Shown piece by piece: positions 1-64,000 of a stretch of 64,000 bases of DNA. The notes beneath the pieces are model-generated. The model saw nothing but the letters and a program-made list of their open reading frames with translations, was not told the origin of the DNA and searched no databases. Made by a program: the position numbers and the translations under genes. This DNA is from Psammoneis japonica (taxonomy: Eukaryota), in assembly GCA_008632985.1 (NCBI GenBank), contig QPGO01000137.1:124001-188000 (forward strand), given 5' to 3'. Every line of letters begins with the position of its first letter. Positions within the stretch are counted from its first letter, which is position 1.

Positions 1-186
1 GCTTACAGTAATCTTTGAACCTAGTTTAGTGCGGTATGTTGAATGTTTCGAATGCTTGTCTCTAGAGCATAGTCTTGATCTTGCATCAGAGAGACGAAGG
101 GGTGCAAAATTCAGAAGCAGAAATGTGGATGCAGACCACGGCAATGCATTTCTAACAGAAACCTCAAGCTAGCTAGCTAAAAAAGC

Positions 187-1059
187 CTATTCCTTGATTT
201 GTCGGATTCTCGGGCCTTTCATTTTCTGAATCGAATTCCAGATACCGTCCAGAGCAATCTGGGTTCTTTCTTCTGCTGACTTTGCCTGTAAAAGCTGAGG
301 TCGAATTTCTCGTGCCACAGTCAGCGCTGGAGATGCATTAATGAGGGCGCCAACCCAGAATGCACACTCGGATGGCTGTTCCCACGATGGCAACGGGCCA
401 AGTTCCTTCAGCAGCTTGTCCACTTGCGCTCGAGATAGCTCTTCTTTGGCTAGTTGAACCCACATGTCCACAAGACTCTTGGATTCATCCAAATTGACAT
501 TGGGATGAGTGAATTCTCTAGCCATTTGCATGGCGCGTGTCATGCTCATGGGATCGGCTGCCGTATCGGCTGCATCTTCTGTTGCAGAGGTGAGAAATGT
601 AACTCGAGCTTCGCTCCATCCAGCCTCGTTCTCGGCGACTGTTTCGGGACGAATACGAAATCGACGAGTGGCTTTGACTGTCACCTCAACCGAATCCTTG
701 TTTTCTATAATGTGCGGTTTCCCTAGAATCTCGACAAGTACTCCCACGCCTCCCCAACCTCCGAGAATGCCAAACTGCGGTGTTTCCTCTTGCAGTCTTG
801 CTCGAACAAGAGGCAAGTCGTTAACGATAATGGTTGCTGTTTGACGCGGTAAAATGCAAAAGTCTTTCATCACGACCAACGGGAGGCTACTTTCTGCAAT
901 ACCATCTATTCTTTTCTGAAGAGACGCCATGGAAAAACCATTATTGTTCGACAGATGAATCCGAGTTTCTGGTCGTCGAAATGGTGACAACGGAGCAAAG
1001 GCAGAAACTGTATTCAGCCCGAAAATCAAAAAGCAACTGAACAAACAGTGGTAGCTCAT
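187..1059 (-). CDS. LON peptidase substrate-binding (LON-N/PUA-like) domain protein, probably plastid-targeted
   Basis: Within ORF 187..1302. The likely start is the ATG at 1059 (MSYHCLFSCFLIFGLNTVSAFAP), a signal peptide plus diatom ASAFAP-type motif. LON-N-like segments include LPLVV..ILPRQT, GVLVEI, RRFRI and RPQLLQAKSAEER. Confidence 0.7.
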   Translation of the reverse strand: MSYHCLFSCFLIFGLNTVSAFAPLSPFRRPETRIHLSNNNGFSMASLQKRIDGIAESSLPLVVMKDFCILPRQTATIIVNDLPLVRARLQEETPQFGILGGWGGVGVLVEILGKPHIIENKDSVEVTVKATRRFRIRPETVAENEAGWSEARVTFLTSATEDAADTAADPMSMTRAMQMAREFTHPNVNLDESKSLVDMWVQLAKEELSRAQVDKLLKELGPLPSWEQPSECAFWVGALINASPALTVAREIRPQLLQAKSAEERTQIALDGIWNSIQKMKGPRIRQIKE

Positions 1060-1801
1060 ACTGTAATGTGTTTTGGGTGCCGAGCCGAAGAATGAATGGA
1101 AATTCGTTGCCTCATTGGCATCGGCATGTTGGCATCCTGCTTGCTCATGTTTTTCGAATGCTTTCGTTCTTTTTCCGTTTCTGGCTGATGACGTGTCACA
1201 GAAGAAGCACCAACAGCTAAATGCCATATCCAAACAAACCCGGATGTCATACTTATGGCAAAACAAACCCGGACAATGCCTGGTGCCCGCGGCGGCGACC
1301 AAACTTTCGGATGACCAACTTTCGCGTTGCGGCAGCTCAAGGCTTTGGCATTGCAGTCGCCGTCACGTCCAATTGTTGCAAAAAGATTTGAATCTTGTAG
1401 CAGCGGTGTCTATCACGCCACGATGAGACCAATGGCGTTCTTGCGGGCTCCTTGGCAAACACAAGAAAGCCGAGCAAAACGTAGTCGTAGTAGGTTCTTC
1501 TTCGTGTCAGACGATGCATCTTTCTGATCTTCAAATTACACATCAATGCTACTGCTGTCGTTGATAAGCATCGGCTTGATGTAATCGTACAGGTAACCAT
1601 TAAGCCCAAACCATGATCCGTTAGACGGTTTGAAGAGGTAGGCATACCTTGACTTTAAACTATTCTCACCTACAGTATTTATCTTTTGGGAACACATCAA
1701 TGATATTTCCATAGGATCAATGCAACTCATAGCATGTAACATTGCATTCTTGATAGCTCTGTTCGCTGCATTTGGTACAATCGCGCATGGAACCAAACTC
1801 T

Positions 1802-4800
1802 CTACACCAAGAAATACCTGGAACCACTCCCTGTTGTCACGACTTCGCCTCCCGCCACCGTGCCTTTCGCAATCGGACTTGTTGTGACGCGCTCGCCTTC
1901 GGAGAAAGCTTCTGATCCACTGATAAAGCCAGAGATCGATCCATCCCTATTGCGTTTCCAGTTCACAATGGTTGGCACACCTTTCGGGGCCTGCATCGAC
2001 GGTTTCTTTAGCGGCGCCTTCTTTGCTGGAGGAGGAGCAGGTGAAGAGCTGTCCTTGTCATTGTTCCCACCACCCAACCCAAAGAGTGAAATCGTTACTC
2101 CGGGTCGTGCGCTTTCCACGGCCTCTTGGGCGGCTTTTGCTTCTCGCTCCTTGCGCTCCTTTGTCAGTCTGATAGTTGCTCCAGGCCTTGCGTTCATCAT
2201 GTCCTTTATTGCTGATCTCTGGTTTGATGTGTTGCCCTTGGGTGCGTCGGAACTCAAAAAGTAACGACTGCCGGATCCTGTTGTAACGACAACGCCGTCC
2301 TCGATCGCACCGGATGTAATGGGAGATGTGTCGATGCGCTCTCCTTCTTCAAAGTTTGGAGAGCCATAAACTTTACCGGTGATTCCGCCTACAAACAACG
2401 ACCAAGGAGTCAGAAAATAGACAGCGGTAGCGCAACTAAGTCATATTATGCAGCTTACCATCTCTTCGCTTGGACCAACTCACGACAGTCGGGACGCCCC
2501 GTGGTGCCCTGGCAAGCTTATTCACTTTTGGAGGTGCAGAAACAGCCTTCTTTTTAGGTGCAGAAACAGCCTTCTTTTTAGCCGCTGCAGCAGCAGCAGC
2601 TCTGGCTTCCATTTCTTGCCGTTTCCGTGCGGCGGCTGCCTCTCGGGCTTCAATGGCTTCCTTTCTCTTGGCTTCTGCAGCCGCCTTCCGCTCCGCTGCA
2701 GCCCGTTGTCTTGCTTCAGCTGCCGCTGCTTTCTTTGCAGCAGCTTCAGCTTGAGCGGCGGCCCTTTTCTCCGCTGCTAATTTCTGAGCAGCGGCCCTAG
2801 CACTGGCAGCTTTGTCGACTGTCGACGGAGAAGGAGCTGGAGTTGCTCCTCCTCCGCCGCCGCTGCCAAACCCACCAAACAAACCACCCCCTTTTTTCTT
2901 CTCGGCTTGAGGCTCAAGATAATATCTACAAGAGATAATAGGGAACTGAATTAGAAAAGCGAGGAGGAGTGAATCCAAAGACACCACAGAGCAACTTACT
3001 TTGAACCGGAAAGTGTCTGAACAACCATACCCCCTGATGCATCGCCACGAATAGTGGAAGTCGTCACCGACTCCCCTTCTCTAAAGTTAGGAGATCCAGA
3101 AATTTTCCCTGAAATAGAGCCATCTTTATTTTGTGTCCAGGCCGAAATTGTAGGCACACCACGAGGGGCGGCAGATTTTTGCGGAGTAGCAGGCTTCGGA
3201 GGGGTGTCAACTTGGTCCTCGGACCGTCCGAAATTGAAAAGAGATATTGTGGCACCGGGTTTCGCACTCTCTACGACCTGCGCCGCTTTCTTTGCCTTTG
3301 CTGCGGCTGCTTTCTGTGAAGCTGCCTCCTGACGCCTTGCTTCTGCGGCCGCTGCTGCCGCTTCTTTCTTTTGTTGAGCTTCGACACGACGAGCTTCTGC
3401 AGCTGCCGCAGCGGCAGCTTTTTTCTCCTCCGCTTCTCTCCTTTTAGCTTCGGCAATCTCGGCACGTTTTGCTGCCGCTGCTGCTTTCTGTTCTTCCGCA
3501 TCCCGTCGCTTGGCTTCGGCAATCTCGGCACGTTTTGCTGCCGCAGCCGCCTTCTGTTCTTCTGCTTCCCGTCGTTTCGCTTCGGCAATCTCGGCACGTT
3601 TCGCTGCCGCTGCGGCTTTCTGTTCTTCTGCCTCCCGTCGCTTGGCTTCGGCAATCTCGGCACGTTGGGCTGCCGCAGCTGCTTTCTGCTCTGCTGCTTC
3701 TCGTCGCTTGGCTTCTGCTGCCGCCTTTCTCGCCTCCGCTTCCTGGCGCCTAGCCTCGGCAATTGCCGCTCGTTGTTCTTCGGCCTCCCGTTTCTTGGCC
3801 TCTGCCGCTGCTTTTCTCTCTTCAGCCAGTCGCTTCGCCTCTTCCGCCTTTTGCGCTGCTACAGTGGCGGCATCGTCCTTGGTAGGGGCTGGAGGAGGCG
3901 CCGGAGCTCCGCCGCCAAATACACCAAAGATACCACCGCCGCTAGCGGCAGCCTCCTCCTGAGGATCCAGATAATACCTAAATGACAGACCAATGAGATA
4001 CGACAAGGCCAGCAGAGAACATTGAAAACAAGCGCTGTTTCTCGATAACTTACTTGGAACCAGAAGAAGTTTGAACAACGGCCCCTCCTGTAGCTTCTCC
4101 TCCAATCGGAGACGTTGTAACTTGTTCTCCTTCGTTAAAGCTAGGAGACCCAAATACTTTTCCGGATATAGACCCATCTCGATTTTGCTTCCATTGAGAG
4201 ATTGTCGGAACTCCCCGTGGAGCCGCTGCAACCTTTTTAGGGGGTGGCGCTTTTACGCCGGAATCTTCAGTCGCCGCTATCTTGGCTCCACCTCCCAGCC
4301 CAAAGAGAGGAATACTTGCTCCTGGTTTGGCGCTCTCAACTCTGGCTTGAGCAGCTGCTGCCGCGGCTTGACGTTGTTCTTCTGCCTTCTTTCGTTTGGC
4401 TTCAGCAGCAGCTTGCATTTCCGCCATTTTGGCAGCCCGTTCTTCCTCCCTCTGCCGCTTCAATTCTGCAGCTGCCTGGGCAGCTTCCTTTTTCTTTCTG
4501 GCTGCTTCTTTACGAGCTTCATTTTGTTGACGAGCTTGTTCTTGTTTCTTTTCTTCTGCTTCGCGTTTCTTCTCTTGTGCGAGTGCGGTAGCTCGTGCTT
4601 GCGCTTCTTCTCTTGCCCTCAACTTCTCCTCCATTTGCTTCTTCTTTGCAGCTTGAGCTTCTTCTCTCGCTTTCTGTTGCTCTTGCTGGCGTTGTTTGAT
4701 ATCTGCTGCTGCTGCTTTGGCTTTTTCGGCAGCAGCACCTGCTTTTTTCTTGTCTTCTCCTTCTTGTTGTTGCTTCTTTTGCTCTGACGCCTGCTTCTTG

Positions 4801-6380
4801 GCTCGATCGACAGCCGCCTTGGCTTTGGCTTGGAAAAATCCTTCCGTGGCAGATTCGCTCTTGGTATCCTCCTCTTGTTTAGTGCCTCGTTCCGCTTTGA
4901 CATCCTTTACAAACTGTTGCAAGGCAACTTCACTAAACACAAACTTGTCTTCCTTTTCCTTCTTGGGAGGAGGTACCGCTGGTGTTTTTGGTGCTTGTGG
5001 AGTAGTACTACTCGTTTTGATCTCGGGTATCTTTGGTAACTCAATCTTGGGTATTCCCAACTTGGGTGGTTCCGGAGCTTTTTTCGGAGGAGTTGGTGGT
5101 GGTGGTTTCGGTTCTGCCTTGAGTGGAGGTTCCGATGATATCTTTGGAAGTTCAATCTTGGGTAGACTTAGTTTGGGTGTCTCTACTGGTTTCTTTGGAG
5201 GTGGTGGTACCTTTGGAGGTTGGGCAGCCTTTTTCGGGGCTTCTACTTTGGGCAAATCAATCTTTGGAATCTTGAGCTGTGGTACCTCGGGCGGTGGCTT
5301 GGGAGGTGCCTTGGGAGGAACCTTTGGAGGCGCTTTCGGAGGCACCTTGGGAGTCAGTTCGGGAGGCGCTTCAAGAGGAGGCTTTGGCGTCGTGGTGGTG
5401 GTCTTGGCCGTAGTAGTAGTATCTAACGGAACAATATCCGCCACAGAGGCCTCGAGTTCCTTGATTGCTTTGGAAGGCAATGCTTGTATATCTTCGACTG
5501 CTTTGTTGATGGACTCTTTGGTTTCATCCACCTTTTGCTCAACGGCTCGCTTTGTAGACTCTGCCACCTTTGCGGGTGCCGCCTTGACTTCTTCCACGGC
5601 ATCTTCAATGGCATCTTCCACCGCATCGGCAACCTTGGATGGGATCTGCTTAATTTCTTGAGCCGTTTCCTCTGCTTTTTGCTTGGCAGCATCCGTAACT
5701 TTTTGGGGTATGGCCTTGACATCTTGTACGGTTTCATCCACCTTGGTTTGTACCGCCTTTTGAATACGTCCCGGAATTGCCGTAATCTCGGCAACGACCT
5801 TATTCACTGCGCTTGTGGCTGCATTCTTTCCAAAGTCAAAGACGGCTCGAGCGGCTCTTCCGATTGTATTACGAAAGAGTGATGACGTTTTTGGATTCGT
5901 GGCACCCGCATACGCTCCAGCACCAAGTGCAGCACCGAGAACAACAGGTGGAACGGCGGGTGGTACACCAGCATCACCCAATTCCAAGCCTACACCAACA
6001 CCCAAGGCAGCTCCAATGGCTGCTCCTCCCGCAATCGTGGCAATGACTTGTTCATCCAAGCCATCACTAGAGGGAGGAGGAGTAGATGGTGTTTCAGCAG
6101 CTTCAAGAGCTTCCTCTGCCTCTCGAAGTGCTTCCTCTGCTTCTGCCGTCACGTCATCAATGTTGATAACATCGCGCTTCTTTTCATCATCGTTGTTGTC
6201 GCCTCCAAAGGGGTTCTTGATCATTTCAAGTTTTTGTTTACCAATACTAGTATCATGATGTGTCGTCGGACGAGTTGTCAAGGTTGGCAACGCATTCGGC
6301 AAAATGGATTTAGATGGTAAGAACGCATTCGTTGTAGCCAAAAGGTTGGCCGATGCCAATAAGGACAAGCACCACCTCAT
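1802..6380 (-). CDS. Large (~1452 aa) plastid-targeted Ala/Lys/Glu coiled-coil protein with four copies of a ~60-aa 'RGVPTI.W..N.DGSISG..GSP.F.EGE.VTTSPI...GSKYYL' domain; exons 6380-4054, 3977-3000, 2925-2459, 2388-1802
   Basis: Four collinear ORFs joined in frame by GT-AG introns 3978-4053, 2926-2999 and 2389-2458 (4359 nt total, divisible by 3). The N-terminus MRWCLSLLASANLLATTNAF is a bipartite presequence. Confidence 0.8.
3415..3720 (-). repeat. Coding tandem repeat, 63-bp / 21-aa unit (AAAAKRAEIAEAKRREAEEQK) x ~4
   Basis: Visible in the translation of ORF 2996..4231 and as repeated 'ttcggcaatctcggcacgtt' in the DNA. Confidence 0.85.
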
Positions 6381-7054
6381 GGTGAACGGAATGATGTGTT
6401 GTTTTTGATTTCACTCTTTAGAGCTCGGTACTTTAGCGCTCTCTCGACAGCTCGTTTCCAACGTAACAAATAATACACACGCAAGCAAACAGAGATCTTA
6501 TGTTGTAGGTCTACAGAGATCTATTACGGTAAAGCTATTGTCTGCTTCCAACAAAGAGGGGTTGGGATCGCATTGACAAGAGAGTTGGGAGAGCAGAAAG
6601 ATCTGTGATGTCACTCAAACCATCATGAGTGTCGTCGTAGCAACTGGTACAAGCTCTACGTAAAGATCTGCGTTCAACCAGCCGCACACCCTCGCCTCGA
6701 AGTTTGGGCCGGCGCGGTTGTGCGTTTGTTTGTCTGTGCCTGTCATTGTTGCTGCTGTTGTTTTGTCTGTGCTCTTTGCTGATTCCAGTCTGCTGCACTC
6801 ACCTGCGAAGGTTTATCTCTGTTACCAATGAGGAGTCGTCTCTCTCTCTACGGTACTCTCTCTAGCTAGAGTGGCAGCTCTCTACAGGTTCAGTGAAGAA
6901 TACTCGTTGCCTGATGACCTAAAATGGAAATAGGTGTGGAAGGAATGCTAGAGTGCTGCCTTATTGTAGCTAGAGGCCAAAGCTACAAACCAAAAACATC
7001 TATACTTTTCAAAAAGCAAGAACTTCAAGCTACAACACTAGTACTACTAACGCT

Positions 7055-7730
7055 TTATTTGCGACGACCCGTCGAGCACGTGTGCTGTCCTCGAACACGA
7101 ATCCCCCACCAGTGACGAAGACCACGATGAGCTCGAATTTTCTTCATGCGTTCAATATCATCACGCAATTTCGCGTCAAAGTTTTGTGCAAACACTTGCG
7201 TGTACTTGCCCGTTTTGAAATCCTTTTGACGATTCAAAAACCACAGCGGAATTTTGAATTGACGCGGATTCTGAATAATGGCCACCAATTTTTCAATCTC
7301 GTCCGCCGTCAATTCACCCGCGCGTTTGTTGACATCAATTTCGGCTTTTTTGCAAATCAAATCGGCAAAACGACGGCCGAGGCCCTTGATTTTCGTCAAG
7401 GCAAACACCACATTACGCTTCCCCTCCACGTTGGTGTTGAGAATACGCAAAATGTGCTGAAACTCGGGGCCTTGCATCAAACTGTCTGCCCTGTAGTAAT
7501 AGTGAGAATAGCAAATTATTTGGTGAATAAAAAGACCCGGATGAAAAATGAAGTGAAGACAGACGACGCAAGGACGGGCGTTCGCTCGATCCATCGATAG
7601 CGACAACGCCATGATGAAGACGACGACGCATCCGTCAATCCATTTCTTGTCCTCTCGAACGCATTCCTCACGACGCAGCTGGAATAATCACAATGCCTGC
7701 ATTTTTTCCCTTTGTTTGCGATACGTACAT
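7055..7730 (-). CDS. RPS18: 40S ribosomal protein S18 (uS13); exons 7730-7729 and 7490-7055
   Basis: [16 protein letters not shown]...KRAGEL...[11 protein letters not shown]...HRGLRH.WG.RVRGQHT is classic uS13. Intron 7491-7728 (GTACGT...TACAG) splits the start codon AT|G. Confidence 0.93.
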
Positions 7731-8615
7731 GGTGTCCTTTTTTCGTTTCTCGTCAACACACACAAGAGACAGGGTTGTTGTGTGAGATGGTGAGTGTGTG
7801 TGCGGTGTGAGGAGTGGGGTGAGCTTCTACGTTGGTTCTGGTATTAGTTCTACGTGACTTTTTTACTTTCTACCGTTTTACTTGGGATATGAGCTGCTTA
7901 TTTAGTTGGACAAACAGACAGACTTCTTGCAACAGCATAAACACCTAATTTTTTGTTGACCCGAAGAATGCCCGTTCCCACTCTTGTTCCATCCAATGGA
8001 GAGACGCAACGTGCCATGGGAGCACAAGACACCATCAGAGTGGGGCACTGCAACCATGATGTTTGGACTTTTTCAACATCAGCCAGCTGCTCACCCTCTG
8101 CGAGCAGTGCAACCTCTCATTGCAGTGTGGTGACAAAACAGCCTCTCATTGCAGTGTGGTGGTGTGTCAAGCAATGCTTTGCAAGGGAAGAAATGACTGG
8201 CATCGATGCCTTGTGGCTTGCATGCTTGTTGTCATTTCTTGCAATTTTCTGTCATTTTAGAGAATTTGCCACAAAGGCTCCAGTGCAAATTCTGCATGAC
8301 TCAGCAACAAATGCTGGCGACCTCCTCCTTCTTGTCAAATCACAAAACTGCTTCCATCCACACCACCCCGCCAGCAGCCCTCCTCAACAATCTTCCTTTC
8401 TCCCATTGTCCAATCAAGTGCTTCACTCTGTGGGATGGTGAGAGCACTGCCTCTGTTGCAGCACATGTGCACATGAGTGAGTTGCCATCCTCTGGCGGCA
8501 TTGTTGATTTTGATTGCCACTCATTTGCTGCATGAGCCAGCATTTCTGCACAAGCTCCGGCGCTGTTTCTGCGTGGGGTGCAATGAATGATTTTTCCAAT
8601 GTGCCAACCAGTCTT

Positions 8616-10476
8616 TCTTGGAACATCAGGGTTGGAGGCAGTTTTCACAGGACAGAGAGAGACAAAGTTGTGGTGGAAAGATGTGCCAATGAGGCTGTGA
8701 ACAACACGTGATGAGTTTGTGCTCGCAACTTGGTTTGCCTTGAGCTGCAGGTCTTGTGCTCACTTTTTAGCTTCTGCACCTGGTCAACATGGCAGCAGCA
8801 GTTGGTGGCAACAGCAATGCATTTGCAAGCCACACGGTGAGTTGGAAGTTGGTGAGACCAAATGTGCACCAGTCAGCAAGCAGCAAAACTCCAACACAGA
8901 AGCCAAAAAGGTTCAGCACGACACACTCAAAGAACTGGTGTCATGTGTCAGAAGGCTGGTGGGAAGTTGAGAGGAATCCAAAAACAAGGGCTGGGAAGGA
9001 AAGTCAACAGGAATCCAAAGGTGTGTCTCATGTCAGCAGATCAATCTCTGGAGGGCCTTGCTGCCCAAGAAGCTGTCAAGGGTCTGCTGAAGAAGAAGGG
9101 CATGTCAAGGTTGTGTCGGGGTCAGAGAGACAGAGTGCACAGCTGTCAGCAAGTGATGGAACTCAAACACAAGTCCCGGAAAAAATGGGCAAGGACACAG
9201 CTGAGTGCAGGAGCATGAAAGATTCAAGTGAGGGCAGGTTTGTGACACCATTGCCAATTTGGGGGGGGGGGGGCAGCAGGCAGATGGTTCTTGCACAGAA
9301 ATCACAAGGAAGATCAGCAAGCATGTGCATGTCAGAAGAGTGTTTGGGCCAGAGGTGCAGGCGCGCTGGTGTTGCTGAGGCAAGAGAGCAACCCAAAAGA
9401 GCTGGTGCATCCATTGGGAGTCACCATGTTGGAGAAGGACAAGGCAATCTGGGGCAAGGAATGGAGCGTGATCTCTGCAAGACATGGAAGGTGAGGGCAT
9501 TTGATGTTGTTGTGGGGCAATGTGCAAAGGATGTTCATCACAAGCTTGAAGGAGTGATGGAGTTTGCAAGAGCTGCAAAGGAGCGGGACATGGCAGCACT
9601 GCTGGACACTCTCAAGTTGATCTTGTTCAATGCAAGTCTGAAGTTGAGCCCACCACATGTCCAGGTGATCAAAGCTTGGCAGCAGCAGGTGCTCATTCAT
9701 CAAGATGAAGAAGAGGCACTTCAAGATTGCCAAAATTGGCTCATGAGTGTGGCTCACAAGTGACGGAAACATCTTGTGGCCGGGTCATCAGGAAAAAATG
9801 CCAAGAAAGAAAATGGGTTCAGCAAGGATGCTGATGACACCCGGAATGAAGAAAGGAACAAGCGTGCCAAGGAACATTGGCATCATGTCCTGAAAGACCA
9901 GCATTGGCAGTTTTCACTGGGGTTTGAAATTTGTCCCAATCAAGCCAAGGAGGCACTGCAGGTGTTGGGCACCTGAAGGGCCAACAAGAACCTGATGGAC
10001 AAGCTTTGTGCAGAGCAAGAAGAGCCAGGTTAGATGCTGGAAATGTGACACAAGGTTGAGCATGTGAGAAAGGACTGTCATGACAGGGATGCATCGTTCA
10101 TTGGCACAGTTGAGCAACATGGAGCATGGGAGTCAATGGAGCAGTTGGCATGGTGTTGGGTGGCACAGATTCCAACTGTCATCCTCCTGTGCTTGACTCA
10201 CATGTGGTCAACCAGTTGACACTTCTTGTGTGAAGGAGTGTGTTGGAACATTTGGATCAAAGGTGGTTTTCACAAGAGGACAGACAGACAAAGTTGCAGA
10301 GTTTGCAACTCAGCTTGAGTTGTGGGTCTCATGTGCTCACTTTTTGGCTTCTGCACCCAGTTGACATGGAAAGAACAGCAGTTGACAGCAACAGTGGTGT
10401 GTTTGTGAGCCGTGCAGGGAGTTGGGAGTTGGGGAGACCAAATGTGCACCAGCCAGCAAGCTGCAAAACTCCAACA
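8616..10476 (+). mobile_element. Non-autonomous (gag-only) Copia-like LTR element, decayed; LTRs ~8616-8896 and 10241-10476
   Basis: Direct repeats both ending CTCCAACA. The 3' LTR starts TGTTGGA after a purine tract (tgaaggag). 5-bp TSD GTCTT at 8611-8615 and 10477-10481. Gag-like remnant RAFDVVVGQCAKDVHHKLEG...DMAALLDTLK. Confidence 0.75.
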
Positions 10477-11864
10477 GTCTTGCCTTCAAGGCTCCTTGTT
10501 GCACACATCCAAGTCCTGGCCAGGCAATCTCTTTCTTCTGTCTGTCAGCTTGTCAAGGTTGCTGTTTTGAGTGACAAACTTCCTGCCACTCTTGTTGCAG
10601 CTCTCCTTGGTGCAAAAGATGAGCAACCTTTTGACCCTGGTTGGTGCTTGTTTTGGAAGCAAATTCCAGTGCAGTTTGTGGTTTCTTTTGAAGCTCTTCC
10701 TGAATGTGACTGTCCTTTGCTGTCATGGTGTGCTGGCCTCTGTGTGGTTGCTGCCAGAGCAAATGCAACAAACTCTTTCAAGTGTTGTCTCCTCTCTGCA
10801 CCAGCTGTTTCAGCGAGGCATCACCATCTGGTGACATCTTTCCTGGCCCATCTCCTGCAACCCCTTCTGCCACACCAGTTGGTCCACTGGAAGTGTGAGT
10901 TGACCGGCACCAGTGTTGCTGGGCAAAGGTGGTGCACCATTGGTTTTTTTTCATCATGTTTGATGGGTGCCCATCATGCAGCAAAAAATTCTGGCTCAAA
11001 AATGAAGTGCAGTCAGCTGAAAAGGACAGGCACAATGGCAGGAGAAGTGAGTTGGGTGGCCGCTGCAAACCAGCAACCATGGATGTCTTGCCACTCTCTT
11101 CAAAAAAGGATGCTTTTGTCGTGTGCAACATGCAACCTGACATGCTGCTGCAGCCACATTTCAGCAAAGTGCCCATGTCCATCAAGGGAAGAGAGTGGCA
11201 TGATGAAAAGGAAAAGGTGCACAGCCTTGCATTTCATGTCATGCCCCCAACCCCCAATGTGGTTGCTTGATGAGCATGGCAGTGTTCTTGTTGAAAAACA
11301 ACTCACAACAGAGGACACCTGGGGCAAAGAGGTGAGTGGTCCTTTCTTTTTGAAAGATGGTGATGAGAATGGTGACCATGCCACAGAATGCTTCTCTCTG
11401 CCCTGTTGGAATGCCGAGCTGCAGCAGTCTCAAAGCAATCACCAGATGTTGGAAAAACACCCATTGCACACATTGTTCAATGGCATGCTTTGAGTCGCTG
11501 CCTTGTTTGAAGTGGTCAAAAGTGCCGCTTAAAAATTGACAGTCTTTTTTCTTGAGGCAGCAGCTGAGCAGGGATGCAGCAAGCTCTGCGACAGTCATGA
11601 CACCTGCTTGATGCTTGTCAACTCAGTCCAACTCATGGAGTTTGCTCAATCTTTTGCCAGGAACTCAAGTTGCAGCTCAACATCATGAGCAGCTGGTTGG
11701 CACTTGAAGAAATGCCAAGCAGCCCTCATGGCCATTGTGTCAAGAGAGCCATTGTGCAGGCCAAACTCTGTGCTTGGATGCAAGCAGATGCTTCAATGTT
11801 AAAACCACAGCCTCAGATCTTTTCTGCCAATTTGATGATGTCAACAACAAGGTCTGGCCAGCCA

Positions 11865-12250
11865 GTGTTTCCCAAATGTGCACTTTGGTTGACCAAAATG
11901 GGCACTTTGGTTGGCGCAAATTTGGTTGAGACAAATTGATGCTCATCACCAAAATGACTTTGTTTCCCAAAAACATCATTTTGGTCAGGGAAATTTGGTG
12001 TGCTTTGGAGGGAATCTTCCATTGGAAAGCAAGCATGTTGAGTCCAACACATTGTGCAAACTTTGCAGAAGCTGCATCAGCACTGTTTTTGTGTGGAAAT
12101 GTGCACAAAAATGAATTTGGTTGACACTTCACAGGTGTTAATTTGGCCAACCAAATTGGTTGGGTCAGTCTGCAAATTGGCCAACCAAAACATTTTGGAT
12201 CAACCAAAATGGCAAATTGGTCCAACCAAAATGCACACTCAGGAAAAAGC
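11865..12250. mobile_element. Decayed MITE with ~60-bp degenerate terminal inverted repeats and multiple TTGGTTG/CAACCAA subterminal motifs
   Basis: The left end ttcccaaatgtgcactttggttgaccaaaatgggcactttggttg resembles the reverse complement of the right end caaccaaaatggcaaattggtccaaccaaaatgcacactcaggaa. Confidence 0.5.
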
Positions 12251-14029
12251 GCTGAGCTCAACCATTCTCTGGCGCTGTTTGACCCTGAAATCAAGCAAGA
12301 CTTGACCACCACCAAAGGTCTCCAGCCATGTGTGGAGCCATGCAAGTGATGAAGAACTCATTTGCTTTGGTGTTGAAACATGAAACACCAAGAAATGCAC
12401 CACTCTGGGTGGAAGTTGGTGCATCACCAGCAGTGATGTCATGATGTTTTGTCCATCTTTGAGTGGCCAGCAGAGTGGCCAGATCAACTCGCAAGAAGCT
12501 CTCCATTGCAGTTGTCTGCCATTCCATCCAGTCAAACTGGGGCTGTCAAGTGCAAGAACATTGATGTCATGCACCCACAATTTGCTTGGTCAAGCATTTC
12601 AGTTGAGGTCACAACACCCAGTTGTGGCACGCCTTCATGAGTTGTCCACCGTGTTGTGCCAGTGCAACAGAATTGGCCTTCAGATGCATGAATTGCCAAT
12701 GCCATGCTGAAGTTGTGGAGGCAAGGGTCATCAAGAAAAGAGCTGCAGATTTGGTGGTGTCTCAAGCAAACAGAACATGAGGCAAACAAACAAATTGTGG
12801 AGCAGAGTTGCCAAAATCACAACAAATTTGCAAAGACAAGAACCAAATCTCATCTCTTGCTCTCTTCTTCCAGAGAACAAGTCACAGTGCTGTGATGCCT
12901 GCTCAGAGAACAAAGTGGGTTGTCTCTCTCTTGAGGTTGCACAATCCATGGTGCAGAAGCCAGAAGATGCGGCGCTGACAACAAAAATGCCACAAGTTCT
13001 AAAGACACACAAACCACAAGCAGACATGATTTTCTTCATCACCTGCATGGAGCAATTGCACTGCATGACAAACACTGCACAACAGACAACAATGTGCCCA
13101 ATGGTCAATGGCTGCTGCTGCAGTGGGACTGCACACTTTCATTTTTTTGGCTCCCACACAACCCCACATGTGATGCACAAAATCATGCCAAATCCTGCAC
13201 AACTGTCATGCAGTGAGCACCAATGGTTCAAAACACTCTTGCTTGTTCAAAAAAATTGAGACAGATGGAGTGCCACTTTGCTGTTGCTGCAGTCACTGAT
13301 GTGACAATGGGTGCTGAACACAGGTCACAGGTGCTTGGCTTCATTGAACACTCAAACCTCATCATTTTGTGCAGTGTTGGTTCACAGGAGGGCAGAAAAA
13401 GCTGGGTGAAAGGGTCAGCCAACAATTCCTGTTGATCTGCCATGGTTGTTTTTCAACCTCAAAGGCAACCAAGGTCTTGCTGATGCCAAAGCTTGTGTTG
13501 TCATGCATCTTGAGGTGTTTTGGAGGAGAGACAGAATGAGCACAGCAGTTGTCTGTTGCCCCCACAAGATGATGTCATTCCATGATCCATGAGAAAGCAT
13601 CAATTTTTCATGTCGTCACAAATGTCAGCAAAGTGTTTCTGAGGCAATTCAACCCCAAATGGAGCTCATGAAGACCAGCAAAGTGCTTCACATGGAAATT
13701 CATGCTGCAGCTCAACAAGTGAAGAACACACTTTTGCAAAAAAGAGGAGGGTCCATGCCAAGCTGACAACAAAGTTGTTCAGCATCTGCCATTTGGTTGA
13801 TTTGTTGGTGCTGCTGTCACAAATTGGAAATGATGTGGGCCCTCATTTGTGGCTTGAAAGACTCATCTGCAGGCAACAAAGCTCAACTTTGGGAACACAA
13901 GTCAGCACTCCATGTGCAACAAGCAGTGGAGGTGCACCACCTGATGAGATGCCAAATTGTCCGCTGCTGGATGGCGTTGGCAACATGCGCACAAGTTGTT
14001 TGGCTGGTCATGTTCTCAGAAGTCAAGGC

Positions 14030-14072
14030 TCTCCTCCCCCCCCCCNTCTCTCTCTCTCTCTCTCTCCCCCCT
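14030..14072. repeat. poly-C/(TC)n microsatellite containing one N
   Basis: ctcctccccccccccntctctctctctctctctcccccc. Confidence 0.9.
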
Positions 14073-14302
14073 CCACAAAGAAAACAACAGCATTTGCAGG
14101 CACACTTTTGGCAAGCACTGTCCCAAGTTGCCAAAAGCTGTAGAAGCACCACGTTGTTGATTTTGAGGCTGGGTTGCTGATTGACAGACAGCGGTGAATG
14201 AGTTGTGGAGCATTGCATCTCTGGTGACACACCACACCTTGCATTGCTCAGAATGTTGGCACGCCATTTGGACATTTCTTCTTTTCCAAAGTGTTTGAAG
14301 CA

Positions 14303-14498
14303 CTCAGTTGCACTCCCCTTGACTTGTTTGGGAAGAGAAGTTGCAAGTTTCCACAGGTTTCTGAGGACACACAACGAATCCAATCAGAAAGGTGCCAAAA
14401 TCGCGACGTTCGAGTTTTTTAAAGAGCCACACAAAATGAGAAACCTGTGGAAACTTGTGACTTCTCTTCCCAAACAAGTCAAGGGGAGTGCAGTTGAG
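14303..14498. repeat. ~60-bp inverted repeat pair (14303-14362 / 14439-14498) with ~76-bp spacer
   Basis: ctcagttgcactccccttgacttgtttgggaagagaagttgcaagtttccacaggtttct matches the reverse complement of 14439-14498 with about 4 mismatches. Confidence 0.8.
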
Positions 14499-15155
14499 GA
14501 TGGATCTACGTGCTGCAGTCTGTTTTTTGGGAGCTCGCACTTTTTATAAAAATGACCCGGATTCGTTGCACCAAACACACGCGTTGTTCGCCAAAAAAAC
14601 ATTTCAGCGATGGGCCGAACTTTGTCCGCTTCAAAGACACTGCAGAGTGCACAAACAATGGTTTTGACCATGTGTGACTTTTACCTTGTCGACTGCAGAC
14701 ATGTCAACAGCCAGTCAAATGCCACTTGTCGGCAATTCCCGGAAAGTTGCGGCTTGTTTCCCATGAGAAGCCCGATTTTAGCGAAAATCAGCTGTTTTTT
14801 CGACCGGGCAACTGGGCAGAGGCCGACAAGTGGCATTTGAAGCACTGAATGTGCAGCTCTTATAGCCGTCTAACAGCCCCCAAGAGGGTTTGACGAACGC
14901 ATGAGTGTTCGGGGGCGTTCCGAGGCAGGTCAAAATAACACGGTGAAGTGCGGGAAATTCGAGCTATTTTAAATTAGACCGCTGCACCTAGATCCATCAA
15001 GTTGGCGAGCCGACTTTGGCGATTTGTGTAGAAAACATACTAAGCTCTACGTACGTAGAATCTGAAAACTTAGGACTTGGCATCGACTCTCATCGATTCC
15101 AATCCAACTTGAAACTTACTCGACAGAAACGACAACATCGCTGCAAGCCGTCACG

Positions 15156-16301
15156 ATGAGTTTGCTGCAAAAGTTCAGGCCGTTCCTGAAAGTTGCAGTT
15201 GCAGTCGTTGTGTTTCATGGCCTTTTTCAGATGTTGCGCCTTTCAGACGACTGCTCGACTGCAACGCTCAGCTCGGAAACAAGCAAAACGGCGATTCATC
15301 GAACGTCTCCTTTTGACATGCCCATCAAGGGTGAACGCTTTGAATTGTTCCAACCACTCTATGACTTGCCCACATCCGCCGCCACCATGATGGGACCTCC
15401 TGAACCGCTGATTGAAGATCTGACGAAACGGTTGACTTGGTTGGATGGAATCACGTATGTTGGACCAGAGACAAAACCAGCAACGGAACGAGCTCAGTTG
15501 GCCTATCTGGAAATCCTCAAAAGGATGGTGTCAGGGATTTCCTATGGTGCTGCTGAATTTGCTATCCAACCGAGAGTGAGGCAAGATCGTGGAAGAATGA
15601 TTCCTCTCAACGAGGGCCGGCGACAGAATGGGCAGGATTGGACTTATCTAGGTGACACAATGACTGGATACAAGCGCCTTGACAACGTCCGTAATTTGCT
15701 GACCGACGTGATCAACAACAACATTGAAGGAGACTACATCGAAACCGGTGTTTGGAGGGGAGGCTCTTCAATTTTTGCGCGTGCAGTCTTACATGTCCAT
15801 GGGCAGGCGAAGAATCGTACAAGCTATGTTTGTGATTCTTTTCGCGGGCTACCTCCTGGAGACAGAAACTTGACATTGAAATCTGATTTGGGTTGGGACA
15901 AAACCCCATACTTGGAAGTGCCAGCCGAAATTGTCGCACAAGGATTCCAGAAGTACAGTTTGCTCGATTCTAATGTAGTCTTTGCCAAAGGCTTCTTCAA
16001 CGAAACAATGCCGCCTCTTGGGAAACGAATCGAGAAGCTGGCAGTCATGAGACTGGATGGTGACATGTACGAGAGCACCGTGGATGTTCTCTATCATTTG
16101 TATGACAAGCTCAGCATCGGGGGTTATGTGATTATGGACGACTGGACTGGTTTTCCCTCAAAGGATGCCTGCCTCGACTTTTTCAAAGTCCATGGGATTT
16201 CACCGCAAATAATTCCAATTGATACTATGTCGGCATACTGGAAGAAAACGGAGCAAGTGGAAGTGCAGAAGTGGCGATATGCCAAGAACCAGTTTTCCTG
16301 A
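15156..16301 (+). CDS. TylF/MycF/NovP-family (macrocin) O-methyltransferase, type II membrane
   Basis: TMTGYKRLDN, IEGDYIETGVWRGG, CDSFRGLP, KGFFNETMP, LRLDGDMYEST-like motif and GGYVIMDD; N-terminal hydrophobic anchor. Confidence 0.9.
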   Translation: MSLLQKFRPFLKVAVAVVVFHGLFQMLRLSDDCSTATLSSETSKTAIHRTSPFDMPIKGERFELFQPLYDLPTSAATMMGPPEPLIEDLTKRLTWLDGITYVGPETKPATERAQLAYLEILKRMVSGISYGAAEFAIQPRVRQDRGRMIPLNEGRRQNGQDWTYLGDTMTGYKRLDNVRNLLTDVINNNIEGDYIETGVWRGGSSIFARAVLHVHGQAKNRTSYVCDSFRGLPPGDRNLTLKSDLGWDKTPYLEVPAEIVAQGFQKYSLLDSNVVFAKGFFNETMPPLGKRIEKLAVMRLDGDMYESTVDVLYHLYDKLSIGGYVIMDDWTGFPSKDACLDFFKVHGISPQIIPIDTMSAYWKKTEQVEVQKWRYAKNQFS

Positions 16302-17257
16302 GATACAATCGTATTGCCCAAATGTTTCGGAAAGCACTCGAGAAATTGGCGATCGGAGTGAATGAAGAGATGGTTCTGATGGTGAAGAGTATTTTAGATA
16401 AAAGGGGGCAACAATTTAGAAGCATCTAGAAGACGAAACAGAATTTAGAAAATTTTCCCCTCTAGTAGAGCTGACACTTATCTTAAATCTTACTCTGTCA
16501 AACCTTGCGGTAGGGCTCTGCGTCTGAATAGGTGGTAACCGCATGACGGGGACGTGCTCTCTGCAATCCCACACCTTGGCGGAAGACCTTCATGCTGGTC
16601 CTCAATTTGTTGAGTGTCGCTGCGTCAGTGACTATTCGTGCACAATGTTGTGAAGGTGGAAAAATTCTACAACATTGTGAATGCGCGACAGTCTCACCAC
16701 AACGACGACATGACAAATGAAAAACTGAGAACTGGTGGCTGCCCTCCGACTCAGTTCCAGTGACCACCCAACTCGGTCTTCAACCAAGCCACCGACAATT
16801 AAAAAGACAAAGGCAAAGAGGCAACAGGCAAAGTGCCAGCAAAGAATGAACTGGACAGTCTTGCTTGCAGATTTGAAGCACTGGTCAATGTCTCTGCTGA
16901 TGACAGGGCAGATTCAGGCAGAAGCAGAAGGGTGTTTTCTTGCATTCCAGAGAGCAGATTGTTGTCTTTCTCCCATCATCAACAAGTGACTCTCTCTTTC
17001 AAAATCTTCTGCACCAATGAAGTGGTTCTGTCATTTCTCACAAAGTGTCAGAGTCTGGTCCTGCCAGTGCTGGCACCACATGGATGACATGACAATCAAA
17101 TGGCAGCAATGCTGGATTTTCAAATTGAGGCAGCAGCAGCTCGGCATCAAGGGTTGCTGTCATGCCAAGTGTCAGAAGATTTGCTGCCACTGCCCAGGCA
17201 CACAATGCTCAAAGTGTGCCAACAATTTGTTGGTCCTGTCAATGCACAAGGCAAAAA

Positions 17258-17488
17258 GTGGTGTGTGAGATGGTGAGTGTGTGTGCAGTGTGACGAGTGG
17301 GACAAGCTTGTGTGCAGATTCTAGAGCAGAGAGCATGAATTCAATGTGACTTTTTTCTTTCTGCCATTTTCGAGTTTGTGGGGGATGCAAGCTTCATGAC
17401 TTGGCAAACAGCAAACAAACTTGTGTGACACAACCAGTCTAAATAAAAGACAGGCTTTCTGCAACAGCACAAACACCTGAAAATTTTG
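17258..17488. repeat. Decayed duplicate of the RPS18 upstream/promoter region (cf. 7775-7955)
   Basis: Shares tgtgagatggtgagtgtgtgtgc, gtgactttttt.ctttct and gcaacagca.aaacacct with 7780-7950. Confidence 0.75.
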
Positions 17489-17566
17489 ACATGGTCATTG
17501 TTTTAGAATCTGCTGCAAACCTCATTGAGCAGCATCAGCAATGTCGATGCAAAACCCAAAACCAAC

Positions 17567-18100
17567 ATGGCAGAACAAGAAGAGGAGTTTGAGACAGAAG
17601 GTGCACTCAAAGCTTGGTTGGAAAGCAAAGGGGTTGGGAGGTGCAAAGCAGCAGAAGCCATTGTTTTGTTCCACAAGGGTTTCGACAATCCAGATTGCTC
17701 AGTGGAATCAGCCCTGATGTCTTGCATGGAAATTGTCTTTCTGATGCCATTGCACAAACTTTGAGCAACAAGCTTGCCAAACAACAGAAGCAAGGTCAAT
17801 CTCCCACTGTGTGTGCATTGGGGAAAGGCTTGGTTGGTCTGGACAAATCACATGAGGAGCAATGCTGAATGTGCAACTCTTGAACCTCTAGAGCAAGATC
17901 ATGTGAGGACCCTTTTTGAAAGATTTGGCTTGATGGATGAAGATGAGAAGTTTTTTCAGTCAGCTTCACAAGTCCACCACCGGTGTTCTAAGGTTTGTTG
18001 CCCATGTGGTCAATTTCTTTGCAGATTGGCATCCCGGGGCAGGTAATGAAAAGGCAAAGAATGGGAGGGAAAGACATTGATCTGATGTGCCTTGGAGTTT
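17567..18100 (+). pseudogene. Decayed gene with a diatom SAM-like N-terminal module (MAEQEEEFETEGALKAWLESKGV...FDNP...LSNKL)
   Basis: Recognisable N-terminus of a multicopy diatom family (from recall, not searched), followed by frameshifts in TA-depleted sequence. Confidence 0.4.
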
Positions 18101-19388
18101 TGACAGTGTCTTTGTTGGGAAAGCAACCAAGAGATGAATCCTCTCCAAGGCAATGCTTGCAATCTGTGTGCATTCTTCATTGAGATGATTTGAGTCACTG
18201 CTCCGCATCTGCCTCTCAACCTTGATGCAAAAATCATTGGATCCAATGGGGGTTGGAAGCAAATTCAATCATGCTCAATGTGTGTGGTGTCTGTCTGCTG
18301 CACTTGAAGAAGCACACTGAAGTGGGAACATCTGAGCACCATTTTGTCACAATGCCCCCCAGCTGTTTGGACAATGTCTCGGCAGCCTGCCAGGATTTGC
18401 TCATCCCCTTTTGGGCTTCCTTGTGCAAAATAAATCCAGCCCAGGCAAGTGCACAAAAGACTCAGGAAGCATTCCAGAGTCAATGGCACAACAGCGTCCA
18501 TGCCCTTGTGTGAGTGAAGAGTCAAATCAAGGACAAAAAACATTGGTGGAGGTTCTTGAGTTTGTCAAGGATTTGAAAATTGCAGGCTCAACATTTGAGC
18601 CCAACACAGATCATGCACTCAAGAAGTTCTCCAAAATTGCTTTGGCTCCAAGTCCAGGCAACTTCATGCTGGCAGAAGGCAGTGCACAAGTCTTTCTTCT
18701 CCAACCAGCGTTGCTTTTTCTGTTGCCATGTGTGCTCTCTGCCATCAAAAGCCAGCATTGCTGTTTTGAAGATGCTGCCACCACTCAGCAGTGCCAAGAA
18801 AGCGCCCCCTTCAATGGCCGTGCCCTGCACCCAGTGCTTGCTTTGCTCACACAGATGTTTTTTTTGCAGTTTGAGAAAAAGAAAGGTGTCAGCTGCCATT
18901 GTCTTCATTGTTGATTGCACCTGTGCACTTGCAGCAGGTGCTTCAGTCATTGACAACTTGCACAGTGTCTGTCATTGAGGAGTTCCTCAGGGGGCACCTC
19001 TCCTCTGTCTCCTCTTGTGTGGTCACCAATTTTTTCCTGACAAAGTGGACACTCTCCACTGCTTTCAATGGCACTGAATGCACCAAGCACACAGGGGGAG
19101 ACAAGAGCTGCTGCAAGGCTTTAGAAGAGCTGTTTTGGATCAAGCTTGGCTGTCTCCTTGTCATCAAGCAAGGCATCATTGCAGCAATGCAGTGGAGCGA
19201 GCATTGCTGCTGTGTGGAGAGCTGAGAGAGCCTTCCAAACAACTTCGGCACCTTCTTTGTTGCCCACTCTCTAATCTCTTTGGGCTCTGAAAAGAGCTGG
19301 GAAGTTGGCACAGAGCAACAAGCAGCAGCGCAAGGCTCTTGTTGTTGGCTGTGATTGCGGAATTTCTTGCAACCACCACCAGCACTGG

Positions 19389-20575
19389 CATTGAGAACAA
19401 ACAAAATGTGCCAAAACTTGTGGCCCTGCATGAAGCTGTCTGGCCTGCAGCATTGAGCAAGAAGAATTTGTTGTGAATGGAAAAGACCTGGATGAAAAGA
19501 AAGCAAGCACAGACGACACAAGCAAGGGTGGATTTTCAATCCATCCATGATGATGTCATGATGAGATGATGACACATCCATCACACAAGTGATGGCAGTG
19601 TTGACATGACACAAATTTGCACAAAACATTGGCATGGAACATGAGCCACAAATTTCAGAAAAAGCCAATGCCCAACCCCAAATTGCCACACACGCCACTT
19701 GCCAGTGCTCCTTTAGAAGCCAGCGCTGCTTGTTGACATCAACGTCAAGTCAACTGGGGCTGCTTGCACCCTTTTGTCTGAGTTTTGTTTGATGAGCTGA
19801 ATTTTGGAGGTGAACTCAAGCTGTCAGGAGTGCAAAATCCCATGCATTTTTAGCTGGCTTGTCATCAACCTCGCTCTCACGCCACTCGCTCTTGTTGTGT
19901 TTCTTCAAAGTGGCAAGCTCATTTGCAAAACAACATGATGTGCTCAAGGGACTCACCTGGCACCTGATTTAAAGGAATGAGCAGAACTCAGCAAGGTCAA
20001 TTTGCATCTGATGAATTCTGGAGAAATGCATCCCCATGGATGTCCAGGATGATGTCATCTCAATCGCGCAGCGCCACATCATGCACACTCAGAAGCTGCA
20101 GTGTGTTGTCAACAACAAGCACGCAAAATTCTTTTAGCTGCTGACTGGCAGTTTTCAAGAATGGGATCACATCGGCTCTTTGCCATCATCATTTGTTGGC
20201 ATGCACTGCAGCTGACAAACAAAAACAAGTCGCGCCAGCCAAGTTTCTTTTTCGTGAACGCCAAACTTGTCAATTTTTGCAACCTGTGCAAAGAGCGGTT
20301 TCAGCGGGATGTTGTGCCCACATCTTGAACACATTCCTCATGCCAGCTTTTTTCACATGGTGTCCTTTTTTCGTTTCTCAAGAGCAAACACACAAACACA
20401 GAAAGGAGAAAGTGTTGTGCGATTATTTGTGTGCGGCGAGCTTGTACGTGGATTCTCGTATGAATTCTACGTGACTTTCTTACTTTCTACCGTTTTACTT
20501 GAAATAACTGTAATATTTGGTTTGAGTAAGGGAAAACAGACAGACTTCTTGCAACAGCATAAACACCTAAATTTT
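19389..20575 (-). pseudogene. RPS18: RPS18 pseudogene fragment: exon 2 start plus intron (19389-19583), ~740 bp of unrelated insert, then exon 1 and promoter (20322-20575)
   Basis: CCRPDSFMQGHKFWHILFVLNA versus [22 protein letters not shown]. Intron similarity (aaaagacc.ggatgaaaa, agacgac.ca). 20322-20575 matches 7655-7952 (acatggtgtccttttttcgtttctc, aaacagacagacttcttgcaacagcataaacacctaa). Confidence 0.8.
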
Positions 20576-20723
20576 GAGATTGTCGTAGTTGAAGACTGAT
20601 CTCCCGCGTTGCGTGCGCAAGATTTTTTCTCACGCGACGAGCGAGCGATGTGGCCCTTGAAACAGCTGTTTCATGTCTCATTTTTTTCTGTTTTTCTTTT
20701 TGTATGAATCTTCAACCGTCATC

Positions 20724-22743
20724 ATGTTTGTGACCATGGTGCAAAACAGGGCGTTAGCTGTCGGCTTGCTTTTTATGCTGGTCTCCATGAGTCATTATGA
20801 TTGTGCGGTAGTGTTTGGATTTGCTCCATCATGGAAAGGCAGACCACCACTTGTTCATTTCCACAACAACAACAACCCACTCTCCATGAGTGTCAATGGA
20901 AATGTCAATGGAAATACCAAGGACGACGACGATATTAACGGCAGCAAGGTCAATGGCAAGGTCAATGGAGGAGGAACAACTAGTACGGATCGCTCGTCGT
21001 TTGAATCTGCAGATAAATGGATGGACGCTGCCGTCAAGTCGACATTGGAAGAGGGTGGCTTTGATGATTCGTCCTTTCTTATTGGAATTCTTGGAGATTT
21101 GCATATTGATCCCCGCAAGATGGATGAATACGCACAGGGACACGGACATTGGCTTCCCATCTTTGAACGGGCCAAGCAAGCGCACGGCAATGCCGCTCTA
21201 GTTTCGTTGGGAGATTTGGGAGAGTCCAAGAATTGTGACCATAATGACGAGAACCCAGCGGAGTTGTTTGCGGGAACGACCCAATGTCACGAATTGGCAG
21301 CCGAGTTTCTATCAAGCTTTGGTGTGCCCTATGAAGTGATTGGTGGGAATCATGACTTGGAAGGTATTGATGAATTCAAGGTGAGTAACACGAGCCTTTT
21401 TTATTTTTATCCTCCCTGCCTCATGGGTCTGATTTTCATCTCTACTCATTCTTACCTATTTTTCTCCATAAAAAAAGTCGGACGAAGAAAATCTAGAGAT
21501 ATTTCTAAAGGCGCATAAAAAGGCAACGGCTCAGTTTTGTCGAGAAATTGCCGACAAGACGCTCTTGGTTGGACTTGGATCGACCGTCTTTCGAGAAGCA
21601 CCCTACACGTCACACGAAGTCATTATCGATACCGAACAAATCGAGTGGTTTGAGGATTTGTTACAGACACACCCGGCCGATGACGGATGGAAAATATTTG
21701 TCTTTACCCACGCTCCACCCAACGGATCGGGTTTACGTGTCCTGCAAGAAAATCACGTGGTCAATGGTTGTTGTTGGCTCAACCATTCCAATGAAGGACA
21801 GTGTCGGAAATTTATAGAGCTCGTTCGAGAGCACCGTGCCATCAAGGCTTGGTTTTCGGGGCATTTCCATTTGGGACAAGATTATCAAGATTCCATTACC
21901 TTCCCCACCATTGACCCATCCGAGGGGCCCTATCCAAACCGAGGGAGTTGTGTCTTTGCACAAACGTCCGTCATGCGAGCAGGCACGTCCAGAGATGGAC
22001 GACAACAATCGCGGTTGTTACGAGGGAACAAGAGGGGCTTTGAGATTTGTACCGTGGACCATAAACTGGGAGGCAAAATACGACTCGACGCGACCGTCAC
22101 CTACAAGGATTCGGGACACGAGGTTGGTATCTACGCCCACGACGATGAGGCGTACGAACATGATAATTATTTCAAAGTGTACCAGCCCACGGAGGGGGAT
22201 CAATCCTACTTTTGTGGGGCAGAGACGGATGAGGAGTGCTCCATTACAGACGATGAACCCGTTACAATGGAAACGAGAATTTGGTGGCGACTTAGTAATG
22301 GGAGAGTCCTGGGTGTCATGAATGGGATGCTCCTCGAGTACGATAGTTCCACCTTGGCACCGTTGGGACTTGTCTTGTACGCCGAAGAACTTTTAGGAAG
22401 AGCCATTGCTGTGGTTGACTCTGGTATTGACGAGTGTATCATTACGGATGATGAAGATGCAATGGAGGGTGTCGAGTGTGACGATCACTACCTAGAACGG
22501 GAACAAGCCGTAATTGTCTTTGATCCAGAAACAGGAAAAATCACCGTTGTTCAACCAAATGAGGATGGGTCGTATTGGAGAAAGATTGTCCGCAATAAGA
22601 TTGCAAGGATGAAAGAAAAGCGGAGGGAGCAAGCGGCTGTGCAATACGCCATGGAAAGGTTCTGTCAGAGCCCCGAAGATTCAAAGAAGAATGTCGTGTC
22701 TACATGGGGGCCATACATTACCACTTCAGGAAATGCGTTGTAA
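20724..22743 (+). CDS. Calcineurin-like metallophosphoesterase, probably plastid-targeted; intron 21381-21477
   Basis: GDLH, LGDLG, GGNHD, FTHAP and SGHFH motifs. The GTGAGT...AAG intron joins ORFs 20673..21518 and 21565..22743 in frame. Signal peptide plus GFAP. The 3' end is uncertain. Confidence 0.85.
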
Positions 22744-23200
22744 TTTTATCAACCTACATCTTAGTAAGGAGAGATTGTGCAGCACCCGTTGACATGGTAC
22801 TATTGGGGAGTGAGCGCTCTAGAGATTCCGCGTGCATTTCGTTGTCGCTTTCGAAAGAACGACTATACTTTAGAGAGTTTCTCTCAAGTTAGGGTTCGTA
22901 GTGGTCGAATACTATCTATCCCTTCCTTCCGAGTGACTTTGGTAGCAACAGTCATCACAAGAAGCATTGTCTTCAACTGTGGCTAGCGAGGGCGATAGAG
23001 GATGTTTTGCATATTCATTTGTAGCAGGACTTTGTGCGTTTATCTGTTTTCTAAAGACGCTACATTTATCGTCGCATTTCTTCATCTATCTGAAGCCGCC
23101 ACGGCCATTTCTCCCCATGTGTGAAGTATTTGTACTGATTCCCCCCGAGTGATGCAATGTTGATGACATGGGTAATACACGTACTGTGACTTCCGCCCTT

Positions 23201-25108
23201 TCATTTTGTATATTCAACGTTTCGCTTGACTTTACCAAAGGATACCTGATTCACTTGCTGTGCGAATCGAAGGGAACAGAGACTCTCGCCTCCACTCCGT
23301 TCTGTCGGTGATAAATTCACCAGCATTAATGCTTTTCCATCGCCGCTCAAACAGTCCTGAAGAAGAAACGTCAACTTTGAGTTTCGATATGGGACGTGTG
23401 GGGCCTTGTTGGCGAGGGCATGAAAGACCGTTCCTAGCGCACTAAGACTTTTGTTGATAGCCTGAGTTTCTCGAAGACGAGTCTTGTTTGATCCGGTACC
23501 AGCTCTATGTAAGCGCTCGCTACCGGCTAGATCGCACAAGTTCAAGCTGCCCTTTAGAACTTCCCCGGTATCTTTGCTAATCCCTTCCATGTCAAGTATG
23601 AAAATAGCATGACTACGGGAGCTATGTGTGCTCATATTAGTCTCTGCTACCGACCGCGAACGCATTGCGCTGCTCATCAAACAATTGAATTGTCGCATGC
23701 CCTTGTCTGGATTTTTGAAATCGATCTCAACCTGCGTGAGATTTTCAACATAGCATCTGCCCTCCTTGTTTCGTTTGATGGCAAGCTTTGCATCTGCTTG
23801 GGAGTCTAGTCTTTCTGTAAGAAGATCAACTAGCTTTTCATTGTAGATCTCTAAGAAGCTCGCCTTCATTTTGTACTCAAACTTGTCACTTTCGATGCAT
23901 TTTGCTTGCGTCAAAATTTCCTCCAGGGCTCGTGGGATAATACCCCGCTGTGAACCCTCACCTACCCCTTGCATTGTATAGGTTTTTCCCGACCCTGTTT
24001 GTCCATAGGCAAAAAGACATACGTTGTATCCGTCAAGTGCGCTCTGCACAAAATCAGAGACTTCTTCGAAAACACCTTCTTGTTCCGTCAAAGACGAAAA
24101 GACCCGATCAAAATGAAAATCATGCTGGCTCCTCGTGCTTCTATCAAAAAAGGAAAGGCTCTCGTGATCGTGAGAAACCGTAATTGGAGATATTTCGCTC
24201 GCTTGTTTGCCGTCAATCAGAATGAATGGCCGAGTACGAACGAACACACGAATGTTGCCTCTGAGATCCTGAAGGTGGTTGTGAAGCTTTCGTCGAAGTT
24301 GTCCCCCCTTATATACCTTTGCAAAGAGAGCCTCAATCTTTTTCTCCTGCTCCCTTTTGATGCCTGTCAGTTCATTCAGCTGCTGACAGAGGTCAGTCTC
24401 CATTGTCTGTTTTTCGAATTTTATCTCTCCAACTTGCTGGTTGTGAGACATTTCCAATTTATCAATCCGTAGTTTGTACTGCTTATCGAGTTCCATTATC
24501 TCTCGCCTGAGCCCCTTGAGCTGTTCTTTTCGTTTGTTGAGAAGGTTGTCATCCATGATAACGTATGCCTTGCAATTGGTGCAGTACCAATGATCCACCT
24601 TCTGGACCAGCTTCTTGCCCTCTTCATCTTGACTGGTTTGTTCTTTTCCTCCTGATGGGCATGGCATGTACGTGCTGATAAACTCTTGTAGTGGAAGCGT
24701 GATTGAACATATAGAACACTCCGATGCATCATTGGGGACGTAATTGTGAAGAAGAGAGCCTGAGCAGACGGGGCAATTCTGCAAAGCTTGCCGAAGAGAC
24801 TGATTGGATGACTTCTCGTCAGAATTCGTTTCGTTTATATTGAGCGAGGCGATATCTTCCACAACGCGTTCTTCTTTACAGTCTCGAGCAAGCTTGGGGG
24901 GTTCGTCTTGCCTCGATGCAACATGCGGTCCCTCCATTCCCTTTCCGTAGCATCCGTAGAAGCGATCCTTGTTCTCATTCTTCTCCTTCCGAAGAGTGGC
25001 AACACGGCCCTTGATTCTATCGAGTTGTTTCTGAAAGTCTTCAGTCTTTTTTACAGTTGGCTGAATTGGCGATTTCAGACAATCGTTTTCACTGACATTA
25101 GTCTCCAT
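23201..25108 (-). CDS. Kinesin-14 (C-terminal motor, Kar3/Ncd/KIFC1-like)
   Basis: Coiled coil followed by the neck LRRKLHNHLQDLRGNIRVFVR, AYGQTGSGKT, SSRSH, DLAGSER and HVPYRNSKLT. Confidence 0.93.
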   Translation of the reverse strand: METNVSENDCLKSPIQPTVKKTEDFQKQLDRIKGRVATLRKEKNENKDRFYGCYGKGMEGPHVASRQDEPPKLARDCKEERVVEDIASLNINETNSDEKSSNQSLRQALQNCPVCSGSLLHNYVPNDASECSICSITLPLQEFISTYMPCPSGGKEQTSQDEEGKKLVQKVDHWYCTNCKAYVIMDDNLLNKRKEQLKGLRREIMELDKQYKLRIDKLEMSHNQQVGEIKFEKQTMETDLCQQLNELTGIKREQEKKIEALFAKVYKGGQLRRKLHNHLQDLRGNIRVFVRTRPFILIDGKQASEISPITVSHDHESLSFFDRSTRSQHDFHFDRVFSSLTEQEGVFEEVSDFVQSALDGYNVCLFAYGQTGSGKTYTMQGVGEGSQRGIIPRALEEILTQAKCIESDKFEYKMKASFLEIYNEKLVDLLTERLDSQADAKLAIKRNKEGRCYVENLTQVEIDFKNPDKGMRQFNCLMSSAMRSRSVAETNMSTHSSRSHAIFILDMEGISKDTGEVLKGSLNLCDLAGSERLHRAGTGSNKTRLRETQAINKSLSALGTVFHALANKAPHVPYRNSKLTFLLQDCLSGDGKALMLVNLSPTERSGGESLCSLRFAQQVNQVSFGKVKRNVEYTK

Positions 25109-25620
25109 TGTTTGCTTGGCAGCAAGTGTTGAGCCTCGTGGCTGACAATGTAATGATGTGGATTAGTCTCGACAATCTTTGGATGATCAGGCGTTCGTTC
25201 TTGCTAGCTTCTACAGCGAAAGGTGCAACTTTCAACCAATCGCCCTTGGCGATTTTGTGAGCAGCTTTTGTTTTATATGTATTTTTAAAATAGCTGAATA
25301 AAATATATTGTACAGATGCACTCCACTATCATAATCGATGTACAAATATTTAACGGTCACATATTTTGGTTGCGTGTTGAGTCCCGTGAGCTCGCGACGT
25401 GGGAATTGCAATCGTGAAGAAGAATCACCAATGCCTGCTCTAGACGCGTGTCCACCAAGAGCACCAACCCACCTGATCCTCGGAGCTTGGTGTCTCAAGG
25501 CTCAACAACCTTCTTCATGTCTCCTGCCAGGGTGCTTTCTTTGCGTCTGTCTCTCCCCAGTGGTCGTTTGTGCACAGCTCACAAAAGAGCAAATCTTTTC
25601 TTCACACATCACTTTTCCAG

Positions 25621-28600
25621 TGACAGGATTTGAACAAGATCCCAGTTTGTCACACACAATTGTGTGTGCTCTTAGTTCTGCGCGCATCGCGCGACGTAGT
25701 TTGCTTTCGAGCCACAGGCTCACGAGAACAATGACAGCAGCACCAACATCAAGACACCAGTCTTTCGGCTCCTGTGACGGTCTCTGCACGGAAACTCATC
25801 TGCTGTTTAGACAGCAGCAAGGAGTCATTGTTTTCTTCCACCCAGTCATCTTCATTTTCTGTCAGATTAACAGTCTTGCTCTTCATCATCCATTGAGCGT
25901 TCATCATCGTCATCGAGAAATTTTTGATGACACGCACCGCTTGTGGCAGAAGCACACATCTGCCTTCTTCACTGCTGGACACTGGATTAAATCTACACGT
26001 TTGGATTTGTCCAATGCCTCCCATCGTTGGATGTGTTTGTTCAACGGACATTTGTTTGGCCAGGAATTCCCAAATTCTCAGACATCCGAGATTCCGGATT
26101 CCTCACAGCGGATCCCACCAATCCATCCGCACACGTCCATGCACACACGACATGAACCCCTGACTCTGGCTCTGCTCCACGCATGCCAAGTCTACCGCCT
26201 TGCATCTGCACTGGATTGCTGGTCCTCTGCAGTCCCACAAGGTCTACTGGGACAACTGTGAGAGGAAGCAGTTTGTGATTGCAGCCTGCGTTGGGGCGAG
26301 GGTGCATTTCCCACGTTTGTTCATCCCTCCACAGCGCCAAATTTGGCCGGCCTGATCGGGTTGTCCAACTGACACAAAACAAGAACGGTTCAGAGGTCTT
26401 GTCCACCTCTGGCCAGCTTGTCAGCAGGGGTTTTTAACCCATTGCTCTGCTCTCAAGCAACCCAAAGCATCGCCAGCTGCGGGTTCGGACATGCCGGCAC
26501 AACTCTGCGGACTGGACAGGAAACTTGGCACTCAACTGCAAACGGGATGTCACAGCCCAGCGGTTTCTGACTCTTGAGACAGTTCAAGACATCAAGTCAA
26601 GATTCAAGTCAAGTTTCAAGTTGTTTCAAGCCCACACTCTGATTCCAGCCAGCTGTGACATCCACCCAGTTGCAACATGGTTCTCACCAGGCAACAACAA
26701 ATCGATGGCCTCGAGCACATTCTAGGCACTGTTCTGAATCAAGCCACAGACAGTCCAGTGTGCTCCGCCCTCAACATTGATGGAACCAATTTGCATCAGG
26801 ACCTTTTCACTTTTACTCTGATGCAATTGGATGCCCTTGTGTGCAACGACGGCACCAAGCAAATGCCCTTGCCACGTGGTTACAAAGCACAGACAGCTGC
26901 GCTGATTAGCCTGCACACGGCAAAAGCACGCGGCGGCGCGGATGTCAGCAATGACCCTCAGTTGTTCACACAAGAGGAGTTCACCAACTGTCATCTTAGT
27001 CCTGAGTGTGCAGCGTCCCTCTCGATGGGTGCAGCACCATCTGCTCCCACTCCTGGCTCGTTGCCACCCAAACCACGTGATCCCATGCATGACTTTAAAT
27101 GAGGCATTAAACGTGACCCACTTGCCTTCGCACTTCTCAAGTCCGACAAACAGTGGCACATGTGGCACACCTCCATCATCACACAGGCCCACTCCCAAGA
27201 CATTGCATGTGCACTCTCGATCTGATGCACAAGCCCTCCACAGCTGAGGACAAGGCCCTGTTTGATGAACAACAGAAGCACATGTTCGCAGTGTTTGAAC
27301 GGATCTTGCAGAATGACAAAGGCAAGGCACTTGTTCATCAACATGTCGGCTCCTCTGATGCTCAAGCGGTGTGTCATGACCTCTCCAAGTGCACCCTCAC
27401 TTCCACCCATGCATCCCTGGAGTCCTTGACCCTTCTCACACACCTCACCACTGCTCGCCTTGGTGATGGCACCTGGAAAGGATCCACTCATGCCTTCACA
27501 CTTCACTGGCAGGATTTGCTTCGCAAGTGTGAAGCTCTTGTCCCGGGTGCGGACCATTTCTCTGCTGGCCAGAAACATGTCATGCTTGAGAACGCCATTC
27601 ATCCTGTTGAAGAACTCCATTCAGTGAAGAATCAGGCCAATCAGTTCCGCACTCAGAATGGAAAGGGGCCCTCTTACAAAGAGCACTGTGGACTCCTGCT
27701 TTCTGCTGCAGCACAGCATGACAGCACGTTCGCTCCCAAGACAGCTCCTTGCACTCCGCGCCGTGCCATCTACAAACATGACCTGGTCCCTGATGACCCT
27801 GATGATGATGCATTCTTCAACATTGACAGTGATGTTGACGTCATCCAAGCTCATGCTGCACAAACTCGCAGCAATTCCCTCACCAAGGAACAACGGCGTC
27901 GCATTCCGCCGGACCATCAGCGCATTTGGGACACCTCACCCCAGCCCACCAAAGCGATCATTCTTGGCTCGCACACCGCCCACACCGGCAACTGCCATGA
28001 CTTGACGGCGGTCAACCTGCATGACCTCCGCATTGGCAGTGATGGCAATGTCAACTTGTCCGCCAACACTCACGATCTTGCGTCAGCCTCAACACAATCC
28101 GACACTGCAGCCGATGCAGCCGATGCCAACCCCATCCTGGCTCATCTCACCAGGCGCAAGCCTCTGCCACCTGGCAACTTGCAACATCTCCTGGCACCTG
28201 AATGGCCTCCTTCCACCTGTTCTGGCAAAAAACCGCCCGGATCTGCACCTTCCGTCCGCTCCGACGCAAAGCCCAATGACACTGTCATTGAGATCAACAG
28301 CCACAAATGCTGTCACGTCAACAACCACAATGTTGTCTGCTCTGCCTCGACCCACAAGTCAACTCGCAAAGGTGCTCTCGTGGATCATGGTGCAAACGGT
28401 GGCATCGCCGGTGATGATGTTTGTGTCATTGCCCGCACTGGTTGCCAGGTTGACGTCCAAGGTGTCAACGATCATCAACTGGTGGTGGACATTCCCATTG
28501 TCACTGCTGGTGGTGTCATCCACACGCAACGCAGCCCTGCCATTGCCATCCTTCACCAGTGTGCCCACACTGGAAAGGGGAAGACGATGCACTCTTGCAG

Positions 28601-31600
28601 CCAGCTCGAGTGGCACAAACATGATGCCATGAATGTGAACTCAATCCCAAGGATCCTGACTTTGAGTCCCTCTGCCCTTGCTTTGGCTTTTTCCCAAAGG
28701 ACACTGTCCGCCGCACTTTTGATTGCATGACACAGTGCACCCGCATGCCAGCCAGCACGCACCTGAAAAAGGCGCGCAAACTGCCCAACCCAGCTCTCAA
28801 TGTCCGCCGACGTGACAACCCGTTGCCACCGACATGGTCCACTCCGACACCCCTGCCATTGACTCTGGTTGCACCAGCGCCCAGCTCTTTGTCGGCATGG
28901 AATCTCTTGTCACTGACGTGCATGACACCAAAACTGACAAAGGACGCATTCCAGCCCTAGGTGGGAGCTCGCAGCACTGACGTGTGACACAAATAATTTT
29001 TGTCATCCGTCGCATGTTTCGCACGCTGTTTTGCGAAGCCCCAGACGTTTTGTGTGACGAATTTATAGAAACAATGATGTGCCAGTTACATTCTTCAATG
29101 TCTGAAGAATGTAACTGGCTGAGTAAAAAATGATGTACTTCAATCATGGGCGAGTTTGTGCGTTCGCAAAATTGCCTCATTTTCTGTTGGCGATCATTGA
29201 CATTTTAATTACCGCACAATTTTAGTGCGGAGCTCGCACGTAGAATTCTACGGGCCCAATGTCACACGGATTCCCACCTGCGTCTGGAACGCGTCAAAGA
29301 ATTCGTCAACACCCTTGAAGACAACATTCGTGATCGTGGTGCCCCGTCCAAGCTCATCAGCGACCGTGCTCAGGTTGAGATCAGCAACAAGGTTCTTGGC
29401 ATCCTTCATGCCCTCTTCATCTCTAGTTGGCAAAGCGAGCCTCACCAACAGCATCAGAATTTTGCTGAACGCCGCTGCCAAACTGTGAAGACCATGGCCA
29501 ACACTGTCATGGATCGCTTTGGGTCCCCGGCTCACACCTGGCTGCTCGCCCTGATGCACGTGTGCTTTGTGCTCAACCACATGGCGTCAGCCAAGCTCCA
29601 CTGGCACACCACCACCAAGGTGCTGTCCGGCTCCACTCCCAACATCGCCCGCTCCTCCGCTTTCAATGGTGGGAACCCAAGTGCCACCACCTGGATGATT
29701 CCAACTGGCCACCCGAATCCCGTGAATTGCATGGCCACTTGGTTGGCATCGCCGAACACGATGGTCACCAAATGACATTCAAGATTCTTTCTGATGACAC
29801 TCAGAAGATTCTCTGCCGTTCCAACATGCGCTCCGCCCATGATCCGTCTGCTCCAAACCTGCTTCTTGATCCTCCTGACAAGAAATCTGCTGAACCTGTC
29901 ATTAAATCCTGCCACGACTCTGAGGATTTGCCAGATTCACCAGATGGGGCGGCGATGAGGATGCCCAAAATGCCAGTCTTTGACCCCGAGGATGTCATGG
30001 GACGCACCTTCCTCATGAAGCCACAAGAGGATGGACAATGCCACAGAGCCTGCATTGTCAAAGCCGTTGAGGACCATGACTGGAAAATTGGAGACAATCC
30101 TGAACTGGTCAAGTTCATTTGCTCCGTCAACAATGACGAATGCAAGGAAGTCCCAGCCTGCAACAACATCATGCACCACATTGAGCAAGAAGATGAGGAC
30201 ACCACCCTCTGGAAGTTCTGATGCATCACATCGCACGAAGGGCCATTGCGACCCCATCATCCCTCTTTGAAAGGCTCAAGCTACAATGTCATGCTTGAAT
30301 GGGAGAATGGAGAGATCACGTCTGAACCCCTTGCCATCATTGCCAAGGATGACCCCCGTCACCTGTGCCATCCACGCGCGTGAGCACGGCCTTCTAGAAA
30401 CCGAAGGATGGAGACATTTTTGCAAGACAGCCCTTTGTCAGAAGAAGCTGTTCCGCATGGCCAACCAAGCCAAGTTGTGCTCCTTTTGCACTGCGCCATG
30501 ACACAAGTGCGGGCATGAAGTGCCATGGGACTGCAAGCATGCCATGGCCCTTGATGAGCACAATGGCAACCGCAAGTGGGGAGACGCAACGGACCTCGAG
30601 ATGACTCAGCTTGATGAGTGCAAGGTCTTCCACGACTGCGGACACCACAAGGATTCCAGTGCTCCATCAGGACACAAGAAGATCCGGGTGCATCTTGTCT
30701 GCGACGTCAAACATGACGGACGGCACAAAGCAAGGCTTGTTGGCGATGGACACCTCACAGACGTGCCCATCGACAGTGTCCATTCCGGAGTGGTGTCTCT
30801 CCATGGCCTGCAAATGATGATCTTCCTCCTGGCTGAGCTCAACGAACTAGAGACCTGGGCCACTGACACTGGGAATGCCTGCCTTGAAGCTACGACCAAG
30901 GAGAAACTGTGCATCGCAGCAGGCCCCGAGTTCGGCGACCTGGAAGGACACATCCTTGTCATCCACAAGGCCTTGTGCGGACTCACTTTGCTGATTGCTT
31001 GCATGCCGAAGGCTTCTTCCCATGCAAAGCCGAACCTGACATCTGGCTGCGTGGGAATGGTGACCACTGCAAATGCGTGGCAGTGCATGTGGACGACCTG
31101 GCCTTCGCCATGAAGGACCCCCAGGCTTTTGCAGACACCCTCATGGAGAAACACAAGTTCAAACTCAAGGGCACTGGACCATTGGAGTTCCATCTTGGCT
31201 GCGACTTCACCCGTGACCCAGACGGTGCCCTGTGTCTTGCCCCCTGCAAGCACATTGAGCGCATGGTTGACAACTGTGCGTGCCTCTTTGGAGAGAAGCC
31301 CCGCACTGATGTGCTTTTACCCCTTGACAAGGGTGACCACCCTGAGCTCAACACCTCCGAATTGCTCAAACCGGAGGGCATCCACCAACTCCAATCCTTG
31401 ATTGGATCCCTGCAATGGGCCGTGTCTCTGGGTCACATTGACATTGCTGCGGCTGTCATGTCCCTGTCTGGCTTCCGTGCAGCACCCCGTCAAGGCCACC
31501 TGGACTGTGCCAAATGCATCTGCGGATTCCTCTCCAAGATGCGTCATGGCACCCTCCAAGTGCGCGCCGAGGAGCCCGACTGTTTGGACCTCCCTGAGCC

Positions 31601-32465
31601 CGTGCATGACTGGGCTCAATCTGTGCATGGGGAGGTAGAAGAGCTGCTCCCACAAGATGCACCCAAGCCACTTGGCAAGTTTGTCACCACCACACACCAT
31701 GTTGATGCAAACTTGTTCCATTGCATGCTCACTGGACACTCTGTCACTGGCATCCTCCATTTCCTCAACAAGTTTCCAGCTGATTGGTTCTCTGACAAAC
31801 AAGCAACAGTCGAGACTGCTGCACATGGATCCGAGTTTGTTGCCGCAAGGACGTGTGTTGAGCAGATCATTGATCTGCGCATCACTTTGCGTCACCTTGG
31901 CATCCCCATTCGTGAAACATGTTGCATGTTCGGGGACAACAAGTCGGTTGTGGACAGTGCCACCATCCTGCACTCCAAGTTGCACAAGCGACATGCCGCC
32001 CTCTCATTCCATCATGTGCTTGAGGCAATTGCCTCCAGTTTCCTCAAGTTTCATTTCATTGAAGGCTCCCACAACCCAGCTGACATCCTCAGCAAGCATT
32101 GGGGTTGCTCACAAGTCTGGAACCTCCTTTGTCCTCCAATGTTTTGGAACTTCGATCCTGAGGCTTTCAACCAATCTGACCTTGAATCCATCACTGTTGA
32201 CCCCTCAAGCAAACTGGGGAGTGACAGGATTTGAACAAGATTTCAGTTTGTCACACACAATTGTGTGCGCTCTTAGTTCCGCGTGCATTGCACGGCATGG
32301 TTTGCTTTCGAGCCACAGGCTCACAAGAACAATGACAGCAGCGCCGACATCACGACACCAGTCTTTCGGCTCCTGTGAAGGTCTCTGCATGGAGACTCAT
32401 CTGCTGTTTAGACAGCAGCAAGGAGTTGTTGTTTTCTTCCAACCAGTCATCTTCATTTTCTGTCA
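25621..32465 (+). mobile_element. Ty1/Copia (CoDi-like) LTR retrotransposon, structurally complete but mutationally dead; LTRs 25621-25864 and 32222-32465
   Basis: 244-bp LTRs with TGACA...TGTCA termini, 5-bp TSD TCCAG (25616-20 / 32466-70) and PPT aaactggggag. Gag from 26677, protease ALVDHGANGG, integrase (FVNTLEDNIRDRGAP), RT (KARLVG, AVHVDDL) and RNase H (HGSEF, GDNKSV, NPADILSK), in Copia order. Confidence 0.95.
28943..29295. mobile_element. 353-bp MITE nested in the Copia integrase
   Basis: Imperfect 24-bp TIRs (gacgcattccagccctaggtggga / tcccacctgcgtctggaacgcgtc) and 4-bp TSD AAAG. Removing it restores ...KTDK-EFVNTLEDN. Confidence 0.88.
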
Positions 32466-34031
32466 TCCAGCTTGGTCAAGACAGAAATGAGCAACGGATC
32501 AACCACACAAAAACAAACAAGGGTGAGACTCGCTCACCTCTTTCTTCCTTTGGTCATTTTGGGGAGATTGCCAGCAGTCAAGTGGTGTGCATTGGGTGTG
32601 TTTTCATGCCCCCCAGGTGAGAAGCTTCTGGACAAATTGCAAGGTTTTCTGTGTGTTTTTGCGTGTCACATGCACCCAGTGCTAAATCTGTGCAAGAAAA
32701 TTGAGCTCCAAAGCACAGGTGTGCTTTTTGTGCCACCAACCACAAATCACCCATGATGCAGAGAAAATGGTGCCATGCCACAACCACAAACTTGGTGGCT
32801 CTTGCACCAGTGCCCACAATGACAAAGAAGGCAAGAATGTCAACAGAGCACAGATCAACAAGACCACATGCTCAATGCAATGATGTGGTTGAAATTTTTT
32901 TGATGTTTGTTGTGTCTTGTGCAGCCTTTTTTCTTGCAACTTTTTTGACATCTGTGTTTGGGCAAGTTGTCATGACATGAAAAGGGAGGTCAGAGCGGCA
33001 CATTGGCAAGATTCTGTGCTTTCTTTTTGTTGATGCCTGTGCCAGACTTTGCATTTGGAGAGGATCTCAAGGATTGAGCTGCCACACTGAACAATTGTGG
33101 AGATCTGCAGGTGCAGCAGACAACTCACATCAACACCCATGAGTGCTGTGCTCTTGATTCTCAAATTTGCACACAGCAAATTGGCTCAGCACAGACAATG
33201 GAGTGCTGATGACATTTTGGAACTTCTGGAATGTTCCAAATTGTTGTGTGAGTCAGATGCTGCGTCAACTCTGAGAAGAAGGTGACAAAAGAGTCGCCAA
33301 CTCATGTGTGTGTGAGAGAGTTTTTCTGAGCTGTTTGATGATCAGCCCTCAAATGGAAATGTCATCATCCTCAGTTGTTCCTTTCTCCAGCAAATGATGG
33401 AGATTGGTGCCCTCATCACATTCCTCTTGGTTGACGCTCCCAGTGTCACCACAGTCAAGTGCAAGATGGGGGGGGGGGCAGCTGGTGCACTCCTCATCAA
33501 CGTTGGAGTGGCCAATGGCCACTGTGAAAGAACCTGACAATTGGGGCATCTGCCATGGATTCTTGATCTGAGTCAGAGCACCCTTTTTTCCGCCACTCTC
33601 TGTTGGCTCTGACGTGCACAAACACAATGAGAGAGCTTTGCTCACTCTGCGGTGTGGTTGTGAGAAACTTCCACTGTTGCACTCACCCCACTTGTTTTTA
33701 AATTTTGACGCTGTTGCAAAAATGATGAATTCAAAACCTTGGCGAGTTGCAGGTTTTTGTTGCACAAAAAGACCAGAGTGCCAAATGGCAAACGGAGGGG
33801 GGTCTACTCTAGCTAGAGAGCAAGGGAGCAGAGGGGGGAAACGAGGCCGTGAAACGTCCTGGCCCTACAATGACTGGGACACATGCCTCTCGATGACCAA
33901 CGTATTATACGGTACCTGTTGTACCGAACACCATCTTTCCGTTGTCGTGAAAATTGTACCACACAGTATGTGCCACAAACGCACACCTACCGTACCTCGC
34001 TCCCTGCCTAATTTTGCGGGATGCATGAACC

Positions 34032-35225
34032 ATGGCCTGCAAGGGCAAACGCTGCGTCCGGATCGCCGTCACATTGATTTTAGTGCAGGTAGTACATCTT
34101 GCTTCTATTCAGTTAGCTTACCTTTTCCGACTCAGTTTTCCAACCCTCAGTGATGAGCAATACGTTGCTGCGCTTGTGAATGATGCTACCGAAAAAGTTC
34201 AGAAGAAAAATGAAAACAGAACGTTGGTGATTTTAATGGGAAACTTGCGATGCGGTGAACTGGCATGGGAAACCCTGTACAGAAATGTGTTGGATGTGAA
34301 TTCAGCTGATTTGGCTCTGTTCACCCAAGAGCCCGCACCGCAATATCAGAACGCATCGATCCTACAGAGAGCAAAGTATGTTTACAAATACCCCAAGTAC
34401 GATGATTGGGCCGATGCTGTTGACTTGATCAATGGCACAGCGTGGCGAGGGCGCTTGTTCCCCATCTACAACAAGAGAACGAATATAGCACTGGGAGGTA
34501 TGGGAGACATCAAGGGGAGTGGTACAATCATATTCATGTATCGATGGTTTATCTCACAACGCATCCAAGAACTTGAATGGACTAAAAAATACGATCGCTT
34601 TGTCATTTCACGAACGGATCATTATTACATGACCCCTCATGATCTCTCGGACCTTGATAATCAATACATGTGGGTACCAGAAGGAGAAGACTATGGGGGG
34701 GTATGTGATCGTCATTTGGTAGTAAACTCAACCTCGGTCTTGAAAGCTCTTAATGTACTTCCCCCCATCATTGAAAACCCGGAAAAGTTTAAAGCACAGC
34801 TGGCTCCTACACGCCGCTTCAACTCGGAACGACTTTTATTGGCACGCTGGAGACAAGAAGGGCTTGTTGGCTCTGTGAGACGTTTTAAGCGAATAATGTT
34901 TATTTGTGGTGTTCCTGGTGACCAAGTCGGAATAAATCCCCTCCTGACCATGTCGGAAGAAGGAGTGCAACCCAAGTACGGGGGAGAATATGCCCTTGCC
35001 AAATCCAAAGGTGGTCAGAACCCAATAGACTGTGGATGTCCGGAGCGTTGCAATTTTCTTACATTGAGCAGTGTGGAAGACAGCATGCCGTATTCGTGCC
35101 GGGAGCGGATAGAGTATATTATGGATAAGCACAAGCTGAGTCAGAATGCATCATGTGTACATGCGGCAGATTCAGGAGCTTGTGGACCCGATTGTAACCC
35201 GAATCTTTGTGTCGTAGCAACTTAA
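34032..35225 (+). CDS. Uncharacterised type II membrane protein, glycosyltransferase-like, with C-terminal Cys-rich CGCP..C..CRERI..C..C..CNP..C module
   Basis: 397-aa ORF of normal composition with an N-terminal TM. Motifs YDRFVISRTDH and WVPEGEDYGGVCDRH. Confidence 0.7.
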   Translation: MACKGKRCVRIAVTLILVQVVHLASIQLAYLFRLSFPTLSDEQYVAALVNDATEKVQKKNENRTLVILMGNLRCGELAWETLYRNVLDVNSADLALFTQEPAPQYQNASILQRAKYVYKYPKYDDWADAVDLINGTAWRGRLFPIYNKRTNIALGGMGDIKGSGTIIFMYRWFISQRIQELEWTKKYDRFVISRTDHYYMTPHDLSDLDNQYMWVPEGEDYGGVCDRHLVVNSTSVLKALNVLPPIIENPEKFKAQLAPTRRFNSERLLLARWRQEGLVGSVRRFKRIMFICGVPGDQVGINPLLTMSEEGVQPKYGGEYALAKSKGGQNPIDCGCPERCNFLTLSSVEDSMPYSCRERIEYIMDKHKLSQNASCVHAADSGACGPDCNPNLCVVAT

Positions 35226-35489
35226 AAACAATGGTGCAGAAACTAAATAATGTCGCAAAATTGAGCCACCACAACACTCTGCGCACTGTACCGTACTACA
35301 ATCCCAAAGTTACAATGCTCGAGCAAAACCACGAATGCTGACTAGCTTTCATTTTTGTCTGCTTTGGAGCTCTTGCTTGGTCGGTACCCTCTTGTTTTAG
35401 GATGAGGAGTGCCTTTCTGTCCGTCAACCGAGCAGAGCGTACGGATGATGACCCTTGATGATGCATGCGACGGTTTGCCATTGCATTTA

Positions 35490-36020
35490 AAAAAGTTCCA
35501 GCATCCACCATCCAGCACCAAGTGCCTGCAGTCTGGCGCCCACCATCCAGCACCCAGCACACACCATTCGTCAGCTGCCATCTAGCATCAACCATCTTGG
35601 GTTTTGCCACTTGAAAGGAGAGTCACAGTGGCAGTCTGTCTACAAAATGGTTTCTGCACATGTTTTGCACTTTTGCCCATCACCATCACCTCCAGCCCGA
35701 TCCAATTGGAGCTGGGCTGGTCGGGATTGGGCTGGAGGAGGTGGTGGGGGCAGATGACAGTGCAAACCATGCATGGAAACTGTCATGCAGACAGACTGCC
35801 ACTGCGGTTCTTTTTGCAAGTGGTGATGCCCAGTGTGCCATCCACCACCCACCATCCAGCATCTGGTGTCTGCAGCCCACTGCCCACCATCCACCACCCC
35901 GTGGTCCAGCATCCACCACCACCCACCCTCCAGTGCTCAACATCCATCACCCAACACCCATCACCTGCCATCAACCATCTGCCATTCAGCACCTGCCATT
36001 CAGCACCACTCAGCATCCAG
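35490..36020. repeat. Low-complexity imperfect tandem repeats (catccac/ccagcac units) in decayed sequence
   Basis: Repeated ccatccacca/ccagcatcca blocks at 35500-35590 and 35840-36020. Confidence 0.55.
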
Positions 36021-36995
36021 GCTGATCAGGTCTGGCCCAGCGTGGCTTTGTCAGAGACAAAAACAAACCTCCAAAAAAAATGTGTGGACAAATCCAATGT
36101 TGTCTGCCTCTCTTCTGACAATGCTCACAGAGCAAAACAAGAAATTGCTTTGTCCATCATGCTCTGTTTTCTGTTTGACAGTTTTGAAGGGGAGAGGACA
36201 CTGTGGACAACACCTCCGCACCCCAGCTGTGCCCACACAGTCAAAATTGTTGTCTCATTTTTGCTTTGACAGCAGGAGCAAAAAGATTGCTTTGGTGGTC
36301 ATTTTTCCCAGTTGCTGATTCTCAAAAATTTGAAATCAACAACCAAAGACAACACAGTGTGCAGAGATGGCTGCGCGCAATGCAATGAACCTGTGGCGCG
36401 ATGGCAGGAGATGGGGGCCTGTTCCAGCCCCAGGTGATCCGCAACCCATCAAGCAAGATTTTCCATGCAGGTCTCAGCACCAGACAATTTTCCCAGCAGA
36501 GCTTGCATTTTTGGGCTTTTGGTGAACATCAAACATCAAACCCTTTGAACGATGTGACACACATTTGTGACAAGAGCACATGTCTCCAACAACTGGGGCG
36601 TGCATTTCGTCACAGGAACAACAGTGTCAGCTGGCATCCAACATTGTTCTTGTGATGTGTTGATCAATGCTTGCTTCTGCACGCATGTGTGGTTCACACA
36701 AAAAAACACCCCATGCACAACATCAGAGCCACAACACAGCACACCACTGTTGCTGCTCTCCAGCCCCCTCTTTGCCCTTGAGGTTGCAAGGAACCATCTG
36801 TTCCTTTCATTTGAAAGTCATGCCATTGTCACCACAGCACAATTGCAGCTCCGTGCAGTTGCTTTTGTTGTGGACAATGTCATCTTTTCACATTTTCTTG
36901 TGTTTGCAATTTGGCGCTGGTGACAGGGAACAGACGGGTGACAAGAAATGGGCAGCCATGCTGCTGAACTGTGGCACTTGTCCTTTTCTGACTGG

Positions 36996-37446
36996 TGCAA
37001 CACACAGCTGCCAATGAGAGTTGATGCATCACGGTGACGTGTTGCAGCCTTTACATGTCACAAAGGGCGTGACAAAAACAACCTTTTGTCTGCATGCATG
37101 CTGCATTGTGAATTCACAGCGGAGTGGTTCATCGCAACCATTGGGCAGGAGGCCAGGGGTTCGAAACCCTGAGTGGGAGTTGTCTGCAGCAACGTTGATC
37201 ACTGTCGAACGTGCAAAACTCTGTGCAGTTCTGTGTGTTCCTTCACACGTGCCCACACTGTTCCGCCAAAACCGTGCAGTGTCAGCACACGTTCGTCAGT
37301 GAAGAGCCGCATGGACGCGTGATGCATGGGGAGGAGTGCAACATGCAGCCACCAATGAGAGTCAGTGCATCACGGCAATGTGTCACAGCCTTTAAATGTC
37401 ACAAAGGGCGTGACAAAAACAACCTTTTGTCTGCATGCATGCTGCA
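36996..37446 (+). mobile_element. TRIM (miniature LTR element) copy A; 110-bp LTRs 36996-37105 and 37337-37446
   Basis: TG...CA direct repeats, PPT ggggaggag before the 3' LTR, 4-bp TSD CTGG. Confidence 0.88.
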
Positions 37447-38774
37447 CTGGACTTGTTCAAGCCATTTTGTTTGGCTTGAACAAGAAGTTGGAGGCATGTC
37501 TTCATTGTCAGAAGTTGCTGTTGCCTCATTGCATGGGAGTGTTGGGTTTTGAGAATGTTGTGGATGCCACACCTCAATGTCCAGACTTGACAGAGGTCTG
37601 CAAGCACTGAGAGTGGGACAATCTCATGAAAAACAATGGAGACAACACTGTTGCACTGTGTGCAAAGGAGCTGGTTGCTCCAACAAGTGCTGCAGCTGTT
37701 CTGGCATTGCCTCATTCCAGCCAAGAGCATGTCAGCCATGCCACTGAGATGAGCAACGATCATGACTCTTGGGAGGAACTGCTTGCTGAAAGCAAAAGCT
37801 GCATTGCCAAGAGTCATCATGTCAGCGCTGCCAAGTGACAGCCAGGTCAACATTGATGGCTCAGAAAAGTGTGATCCTCCAATGTCAGAACCAGAGATCC
37901 AAAAAAGACTGCACGACCATGTTTTGGCAAGATCATGTTTGACAGTTGCTGGACAACTGAGTCCAGGTTGAGAGTGAAGAACAAACTTAAAATGTTGGCA
38001 TTGAAGGAATTACACGTCAAGCTGCATTGCAACACAAAGTGCGCCATTTCATCTGCTGAATGGCTTTGGCATGAAACACACACAACCGCCAGTCTGATGG
38101 ATCAGAAGTTGTTGCTCAAGAGGAAGCAGGTGGACAAAACACAGTGTTGCACACCAGGTGTCAAATGTCACAAGCAGAAGAAGTCCAACGGTGGGTGCAA
38201 CAACAGCAATTGTGTTTTCCATGACAAGCATTGTGAGAGGCACCAGGATCTTGTCTGGCATTCCCCAGCATCTCCAGGAGTGCACCATCCTCTGGCCCTT
38301 GGAACATGGTTTAGATGTGCTCCCTTGCAACCCCATTTGCCAGCCTTGACAGTTGTCATGGGTGGGCCAAACTTGCTCCACACCATGTCTTCCTGTGCTT
38401 TGCAGGACAGCTCATCCCATTGCAGCAGATGGAAACCCTCATCAAATTCACAAGACAGTGCAGCACAGCCCTTTGTGACAACTTCATCTGCCATTTCCTC
38501 AGTCAAAATGTCCAACTCACAGATTTGTGAACCAGCTGCACCTCGTCAACATCACTCTCAGTTGTTTGAGCTGCCTGACAAACTGTCCAATCATTCAGTC
38601 CCTCAAAGATGGGCCACAGTTTGCAAGCTCAGTTGCCAGCTGCATGCCAAGGCTGCTCGGCAGGGCTGACATTGTTCTTTGCCCAAGGTCATCTTGAGCT
38701 GATCCAGGAGGCAGTCTTCACAAGCACAAGGAGTGCATTGAATGGCAACCCAACCAACAGCAGGAAAAAGAGGC

Positions 38775-39400
38775 TCAAATTGAAAATGGCGCGTGGCACC
38801 AATGCCACAATGCACAGTGCCACTGATGCAGTTGCGCCAATCCCAACAACTTGACTCTGGCTGCTGAAGAGCCAAGACCGTCATTTGGATCTTGCAGATG
38901 ACACACCCTTTCTTTCAACTTTAAAAGGGATTCCCTCACAGCATGTTTCCTGTTGTCATCTGCACCTTTGGCATTCTCTTCCCTGAGAAGAATTCCAGAA
39001 CATTCTTTTGAGTGCCTGTTCTCAACTGCAACATTGTTGTCATTCACAACCAAAGCACCAGCTCCAATTTTTTGCAGACTGCATTTCTCAATGCAGCACA
39101 AGTGATTTGACACAGGCTCCAACTCCATCAACCTCTCCTTTGCCATGTCCGGGTGCTCCAACCACCATCAAATCAAAAAAATTGCAACGTGCACAAAATT
39201 TGTGACAAATTCCAAGTCCCCGCACAATTGCCGTGCAGCAAGTCAAGAAACAACCCTTGTCACCCTCAAAGATCATCTTTGCAATGCAGGCAACATCCTT
39301 TGAAAAAAGATGTGATGCACAAGAAAGGAGAAATCATCATTTTCAAAGGAAACTGCCTTCTTGTGACTGCAACTCATGCCAATGCATCACAAAATTTCAA
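38775..39400 (-). mobile_element. Decayed DDE/DDD transposase remnant (HGKG..DG.G motif, Sola2-like)
   Basis: ORF 39088..39276 contains APGHGKGEVDGVGA. The superfamily assignment is from motif recall only. Confidence 0.45.
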
Positions 39401-40007
39401 CAAAAATGACCTTTTTGGACAACTGCACTGCCTTTCCTCACAAACAAAACATCACATGGCTCTTTGCAATGACAATGACCCGGTTGGTGTGTTGTTTCAT
39501 GTTGCTTGCAGACCTGCAGTTGTCAAGCAACAAAACAGCAGCATTTGCTCATTTGAAGCAAAAAATGAAGTGCTCTGAGACCTCCCATGTGCTCTCATTG
39601 TGAAAGAATGTGAGCTGTTTGTCTTCACAAATCAATTTGTGACTCACAAATTTTGCATCTCAGCGGCCAATGGCACACGGTCAAAGACAACTTTCTTGCA
39701 TTTGTGGGCAAACACAGACAACAAGTGCAGCGCCAAAGTGCATCAATGCTGTTTGGCGCAACCATCTGTGTGATCCCAAATCACAAGCCACACCTGACAC
39801 AGTCCATGGTTCTCCAAGGGGGGGCGGCTGTTGCTCAATTTGGGAGGGGGCAGGTTGTTGTCTTGGAAAGGACAACCCTTCACGATGACACTTTTTGTTT
39901 TTGCTGTTGTCAGTTTGTGACTTGTGTTGATGGCCAACTCCAGTTTGCCTCCTCTTCTTTGTCATGATGCACTGCAATTTGAGCAAAAAATGTGCACTGA
40001 GAGGGCT

Positions 40008-40454
40008 TGCAATGCACAGCCACTGATGAGAGTTAATGCATCACGGCGACGTGTTGCAGCCTTTAAATGTCACAAAGGGCATGACAAAAATGACCTTTTG
40101 TCTGCATGCATGCTGCGTTGTGAATTCACAGCGGAGTGGTTCATCGCAACCATCAGGCAGGAGGCCAGGGGTTCGAAACCCTGAGTGGGAGTTGTCTGCA
40201 GCAACGTTGATCACTGTCGAACACGCAAAACTCTGTGCAGTTCTGTGTGTTCCTTCATGCGTGCCCACACTGTTCCGCCAAAACCGTGCAGTGTCAGTGC
40301 ACGTTGGCAAAGAGCCGCATGGACGCGTGACACATGGGGAGGAGTGCAACACACAGCCACCAACAAGAGTCAATGCATCACGGCGACGTGTTGCAGCCTT
40401 TAAATGTCACAAAGGGCATGACAAAAACAACCTTTTGTCTGTGTGCATGCTGCA
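40008..40454 (+). mobile_element. TRIM copy B
   Basis: Same LTR-internal-PPT-LTR structure as copy A; 4-bp TSD GGCT (40004-07 / 40455-58). Confidence 0.88.
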
Positions 40455-41795
40455 GGCTGGTGGATGAGATGGATGAGAGGTTGAGAAGGACATCATTTTG
40501 TTGTGCATTCAACCAATTTAACTGTCTGGTGTCTGCAGAAACAGGGCATGTTCAGACACAGTTGAGTTGAAGCAGACCAAAAACATGAGCTCAAAAAATG
40601 AAAACGTGAGCGGGCAGAGAGCATTTTTCACGTGGGTTGCTGTGCTGGCCAGAAGTTGCATTTGGCACAATAAACTCACTCAAGCAACCTTGATTGTTTG
40701 AAAAAATTGAAAGGTGAGTGTGCATGAAAAATGCAAGTTTTATTTGCACTCACCCTTTGAATTGGAAAAAAATTGAAATTGAAAGAGCTCATCTGGCCCA
40801 AATGCAAAAATGGGCCAGAAAGCTGGAGCAGGCCTTTTTTGACTTGCGTGCTGCAGCAACATTGGATGACGGTCAGGCCACACCTTTGTGTGGAGCAGAG
40901 CAACATGATGACCAGCTTTCATTGGAGAGGCGCATCCAAGTGTGGTGGCACACAAGAACCCAGGGGCTCTGCAGTGCCTGCGCGAGTGTGAGCTGAGCTC
41001 TCCGGGGGTCTGCGGGAGCAACGGCGGCAAGCAAGTTCGAGCCCAATTTTCTGCTCTGTTTTTTTTTAAAATGAGCAAGTGAAAGATGATCATTTCAAGT
41101 TTCAACTTGTGCACTGGAGGTGAGCAGAATTTTGTCTTGGACCAAAGATTGGCTTTGAGCTCAGAGCCAGTGGTGCGGCACTGGCAAAACGCCAGCTGAA
41201 CTCTCTCTGCAGCTTCAAAAACACAAAGTGTTGCACAAGCTGACACCGCATCATTGCCTGGTCCAAGAATCACAATGGTGCACCCTACCCAGAGAGAGCT
41301 GGGCTCCGCCCAAGCTGCTTGAAACTGCTGTGCCTCTGCGCGCAGCTGCCACTGTCAAGGGAGGGCCCCACACACACGCACACCGCATCCGCCATGGTTC
41401 CGAGTCTTGCCGCGCATGCGCCAGTCGTGAAACCGGCGGTTGAAGTTGGGCACGCGCACTTTTTCTTCAACCAAACTTGCCTCCGAGATGTGTGTAGAAT
41501 TCTACGTATGAGTAGGGCGAATGCGTTTGATCCGCGGATAAGATACGCGTGAAAGCGGCGATAATGTTCTGGGATCTTGTGTGTCTCGGTCCCATAAAAC
41601 CGACAACCTGCCTTTTGATTGCATCCATCTGTGTTGTTCTTTTCTGTAAAGAAAGAGGTATGTATGATTATGTGTATGATTGTACAGCTGAAAATCAATT
41701 CCAAAAGAGATTTGATGCGAAAGCAAATCACCGCGCTCATCATGTTTTTTCTGAATTGTTGCTTTTCTTGGGCAGGTTCACTTGTGTTTGACATC

Positions 41796-44700
41796 ATGAG
41801 TTCTGAGGCTGAACGCCGTCAATCGCACGGCATTACAGCGATTCCTCCTCCATCTCGTGGCAGGGAGCAAGCGATTAGTGATTCAGCTCCTCCGCCGCCC
41901 TTGCAAGATCCCGTGGCTGCAGCTTCTGGCGGCTCTGCCGCACAAAATGTCAGTTCCACCAATCTCTTTGCCAAGTCAACCGCACCCACAACGGCGTCGA
42001 AACCCAATTCGTGGGACAGTACCTTTGCATGGTCGCAAATGGAAGAGGGTGCACGCAAGTACGAAGCGTACAAGTATCAAGAACCGGGCTTTTGTGAAAA
42101 GCACAAGCGACTCATCATTATTGGCGGCATCATTGCTATTGGTCTTGCAATTGGGTTGGGTGTCGGTTTGACCAACAATAATGACGACAATGACAGCGCT
42201 TCCTCTCTTTTTGCGTTTGGACTTACGAGTAGCAAGCTATTTGTCATGACAAATGCTCAAGATGGCAATGAGGTGGTCATGTATGAGCAGAATGGAAGCA
42301 ATGGAATGCTTTCTCAAGTGGGTTGCTTCCCAACTGGTACGTACGGAAATGTTATGGAATTTTCTTTATGGATCAGGTGAACACTATAAGTTCTATGCTC
42401 ACCACTTTTTCCCTTTCTGTTGTGTTTGCTTCATTTCAGGTGGCATTGGAGGCGCCTTGGGAGGTGCTCAAGCCGGCGAGGTAGCTCCACCCGATGATCC
42501 CTTGGCGTCCGAAGACTCCTTGATTGTCGCTGGCGACAATTGTCTCTTGGCCGTCAATGCAGGTTCCAACACTGTGACGAGTTTTACGGTGGAAAATCAC
42601 GGACTCGCCAACATGGGATCGCACGATACCCAAGGAACCTATCCCGTGAGTGTAGCCGAGTACAATGGCATGGTGTACGTAATGAATGCCGGAGGAGACG
42701 GCAGTTTGGTAGGATTTAATCTACAAGAGGATTGTAGTTTGGAACCCACTGGAGCGGACCCCATTTCCTTGGAACAGGCTGGACCGTTGGATCCACCCTT
42801 TTTTGTAGCGTCACCGGCTCAAGTTAGTTTTACACCGGATGGATCCTTTCTGGTTGTTTCCATCAAGGGCATTAGCGGAGCCGTCGGTCCTGGAACCATT
42901 CGTCTGTATCCGGTGCAGCCCGGCGAGGGACTCGGTACGCCTGAGATTACCACCACGAATGGATTTACTCCCTTTACCTTTGCCTTTGACAACGATGGAA
43001 ACCTAGTCATTGTGGAAGCCTTTGGTACGGCCACCGAGATTCCTACGCTCAATGCAGGCGCGGTTTCCTTGTACACCATTGAAGAATCTGGCTCTCTTAC
43101 AGTGAGCGAAACAAGCGAATCGGTTCCAACCGGTCAAACCACCACTTGTTGGATGTACCATTATGACGGGTGCCTTCTCACGACGAACAATGGAGGGAAC
43201 TCCATTAGCTCATTGAGTGTGTCGAATGGTGAATTAACGCTTCTCAATGAAGGTTCCGAGCCACAGTTGAATGCCCCGATTGATGGCGCATTTTCCGGAG
43301 ACGGAGCCTACTTTTATGTGCTGAGTACGGGCCATACTCTTCCAGATACAGACCCGAACCAGGGTCATCCTGGAATCTATGTGTACTCGGTGGAGGATTG
43401 TGGCCTGACGCAGATTCAAACCATTGCCGACGGCCTTCCTACTGAGTTTGAAACCGTTTTTGGTGCCGTGGGCATGGCCTTCTTGGCTGTTCAAGGCGGC
43501 AGTGATGCGAGCTCGGTTGGTGGTGGTGGTGGTCCCACGTCTCCTCCTCCTCCTCCTCCTCCAGGACCAGCACCTGGACCCGGAACAAGCAACAATCTCT
43601 TTGTCATGACCAACGCTGAATCTGGAAATGAAGTTGTGTACTACGTTAGTGATGCAGATAGTGGGATGCTGTCACGCATCGGAAGCTTTGCGACGGGTAC
43701 GTGTCGTTGTCCTTGGTCTCGTTGCTTTTTCCTACACTACTCATTCGTGTGGTGTCTAACAAATTGGTTTCTTCTCTTCTTTTAAAGGCGGAATCGGTGC
43801 TGCTTTGGGAGCAGAAGCACCTCCCGATCTTGCTCCCCCAGACGATCCTCTAGCTTCTCAAGGATCTGTAATTGTGGCTGGCGAGGATTGTCTCCTTGCC
43901 GTGAATGCTGGTTCCGATACGGTCACTAGTTTCACTGTACAGAGTCACGGGTTGCAAAGCCATGGCTCTGTTCCAAGTGGTGGAGACCTCCCAGTCAGTC
44001 TTGCAGAGAACAACGGGGTTGTTTATGTCATGAATGCCGGCGGAACGGGCAGCATCAGTGGCTTCAACCTGGATGCAAGCTGTGTCTTGACCCCCATTCC
44101 CGGATCTACAGTCTCCTTGGGTCAAACAGGAACCAACGATCCTCCCTTCTTTGTGGCATCACCCGCTCAAATTTCCTTTACACCTGATGGTCAGTTCCTT
44201 GTGGTTTCAATCAAGGGAATCAACGGAACTCCGGGACCTGGAACGATCAGTCTGTATCCAGTAAGTGGCCCTTCGGGATTGCTCGGAACTCCGCAAGTCA
44301 CAACTACAAATGGCAACACTCCGTTCAGTTTTGAATTTGATAATGATGGACATTTGATCATTGTGGAAGCTTTTGGTACTGCTTCAACAATTCCCACCTT
44401 GGAAGCTGGCGCAGTCTCATTGTACACGGTTGAATCGGACGGAGCTCTTACCGTGAGCCCAACGAGCGAATCAATTCCTACGGGCCAAACTACGACGTGC
44501 TGGATTTATCACTATGAGGGTTGCCTTGTCACGACAAACAATGGTGGCAACTCAATTAGCGCCCTCAGCGTCTCGGAGGGAGAGTTGTCATTGCTCAATG
44601 GTGGTACAGAGCCGCAGTTAAATGCTCCGATTGATGGATCGTTCTCTAGCGATGGTCGTTACTTTTATGCCATCAGTACGGGCCACACCATTGCCGCTGG

Positions 44701-46103
44701 AGCACCGGGACAAGGACAACCTGTCATTTACGCTTACTCTGTCTCGGACTGTAGCCTTGACTCGATTCAGACCATAAGTGATGGACTTCCGAGTGAATTT
44801 ACTACTATCTTTGGAGTTGTTGGCATGGCTGTAATGGAAAGGATTGCCGGGCCGTTTGTCCCGTCCCAGTCGAACTCTCTTTTTACCATGACTAACGCGC
44901 AATTGGGAAATGAGGTCGTCATGTATAATCGGGACGTGACTACTGGTCTCCTTTCCTTTATTGGTAGCTTTCCTACAGGTACGCGTTATCAATTCGATTC
45001 GTAATGTTGCTTGTCTAGGTTCAACTAACAAAATGGTTTTCTTCGATTTCTGATTAGGCGGAATCGGTGCTGCTTTGGGAGGAGAAGCGGCTCCCGATTT
45101 GGCGCCACCTGACGACCCACTGGCGTCCCAGGACTCCTTAATTGTCACTGGAAATTGCTTGATTGCAGTCAATGCTGGTTCCGATACCGTGACTAGCTTC
45201 TCGATTGAAGACTTTGGTCTGCAAAGTCATGGTATGCAGTCCTCTGGCGGTAGCTTGCCAGTCAGTATTGCTGAAAGCAATGGCGTCGTTTACGTCATGA
45301 ATGCTGGTGGAGCTGGTAGCATTAGTGGCTTTAATCTGGATTCGAATTGTGTGTTGAGCCCCATTGCGGGATCGACAACGACGTTGGGACAGACAGGCAC
45401 GGCGAATCCTCCCTTCTTTGTAGCATCTCCCGCCCAGGTTGGTTTTACACCCGACGGTGATTTCCTTGTTGTTTCCATCAAGGGAATCAACGGAACGCCC
45501 GGACCCGGAACGATTAGTCTTTACCCCGTTGGAGCTGATGGCGCCTTGGGTACGCCGCAAATTACAACGACGAATGGAAGCACGCCATTTACATTTGAAT
45601 TTGACAACGACGGGAATCTCATTATTGTAGAAGCCTTTGGCACGGCTCCTGACATCCCCACCCTAAATGCCGGGGCCGTCTCGCTGTATGCGGTTGAGAC
45701 AAGTGGTGCTCTTACCGTGAGTACCACCAGCGAGTCTGTCCCAACCAACCAGACCACGACTTGCTGGCTGTATCATTACGAAGGATGCCTCCTCACGACG
45801 AATAACGGAGGCAACTCCATTAGTGCATTGAGTGTCTCGGGCGGTGAACTGGCCCTGTTAAATGGTGGTTCCGAGCCGCAGCTGAATGCACCAATTGACG
45901 GGGCATTTTCGAATGACGGTGCCTTCTTTTACGTTTTGAGCACGGGTCATACACTTCCTGATGACGACACGAATCAAGGCCAGCCGGGCATATATGTGTA
46001 CTCTGTTACGGACTGCAGCCCCACAGAGATCCAGACAATTTCAGATGGTATCCCGAGCGAACTTGTTACCGTCTTTGGTGCGGTAGGTCTTGCTGTTTTC
46101 TAA
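41796..46103 (+). CDS. Type II membrane protein (~1344 aa) with three tandem lactonase-like (6-phosphogluconolactonase / 3-carboxymuconate cyclase-type) 7-bladed beta-propellers; introns 42337-42439, 43697-43787, 44979-45057
   Basis: Three similar ~380-aa units (LFVMTNA..GNEVV, DPLASQ.S, LAVNAGS.TVTSF, PAQV.FTPDG, GQTTTCW). A TM (LIIIGGIIAIGLAIGLGVGL) lies near the N-terminus. The spliced length of 4035 nt is in frame. Confidence 0.85.
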
Positions 46104-46204
46104 ATTGTTTGAGTCGTCAGAGTCGCTGTTTGAGGGATAACTACTCTATATTATTTGCAAGAATTTATGGTACCGTAGGAAATTATATGTGGAAACAATG
46201 CAAG

Positions 46205-46570
46205 TGTGACTCTAGCTCTACCTACTCTACTCTAGAGTGCAAGTATCATTTGTCTTTCTGTGGAGAGAGAGAGAGAGAGAGATAGCCTCTATTCTCTCTC
46301 TAGTAGCTAAGCTTACTACTACTACTACTCTAGGAGTAGCTCTCTCTCTAGAGTAGAGAGAGTATAAATAGTTCTGTACTGTAGAGAGACTCTACTCTCT
46401 ACTCTAGAGAGTAGTGAGTAGACGAGGGCCCCCTTTAGCTAAGCTACTAGTAGCTCTAGAGCTACCGGTAGCTACTACTCTACTAGCTAGAGTAGAGAGT
46501 AGAGTAGACTTTCTATTTCGAACGAGCTCTCTCTCTCTCGATCGAACGAGCTCACTCTACTCTCTACTGC
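46205..46570. repeat. CTA/TAG/GA-rich low-complexity intergenic tract
   Basis: ctactctactctagag, (ga)n, (cta)n and tagagtagagtag. Confidence 0.85.
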
Positions 46571-46802
46571 CATACCGGTGCTGTAGCTAGTCTACCGTGT
46601 GGTATGATGTTCTACAATAGACAGACCTCTGCCGTCAGCCAGGATACCGCGTATGCACGTCAAAAAGCATTCCGTTTGTTTGGCCGTTAGCGTGGCATGT
46701 TGTTGTCTTTCAAGTTCATTGGCACACAACATTGGCGCAGCATTTTATCTATCGGTGGCCCACAACAACAAAAACACACACATGAGACTACAGTAGGCTA
46801 GC

Positions 46803-48476
46803 ATGTCGTCCTCTTCAATAACGCACAAAACAAATCTGGAGGAGATTCGTGAGACGCAAATCGAGAAAAGTATCTACGAGGAAACGCCGCCAGGAACGAC
46901 TACTACTGCAAGATTATGTGTTGCTGAAGAAAAAGTATCGGTGGAGAATCATGCGACAGCGGCAAAGAACCATGAAGAATTTATATCGACGTCTCACAGC
47001 GACAATACGAAAGAAGATAATGATTCCATAATACAAAACAGGATTTCATATGCCATTTTTCGAGGTCCTTTGAATCGAGACGCGGTGATTTTTGCTTGTC
47101 GCATGTGTTTTGTGCTGACGGCAAGTTCGCTCTTTGTCTTGCTACCGCCAATTGACGGAGACAATTGGTATCCTTCAGGAGTTACAGTCTATGTAACCGC
47201 AACCATTGTTTCGTGGTTTCCCTCCTTGGGTTCGGCCAATGTAATTCACAAGACGATGCACCGCATTTTGGGAACACTTGTCGGTGCCGGGTTTGGTTTG
47301 TCGCTCGGGGTGTTGTGTGCTCGAACGACTGGTGATAACTATACGCAATTGGCATGGTCCATTGGAGTGTGTGTTGTCTGTATTACATTTCTATGGCCAT
47401 TCTTTTCGATTCAATGGAAAATCAACAACAATTATAGCTACGCTTGCATGCTGGGTCTCTTTACGTTTGGGATCGCTCTGCTTCCGTTTTATACTACAAA
47501 AGATCCAAAATGGAAAAACGGAGTCAATCGAGTAGCCGACGTGTTGGTGGGATGTGTCATTGGTGCAGCCGGAGCGCTCCTTGTCTTTCCCCGATCCACC
47601 AAGCTCATTTTGCAAGATAAGGTTATCCTTCAAATCCGCAAGGCGGGCGAGACGTCGTGTGCCGTACTGCATGCCGCAGCACAATTGCTGTCTCATGAAA
47701 CCAAGGCGGCGGCGGTTCCTCTTGCCGATGTGTTGGAAGAAACTGCACAGGATGACCATGAAGCATTGGTGGCGGCACGTCAATTGCATGATTCCTATAC
47801 AGCCGCCATTATGGATTACAAGGCAACTCGGGGCCTGTTTCCACTTTTGAAATGGGATCCATTCATGGCCTTTTCTGAGCGGACCCAGTTTCAGCACGAA
47901 TCGGCTGTCACCTTGGCTCGAGCGTTTCGGATTCAAACAACCGTCGTCTTGATGGATTCGGTATTGAGAAATGGAATGGAAGCCATGGAGTTTGACGATC
48001 ACACTTTGAACTTGTTTCATGAAACGGGAACACTTATTGAACAAATGCTCCATCCGGTTCCGACAAGCACCAGTAGTGATAAGACGCCGTCTCGCTTGTT
48101 TGTCCGGCAAGAGAGTGAGTGGGCCGCTGAGCAATTGTTGGATCACTTGCGACAATTTCGTCATTTGGCGATACAAGAATGTACGCATTTGACAGAAGAA
48201 GATTACAGCGGAGAGGATTTGTTTGCCGGCAGTGTCACCAAGACTCAGTTTCGGGGAGTGCTGGCCAACGCCATGCCAATTGCCGTCCATGCCACTTCCA
48301 AGGCGAGTTGTGTCCTATTTTTGCAATTGACAGAACACTTGATTATGCGTTCTCTGCGACTCTACCACGCCTGGCATGACAGTGGTGTGAAAAAGATTTT
48401 TGACGACAAGCAGCACCATCGCAACAAGGTGCAAAACCGGTTCTTTGCCTCATCTCAAGCATCAGGAACGGACTAA
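46803..48476 (+). CDS. Aluminium-activated malate transporter (ALMT)/FUSC-family membrane protein
   Basis: Six hydrophobic segments with KTMHRILGTLVG and RVADVLVGCVIG...LVFP, followed by a helical cytosolic domain. Confidence 0.8.
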   Translation: MSSSSITHKTNLEEIRETQIEKSIYEETPPGTTTTARLCVAEEKVSVENHATAAKNHEEFISTSHSDNTKEDNDSIIQNRISYAIFRGPLNRDAVIFACRMCFVLTASSLFVLLPPIDGDNWYPSGVTVYVTATIVSWFPSLGSANVIHKTMHRILGTLVGAGFGLSLGVLCARTTGDNYTQLAWSIGVCVVCITFLWPFFSIQWKINNNYSYACMLGLFTFGIALLPFYTTKDPKWKNGVNRVADVLVGCVIGAAGALLVFPRSTKLILQDKVILQIRKAGETSCAVLHAAAQLLSHETKAAAVPLADVLEETAQDDHEALVAARQLHDSYTAAIMDYKATRGLFPLLKWDPFMAFSERTQFQHESAVTLARAFRIQTTVVLMDSVLRNGMEAMEFDDHTLNLFHETGTLIEQMLHPVPTSTSSDKTPSRLFVRQESEWAAEQLLDHLRQFRHLAIQECTHLTEEDYSGEDLFAGSVTKTQFRGVLANAMPIAVHATSKASCVLFLQLTEHLIMRSLRLYHAWHDSGVKKIFDDKQHHRNKVQNRFFASSQASGTD

Positions 48477-48905
48477 CGGCCTAAACCTGATTGTCCTCCT
48501 GTTTGCAAAGCTTGGTCAAGATGCTGGCACTTTCTAGGACAACCGAAACTTACGTAACCAGAACAGTTCATAGAGGATTTCTATTCTTGAGAAATTTAGC
48601 AGCAATCTTCGCAGTAGTACTATGCGCATCCATTATCGTACTCTTTTTCTTGTCAGAAGAGGACTACAGTAGCAAGCACGTACCTATAATTGCGATCGAC
48701 AAGTTGTTTCCAATGTCAGTGATGTTGCTGTTAAAATAAAGCACTTTTGTTTCCCATATACACTTTTTCTGAGTGCTTCACCTAATGATGCAAAAGTGCG
48801 ATTTGAACGCAGTCTTAGAATCTTCCAGTTTTTCTAGCATTTAACACTAAGCATGCGATTTTCTGAAGAGATACCACTAGCATGCACCTTGAACCTCATT
48901 ACTTA

Positions 48906-49787
48906 CTAACAGTCATCGTACTGGTATCGCTGACAAAGTTGACGTGCATGTTCAAGAACTCGTCTTTCATTGGGTGATGACACCTTTTGTTCGAGGTCAT
49001 TCCAAGATACCGACGTCTTATTCTTTTTGTGTGTATTGTAACCGTTTCTATCTTCGATGATTTTGGTCCAATTCTTCTCGTGGCAGTCCTTCAATTCGGC
49101 TCTCTCACACACACCCAGAAGCAATTCGCTGCCAATGTCTTCGTTTCGAATGCGGCATTCCGCCAGGTTTTCGGCCAGTAAGGAGAACGAGATCCACCAC
49201 TCCAGTGTTTTAAATTCAACTTGCATTGCATCAAATGCAGTGGCATTCCTCAAGATGCCCGCTTGGCGAACGTCAACCTTTTTCAAGACAAAATTCCACC
49301 TGGTGCCATATTTTGAACGAACCACATTCAAAGGGTGTCGCACCAGAAAGAAAACGTGCCGGTATGCAAAGGGCGACCTCCCCGACGAGTGTAGATAGGC
49401 AGCCTCTATCCAGCTGCTCGCGCCATGCCCCAACACCCTCTCGTGACCAACGGGATAGCCAGCGTCCGAGAGCGCTGCGGCAAAAAAAGCTGTCGAGGAA
49501 TACCCGCAGCCGGTGATGAGAATGTCGTAATCGGCTCGGTCGCCGAGTGCTCCCGTGCGCCAGCAAACTAGGGGATGATGGTTCTCTCCTTCTTTTTTTT
49601 CTTGGATGCTCTCGAGTGCCTGATTAGGGCTGACTTCTTTTTCCACACCCGATTTAGACTCGTGCGTGTTGTTGTTGATGCGCATCATCAGATTCGACCT
49701 GGTCTCCAACGCGTCTTTTGCAATGTACAAAAAGACAGCCAGAATCAAACAACTCAAATACCAACGACTGCTGCTGGCACGAAACAT
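48906..49787 (-). CDS. Sulfotransferase-fold (P-loop) type II membrane protein
   Basis: ILITGCGYSST (5'PSB-like), VGHE and LVRHPLNVVRS (3'PB-like). Likely start MFRASSS followed by a TM. Confidence 0.6.
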   Translation of the reverse strand: MFRASSSRWYLSCLILAVFLYIAKDALETRSNLMMRINNNTHESKSGVEKEVSPNQALESIQEKKEGENHHPLVCWRTGALGDRADYDILITGCGYSSTAFFAAALSDAGYPVGHERVLGHGASSWIEAAYLHSSGRSPFAYRHVFFLVRHPLNVVRSKYGTRWNFVLKKVDVRQAGILRNATAFDAMQVEFKTLEWWISFSLLAENLAECRIRNEDIGSELLLGVCERAELKDCHEKNWTKIIEDRNGYNTHKKNKTSVSWNDLEQKVSSPNERRVLEHARQLCQRYQYDDC

Positions 49788-50214
49788 TGTTTGTTGCAAA
49801 AAAGAGAGAGAGGAGACGGATGTGGGTAGATTAGCATGCAAGTGCCACAAAACGAACGGTGCAGTATGGTGCAGAAGATGGTGCGATGATTCTCTCGTTT
49901 GTGATGATGGGTGCGTCGACTGCCGCAGTAGCTAGAACAACGTGTGTCGTTTTCGAAAATACAGTGCCGTGCACGGCGATTTTGAGGAAGCAGAGCGCGA
50001 AAATGCCTGCTCCTGGACCGTTCGCTTGTTATTTCTTTTTCGTATCGAAGCTCCGATACTAGCTGCAAACAGTGGTACTGTAGTTGCGGCTTTTTGTTCA
50101 CTTCTTATCTTCTTGTTGGTGTTGTCCCCGCGGGTGATGTTAGTCTATGTACGGTAGCCTCTAGAGAGTAGAGGTACAGTACAGTTTTTCGTGAGTTTTT
50201 CACTGTGTTGGAGT

Positions 50215-50601
50215 CAAGGATTTATAAGTCTATCAGGATGTACAAGCTCCAGTACAAATCCACGCGAGAGCCTGTTGCCATGCGTGGTGCGAACACCGTT
50301 AAACTTTGTACTGGATTTTACGGAGGTCTACGTCGGGCTTCTGACGGGACGAACTTAACATTAAATATTATTCAAACATTAATAACTTTGATTTCCAGAA
50401 ATGTTCAAAAGTTCTGGCGGAAGAATGACAGACGCCATTTTTCCAGAACTTTTGCTTTTTATACATACTAATAATTGAAAGCATATTTAAATACAATAAC
50501 GTCGGAGTTCGCCCCGTCAAGATTACTTAGAGACTCGTCGCCGAGCATGGCAACACACGTTCTACGTAGCTTGTACATCCTGATAGACTTATAAATCCTT
50601 G
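50215..50601. mobile_element. 387-bp MITE with perfect 34-bp TIRs and 8-bp TSD (P- or hAT-type)
   Basis: caaggatttataagtctatcaggatgtacaagct with its exact reverse complement at 50568-50601. TSD GTTGGAGT at 50207-14 and 50602-09. Confidence 0.92.
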
Positions 50602-51577
50602 GTTGGAGTGCTCTCCAAATGGCATTACAGTACAGTAAATTCAAACTTTATATGTAAACATACGTTTTTTAATACATAAACAGGTTTTTGAATTTTATAC
50701 CTCTTTTAAAACTGAATATAAACACTTAGTTTGAAGTCGATTTTCAAATTTGCCGGGAGAGTTGGTCATGACACTGTGTCAACTAAACCACAAAACGGCA
50801 CACGCCAAAAGCAAGAGTGCAAACCACCGCACGCACTTCCTCAAGTGAAATGATGTCCATGATGAATGGCCAGCCCATCAATCTGTCATCATCTTCCCTT
50901 GAGAAAAAATGCTCTCATTTGATTCCCACATGGAAGAGGGCAATGACGCACAGCAGCAGTGCTTCTTGCACAAAGATGGCCTCATTGGCAACACTGGTGG
51001 CAGTGTGGCATTGATGCAGCTGAAGGGGGTGTTGGCACTCTGGAGTGCAGGTCTTTGTCAGTGCACGAGAAATGCAAAAGGACAAAAGCTCGGTGAGTTG
51101 GGGATTCCATGCTGCTGTGCCACTTGGGCTGCACCTCCATTGCGTGACACAGTGATGCCACAAGAGATTTGAAGAAAACAAATTTGAAATTTTGAATTTT
51201 TGGAAAAGAAGGTGCACGCCAATGTGTCAAGAGGGTGCTGCCATGCAAGTGAGCCAAAAAGGCCATCAACCACCATTGCAACAGCCGCTGATTGGACTCC
51301 ACGCTGAGGAGGTTCATCTGGCAAAGCAGCACACATGCATCCACCAAAAGAGAGAAAAAGAAGGTGGCCTGAAATCAATTGCTTCCTTGTCCTTGACCAG
51401 GTCAAGTTTGTGCAATTTTGCTGCAATCTTCCACATTTTATCCTCCGTGTGTCTTGAGGCAGTGAGAGGAGCAACATGACCGCCAGCAGGAAAATGAAGA
51501 GCCAAAGGGGCAGCACTGGCATCCTCTGACCCTTCTTGAAGATGAACAAACCACTGGACAACATGGCACATTTGCGC

Positions 51578-51975
51578 CATGCTCAAAAAGAATGAGTGCA
51601 AATGAAAGCAGAGCAAATCATGAAAAGCAGACATTGTGGCTGAGACTGGATTTTGCACTGCGATTTTGGGATTCTCACTTGACAACAGATTGTCTGGCTG
51701 TGATCGACATGCTCAAAAAGAATGAGTGCAAATGAAAGCAGAGCAAATCATGAAAAGTGGACATTGTGGCTGAGACTGGATTTTGCACTGTGATTTTGGG
51801 ATTCTCGCTTGACAACAGATTGCCCGGGTGTGACCGACATTGACATCTTATGTGTCAACTTTGTCTGTTGATTGCATTTGCAATTTTTGACTTCCAATCA
51901 ACTCTGTGTGATTGATCTTGTCTGTCAATTGCATTTGCAATTTTGGACTTCCAATCAACTCTGTGTGATCGATCT
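51578..51975. repeat. Tandem duplications: ~130-bp unit x2 (51578-51840) and ~57-bp unit x2 (51860-51975)
   Basis: catgctcaaaaagaatgagtgcaaatgaaagcagagc occurs twice; gcatttgcaatttt.gacttccaatcaactctgtgtg occurs twice. Confidence 0.8.
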
Positions 51976-52689
51976 GACCATCATGTGCATCCACAATTGC
52001 CGTGCGATTGACACACACCCAACAAAATGCACAATTGTGAACATGCACAATTTTGTCCACTTGACAATGCACACTGCATTTACCTCCCCAATGGAGACCA
52101 GGACAATTAAAAAATGGGTGACAGTGTGCCAAGTGCATGGAAAATCAAAAAAGACACAAAACATCAAAAGATTTGAGCATCAAGTGCTTGTGAGAAAGGC
52201 AGTTGACAGGTTGTCAGGGACAACAAGAACACATGTGACACATTTACATTGAAGGATTGTGCACAAAATTAGCCTGGAACCCACCAAAGGCAAGCCATGT
52301 GTCACATGCTTGTTCCATGGTGGTGCTCAAGTTGACTTTGATGCCATGCTTGTGCTTGCTCAATGGCATAGACAACAAGAGCTGGGGCGGATCTGGCATG
52401 GACAACTTTCAGATCAAAGCAGCTGACACCGAGAGCAAATGAAATGTGTCTGATTTTTTAAGTTGGTGGTGCAGTGTGCTGCGCATTCAGCAATGCGGCA
52501 ATGACCAGATTGTCTGTCAAGTGAGATTGACTCCATTGTCTGTCAAGCAATCACATTTGACAATGCTGTTCTGTCCACTGCCATTCTACGTTGTCTTTGG
52601 AAATTTTTTGCCAGTTTGAAATTGACTGCTTCTTGAGTGTCTGTTGTGCTCCAGCACTTCTGGCAATCTGTCTTTTTGGTTAAGCCAGA

Positions 52690-54300
52690 GAAGCCTTGGC
52701 ACACCATGCAATGATGCACACAATGCCAACAATTGCTTCAATTGGCAAACCATTGCAACGGCCTTCAAAGGTGCCATTGACAAGTCCTTCCACGGTCCTG
52801 AGTGCAATGACAAGCTCTGCTCCATCTGTTGCTCCTCCTTCAACCAAACAAAGGTGGCACACCTTTGCTCACTCCAGCTGGTGCTGTGCTGTCAACTGCC
52901 CCACATCCATGGCACCCAGAGCACCATTTCCAAGCAACATGTCATCTGCAACTCCATTGGCTGAACCCAGTGGTGTGCTGTCTTTGAAGCCCTCCATTGT
53001 GGCCTCTGCAACTCCATCAGGATTTCCAACCTTAGAGCAAAGTGATGTGCCATCAACAACTCCATCAGATGTGCCAAGCAACATGCCATCTCAAAACCGC
53101 CAACTGCTGACACTTCAACAACACCTTCAATGGTTCCAAGTGTGGTCCCCAGCAATCTTCCATCTCAGCAAAGCTGTCATTTCAACCCAGTGATGCACCA
53201 TCCACATCACCTTCAAGAGGTCCAAGTGTGCTCCCCAGTGATGCACCATCTGTGGTGCCATCATCTGCCCCAAGTGGTGAGCCATCACAGCAGCCTTCAA
53301 TGGCACCATCCACAAGTCCTTCCACCATCCTGAGTGCAATGCCGACCTCTGTTCCATCTGCAGCTCCCTTGTCCAAACTGAGCAGCATGCCTTCACTTGC
53401 TCCATCCAATGCACCATCAACTTTTGCTGTCCATGGCACCCAGTGTGTTTCCAAGCAACATGCCATCAACAGCTCCGTTGGCTAAACCTGGTGGTGCACC
53501 ATCCTTGAGGCCATCCTCAGTGGACAGTGTGGACTCCACAACTCCTTCAGATTTCCAAGCTTGGGGTGGAGTGATGTGCCATTGACAGTTTCGTCCAATG
53601 TGCTGAGCAACATGCCATCAGAAACCCCTCCAAGGATTCCAAGTGTGGTTCGTGGTCAAGCACCATCAACAAATCCATCATTTAAACCAAGTGATGCACC
53701 ATCCCCAACACCTTCAGTGGTTCCATCAAATGCACCTTTTGCATTTCCAAGTGTGCACCCCAGTGAAGAATCATCTGCAATGCCGTTGTCTGCCCCCAGG
53801 CACCCAGCAAAACACCATCAATGAAACCATCTTTAGAAGCAAGCAGTGCATCTCCATTTGCACCCTCCTCCTCCACACCAAGCACCATTGTGATTGACAT
53901 GACATTGACTCACCATCATCTGAACCAAGTGACATGCCAGCAACTGCCCCTTTGTCAGCTCTGAGCGGATCTCCTGGCATTGTCCATCAATGAACAGCTC
54001 CTTCAGGTGAGCCAAGTGGCAAGCCATCTTTGCTGCCATCCAAAGTGCCAAGCTTGCAACCAAGCAATGTGCCATCATCAACTCCATCACACAAACCAAG
54101 TGATGTGCACCTCTTCAAAAAATCTGTCCTCTGTTCCAAGTGGGGCGCTGCCGTTGACATGTTGGAACCGCCAAGTGTGGCCCCAAATCCATGCTCACAC
54201 TTTGAACCAAGCAATGTGCCATTGGTTCTTTCTCTCAAAATTGCAAGTGTTGACACAGACTCTTTGGAAATGCAGTCTTCTGAACCATGGTGACAACTGA
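52690..54300 (+). pseudogene. Decayed PS-x-x-PS (mucin/adhesin-like) repeat protein gene with internal duplication
   Basis: Fragments PSDAPSVVPSSAPSGEPSQQPSMAPS and PSTNPSFKPSDAPSPTPS are scattered over shifting frames. 52755-53050 resembles 53295-53600. Confidence 0.65.
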
Positions 54301-55576
54301 AAGAAGACAATCAGGTGTCAGTTGATCAAGTGCAGACATGCAGCTGCTTGCGTGCAACAAGGCACATGGTTGCCACTTGTTCCTCTGCCTCTTCCTGATG
54401 GCACATTTCCAAGATAAGCCAGTTGGCATCAACATGCAACAAATGAGTCATCTCCACCACCCACCACACCATGCACCACAGCTCTGTGCCACAAAATGGT
54501 GCACAAGTCAAAAAAAACAATGCTCCTTCTTTCTTGAGAACATGACCAGTGAGCACATGCTTTTTGTCAAACTGCTGGATTCACCATCCTCTCACACTTG
54601 CACCCATTCTCCCATTTGATGTGTTTGCAGCAGCACTTTTTAGAGTGTAACTCAAGAAGCAGGAGGCTGGAAAGGGCTTCTGGGCACATTCCTTTGTGGT
54701 GCACTAGACACATGAGGTCCAGTGCTTTTTCCTTGTCAACTCCGGCCCTGCAAGAAAGGAACACAGGAAATTCATCGCCACATCCATGAGAAAGCAGTTC
54801 AGTGGATGCAGGAGATTGCAGCTCACAAAAGTGTGCTGTCTCGTGCCATCATCACCTTGCCTTTGTTGTTCCTTGCAGCCATGACAAATGCATTGGGCTG
54901 TCACAGCACAGTGGCATGTGTTCAGCAAAACAACTTGTCTTTTGTGAAGTAATTCATTTGACATTCGTCATCCAACTCCATTGTTCTGTCCACACAAAAC
55001 ACAAAATGTGGTGGCTTCTGGACCCCACCTCATTTGAGGCAGCCAAACAATGATCTCTCGGTGGCATGGGAGCTCTCCACATTCAACACCAAGCTTCCGA
55101 CAAGTCTTGCACACATCTGTGACTGGAAATCTCCAATCACTTTCTTTTGGCGCTGCTCCAAGAGCCACCTTCTGTTCAGAGCCCCGCCAAGATTCCCAGT
55201 GGTTTCTTCTCTGAGTCGATTGCAAACTGCCCTCAGGCATTTGAGCATGGTCCTGCCAGGTCCACTTACATCCTCATCCACATGATCGTCAGGGTGTTGT
55301 TGCGGTGAAGCCAAAAGTTCGTGTGTGCAAGACTAAAGGTATAATAAAAGCATTCACGGTTGCCTCTTTGTGACCTTGTTTCTGTTCAAGATAAAAGTGA
55401 ATCTTCCTGTGACACAAGATGAACCAATCGGCATCAAAAGGTGTTTTGGGAGACATTCCAAAGTGCAGCAGTGTCACTCCTCGCATTCACGTTTACCGAG
55501 AGACTTGGCCATGTCACAAGGCCGCATGTATAAAGCCACATTGTGAGGATTTCTCTTACAGTATAGTCGTGTTAAA

Positions 55577-56683
55577 TTATGAATTCCTTGTGAAAGTAAA
55601 GTTTTGACTGGAAAACTCCTGACTTGCCAGACTGTCTTTTAATCTCAATGTGACAAGCGCATTGACTGCCTCGGCACAAGACTTGTTATTTCGTTTGCGT
55701 TCTGCATGATAGATCGTCATTCCCGACATATCCCATGCCATGTGCTTGGTGTTTCCATGAATGGCACTTCGCAGCACCCATTCATTGCAAGTGGTGCGTC
55801 GACCGACAACTGTGACACTTCGATTTCCAAGCCCCATGTATAGTCCAGCCGACGGTTTATGATGTTGAGGATCAAACTTCTGTGTGAACAGGTGAAATCC
55901 TTGCATCAAAGCTCCTGGACCTGTTACATAAGGAACATATTGATTCCCAACGTCCTCAACATTGAGCAAACGTAGCAGTGTAGAAGTGACTGAGGCAAAC
56001 ATGAGAGGATGCCTTGGCGAAACAGCCATGAAGTACTGCGATAAGAATCCCTCCCTTTCTTGCAGAAAATAAGCATCATCCTGCGGACCGATTGCAGAGC
56101 CATTCAAAAGATTTCGTCCAGGAGCATTGTCCACGTCCGTGTATATCCCACCATACTCCCACAAGATCAAATATCGCCACAAATCTGCTAATGCAGCTCC
56201 AGACACGAGACAGCTGTCGACAACCAGCTTCAGGTACGGAAATTCGGGCCAATATCTCGAGAGCAACTTGTCGACTGCTGCATCGTCATGAAAGTAGATG
56301 GAATGGTTGTCAAACTTCCACAACGCGATATTGTCGTGGAGCAACTGCGCCATGCACCGAGTTTTCGATGTGAGATGAATCACACGAGGAATCTTTCTGC
56401 CGGAATGAGTAATGCCCGTGGGCAGAACGACGTTCTCCATTATTGCCGCACCGCTTCTATCATTGCACCTGGCCTTTTCTTCAGAGTAATCATCCATGAG
56501 CTGATCCAGAGAAAGACGAGTTGGAACAGTTGCTTCCTTTTGGGATTCTTGAGATGCTTGAATTCCAAGCAATGCAGCATCCGGCACAAACGATCTCAGA
56601 GATAACAACGTATAAACAAAAACAAACAGCAAACTCAATCGCGCCCGACTCTTTCCGGGGCAGCTCTTCTTTTCGTTTTCCAT
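55577..56683 (-). CDS. Glycosyltransferase family 32 (DXD, OCH1/SUR1-like)
   Basis: KIPRVIHLT, ADLWRYLILWEYGGIYTDVD, PRHPLM and VTGPG; N-terminal TM. Confidence 0.88.
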   Translation of the reverse strand: MENEKKSCPGKSRARLSLLFVFVYTLLSLRSFVPDAALLGIQASQESQKEATVPTRLSLDQLMDDYSEEKARCNDRSGAAIMENVVLPTGITHSGRKIPRVIHLTSKTRCMAQLLHDNIALWKFDNHSIYFHDDAAVDKLLSRYWPEFPYLKLVVDSCLVSGAALADLWRYLILWEYGGIYTDVDNAPGRNLLNGSAIGPQDDAYFLQEREGFLSQYFMAVSPRHPLMFASVTSTLLRLLNVEDVGNQYVPYVTGPGALMQGFHLFTQKFDPQHHKPSAGLYMGLGNRSVTVVGRRTTCNEWVLRSAIHGNTKHMAWDMSGMTIYHAERKRNNKSCAEAVNALVTLRLKDSLASQEFSSQNFTFTRNS

Positions 56684-57255
56684 GGCCTGCGATCTTTAAA
56701 TTTCCACAAAAAGTGATCTTCCTTGCAACTACTTACGGTAGTGATGAAACGGACGCAACTGAAAACAGGAATAAAGACAGCAGGTAATTCCAAAATTTCC
56801 AGAATGAAGAATAGCCTGTGGGCGGTAGTCTACTTCTACCGGTACCGGTAGCTACCGGTACCGGGATGGCTTACAGTACAGTGCGCAGTACTATGGCATT
56901 CATACGCAGGCATGAGACGTAGACCCTGATTTCTATGTAAATACTGTACGTAGGTCGCATTACCGCACGTGGGATATGGTACAAATTCCACGTGCAACGG
57001 AAATAAGGTGTTCGTGGCCATTATATAAATGTCCGTTGCGATGCCGCTGTGCTGTGTGGGTATTCGGCGACAACGCTTGGTCATTATGACTCAAGTTCCA
57101 ATACACAGCCTACGTAGCGCAACGAACAACAATGTCAGTCACATGCACAAGCACGGGCAAACCATCTCCTCCAAAAAATTCATCCGCTCTTTCGTTTTTC
57201 CAGCTTTGGGGCTGTCCTCTTTCGTTGACATTGTTGCTCCAAAACAGATCTTGTG

Positions 57256-58684
57256 ATGGTGTCCAGGATTCTTAGGACGAGGAGTCGTCACGACAATTCC
57301 AAACACAACAACAAGATTGGGTCATTAACTCCAAGACCACGATGCAAAGCGCTATTATTGAAAGCGATCACGGCGAGTGTGGCGGTGCAAATGTACTGCC
57401 TTTCCTCTACCACACCATCAACCAGCTGGAGTAGCAACAGCAGCATTGAATATGAGGATGCTGGCCCCATTGCCACCGTAGCCTATGTAATGAGTCTGAC
57501 GGCATGTGCCCCCCGGTTTGCCAGCAAGGCTCACGATCCCGCCATGGTGCTTCGCAAATCCATCGAATTGAATTCTTATCCCGTCCATGCAAAAGCACAA
57601 TACGCGGCTGACTTTTGGGTCGTATTGCCGCCACACTTGGTTCAATCCAGATGCGCGAAATTGTTTCAGCAAGCCGGATGGCAGCTCCAAGTCCATGACT
57701 TGCCTGTCACACCCGAACAAATTGCCATTAGCCCTCAGGAGCAGGGGGGGGAGTTTCTAAAAAAGAACATTGGTCGCGATGGATGCTGTGGACATTCCGA
57801 ACTGCTCAAATTGCATGCTTGGAGCCGCAGCGGTGCACCTGGATTTGGATACTCTCGTCAACCGACCAATGGACGAATTGTTCAATCTCATTCACTATCC
57901 ACCTGACACCCCACAAGGTCAAGAAGCGCGACAACACTTTGTCCGAGAACGCTTGGCTACACCCACCTTTGACCCCGTTCATCCTTTTCTCAACATGACC
58001 TTTGATCACTTTTATACAAAAGACTACAACATGCTGCCCGCTGGAAAAGAAAAAGTCGTCGGCATACAAGGAGGATTCTTTGTGGTGCGACCCAATGTTA
58101 CTGTACGAGATGACATCATTGCCAAAATAAAACAAGGATACTACTCACCATCGAATGGGGGGTGGTTTGGCTCTGGATATGCCGGTCATATATGGGGGGG
58201 TTTGACTATTCAAGGCTTCTTGGCGTACTACTTTGATTTGATTGCAAAAGCCACCAGTGTCGAATTGCATCGCTGTAAATACAACCAAATTGCCGAAAAT
58301 CCACGACGGTCCACTACCGGCAAATTTCCGCGGCCCACACCTCTGCCCGGAAGCAATTTTAGCAAACAATGGCATGATACTGGTTGTCGGGATGGACGCG
58401 AGAGCTGCGACGATGTTCAATGTCAAACGTGGCCCATAAACGATACCCGTGTCTTTCATTATACCTACTGCAAATTGCCCTGGAATTGTCGCAGACACCA
58501 GCCAATACCGCAATGCTTGAATGATAGGACGTGCTGGCACATGCATCATGCGTGGTTTTTGGTACGAAAACAAGTTCAAGGGGTGGAAATCGCGGATGGT
58601 GAAACCATGGAAGGGTTTTGCAGAGGCGAGGGACAGTATATTCCGTATCAAGCGCCACCGGTCAACCATACGAGTACACCGTAA
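57256..58684 (+). pseudogene. GT8-like glycosyltransferase with one frameshift near 57822-57830 (pseudogene or assembly error)
   Basis: ORF1 ends after GCCGHSELLKLHAW. ORF2 resumes with VHLDLDTL...QGGFFVVRP...TIQGFLAYY...HYTYCKLPW. Confidence 0.65.
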
Positions 58685-58797
58685 ATGAGCATGAACATGC
58701 CACGTAGTTGAGTGCTGCGGTGTTCTAATTAAAAATTAGTGCTTCTTGTCGACTTAACCGCAGCAACCCAGTCTTAGGACATCAAAGTACTGTCAAG

Positions 58798-61700
58798 TGT
58801 CAAACCAAGGTCACCACATGCCTTGTGCTCCTCACAGGAGGCTAACCTCCTGTCGTTTCGGATTGTGGAGTTTCAGAGTCTGCAGGTGGGCGAGCAGCAT
58901 TGGTTTTGCTGCTGTTCCAATCAATCATCTTTGCATTGCTGCAGCGATCCAAGCAAGCACTGTTGGGTTGGGATGTGGCTCCATGTCCATGCTGTGACCA
59001 GGCCAATCAGAGGTGCACAGCAACATGAAACCACTGCCTTTCCAAGAAAGTGAGCTTGGTGCCACAAAGGTCAGAAGTGCAAGCTCAAGCTGAGGTTGAT
59101 GTCAAAACAAAGAAGTGAGTAGACCAAAGAGAGGGAGAGCCTGAGTGTCAGTGAGCGCTGGCGAGCCCTCTCAAATGGCTGCGTCAATCTAACATCCAAA
59201 ATTAACACTGCATGTCAGAAGCGTGCGAGTGAGTTGCTGCACTCTTCCCTTCCATGATCCGAAAGAACTAGAGGATCATGCAAAGGGTTAAAACCAGGGA
59301 CCAAAACCCAAAGAAATTGCAACAGCAGGAGGAAACCCAGGTGTTGGGAAGAAAATGCAGCATGCATGCAGACAAAAGGTTGTTTTTGTCATGCCCTTTG
59401 TGACATTTAAAGGCTGCAACACGCCGCCGTGATGCATTGACTCTTGTCAGTGGCTGCGTGTTGCACTCCTCCCCATGCATCACGCGTCCACACGGCTCTT
59501 TGCCAAAGTGTGCTGACACTGCACGGTTTTGGTGGAACAGTGTGGGTGCGTGCGAAGGAACATGCAGAACTGCACAGAGTTTTGCGTGTTCGACAGTGAT
59601 CAACGTTGCTGCAGACAACTCCCACTCAGGGTTTCGAACCCCTGGCCTCCTGCCTGATGGTTGCGATGAACCACTCCGCTGTGAATTCATGGCGCAGCAT
59701 GCACGCAGACAAAAGGTTGTTTTTGTCACGCCCTTTGTGACATTTAAAGGCTGTGACACGTCGCTGTGATGTGTTGACTCTTGTTGGCAGCTGTGTGTTG
59801 CAAAAACCCCCTGATCAACCACGAAAGGGAATCAGGCGCCGAATGTTGAGGCGCTCAACCACATGAGGAGCTCGATGAAGCGAGAGCGTGCCATTCACAT
59901 GCACTTGAACAATGGGACAAGGGCCATGAGCACGAGGCTCGAGTCTGGACGGGTCAACCGACTTGATTGGAACTTGATCACCCACTTGACAATCGCAGGA
60001 TCTTCTCTTGGCATTGGCTCTTCGCAAATTGTCATTGATCAGCGTCTGGCGATGGCCTTGAATCGTCAACAAGTCTGCCAGCACAGGGACACCTGGGATC
60101 ATGTCACGTCCAAACACCATGGCACCTGGTGAAGTCTGTAAAGAACGGGAAACAGCACAGCGAGTTGCATGCATTGCAGTTGCCAAAGCATGATCCACGA
60201 GGCCAGCTGCACCCTGAAGGTTTTGAGGTGGATTGGAAGCAATGAGCGTGCGCAGTGCATTGCCGACAGTCTGGTGCATTCGTTCGCAAACAGCATTGGC
60301 TTGAGGGTTGTATGAAGCAGTCGGCACATCATCAATTCTGGCTTGTTGCAACAGCATCTGAAAATCGCACCCGGTGAACTCGCCGCCGTTGTCGTGGATG
60401 CATCGATTCGGTCTGGGACAGCGTGCAAGCCAGCAGTTTTCGAATTGGTTGGCAACATGTCGGGCAGTTTTATTTTCAATTCTCACCAGTTCAACAAGAT
60501 TGGAGACAGGATCAACACAGGTCAATGCCCGAAACTCAATCTCTCAATTCGGCACTTTGATTTTCCACGGGCCAATGAGGTCAACCGCCACTTCTGACCA
60601 GAGAGCCAATGGAGCTTCTCGCTCGGGTGACTCTCCACAGCCAGGACCTAAAGATTTGTTACATTGGCAATCAGCACAAGAGCACTCATCACACATGCGA
60701 CGCAACCCAGGATGACAACAATGAGCCTGGATCATTTCATGCATGCGCTGGCTTCCGGCATGGCCAAGGACGAGATGACACCACCGCAATGTGTCGGGCA
60801 TGAGCGCAGTCGGCAAACAGATTTTCCACTGTCCTGGAGGATCATTTGGTTGCATGCGATGACACACAAGCAGTCGATCATTCACACATTCTACGAGGAA
60901 ACGATCAGGGTGAGCAATGCGCATCTGGTTCAACTGTTGGTCCTCGAACTGGTGCTCTTGAATGCATTGTAACGTCATCGGATTCTGCATCTCTTGCATC
61001 GTAGGGTGGTTCAAGAAAGAATCGAACAGTTCCGGCTCATCCACAAAGAAAGAGAAGAAGTGTGAGTGGCCTTCATTTTCAATGTTGCAACAACACTTGA
61101 ATCGGCACGCGCCGAGCTCCAAGTCCTCATCGCGGAAATCCTTGAATTCGGATGGTTCCTCACTCGGCACCAACTTCGAATCGAGCAGAGCAAAATCAAC
61201 AACAGTTCCTTTGCCCGGAGCCAAGCTCTTCCCTTTAGAGGGAGGATCCACACGAGGTGAGTGAGAAAAACAATCAGCCAAGACATTCAATCGGCCTTCA
61301 ATGTGATGAAATTGAGGGGCAAAGTCTTCCAGAAAGAGTCGCCAACGAAGCACACGTTGTGAATTCAAGGTGCGAAAGGTGAGGTTCTTGTGGTCAGTGA
61401 ATGCATGCAAGTCGCCACCAAGGAGCATCAATCGGCATTCTCGGAAGCACATGACAATGGCCAACAGCTCTTTTTCGATCGTCGAACAGTTTTGTTGCGC
61501 CGCATTGAGCTTTCGAGACCAGCACGCAATGGGCTTTCCATCCTGTTCAATCACTGTGCCCATCTGGCAATCACTTGCATCGGTGTAGACATGGAAGGGT
61601 TTGTCATGATTCGGATGTGCCATTGATGTTTCAGCCGCTGGGACTGCTTTCATCTCATTGAACGCCACCTGACTTTCCGCTGTCCATGTCCACGTGCCTT

Positions 61701-64000
61701 TACCTGTGAGATCTGTTGAGGGTTTCAACAGGTGAGAACGCCAAGGCCACACATTGCGACAGTGCGTTGCAGCGCCAAGGAACGAACGAAGCTGCTTGAT
61801 GTTTTCCGGAGGTTGCATTCGCAGGACAGCTTCCACCTTTTTCTTCCACGGATGAATTCCAGTCGGAGTTAGCCAATGCCCAAGGAAATCCGTTTCCTGC
61901 ACACACCATTCGCATTTCAAAGGATTTACTTTGAACCCAGCTTCTTCCAAGCATTGTAAGAGTTCATCAAGACGGTCAAGGTGAATGTCAAAGTTGTCAT
62001 CAAATTGAGCAAGATCATCAATGTGCGCGTCAACGTCCAAGTTGTGCACAGTTTTCTCAATCAAACATTGCGCAACATCTGGAGCTGGCTTCAGACCCAT
62101 TGCCAAATGGCAGCATCGGCACTTTCCAAAGGGTGTCACGATTGTCGTCAAATCCTTGGAGTCATCATCCAATTCGAATGCATGGCACATCATTGAGAGG
62201 TCCAATTTGGTCAAAAACTTGCACCCGGCTCTCTTCTGAAGCACATCTTGAATGATCGGCAAAGGACAAACCTTGCGCTTGAGGGCTTTGTTGAGTTCCC
62301 AAAAATTGCTGAGCCACCGCACTCGACCATCCTTCTTTGGCCGAATGAAAGTGCCAGCAGCCCATTCCGAAGTTCCGGCTTCTTCAAGAACGCCAAGAGC
62401 CACCAAGTGATCCAGTTCTCGTTTGAAAGTTTCAACATCATTGTGCGGCACTGCATGCACTCGAGAATGACAAGGAACAGCGTTGGGATCAATGTCAAGG
62501 TGAACTTTTTCGCCAGCATGCTTGCCGAGAGTGCCATCAAAAAGAGCAGTGTGTTTTTCCAATGCGAGGCGTAATTTTTCTTGTTGTTCGGCAGTGAGAT
62601 GCTTCTGAGCCGACGCTGCTTCAGAAGGGGACGTCTCCTCACACTTTGCATCGAGGATGTGGCTGTCCCATGCATCATCATCGTCAGCTGGCTCATCAGT
62701 CAAGTCGTCAAGCCACTGCTGGATGCCAATCCGATGGTTTCTTGGTTTCATTGCAATGCTTGAATCGAGCCACTTGACAGTTCCGTGTTCAAAATCTAAC
62801 GTGATGCCTGCTCTCGCCAAGAAGTCCTGTCCAAGGATCACATTGCACTGGCAAGGTGAGTCAAACACATGCGCATGCATGCCATCAACACGTTTGGTCT
62901 TGTCAAATTCAGGGAGCACCACATCCCGCAGTCAAACGTAATGAGCAGATTTGAATTCTCCCGCTGACGTCCGAAACTTCGCAACAATTGGTCCTGTGTC
63001 CTCCAATGCTGGTGCTGCTCCAACTGGCAACACCCGAGCATGAATCATTGAATGGGTTCCACCAGAGCTGAGTGACACCCGCATCACGTGCTTGCTTTCC
63101 TTATCTTGAATGAATCGCGCCGCGAACAAGGTTGCAGGGACCACGTTCAAAGGTTTGGTTGGTTTTGTTTTTGGGGTTGGCACAGCGCACTCAAGTCCCA
63201 CATCGTCTTCGTCATTCACAGTGTGATTTTCGAAATCGTCATCATCAAACAAATCAGCAGCATGCACATGACAATCATCAATGCAGTCAGCACAATCATC
63301 AAACACACAGGAATCAGGAGTGACACACTCGGACGACAGCTCTTCAAGCTCATTGGGTCAGCATCAACCGCGTCCCGAGAAGCGACCACCAGGTCGAAAA
63401 CTTCCCACTCCACCTCGATGCTCACGAGGCCCTCCCACAGAATCAAGATGATGGCTTTCAGCAGACCAATCATCAGGAGGAGCCATTCTGGCCAGATTGC
63501 CGTAACCGCCACCATCTGCATTGGTTTGGGTGTCGTTTTGATGTTGCATGCAGGAGCCACCATCTTCATGATGCTCGCCGCCATTGCCACCAGAGTTGCA
63601 GTTTCCTTGACCGCCACAATTTCCTTGGCCACCACCACGACCTTGACAGCCACGGCCTTGCCAACCATGACCTTGATTTCCACCATGACCATGACCTCCA
63701 CCGCGACCGCCACCTCGACCACCACGGCCACCACATCCACGACCGCCACGATCAGTTCTTGGACAGCAGTTGTTGGAGTCAGGATTCATGACGCAATCTT
63801 TCCACTTGTGATTGTGAGTGTGCAACGGACATTGGGTTTCTGGGTCAATGCGATTGCCTTTCTTCTTGTTCGAGCCGCCTTTAGACTGTCCATCTTTGCG
63901 CTTTTTCGACGTCTTCTTGTTCCCATCTGCAAACGATTTCTCCGTGCTCATGTGCGTGACTGTTTCCGCCAGTGTGTCATTTCCAATCGTGCGTCCTGCT
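58798..64000 (-). mobile_element. Ty3/Gypsy LTR retrotransposon (5' part outside the window); 3' LTR ~58798-59241
   Basis: Gag with CPLH..H.W..C and RGG tract (63364-63951), then protease, RT (LDLSM, TPFG, HIDD), RNase H (VYTDAS, EKELLA, TDHKNL) and integrase (HAG..R, DLIGP, DNGGEF, NPQAN..ER). PPT ggaagggaagag lies next to the LTR at 59241. The distal LTR end is approximate. Confidence 0.93.
59356..59802 (-). mobile_element. TRIM copy C, nested in the Gypsy 3' UTR
   Basis: Reverse complement of copies A and B; 4-bp TSD AAAA. Confidence 0.88.

Follow-up and report, generated by a model that had tools for sequence, protein, structure and literature searches.

The closest described system is that of the rhizarian alga Bigelowiella natans, in whose mutation-accumulation lines 231 of 302 single-nucleotide mutations lay inside two integrated viral regions, and 230 of these 231 were A>G or T>C changes, all at TpA (Mettrop et al., bioRxiv 10.64898/2026.01.13.699255). 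According to the same preprint, TpA is converted there to TpG or CpA almost exclusively and only in foreign or mobile DNA, long-term depletion of TpA is accompanied by a gain of CpA and TpG, and reverse transcriptase is over-represented among ORFs poor in TpA; an ADAT2/TadA-like adenine deaminase was proposed, without demonstration, as the agent. Since the words CpG, 5mC, diatom and retrotransposon have no occurrence in its main text, that text does not say which of TpA loss and CpG decay comes first, nor does it contain the rule for the 3′ neighbour or the independence of individual copies. As far as this published text goes, the signature has previously been reported only in this one unrelated alga.

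Other known systems share some features with the one described here. Fungal RIP is likewise a mutational attack on repeated and mobile DNA that destroys coding capacity and leaves a dinucleotide signature with sharp block borders; in its published descriptions, however, it runs in the opposite direction (CpA to TpA, with TpA enriched), whereas here TpA is destroyed and CpA and TpG are enriched. APOBEC3 acting on retroviral cDNA and ADAR acting on repeat RNA in animals are also deaminases that attack retroelements with a neighbour-base preference, but APOBEC alters C, not A, and the substrate of ADAR is double-stranded RNA; here both strands are hit about equally. Decay of 5-methylcytosine at CpG in methylated transposons fits the slower of the two losses described below but is unable to yield the loss of TpA.

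We analysed a 64-kb stretch of DNA (the window) from a different, diatom-like host. It resembles B. natans in the conversion of TpA to TpG or CpA almost alone, in the confinement of this change to mobile DNA and in the long-term depletion of TpA with gain of CpA and TpG. It differs in that new mutations were caught in B. natans, whereas the process is known here from its footprint alone, and in that the targets here are LTR retrotransposons near saturation (TA o/e 0.02–0.12, against 0.45 in the giant-virus region of B. natans; bioRxiv 10.64898/2026.01.13.699255). A kinesin encoded in the window is closest to diatom proteins (54–57% identity), and among the matches listed none exceeded 62%; the assignment of the host to a lineage is based on this one kinesin and on the element's relatives.

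Table 1 Coordinates of the features discussed, in positions of the window
Feature	Position	Strand	Description
Block that has lost both TpA and CpG	7950..14300		TA o/e 0.02, CG o/e 0.14; CA and TG o/e 1.8–1.9
Block that has lost both	16800..20000		TA o/e 0.06, CG o/e 0.14
Complete Ty1/Copia element	25621..32465	+	244-nt LTRs, TCCAG target-site duplication
Insertion within Copia coding sequence	28942..29295	+	354 bp, not hypermutated; 13 TpA
Block that has lost both, hosts two Gypsy solo LTRs	35520..41000		TA o/e 0.02–0.08, CG o/e 0.17–0.28
Solo LTR, focal Gypsy family	36996..37446	+	CTGG on both flanks; TA o/e 0.08, CG o/e 0.63
Second solo LTR, focal Gypsy family	40008..40454	+	GGCT on both flanks; TA o/e 0.12, CG o/e 0.68
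Block that has lost both	51000..55000		TA o/e 0.07, CG o/e 0.17; internal tandem repeats
3′ LTR, focal Gypsy	59356..59803	-	448 nt, 5′-TG...CA-3′ in element orientation; aligns with copies 36996–37446 and 40008–40454
Integrase core ORF	59815..60525	-	236 aa, 1 Tyr; TGA stop between this ORF and pol ORF
pol ORF	60544..62922	-	792 aa; RT, RNase H, integrase zinc-binding domain
ORF in protease position, between gag and RT	62932..63306	-	124 aa
gag-like Gly/Arg-rich ORF	63364..64000	-	continues past window end

Comparison of dinucleotide o/e over 12 repeat blocks and 7 background stretches of the window revealed that TpA was scarce in every repeat block (TA o/e 0.01–0.12) while CpG varied widely (CG o/e 0.13–0.77), in agreement with the prediction of an earlier note on this DNA that in such a comparison TpA should fall first. 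The background stretches ranged from 0.44 to 0.65 in TA o/e, and the background value of 0.57 resembled that of intact Gypsy relatives; host ORFs had a normal Tyr content (2.1–4.1%). TpA loss is confined to repeats and mobile DNA, and host genes are spared. None of the 12 repeat blocks had an intermediate TpA level, so the loss looks rapid and saturating rather than like a slow decay. CpA was enriched to 1.6–1.9 in the repeat blocks where TpA had fallen to o/e 0.02–0.12, values that led us to reject fungal RIP, which would leave TpA enriched. In the blocks that had lost both dinucleotides, TA and CG dropped by 0.53 and 0.74 o/e units and CA and TG gained 0.68 and 0.65, with AT, AA and TT unchanged. 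One of these, described in the same note as an older block at 7950–14000 without either dinucleotide, proved to be so over 7950–14300 (Table 1), with 8 TpA and 51 CpG in 6350 bp. No credible Pfam match was obtained for 49 ORFs from these blocks, the block at 7950–14300 giving only chance-level rows at E<=0.5, and the two identifiable hit elements, Gypsy and Copia, are both retroelements. Similarity searches fail on the old repeats, which can still be compared once their letters are reduced to purines and pyrimidines. The window ORFs scanned included no deaminase gene.

The focal element is a Ty3/Gypsy retrotransposon copy on the minus strand, whose 3′ LTR with TG...CA ends lies inside the window, whose interior runs to position 64000 and beyond, and whose 5′ LTR lies past the window end. 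Its pol ORF carries both Ty3-type RT and RNase H domains in Pfam (RVT_1, 2.4e-11, 44.2 bits against a cut-off of 29.6; RT_RNaseH, 3e-25; RT_RNaseH_2, 3.4e-24) and had 859 relatives at E<=0.001 (best identity 59%). Integrase_H2C2 at pol residues 704–757 (1e-4, 22.8 bits) and rve in the integrase core ORF (8.8e-5, 23.1 bits) scored below their curated cut-offs of 25.5 and 32.6, as expected of a mutated copy; their location downstream of RT–RNase H, Integrase_H2C2 first and rve in the next ORF, confirms the Gypsy order, unlike that of Copia. The Pfam scan returned no family for the ORF in the protease position or for the gag-like ORF. Only 20 TpA were present in the 4.2 kb of 59815–64000, and the interior (59804–64000) had a TA o/e of 0.08 with a CG o/e of 0.77 and 206 CpG, which bears out the claim that CpG is still frequent in this element. 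Relative to the family level the interior retained ~16% of TpA and ~88% of CpG, so that after correction for composition CpG is far from being as low as TpA, and the outcome that the earlier note had named as a refutation did not occur. The 3′ LTR contained two TpA, both within TTTAAA, at a CG o/e of 0.69; LTRs are depleted of TpA as strongly as coding parts, and the whole element is affected.

The translated pol ORF contains exactly one Tyr, as had been counted before, and the altered motifs quoted in the earlier note (HIDD, GKCRC, NCST, AATHCR and KPSTD) are all present in it. Comparison with 40 relatives upheld most of the ancestral residues given there: Tyr in Y-I-D-D in 37, Tyr in N-Y-S-T and Leu in P-L-T in all 40, and, in A-V-T-Y-Y-R, Val in 38 and the two Tyr in 32 and 40. 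The ancestral reading GKYRY was only partly right: in G-K-x-x-Y the last Tyr is found in 40/40, but the third residue is Phe in only 21. Judged by these residues, the copy is dead despite its open pol frame, as its catalytic YxDD reads HIDD and a single Tyr is left. In the 21 columns where the 40 relatives conserve Tyr, one Tyr was kept and 12 had become Cys and 8 His. Over 394 conserved columns there were 74 changes, of which 20 were Tyr to Cys or His, four Val to Ala (3 GCA, 1 GCG) and four Leu to Ser (all TCA), with Trp (14/14) and Gln (11/11) unchanged. All 120 Gypsy relatives listed have 2.6–4.4% Tyr, and in five intact relatives on metagenome contigs TA o/e is 0.45–0.71 and CG o/e 0.71–0.97; since the Tyr content and TA o/e of relatives are normal, the low values of the focal element are due neither to chance nor to composition.

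The Copia element, with a TA o/e of 0.11 and a CG o/e of 0.58, is a second, independent case of TpA loss. Its RVT_2 matches in Pfam were below cut-off, its relatives are 58–67% identical to it, and the 120 relatives listed all have normal Tyr content. Among 40 Tyr columns, 19 had become Cys, 17 His and 2 another residue, and 2 were kept. In both elements far more CpG than TpA survived: 14/21 CGN codons at conserved Arg columns against 1/21 TpA in Gypsy (Fisher p=5e-5), with TGN or CAN at the other 7, and 27/50 against 2/40 in Copia (p=3e-7), with 23/50 changed to TGN or CAN. On these numbers 5-methylcytosine decay was rejected as the sole cause, and the proposal that TpA loss runs ahead of CpG deamination and is not its by-product was supported: the loss of TpA precedes the decay of CpG and does not depend on it. 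As for age, both solo LTRs of the focal Gypsy family, richer in CpG, are nested within the block at 35520–41000, which is poor in TpA and CpG; that CpG-poor blocks are older is indicated by nesting at this one place and assumed elsewhere, where differing methylation levels could also vary CpG loss.

The two Copia LTRs differ at 20 sites, of which 10 are CpG decay, one is TA/TG and one a CA/TG split. CpG decay thus went on in place. In these LTRs nearly the whole excess lies in CA (31, o/e about 2) rather than in TG (17–20, o/e 1.2), and because of this strong local strand bias the pair has little power as a test for in-place TpA loss. The borders of the insertion within the Copia coding sequence were set by tblastn segments of a relative that end at 28941 and restart at 29296 at the same residue, and CG o/e is about 1 in the interval 29001–29500, which overlaps it; since this insertion is untouched, the mutator was not continuously active at the locus.

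Together, the 3′ LTR of the focal Gypsy and the two solo LTRs of its family retained 7/69 TpA cells and 57/75 CpG cells, and 34 of their 40 variable sites were CA/TG/CG/TA alternatives. Twenty sites were split between CA and TG and one among CA, TA and TG; at these 21 TpA-derived split sites, pairs of copies agreed at 8, 8 and 4, with no pair above chance. The two solo LTRs each have their own 4-bp target-site duplication. TpA hits are independent in each insertion.

Surviving TpA followed a flank rule. By the base on the 3′ side, the hit rate was TAT > TAC > TAG >> TAA, A-flanked sites surviving most; survival was 0.56 for TTAA, 0.28 for CTAA, 0.16 for GTAA, 0.14 for CTAG, 0.08 for CTAC, 0.06 for ATAA and <=0.02 for the other four contexts. 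A four-parameter, two-strand model fitted the ten context classes (chi-square 5.3, 6 df), with the same result whether the baseline standing in for the ancestral elements was the gene-rich background or the five intact relatives. The hit rate would accordingly be set by whichever base follows the adenine (T > C > G >> A), each strand being counted separately. ADAR favours G and disfavours U as 3′ neighbour, the reverse of this order. Editing of the ADAR type was rejected: ADAR favours a 5′ U (bioRxiv 10.64898/2026.01.13.699255) and a 5′ T is likewise required here, but the preference T > C > G >> A at the 3′ position and the hits on both strands do not fit it.

Two explanations without a mutator of this kind are already contradicted. 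That TpA poverty is a composition of the family or genome, for instance through selection against TA stop codons or unstable mRNA motifs, might draw on the low background TA o/e of 0.57 and on frames that stay open when TAA and TAG are removed; it is hardly credible given that invariant and catalytic Tyr are replaced (HIDD for YxDD), that Tyr content is normal in each of the 120 Gypsy and 120 Copia relatives listed, that intact relatives reach TA o/e of 0.45–0.71, that non-coding LTRs are depleted equally, and that one and the same LTR carries CA in some copies where others carry TG. Coupling of TpA loss to CpG decay, as a by-product of cytosine methylation with its repair (over-corrected T:G mismatches, for instance), would account for both losses ending as CA/TG within the same blocks, but it is very improbable: TpA survival is 5% where that of CpG is 54–76%, the Copia LTR pair has CpG decay without matching TpA change, and CG is not regenerated, so the T of TpG is not converted.

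The other alternatives concern target and substrate. An oxygenase of the TET/JBP type could oxidise the T of TpA in silenced DNA to 5-hydroxymethyl- or 5-formyl-uracil, a base that mispairs with G and so yields T>C. In some protists modification of thymine favours TpA, the symmetric footprint makes A>G indistinguishable from T>C on the opposite strand, and the flank rule reads equally well as a preference for the 5′ neighbour of T (A > G > C >> T). Nothing in the window is evidence for it, however, and we know of no modified thymine of this kind in diatom-like hosts, so we regard it as quite improbable; the preprint's authors prefer adenine deamination, by argument only (bioRxiv 10.64898/2026.01.13.699255). 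Editing before integration, in which an adenine deaminase acts during reverse transcription on retrotransposon RNA and/or minus-strand cDNA or an RNA:DNA hybrid, much as APOBEC3 enzymes attack cytosine in retroviruses, so that insertions arrive TpA-free and only CpG decays in the chromosome, agrees with several observations: the Gypsy LTR insertions make independent CA/TG choices, no block is intermediate in TpA, the later insertion in Copia is untouched, both identifiable hit elements are retroelements, and the Copia LTR pair has fewer splits than in-place loss predicts, an argument weakened by the strand bias of those LTRs. We nevertheless consider it unlikely. The sense strand has both directions similarly (12 Cys to 8 His; 19 to 17), so two substrates would have to be edited about equally; direct measurements of the signature in the preprint's text are only on integrated double-stranded DNA viruses; and stretches devoid of TpA but normal in CpG continue past the CpG-poor blocks at 7 of 10 borders defined by hand, which is unexpected if cDNA alone is edited, though such stretches could also be the ends of elements.

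Read from its letters, the Gypsy copy is very probably a dead insertion hit by a TpA-specific T:A to C:G mutator aimed at mobile or repeated DNA, with slower CpG decay after. T:A to C:G change at TpA would leave TpG in one strand and CpA in its partner; the mutator would strike each insertion independently, fast and near saturation, and leave neighbouring genes alone. Afterwards, and much more slowly, CpG in the element would become TpG or CpA, presumably by ordinary deamination of methylated cytosine. Old blocks would be ~1.9-fold richer in CA and TG because two separate processes converge on the same products. From this footprint we infer that the likeliest chemistry would be adenine deamination in 5′-TA-3′ by a TadA/ADAT-like polynucleotide adenine deaminase, with A rather than T as the target base, and that methylation would have a role in the CpG loss. 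The window itself shows the specificity for TpA, its confinement to repeats, the independence of the copies and the precedence over CpG loss. As substrate, integrated chromosomal DNA is probable, in preference to the cDNA or RNA of reverse transcription. More tentatively, a TpA-directed DNA adenine deaminase defence may exist in a second, unrelated supergroup (a diatom-like stramenopile, against the rhizarian B. natans) as a one-off chromosomal kill of each new insertion that extends some hundreds of bases into flanking DNA, and the order TAT > TAC > TAG >> TAA may mirror the U33-A34 anticodon-loop context of TadA/ADAT.

If that is true, TpA defence would be a counterpart of fungal RIP, either ancient or evolved more than once, opposite in chemistry, upstream of cytosine methylation and independent from it. 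Three concrete handles on the process go beyond the published text of the preprint: its timing against CpG decay, the flank rule and the independent hits in each copy. Dating of transposons by total divergence or by CpG loss alone would mislead, and dead repeats give long, Tyr-free, stop-poor 'ORFs' in six frames that pollute gene predictions and protein databases. If the process is as general as the window suggests, it would also supply natural enzymes that turn A:T to G:C in DNA at a defined motif, and TpA hypermutation would be a wider genome defence of protists rather than the peculiarity of one chlorarachniophyte.

The loss of TpA from the Ty3/Gypsy element at the right end of the window is real and strong. 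The earlier note had reported a single Tyr in the 792-aa pol ORF and the loss of TpA with CpG largely kept, and all of its numbers hold: the ORF contains 1 Tyr in 792 residues, 20 TpA remain in 59815–64000, and the observed/expected ratio (o/e) in 59804–64000 is 0.08 for TA and 0.77 for CG. The five altered motifs that it quoted are all present, and the ancestral residues it inferred mostly match those of relatives (Y of YIDD in 37/40, Y of NYST in 40/40, the two Y of AVTYYR in 32/40 and 40/40, L of PLT in 40/40); for the middle residue of GKYRY the inference is in doubt, F occurring in 21/40 relatives.

This TpA poverty is a matter of mutation, not composition. Tyr content was 2.6–4.4% in every one of the 120 Gypsy relatives listed, and a metagenome scan revealed five intact relatives on metagenome contigs (0/5 from the focal family or the host), all normal in composition (TA o/e 0.45–0.71; CG o/e 0.71–0.97). 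Over 394 conserved alignment columns (at least 70% agreement among the best 40 relatives), the window protein departs from the consensus at 74. Only one of the 21 conserved Tyr columns was kept, with 12 changed to Cys (TGY) and 8 to His (CAY); Val became Ala at 4 conserved columns (3 GCA, 1 GCG) and Leu became Ser at 4 (TCA), and conserved Trp (14/14) and Gln (11/11) were unchanged.

Comparison of TpA and CpG in the same coding sequence revealed very different survival. The 22 conserved Arg columns of Gypsy pol consist of 14 CGN, 1 AGA and 7 TGG/TGC/CAG/CAY; composition-corrected survival was 14/21 for CpG versus 1/21 for TpA (Fisher p=5e-5), which bears out the earlier claim that TpA loss runs ahead of CpG loss and is not its by-product. 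A complete Ty1/Copia element (244-nt LTRs, TCCAG duplication; relatives 58–67% identical) provided a second, independent case. Its 40 Tyr columns comprise 2 kept, 19 Cys, 17 His and 2 other, and its 61 Arg columns comprise 27 CGN, 4 AGR, 23 CpG-type changes and 7 other, with survival of 2/40 for TpA versus 27/50 for CpG (p=3e-7). Three LTR copies of the Gypsy family (two solo LTRs plus that of the focal element) presented CA, TG, CG or TA alternatives at 34 of 40 variable sites (20 CA-versus-TG splits, 1 CA/TA/TG, 1 CA/CG/TG and 12 CG versus CA or TG), and only 6 differences were of other kinds. Counted as copy-by-site cells, CpG was kept in 57/75 and TpA in 7/69. The CA/TG splits indicate that conversion of one and the same ancestral TpA took place on one strand in some copies and on the other strand in others; each copy was mutated independently, with pairwise agreement at 21 sites (8, 8 and 4) as independent hits predict.

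When the comparison of TpA with CpG suggested by the earlier note was run across the blocks of the window, TA o/e was 0.01–0.12 in all 12 repeat blocks, and CG o/e ranged from 0.13 to 0.77; seven background stretches gave 0.44–0.65 and 0.76–0.94, respectively. The block that had been described as older and as having lost both dinucleotides (7950–14300) does show a TA o/e of 0.02 and a CG o/e of 0.14. In the blocks poor in both, TA and CG were jointly down by 1.27 o/e units and CA+TG up by 1.33, with AT, AA and TT unchanged. No block of intermediate TpA level was seen among the 12, which fits fast, saturating TpA loss rather than slow decay. A Pfam search (E≤0.5) for the identity of the both-lost blocks, using 53 ORFs (49 from the blocks, 4 from Copia), returned only chance-level rows and a low-complexity repeat.

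The order of events can be read from nested sequences. The two solo LTRs, each with its own 4-bp duplication (CTGG; GGCT), are richer in CpG than the block in which they sit, and the CpG-poor DNA is therefore older at that place. The possibility that these two LTRs (37 kb and 40 kb) are the pair of one element was rejected, since their own duplications and the much lower CpG between them indicate independent solo LTRs. The Copia LTR pair shows 20 differences, including 10 CG versus TG/CA, 1 TA versus TG and 1 CA/TG split; the CpG-type differences indicate that CpG decay continued in the chromosome once TpA loss was already essentially complete. The reading that TpA falls before CpG, decoupled from 5mC decay, is supported; note that "older" is an assumption for CpG-poor blocks outside the nested case, and that unequal methylation could also give unequal CpG loss. 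In the proposed mechanism, TpA-specific A:T>G:C hypermutation of mobile DNA would strike an element first, and ordinary, slower CpG decay would come after it.

The 118 TpA left in 31.5 kb of repeat blocks lie in non-random contexts. Survival, calculated relative to a background that stands in for the ancestral elements, was 0.56 for TTAA, 0.28 for CTAA/TTAG, 0.16 for GTAA/TTAC, 0.14 for CTAG, 0.08 for CTAC/GTAG, 0.06 for ATAA/TTAT, and at most 0.02 for ATAG, GTAC, ATAC and ATAT. A two-strand model, in which 5'-TA-N-3' is mutated independently on each strand at a rate dependent on N, fits the ten context classes (chi-square 5.3, 6 df) with relative rates of 2.9 for T, 1.9 for C, 1.0 for G and 0.26 for A; this order was unchanged in each block class and with the five intact relatives as baseline. 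The rates are equally readable as a rule on the 5' neighbour of T, so that they are compatible with attack on A or on T.

The hypermutation is specific to TpA, restricted to repeats, independent between copies and earlier than CpG loss; its enzyme, attacked base and substrate are what we infer. The mutations may strike integrated DNA: strand use is near equal (Cys:His 12:8 in Gypsy and 19:17 in Copia), LTRs and interior are affected evenly, and the signature in the published precedent was measured on integrated DNA (bioRxiv 10.64898/2026.01.13.699255). TpA may alternatively be edited before integration, on reverse-transcription intermediates, a timing to which the lack of intermediate-TpA blocks, an unmutated 354-bp insertion within Copia and the few TpA-type differences between the Copia LTRs point. 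The last is a weak test, since the CA excess in these LTRs is one-sided (31 CA, o/e about 2, versus 17–20 TG, o/e 1.2) and concordant mutations are thus expected under either timing; the Copia pair, the only true LTR pair in the window, was therefore dropped as evidence for pre-integration editing. The unmutated insertion indicates that the mutator has been inactive at the Copia locus since the insertion arrived.

The 354-bp insertion, a multiple of 3 in length, lies in Copia coding sequence, contains 13 TpA (a normal number) and normal CpG, and carries a 10-nt direct repeat (GGAGCTCGCA) near both ends; it may have arrived later as a small mobile insertion, or be something like an intron. The strand bias of products flips along Copia, with CA well above TG in its LTRs and 5' end (25621–26500 and 31500–32465), and TG above CA in its interior (27000–31500). 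The same contrast was observed in the focal Gypsy element, between the LTR (CA 16 versus TG 5, sense orientation) and the interior (Cys 12 versus His 8).

Stretches of 160–560 bp that are nearly free of TpA, rich in CA/TG and near normal in CpG were found beside CpG-poor blocks. Among ten margins, which were drawn by hand, 7 exceeded the 90th percentile of the background control, and a CA+TG excess was present. These margins may be ends of elements that lack methylation, or may reflect spread of the mutator into neighbouring DNA; the margin left of Copia is probably half of an older block that was split when Copia inserted. They were not counted as evidence of spreading, nor for either timing of the mutations, given this alternative on the Copia side, the messy automatic segmentation and the TpA-free gaps (120–306 bp) that gene regions also contain.

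Coordinates of the mobile elements and TpA-free margins in the window
Feature	Position	Strand
3' part of Ty3/Gypsy LTR retrotransposon	59356–64000	minus
LTR, 448 nt, TG...CA ends	59356–59803	minus
Integrase-core ORF	59815–60525	minus
792-aa ORF: reverse transcriptase, RNase H, integrase zinc-binding domain	60544–62922	minus
Short ORF in protease position	beyond 792-aa ORF	minus
Gly/Arg-rich gag-like ORF, continues past window end	beyond protease-position ORF	minus
Solo LTR of Gypsy family	36996–37446	
Solo LTR of Gypsy family	40008–40454	
Complete Ty1/Copia element	25621–32465	
Insertion in Copia	28942–29295	
Near TpA-free margin	16537–16799	
Near TpA-free margin	20065–20423	
Near TpA-free margin	33481–33698	
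Near TpA-free margin	40931–41494	
Near TpA-free margin	50785–50950	
Near TpA-free margin	55051–55266	

The 5' LTR of the focal Gypsy element lies outside the window. The copy is dead, since its catalytic YxDD reads HIDD. TpA loss removes TAA and TAG and leaves TGA as the sole stop, so that the long open frame is a by-product; across the window, 157 stretches run for at least 110 codons without a stop, and many of these overlap on both strands over repeat blocks. The family is multi-copy in the public run containing the same stretch, as judged from contigs, whose depth does not equal copy number, and many diverged copies were found among the contigs of two public sequencing runs (X1 and X2), with 642 transitions and 177 transversions relative to the focal copy. 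Among the matches listed, its sole named relative is from the diatom Pseudictyota dubia. The LTR carries a 109-nt segment repeated at both of its ends, and summed contig depth was far higher for the LTR bin than for the interior. It also contains, at 59520–59690, an invariant stretch similar to the T-arm of a tRNA (GGTTCGAAACC), which recurs in the corresponding part of the 37.1-kb and 40.2-kb copies; this stretch is not a gene, since ARAGORN called no tRNA in the whole window.

Host genes in the window are long ORFs without interruption. A 653-aa kinesin ORF had no match above 62% identity among those listed, and its best named relatives among these were diatoms (Seminavis, Nitzschia, Cylindrotheca and a Bacillariaceae genome; 54–57%). 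Judged by these few genes, the host looks diatom-like. A lactonase beta-propeller domain is encoded by each of three tandem paralogous ORFs, which lie ~1.3 kb apart in 42250–46100 and are normal in composition. A direct repeat of ~220 nt (~80% identical, TpA normal) at 7726–7948 and 20354–20570 encloses 12.6 kb in which a TylF-type methyltransferase gene (15066–16298) is intact alongside two hypermutated blocks. The segment 14303–14498, at the right-hand edge of one hypermutated block, forms a 196-nt palindrome that looks perfect in purine/pyrimidine space; the single N of the window, 250 nt to its left at 14046, may mark an assembly join. In the region 50001–50934, TpA is normal or raised (o/e as high as 0.9), and summed contig depth in X1 is about 15 times that of neighbouring single-copy genes; the region was found in X2 too, and appears to be a non-hypermutated repeat, or sequence common to another organism in the sample.

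A precedent exists in mutation-accumulation lines of Bigelowiella natans, in which 231 of 302 new single-nucleotide mutations fell in two integrated viral regions, where nearly all were A>G or T>C and all were at TpA; 324 TpA-poor predicted genes were enriched for reverse transcriptase and DDE domains, and the authors proposed an ADAT2-like adenine deaminase (bioRxiv 10.64898/2026.01.13.699255). CpG, 5mC, diatoms and retrotransposons are all absent from the main text of that preprint (bioRxiv 10.64898/2026.01.13.699255). It was the sole match in a full-text literature search for the TpA signature, and no report of it from diatoms or from other algae was found in literature judged from titles and abstract openings. 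The present host belongs to a different eukaryotic lineage from B. natans, and the targets here are retrotransposons. We read the focal element as one victim of TpA hypermutation of this kind; new beyond the published main text are the flank rule, the independence of each copy and the timing of TpA loss with respect to CpG decay.
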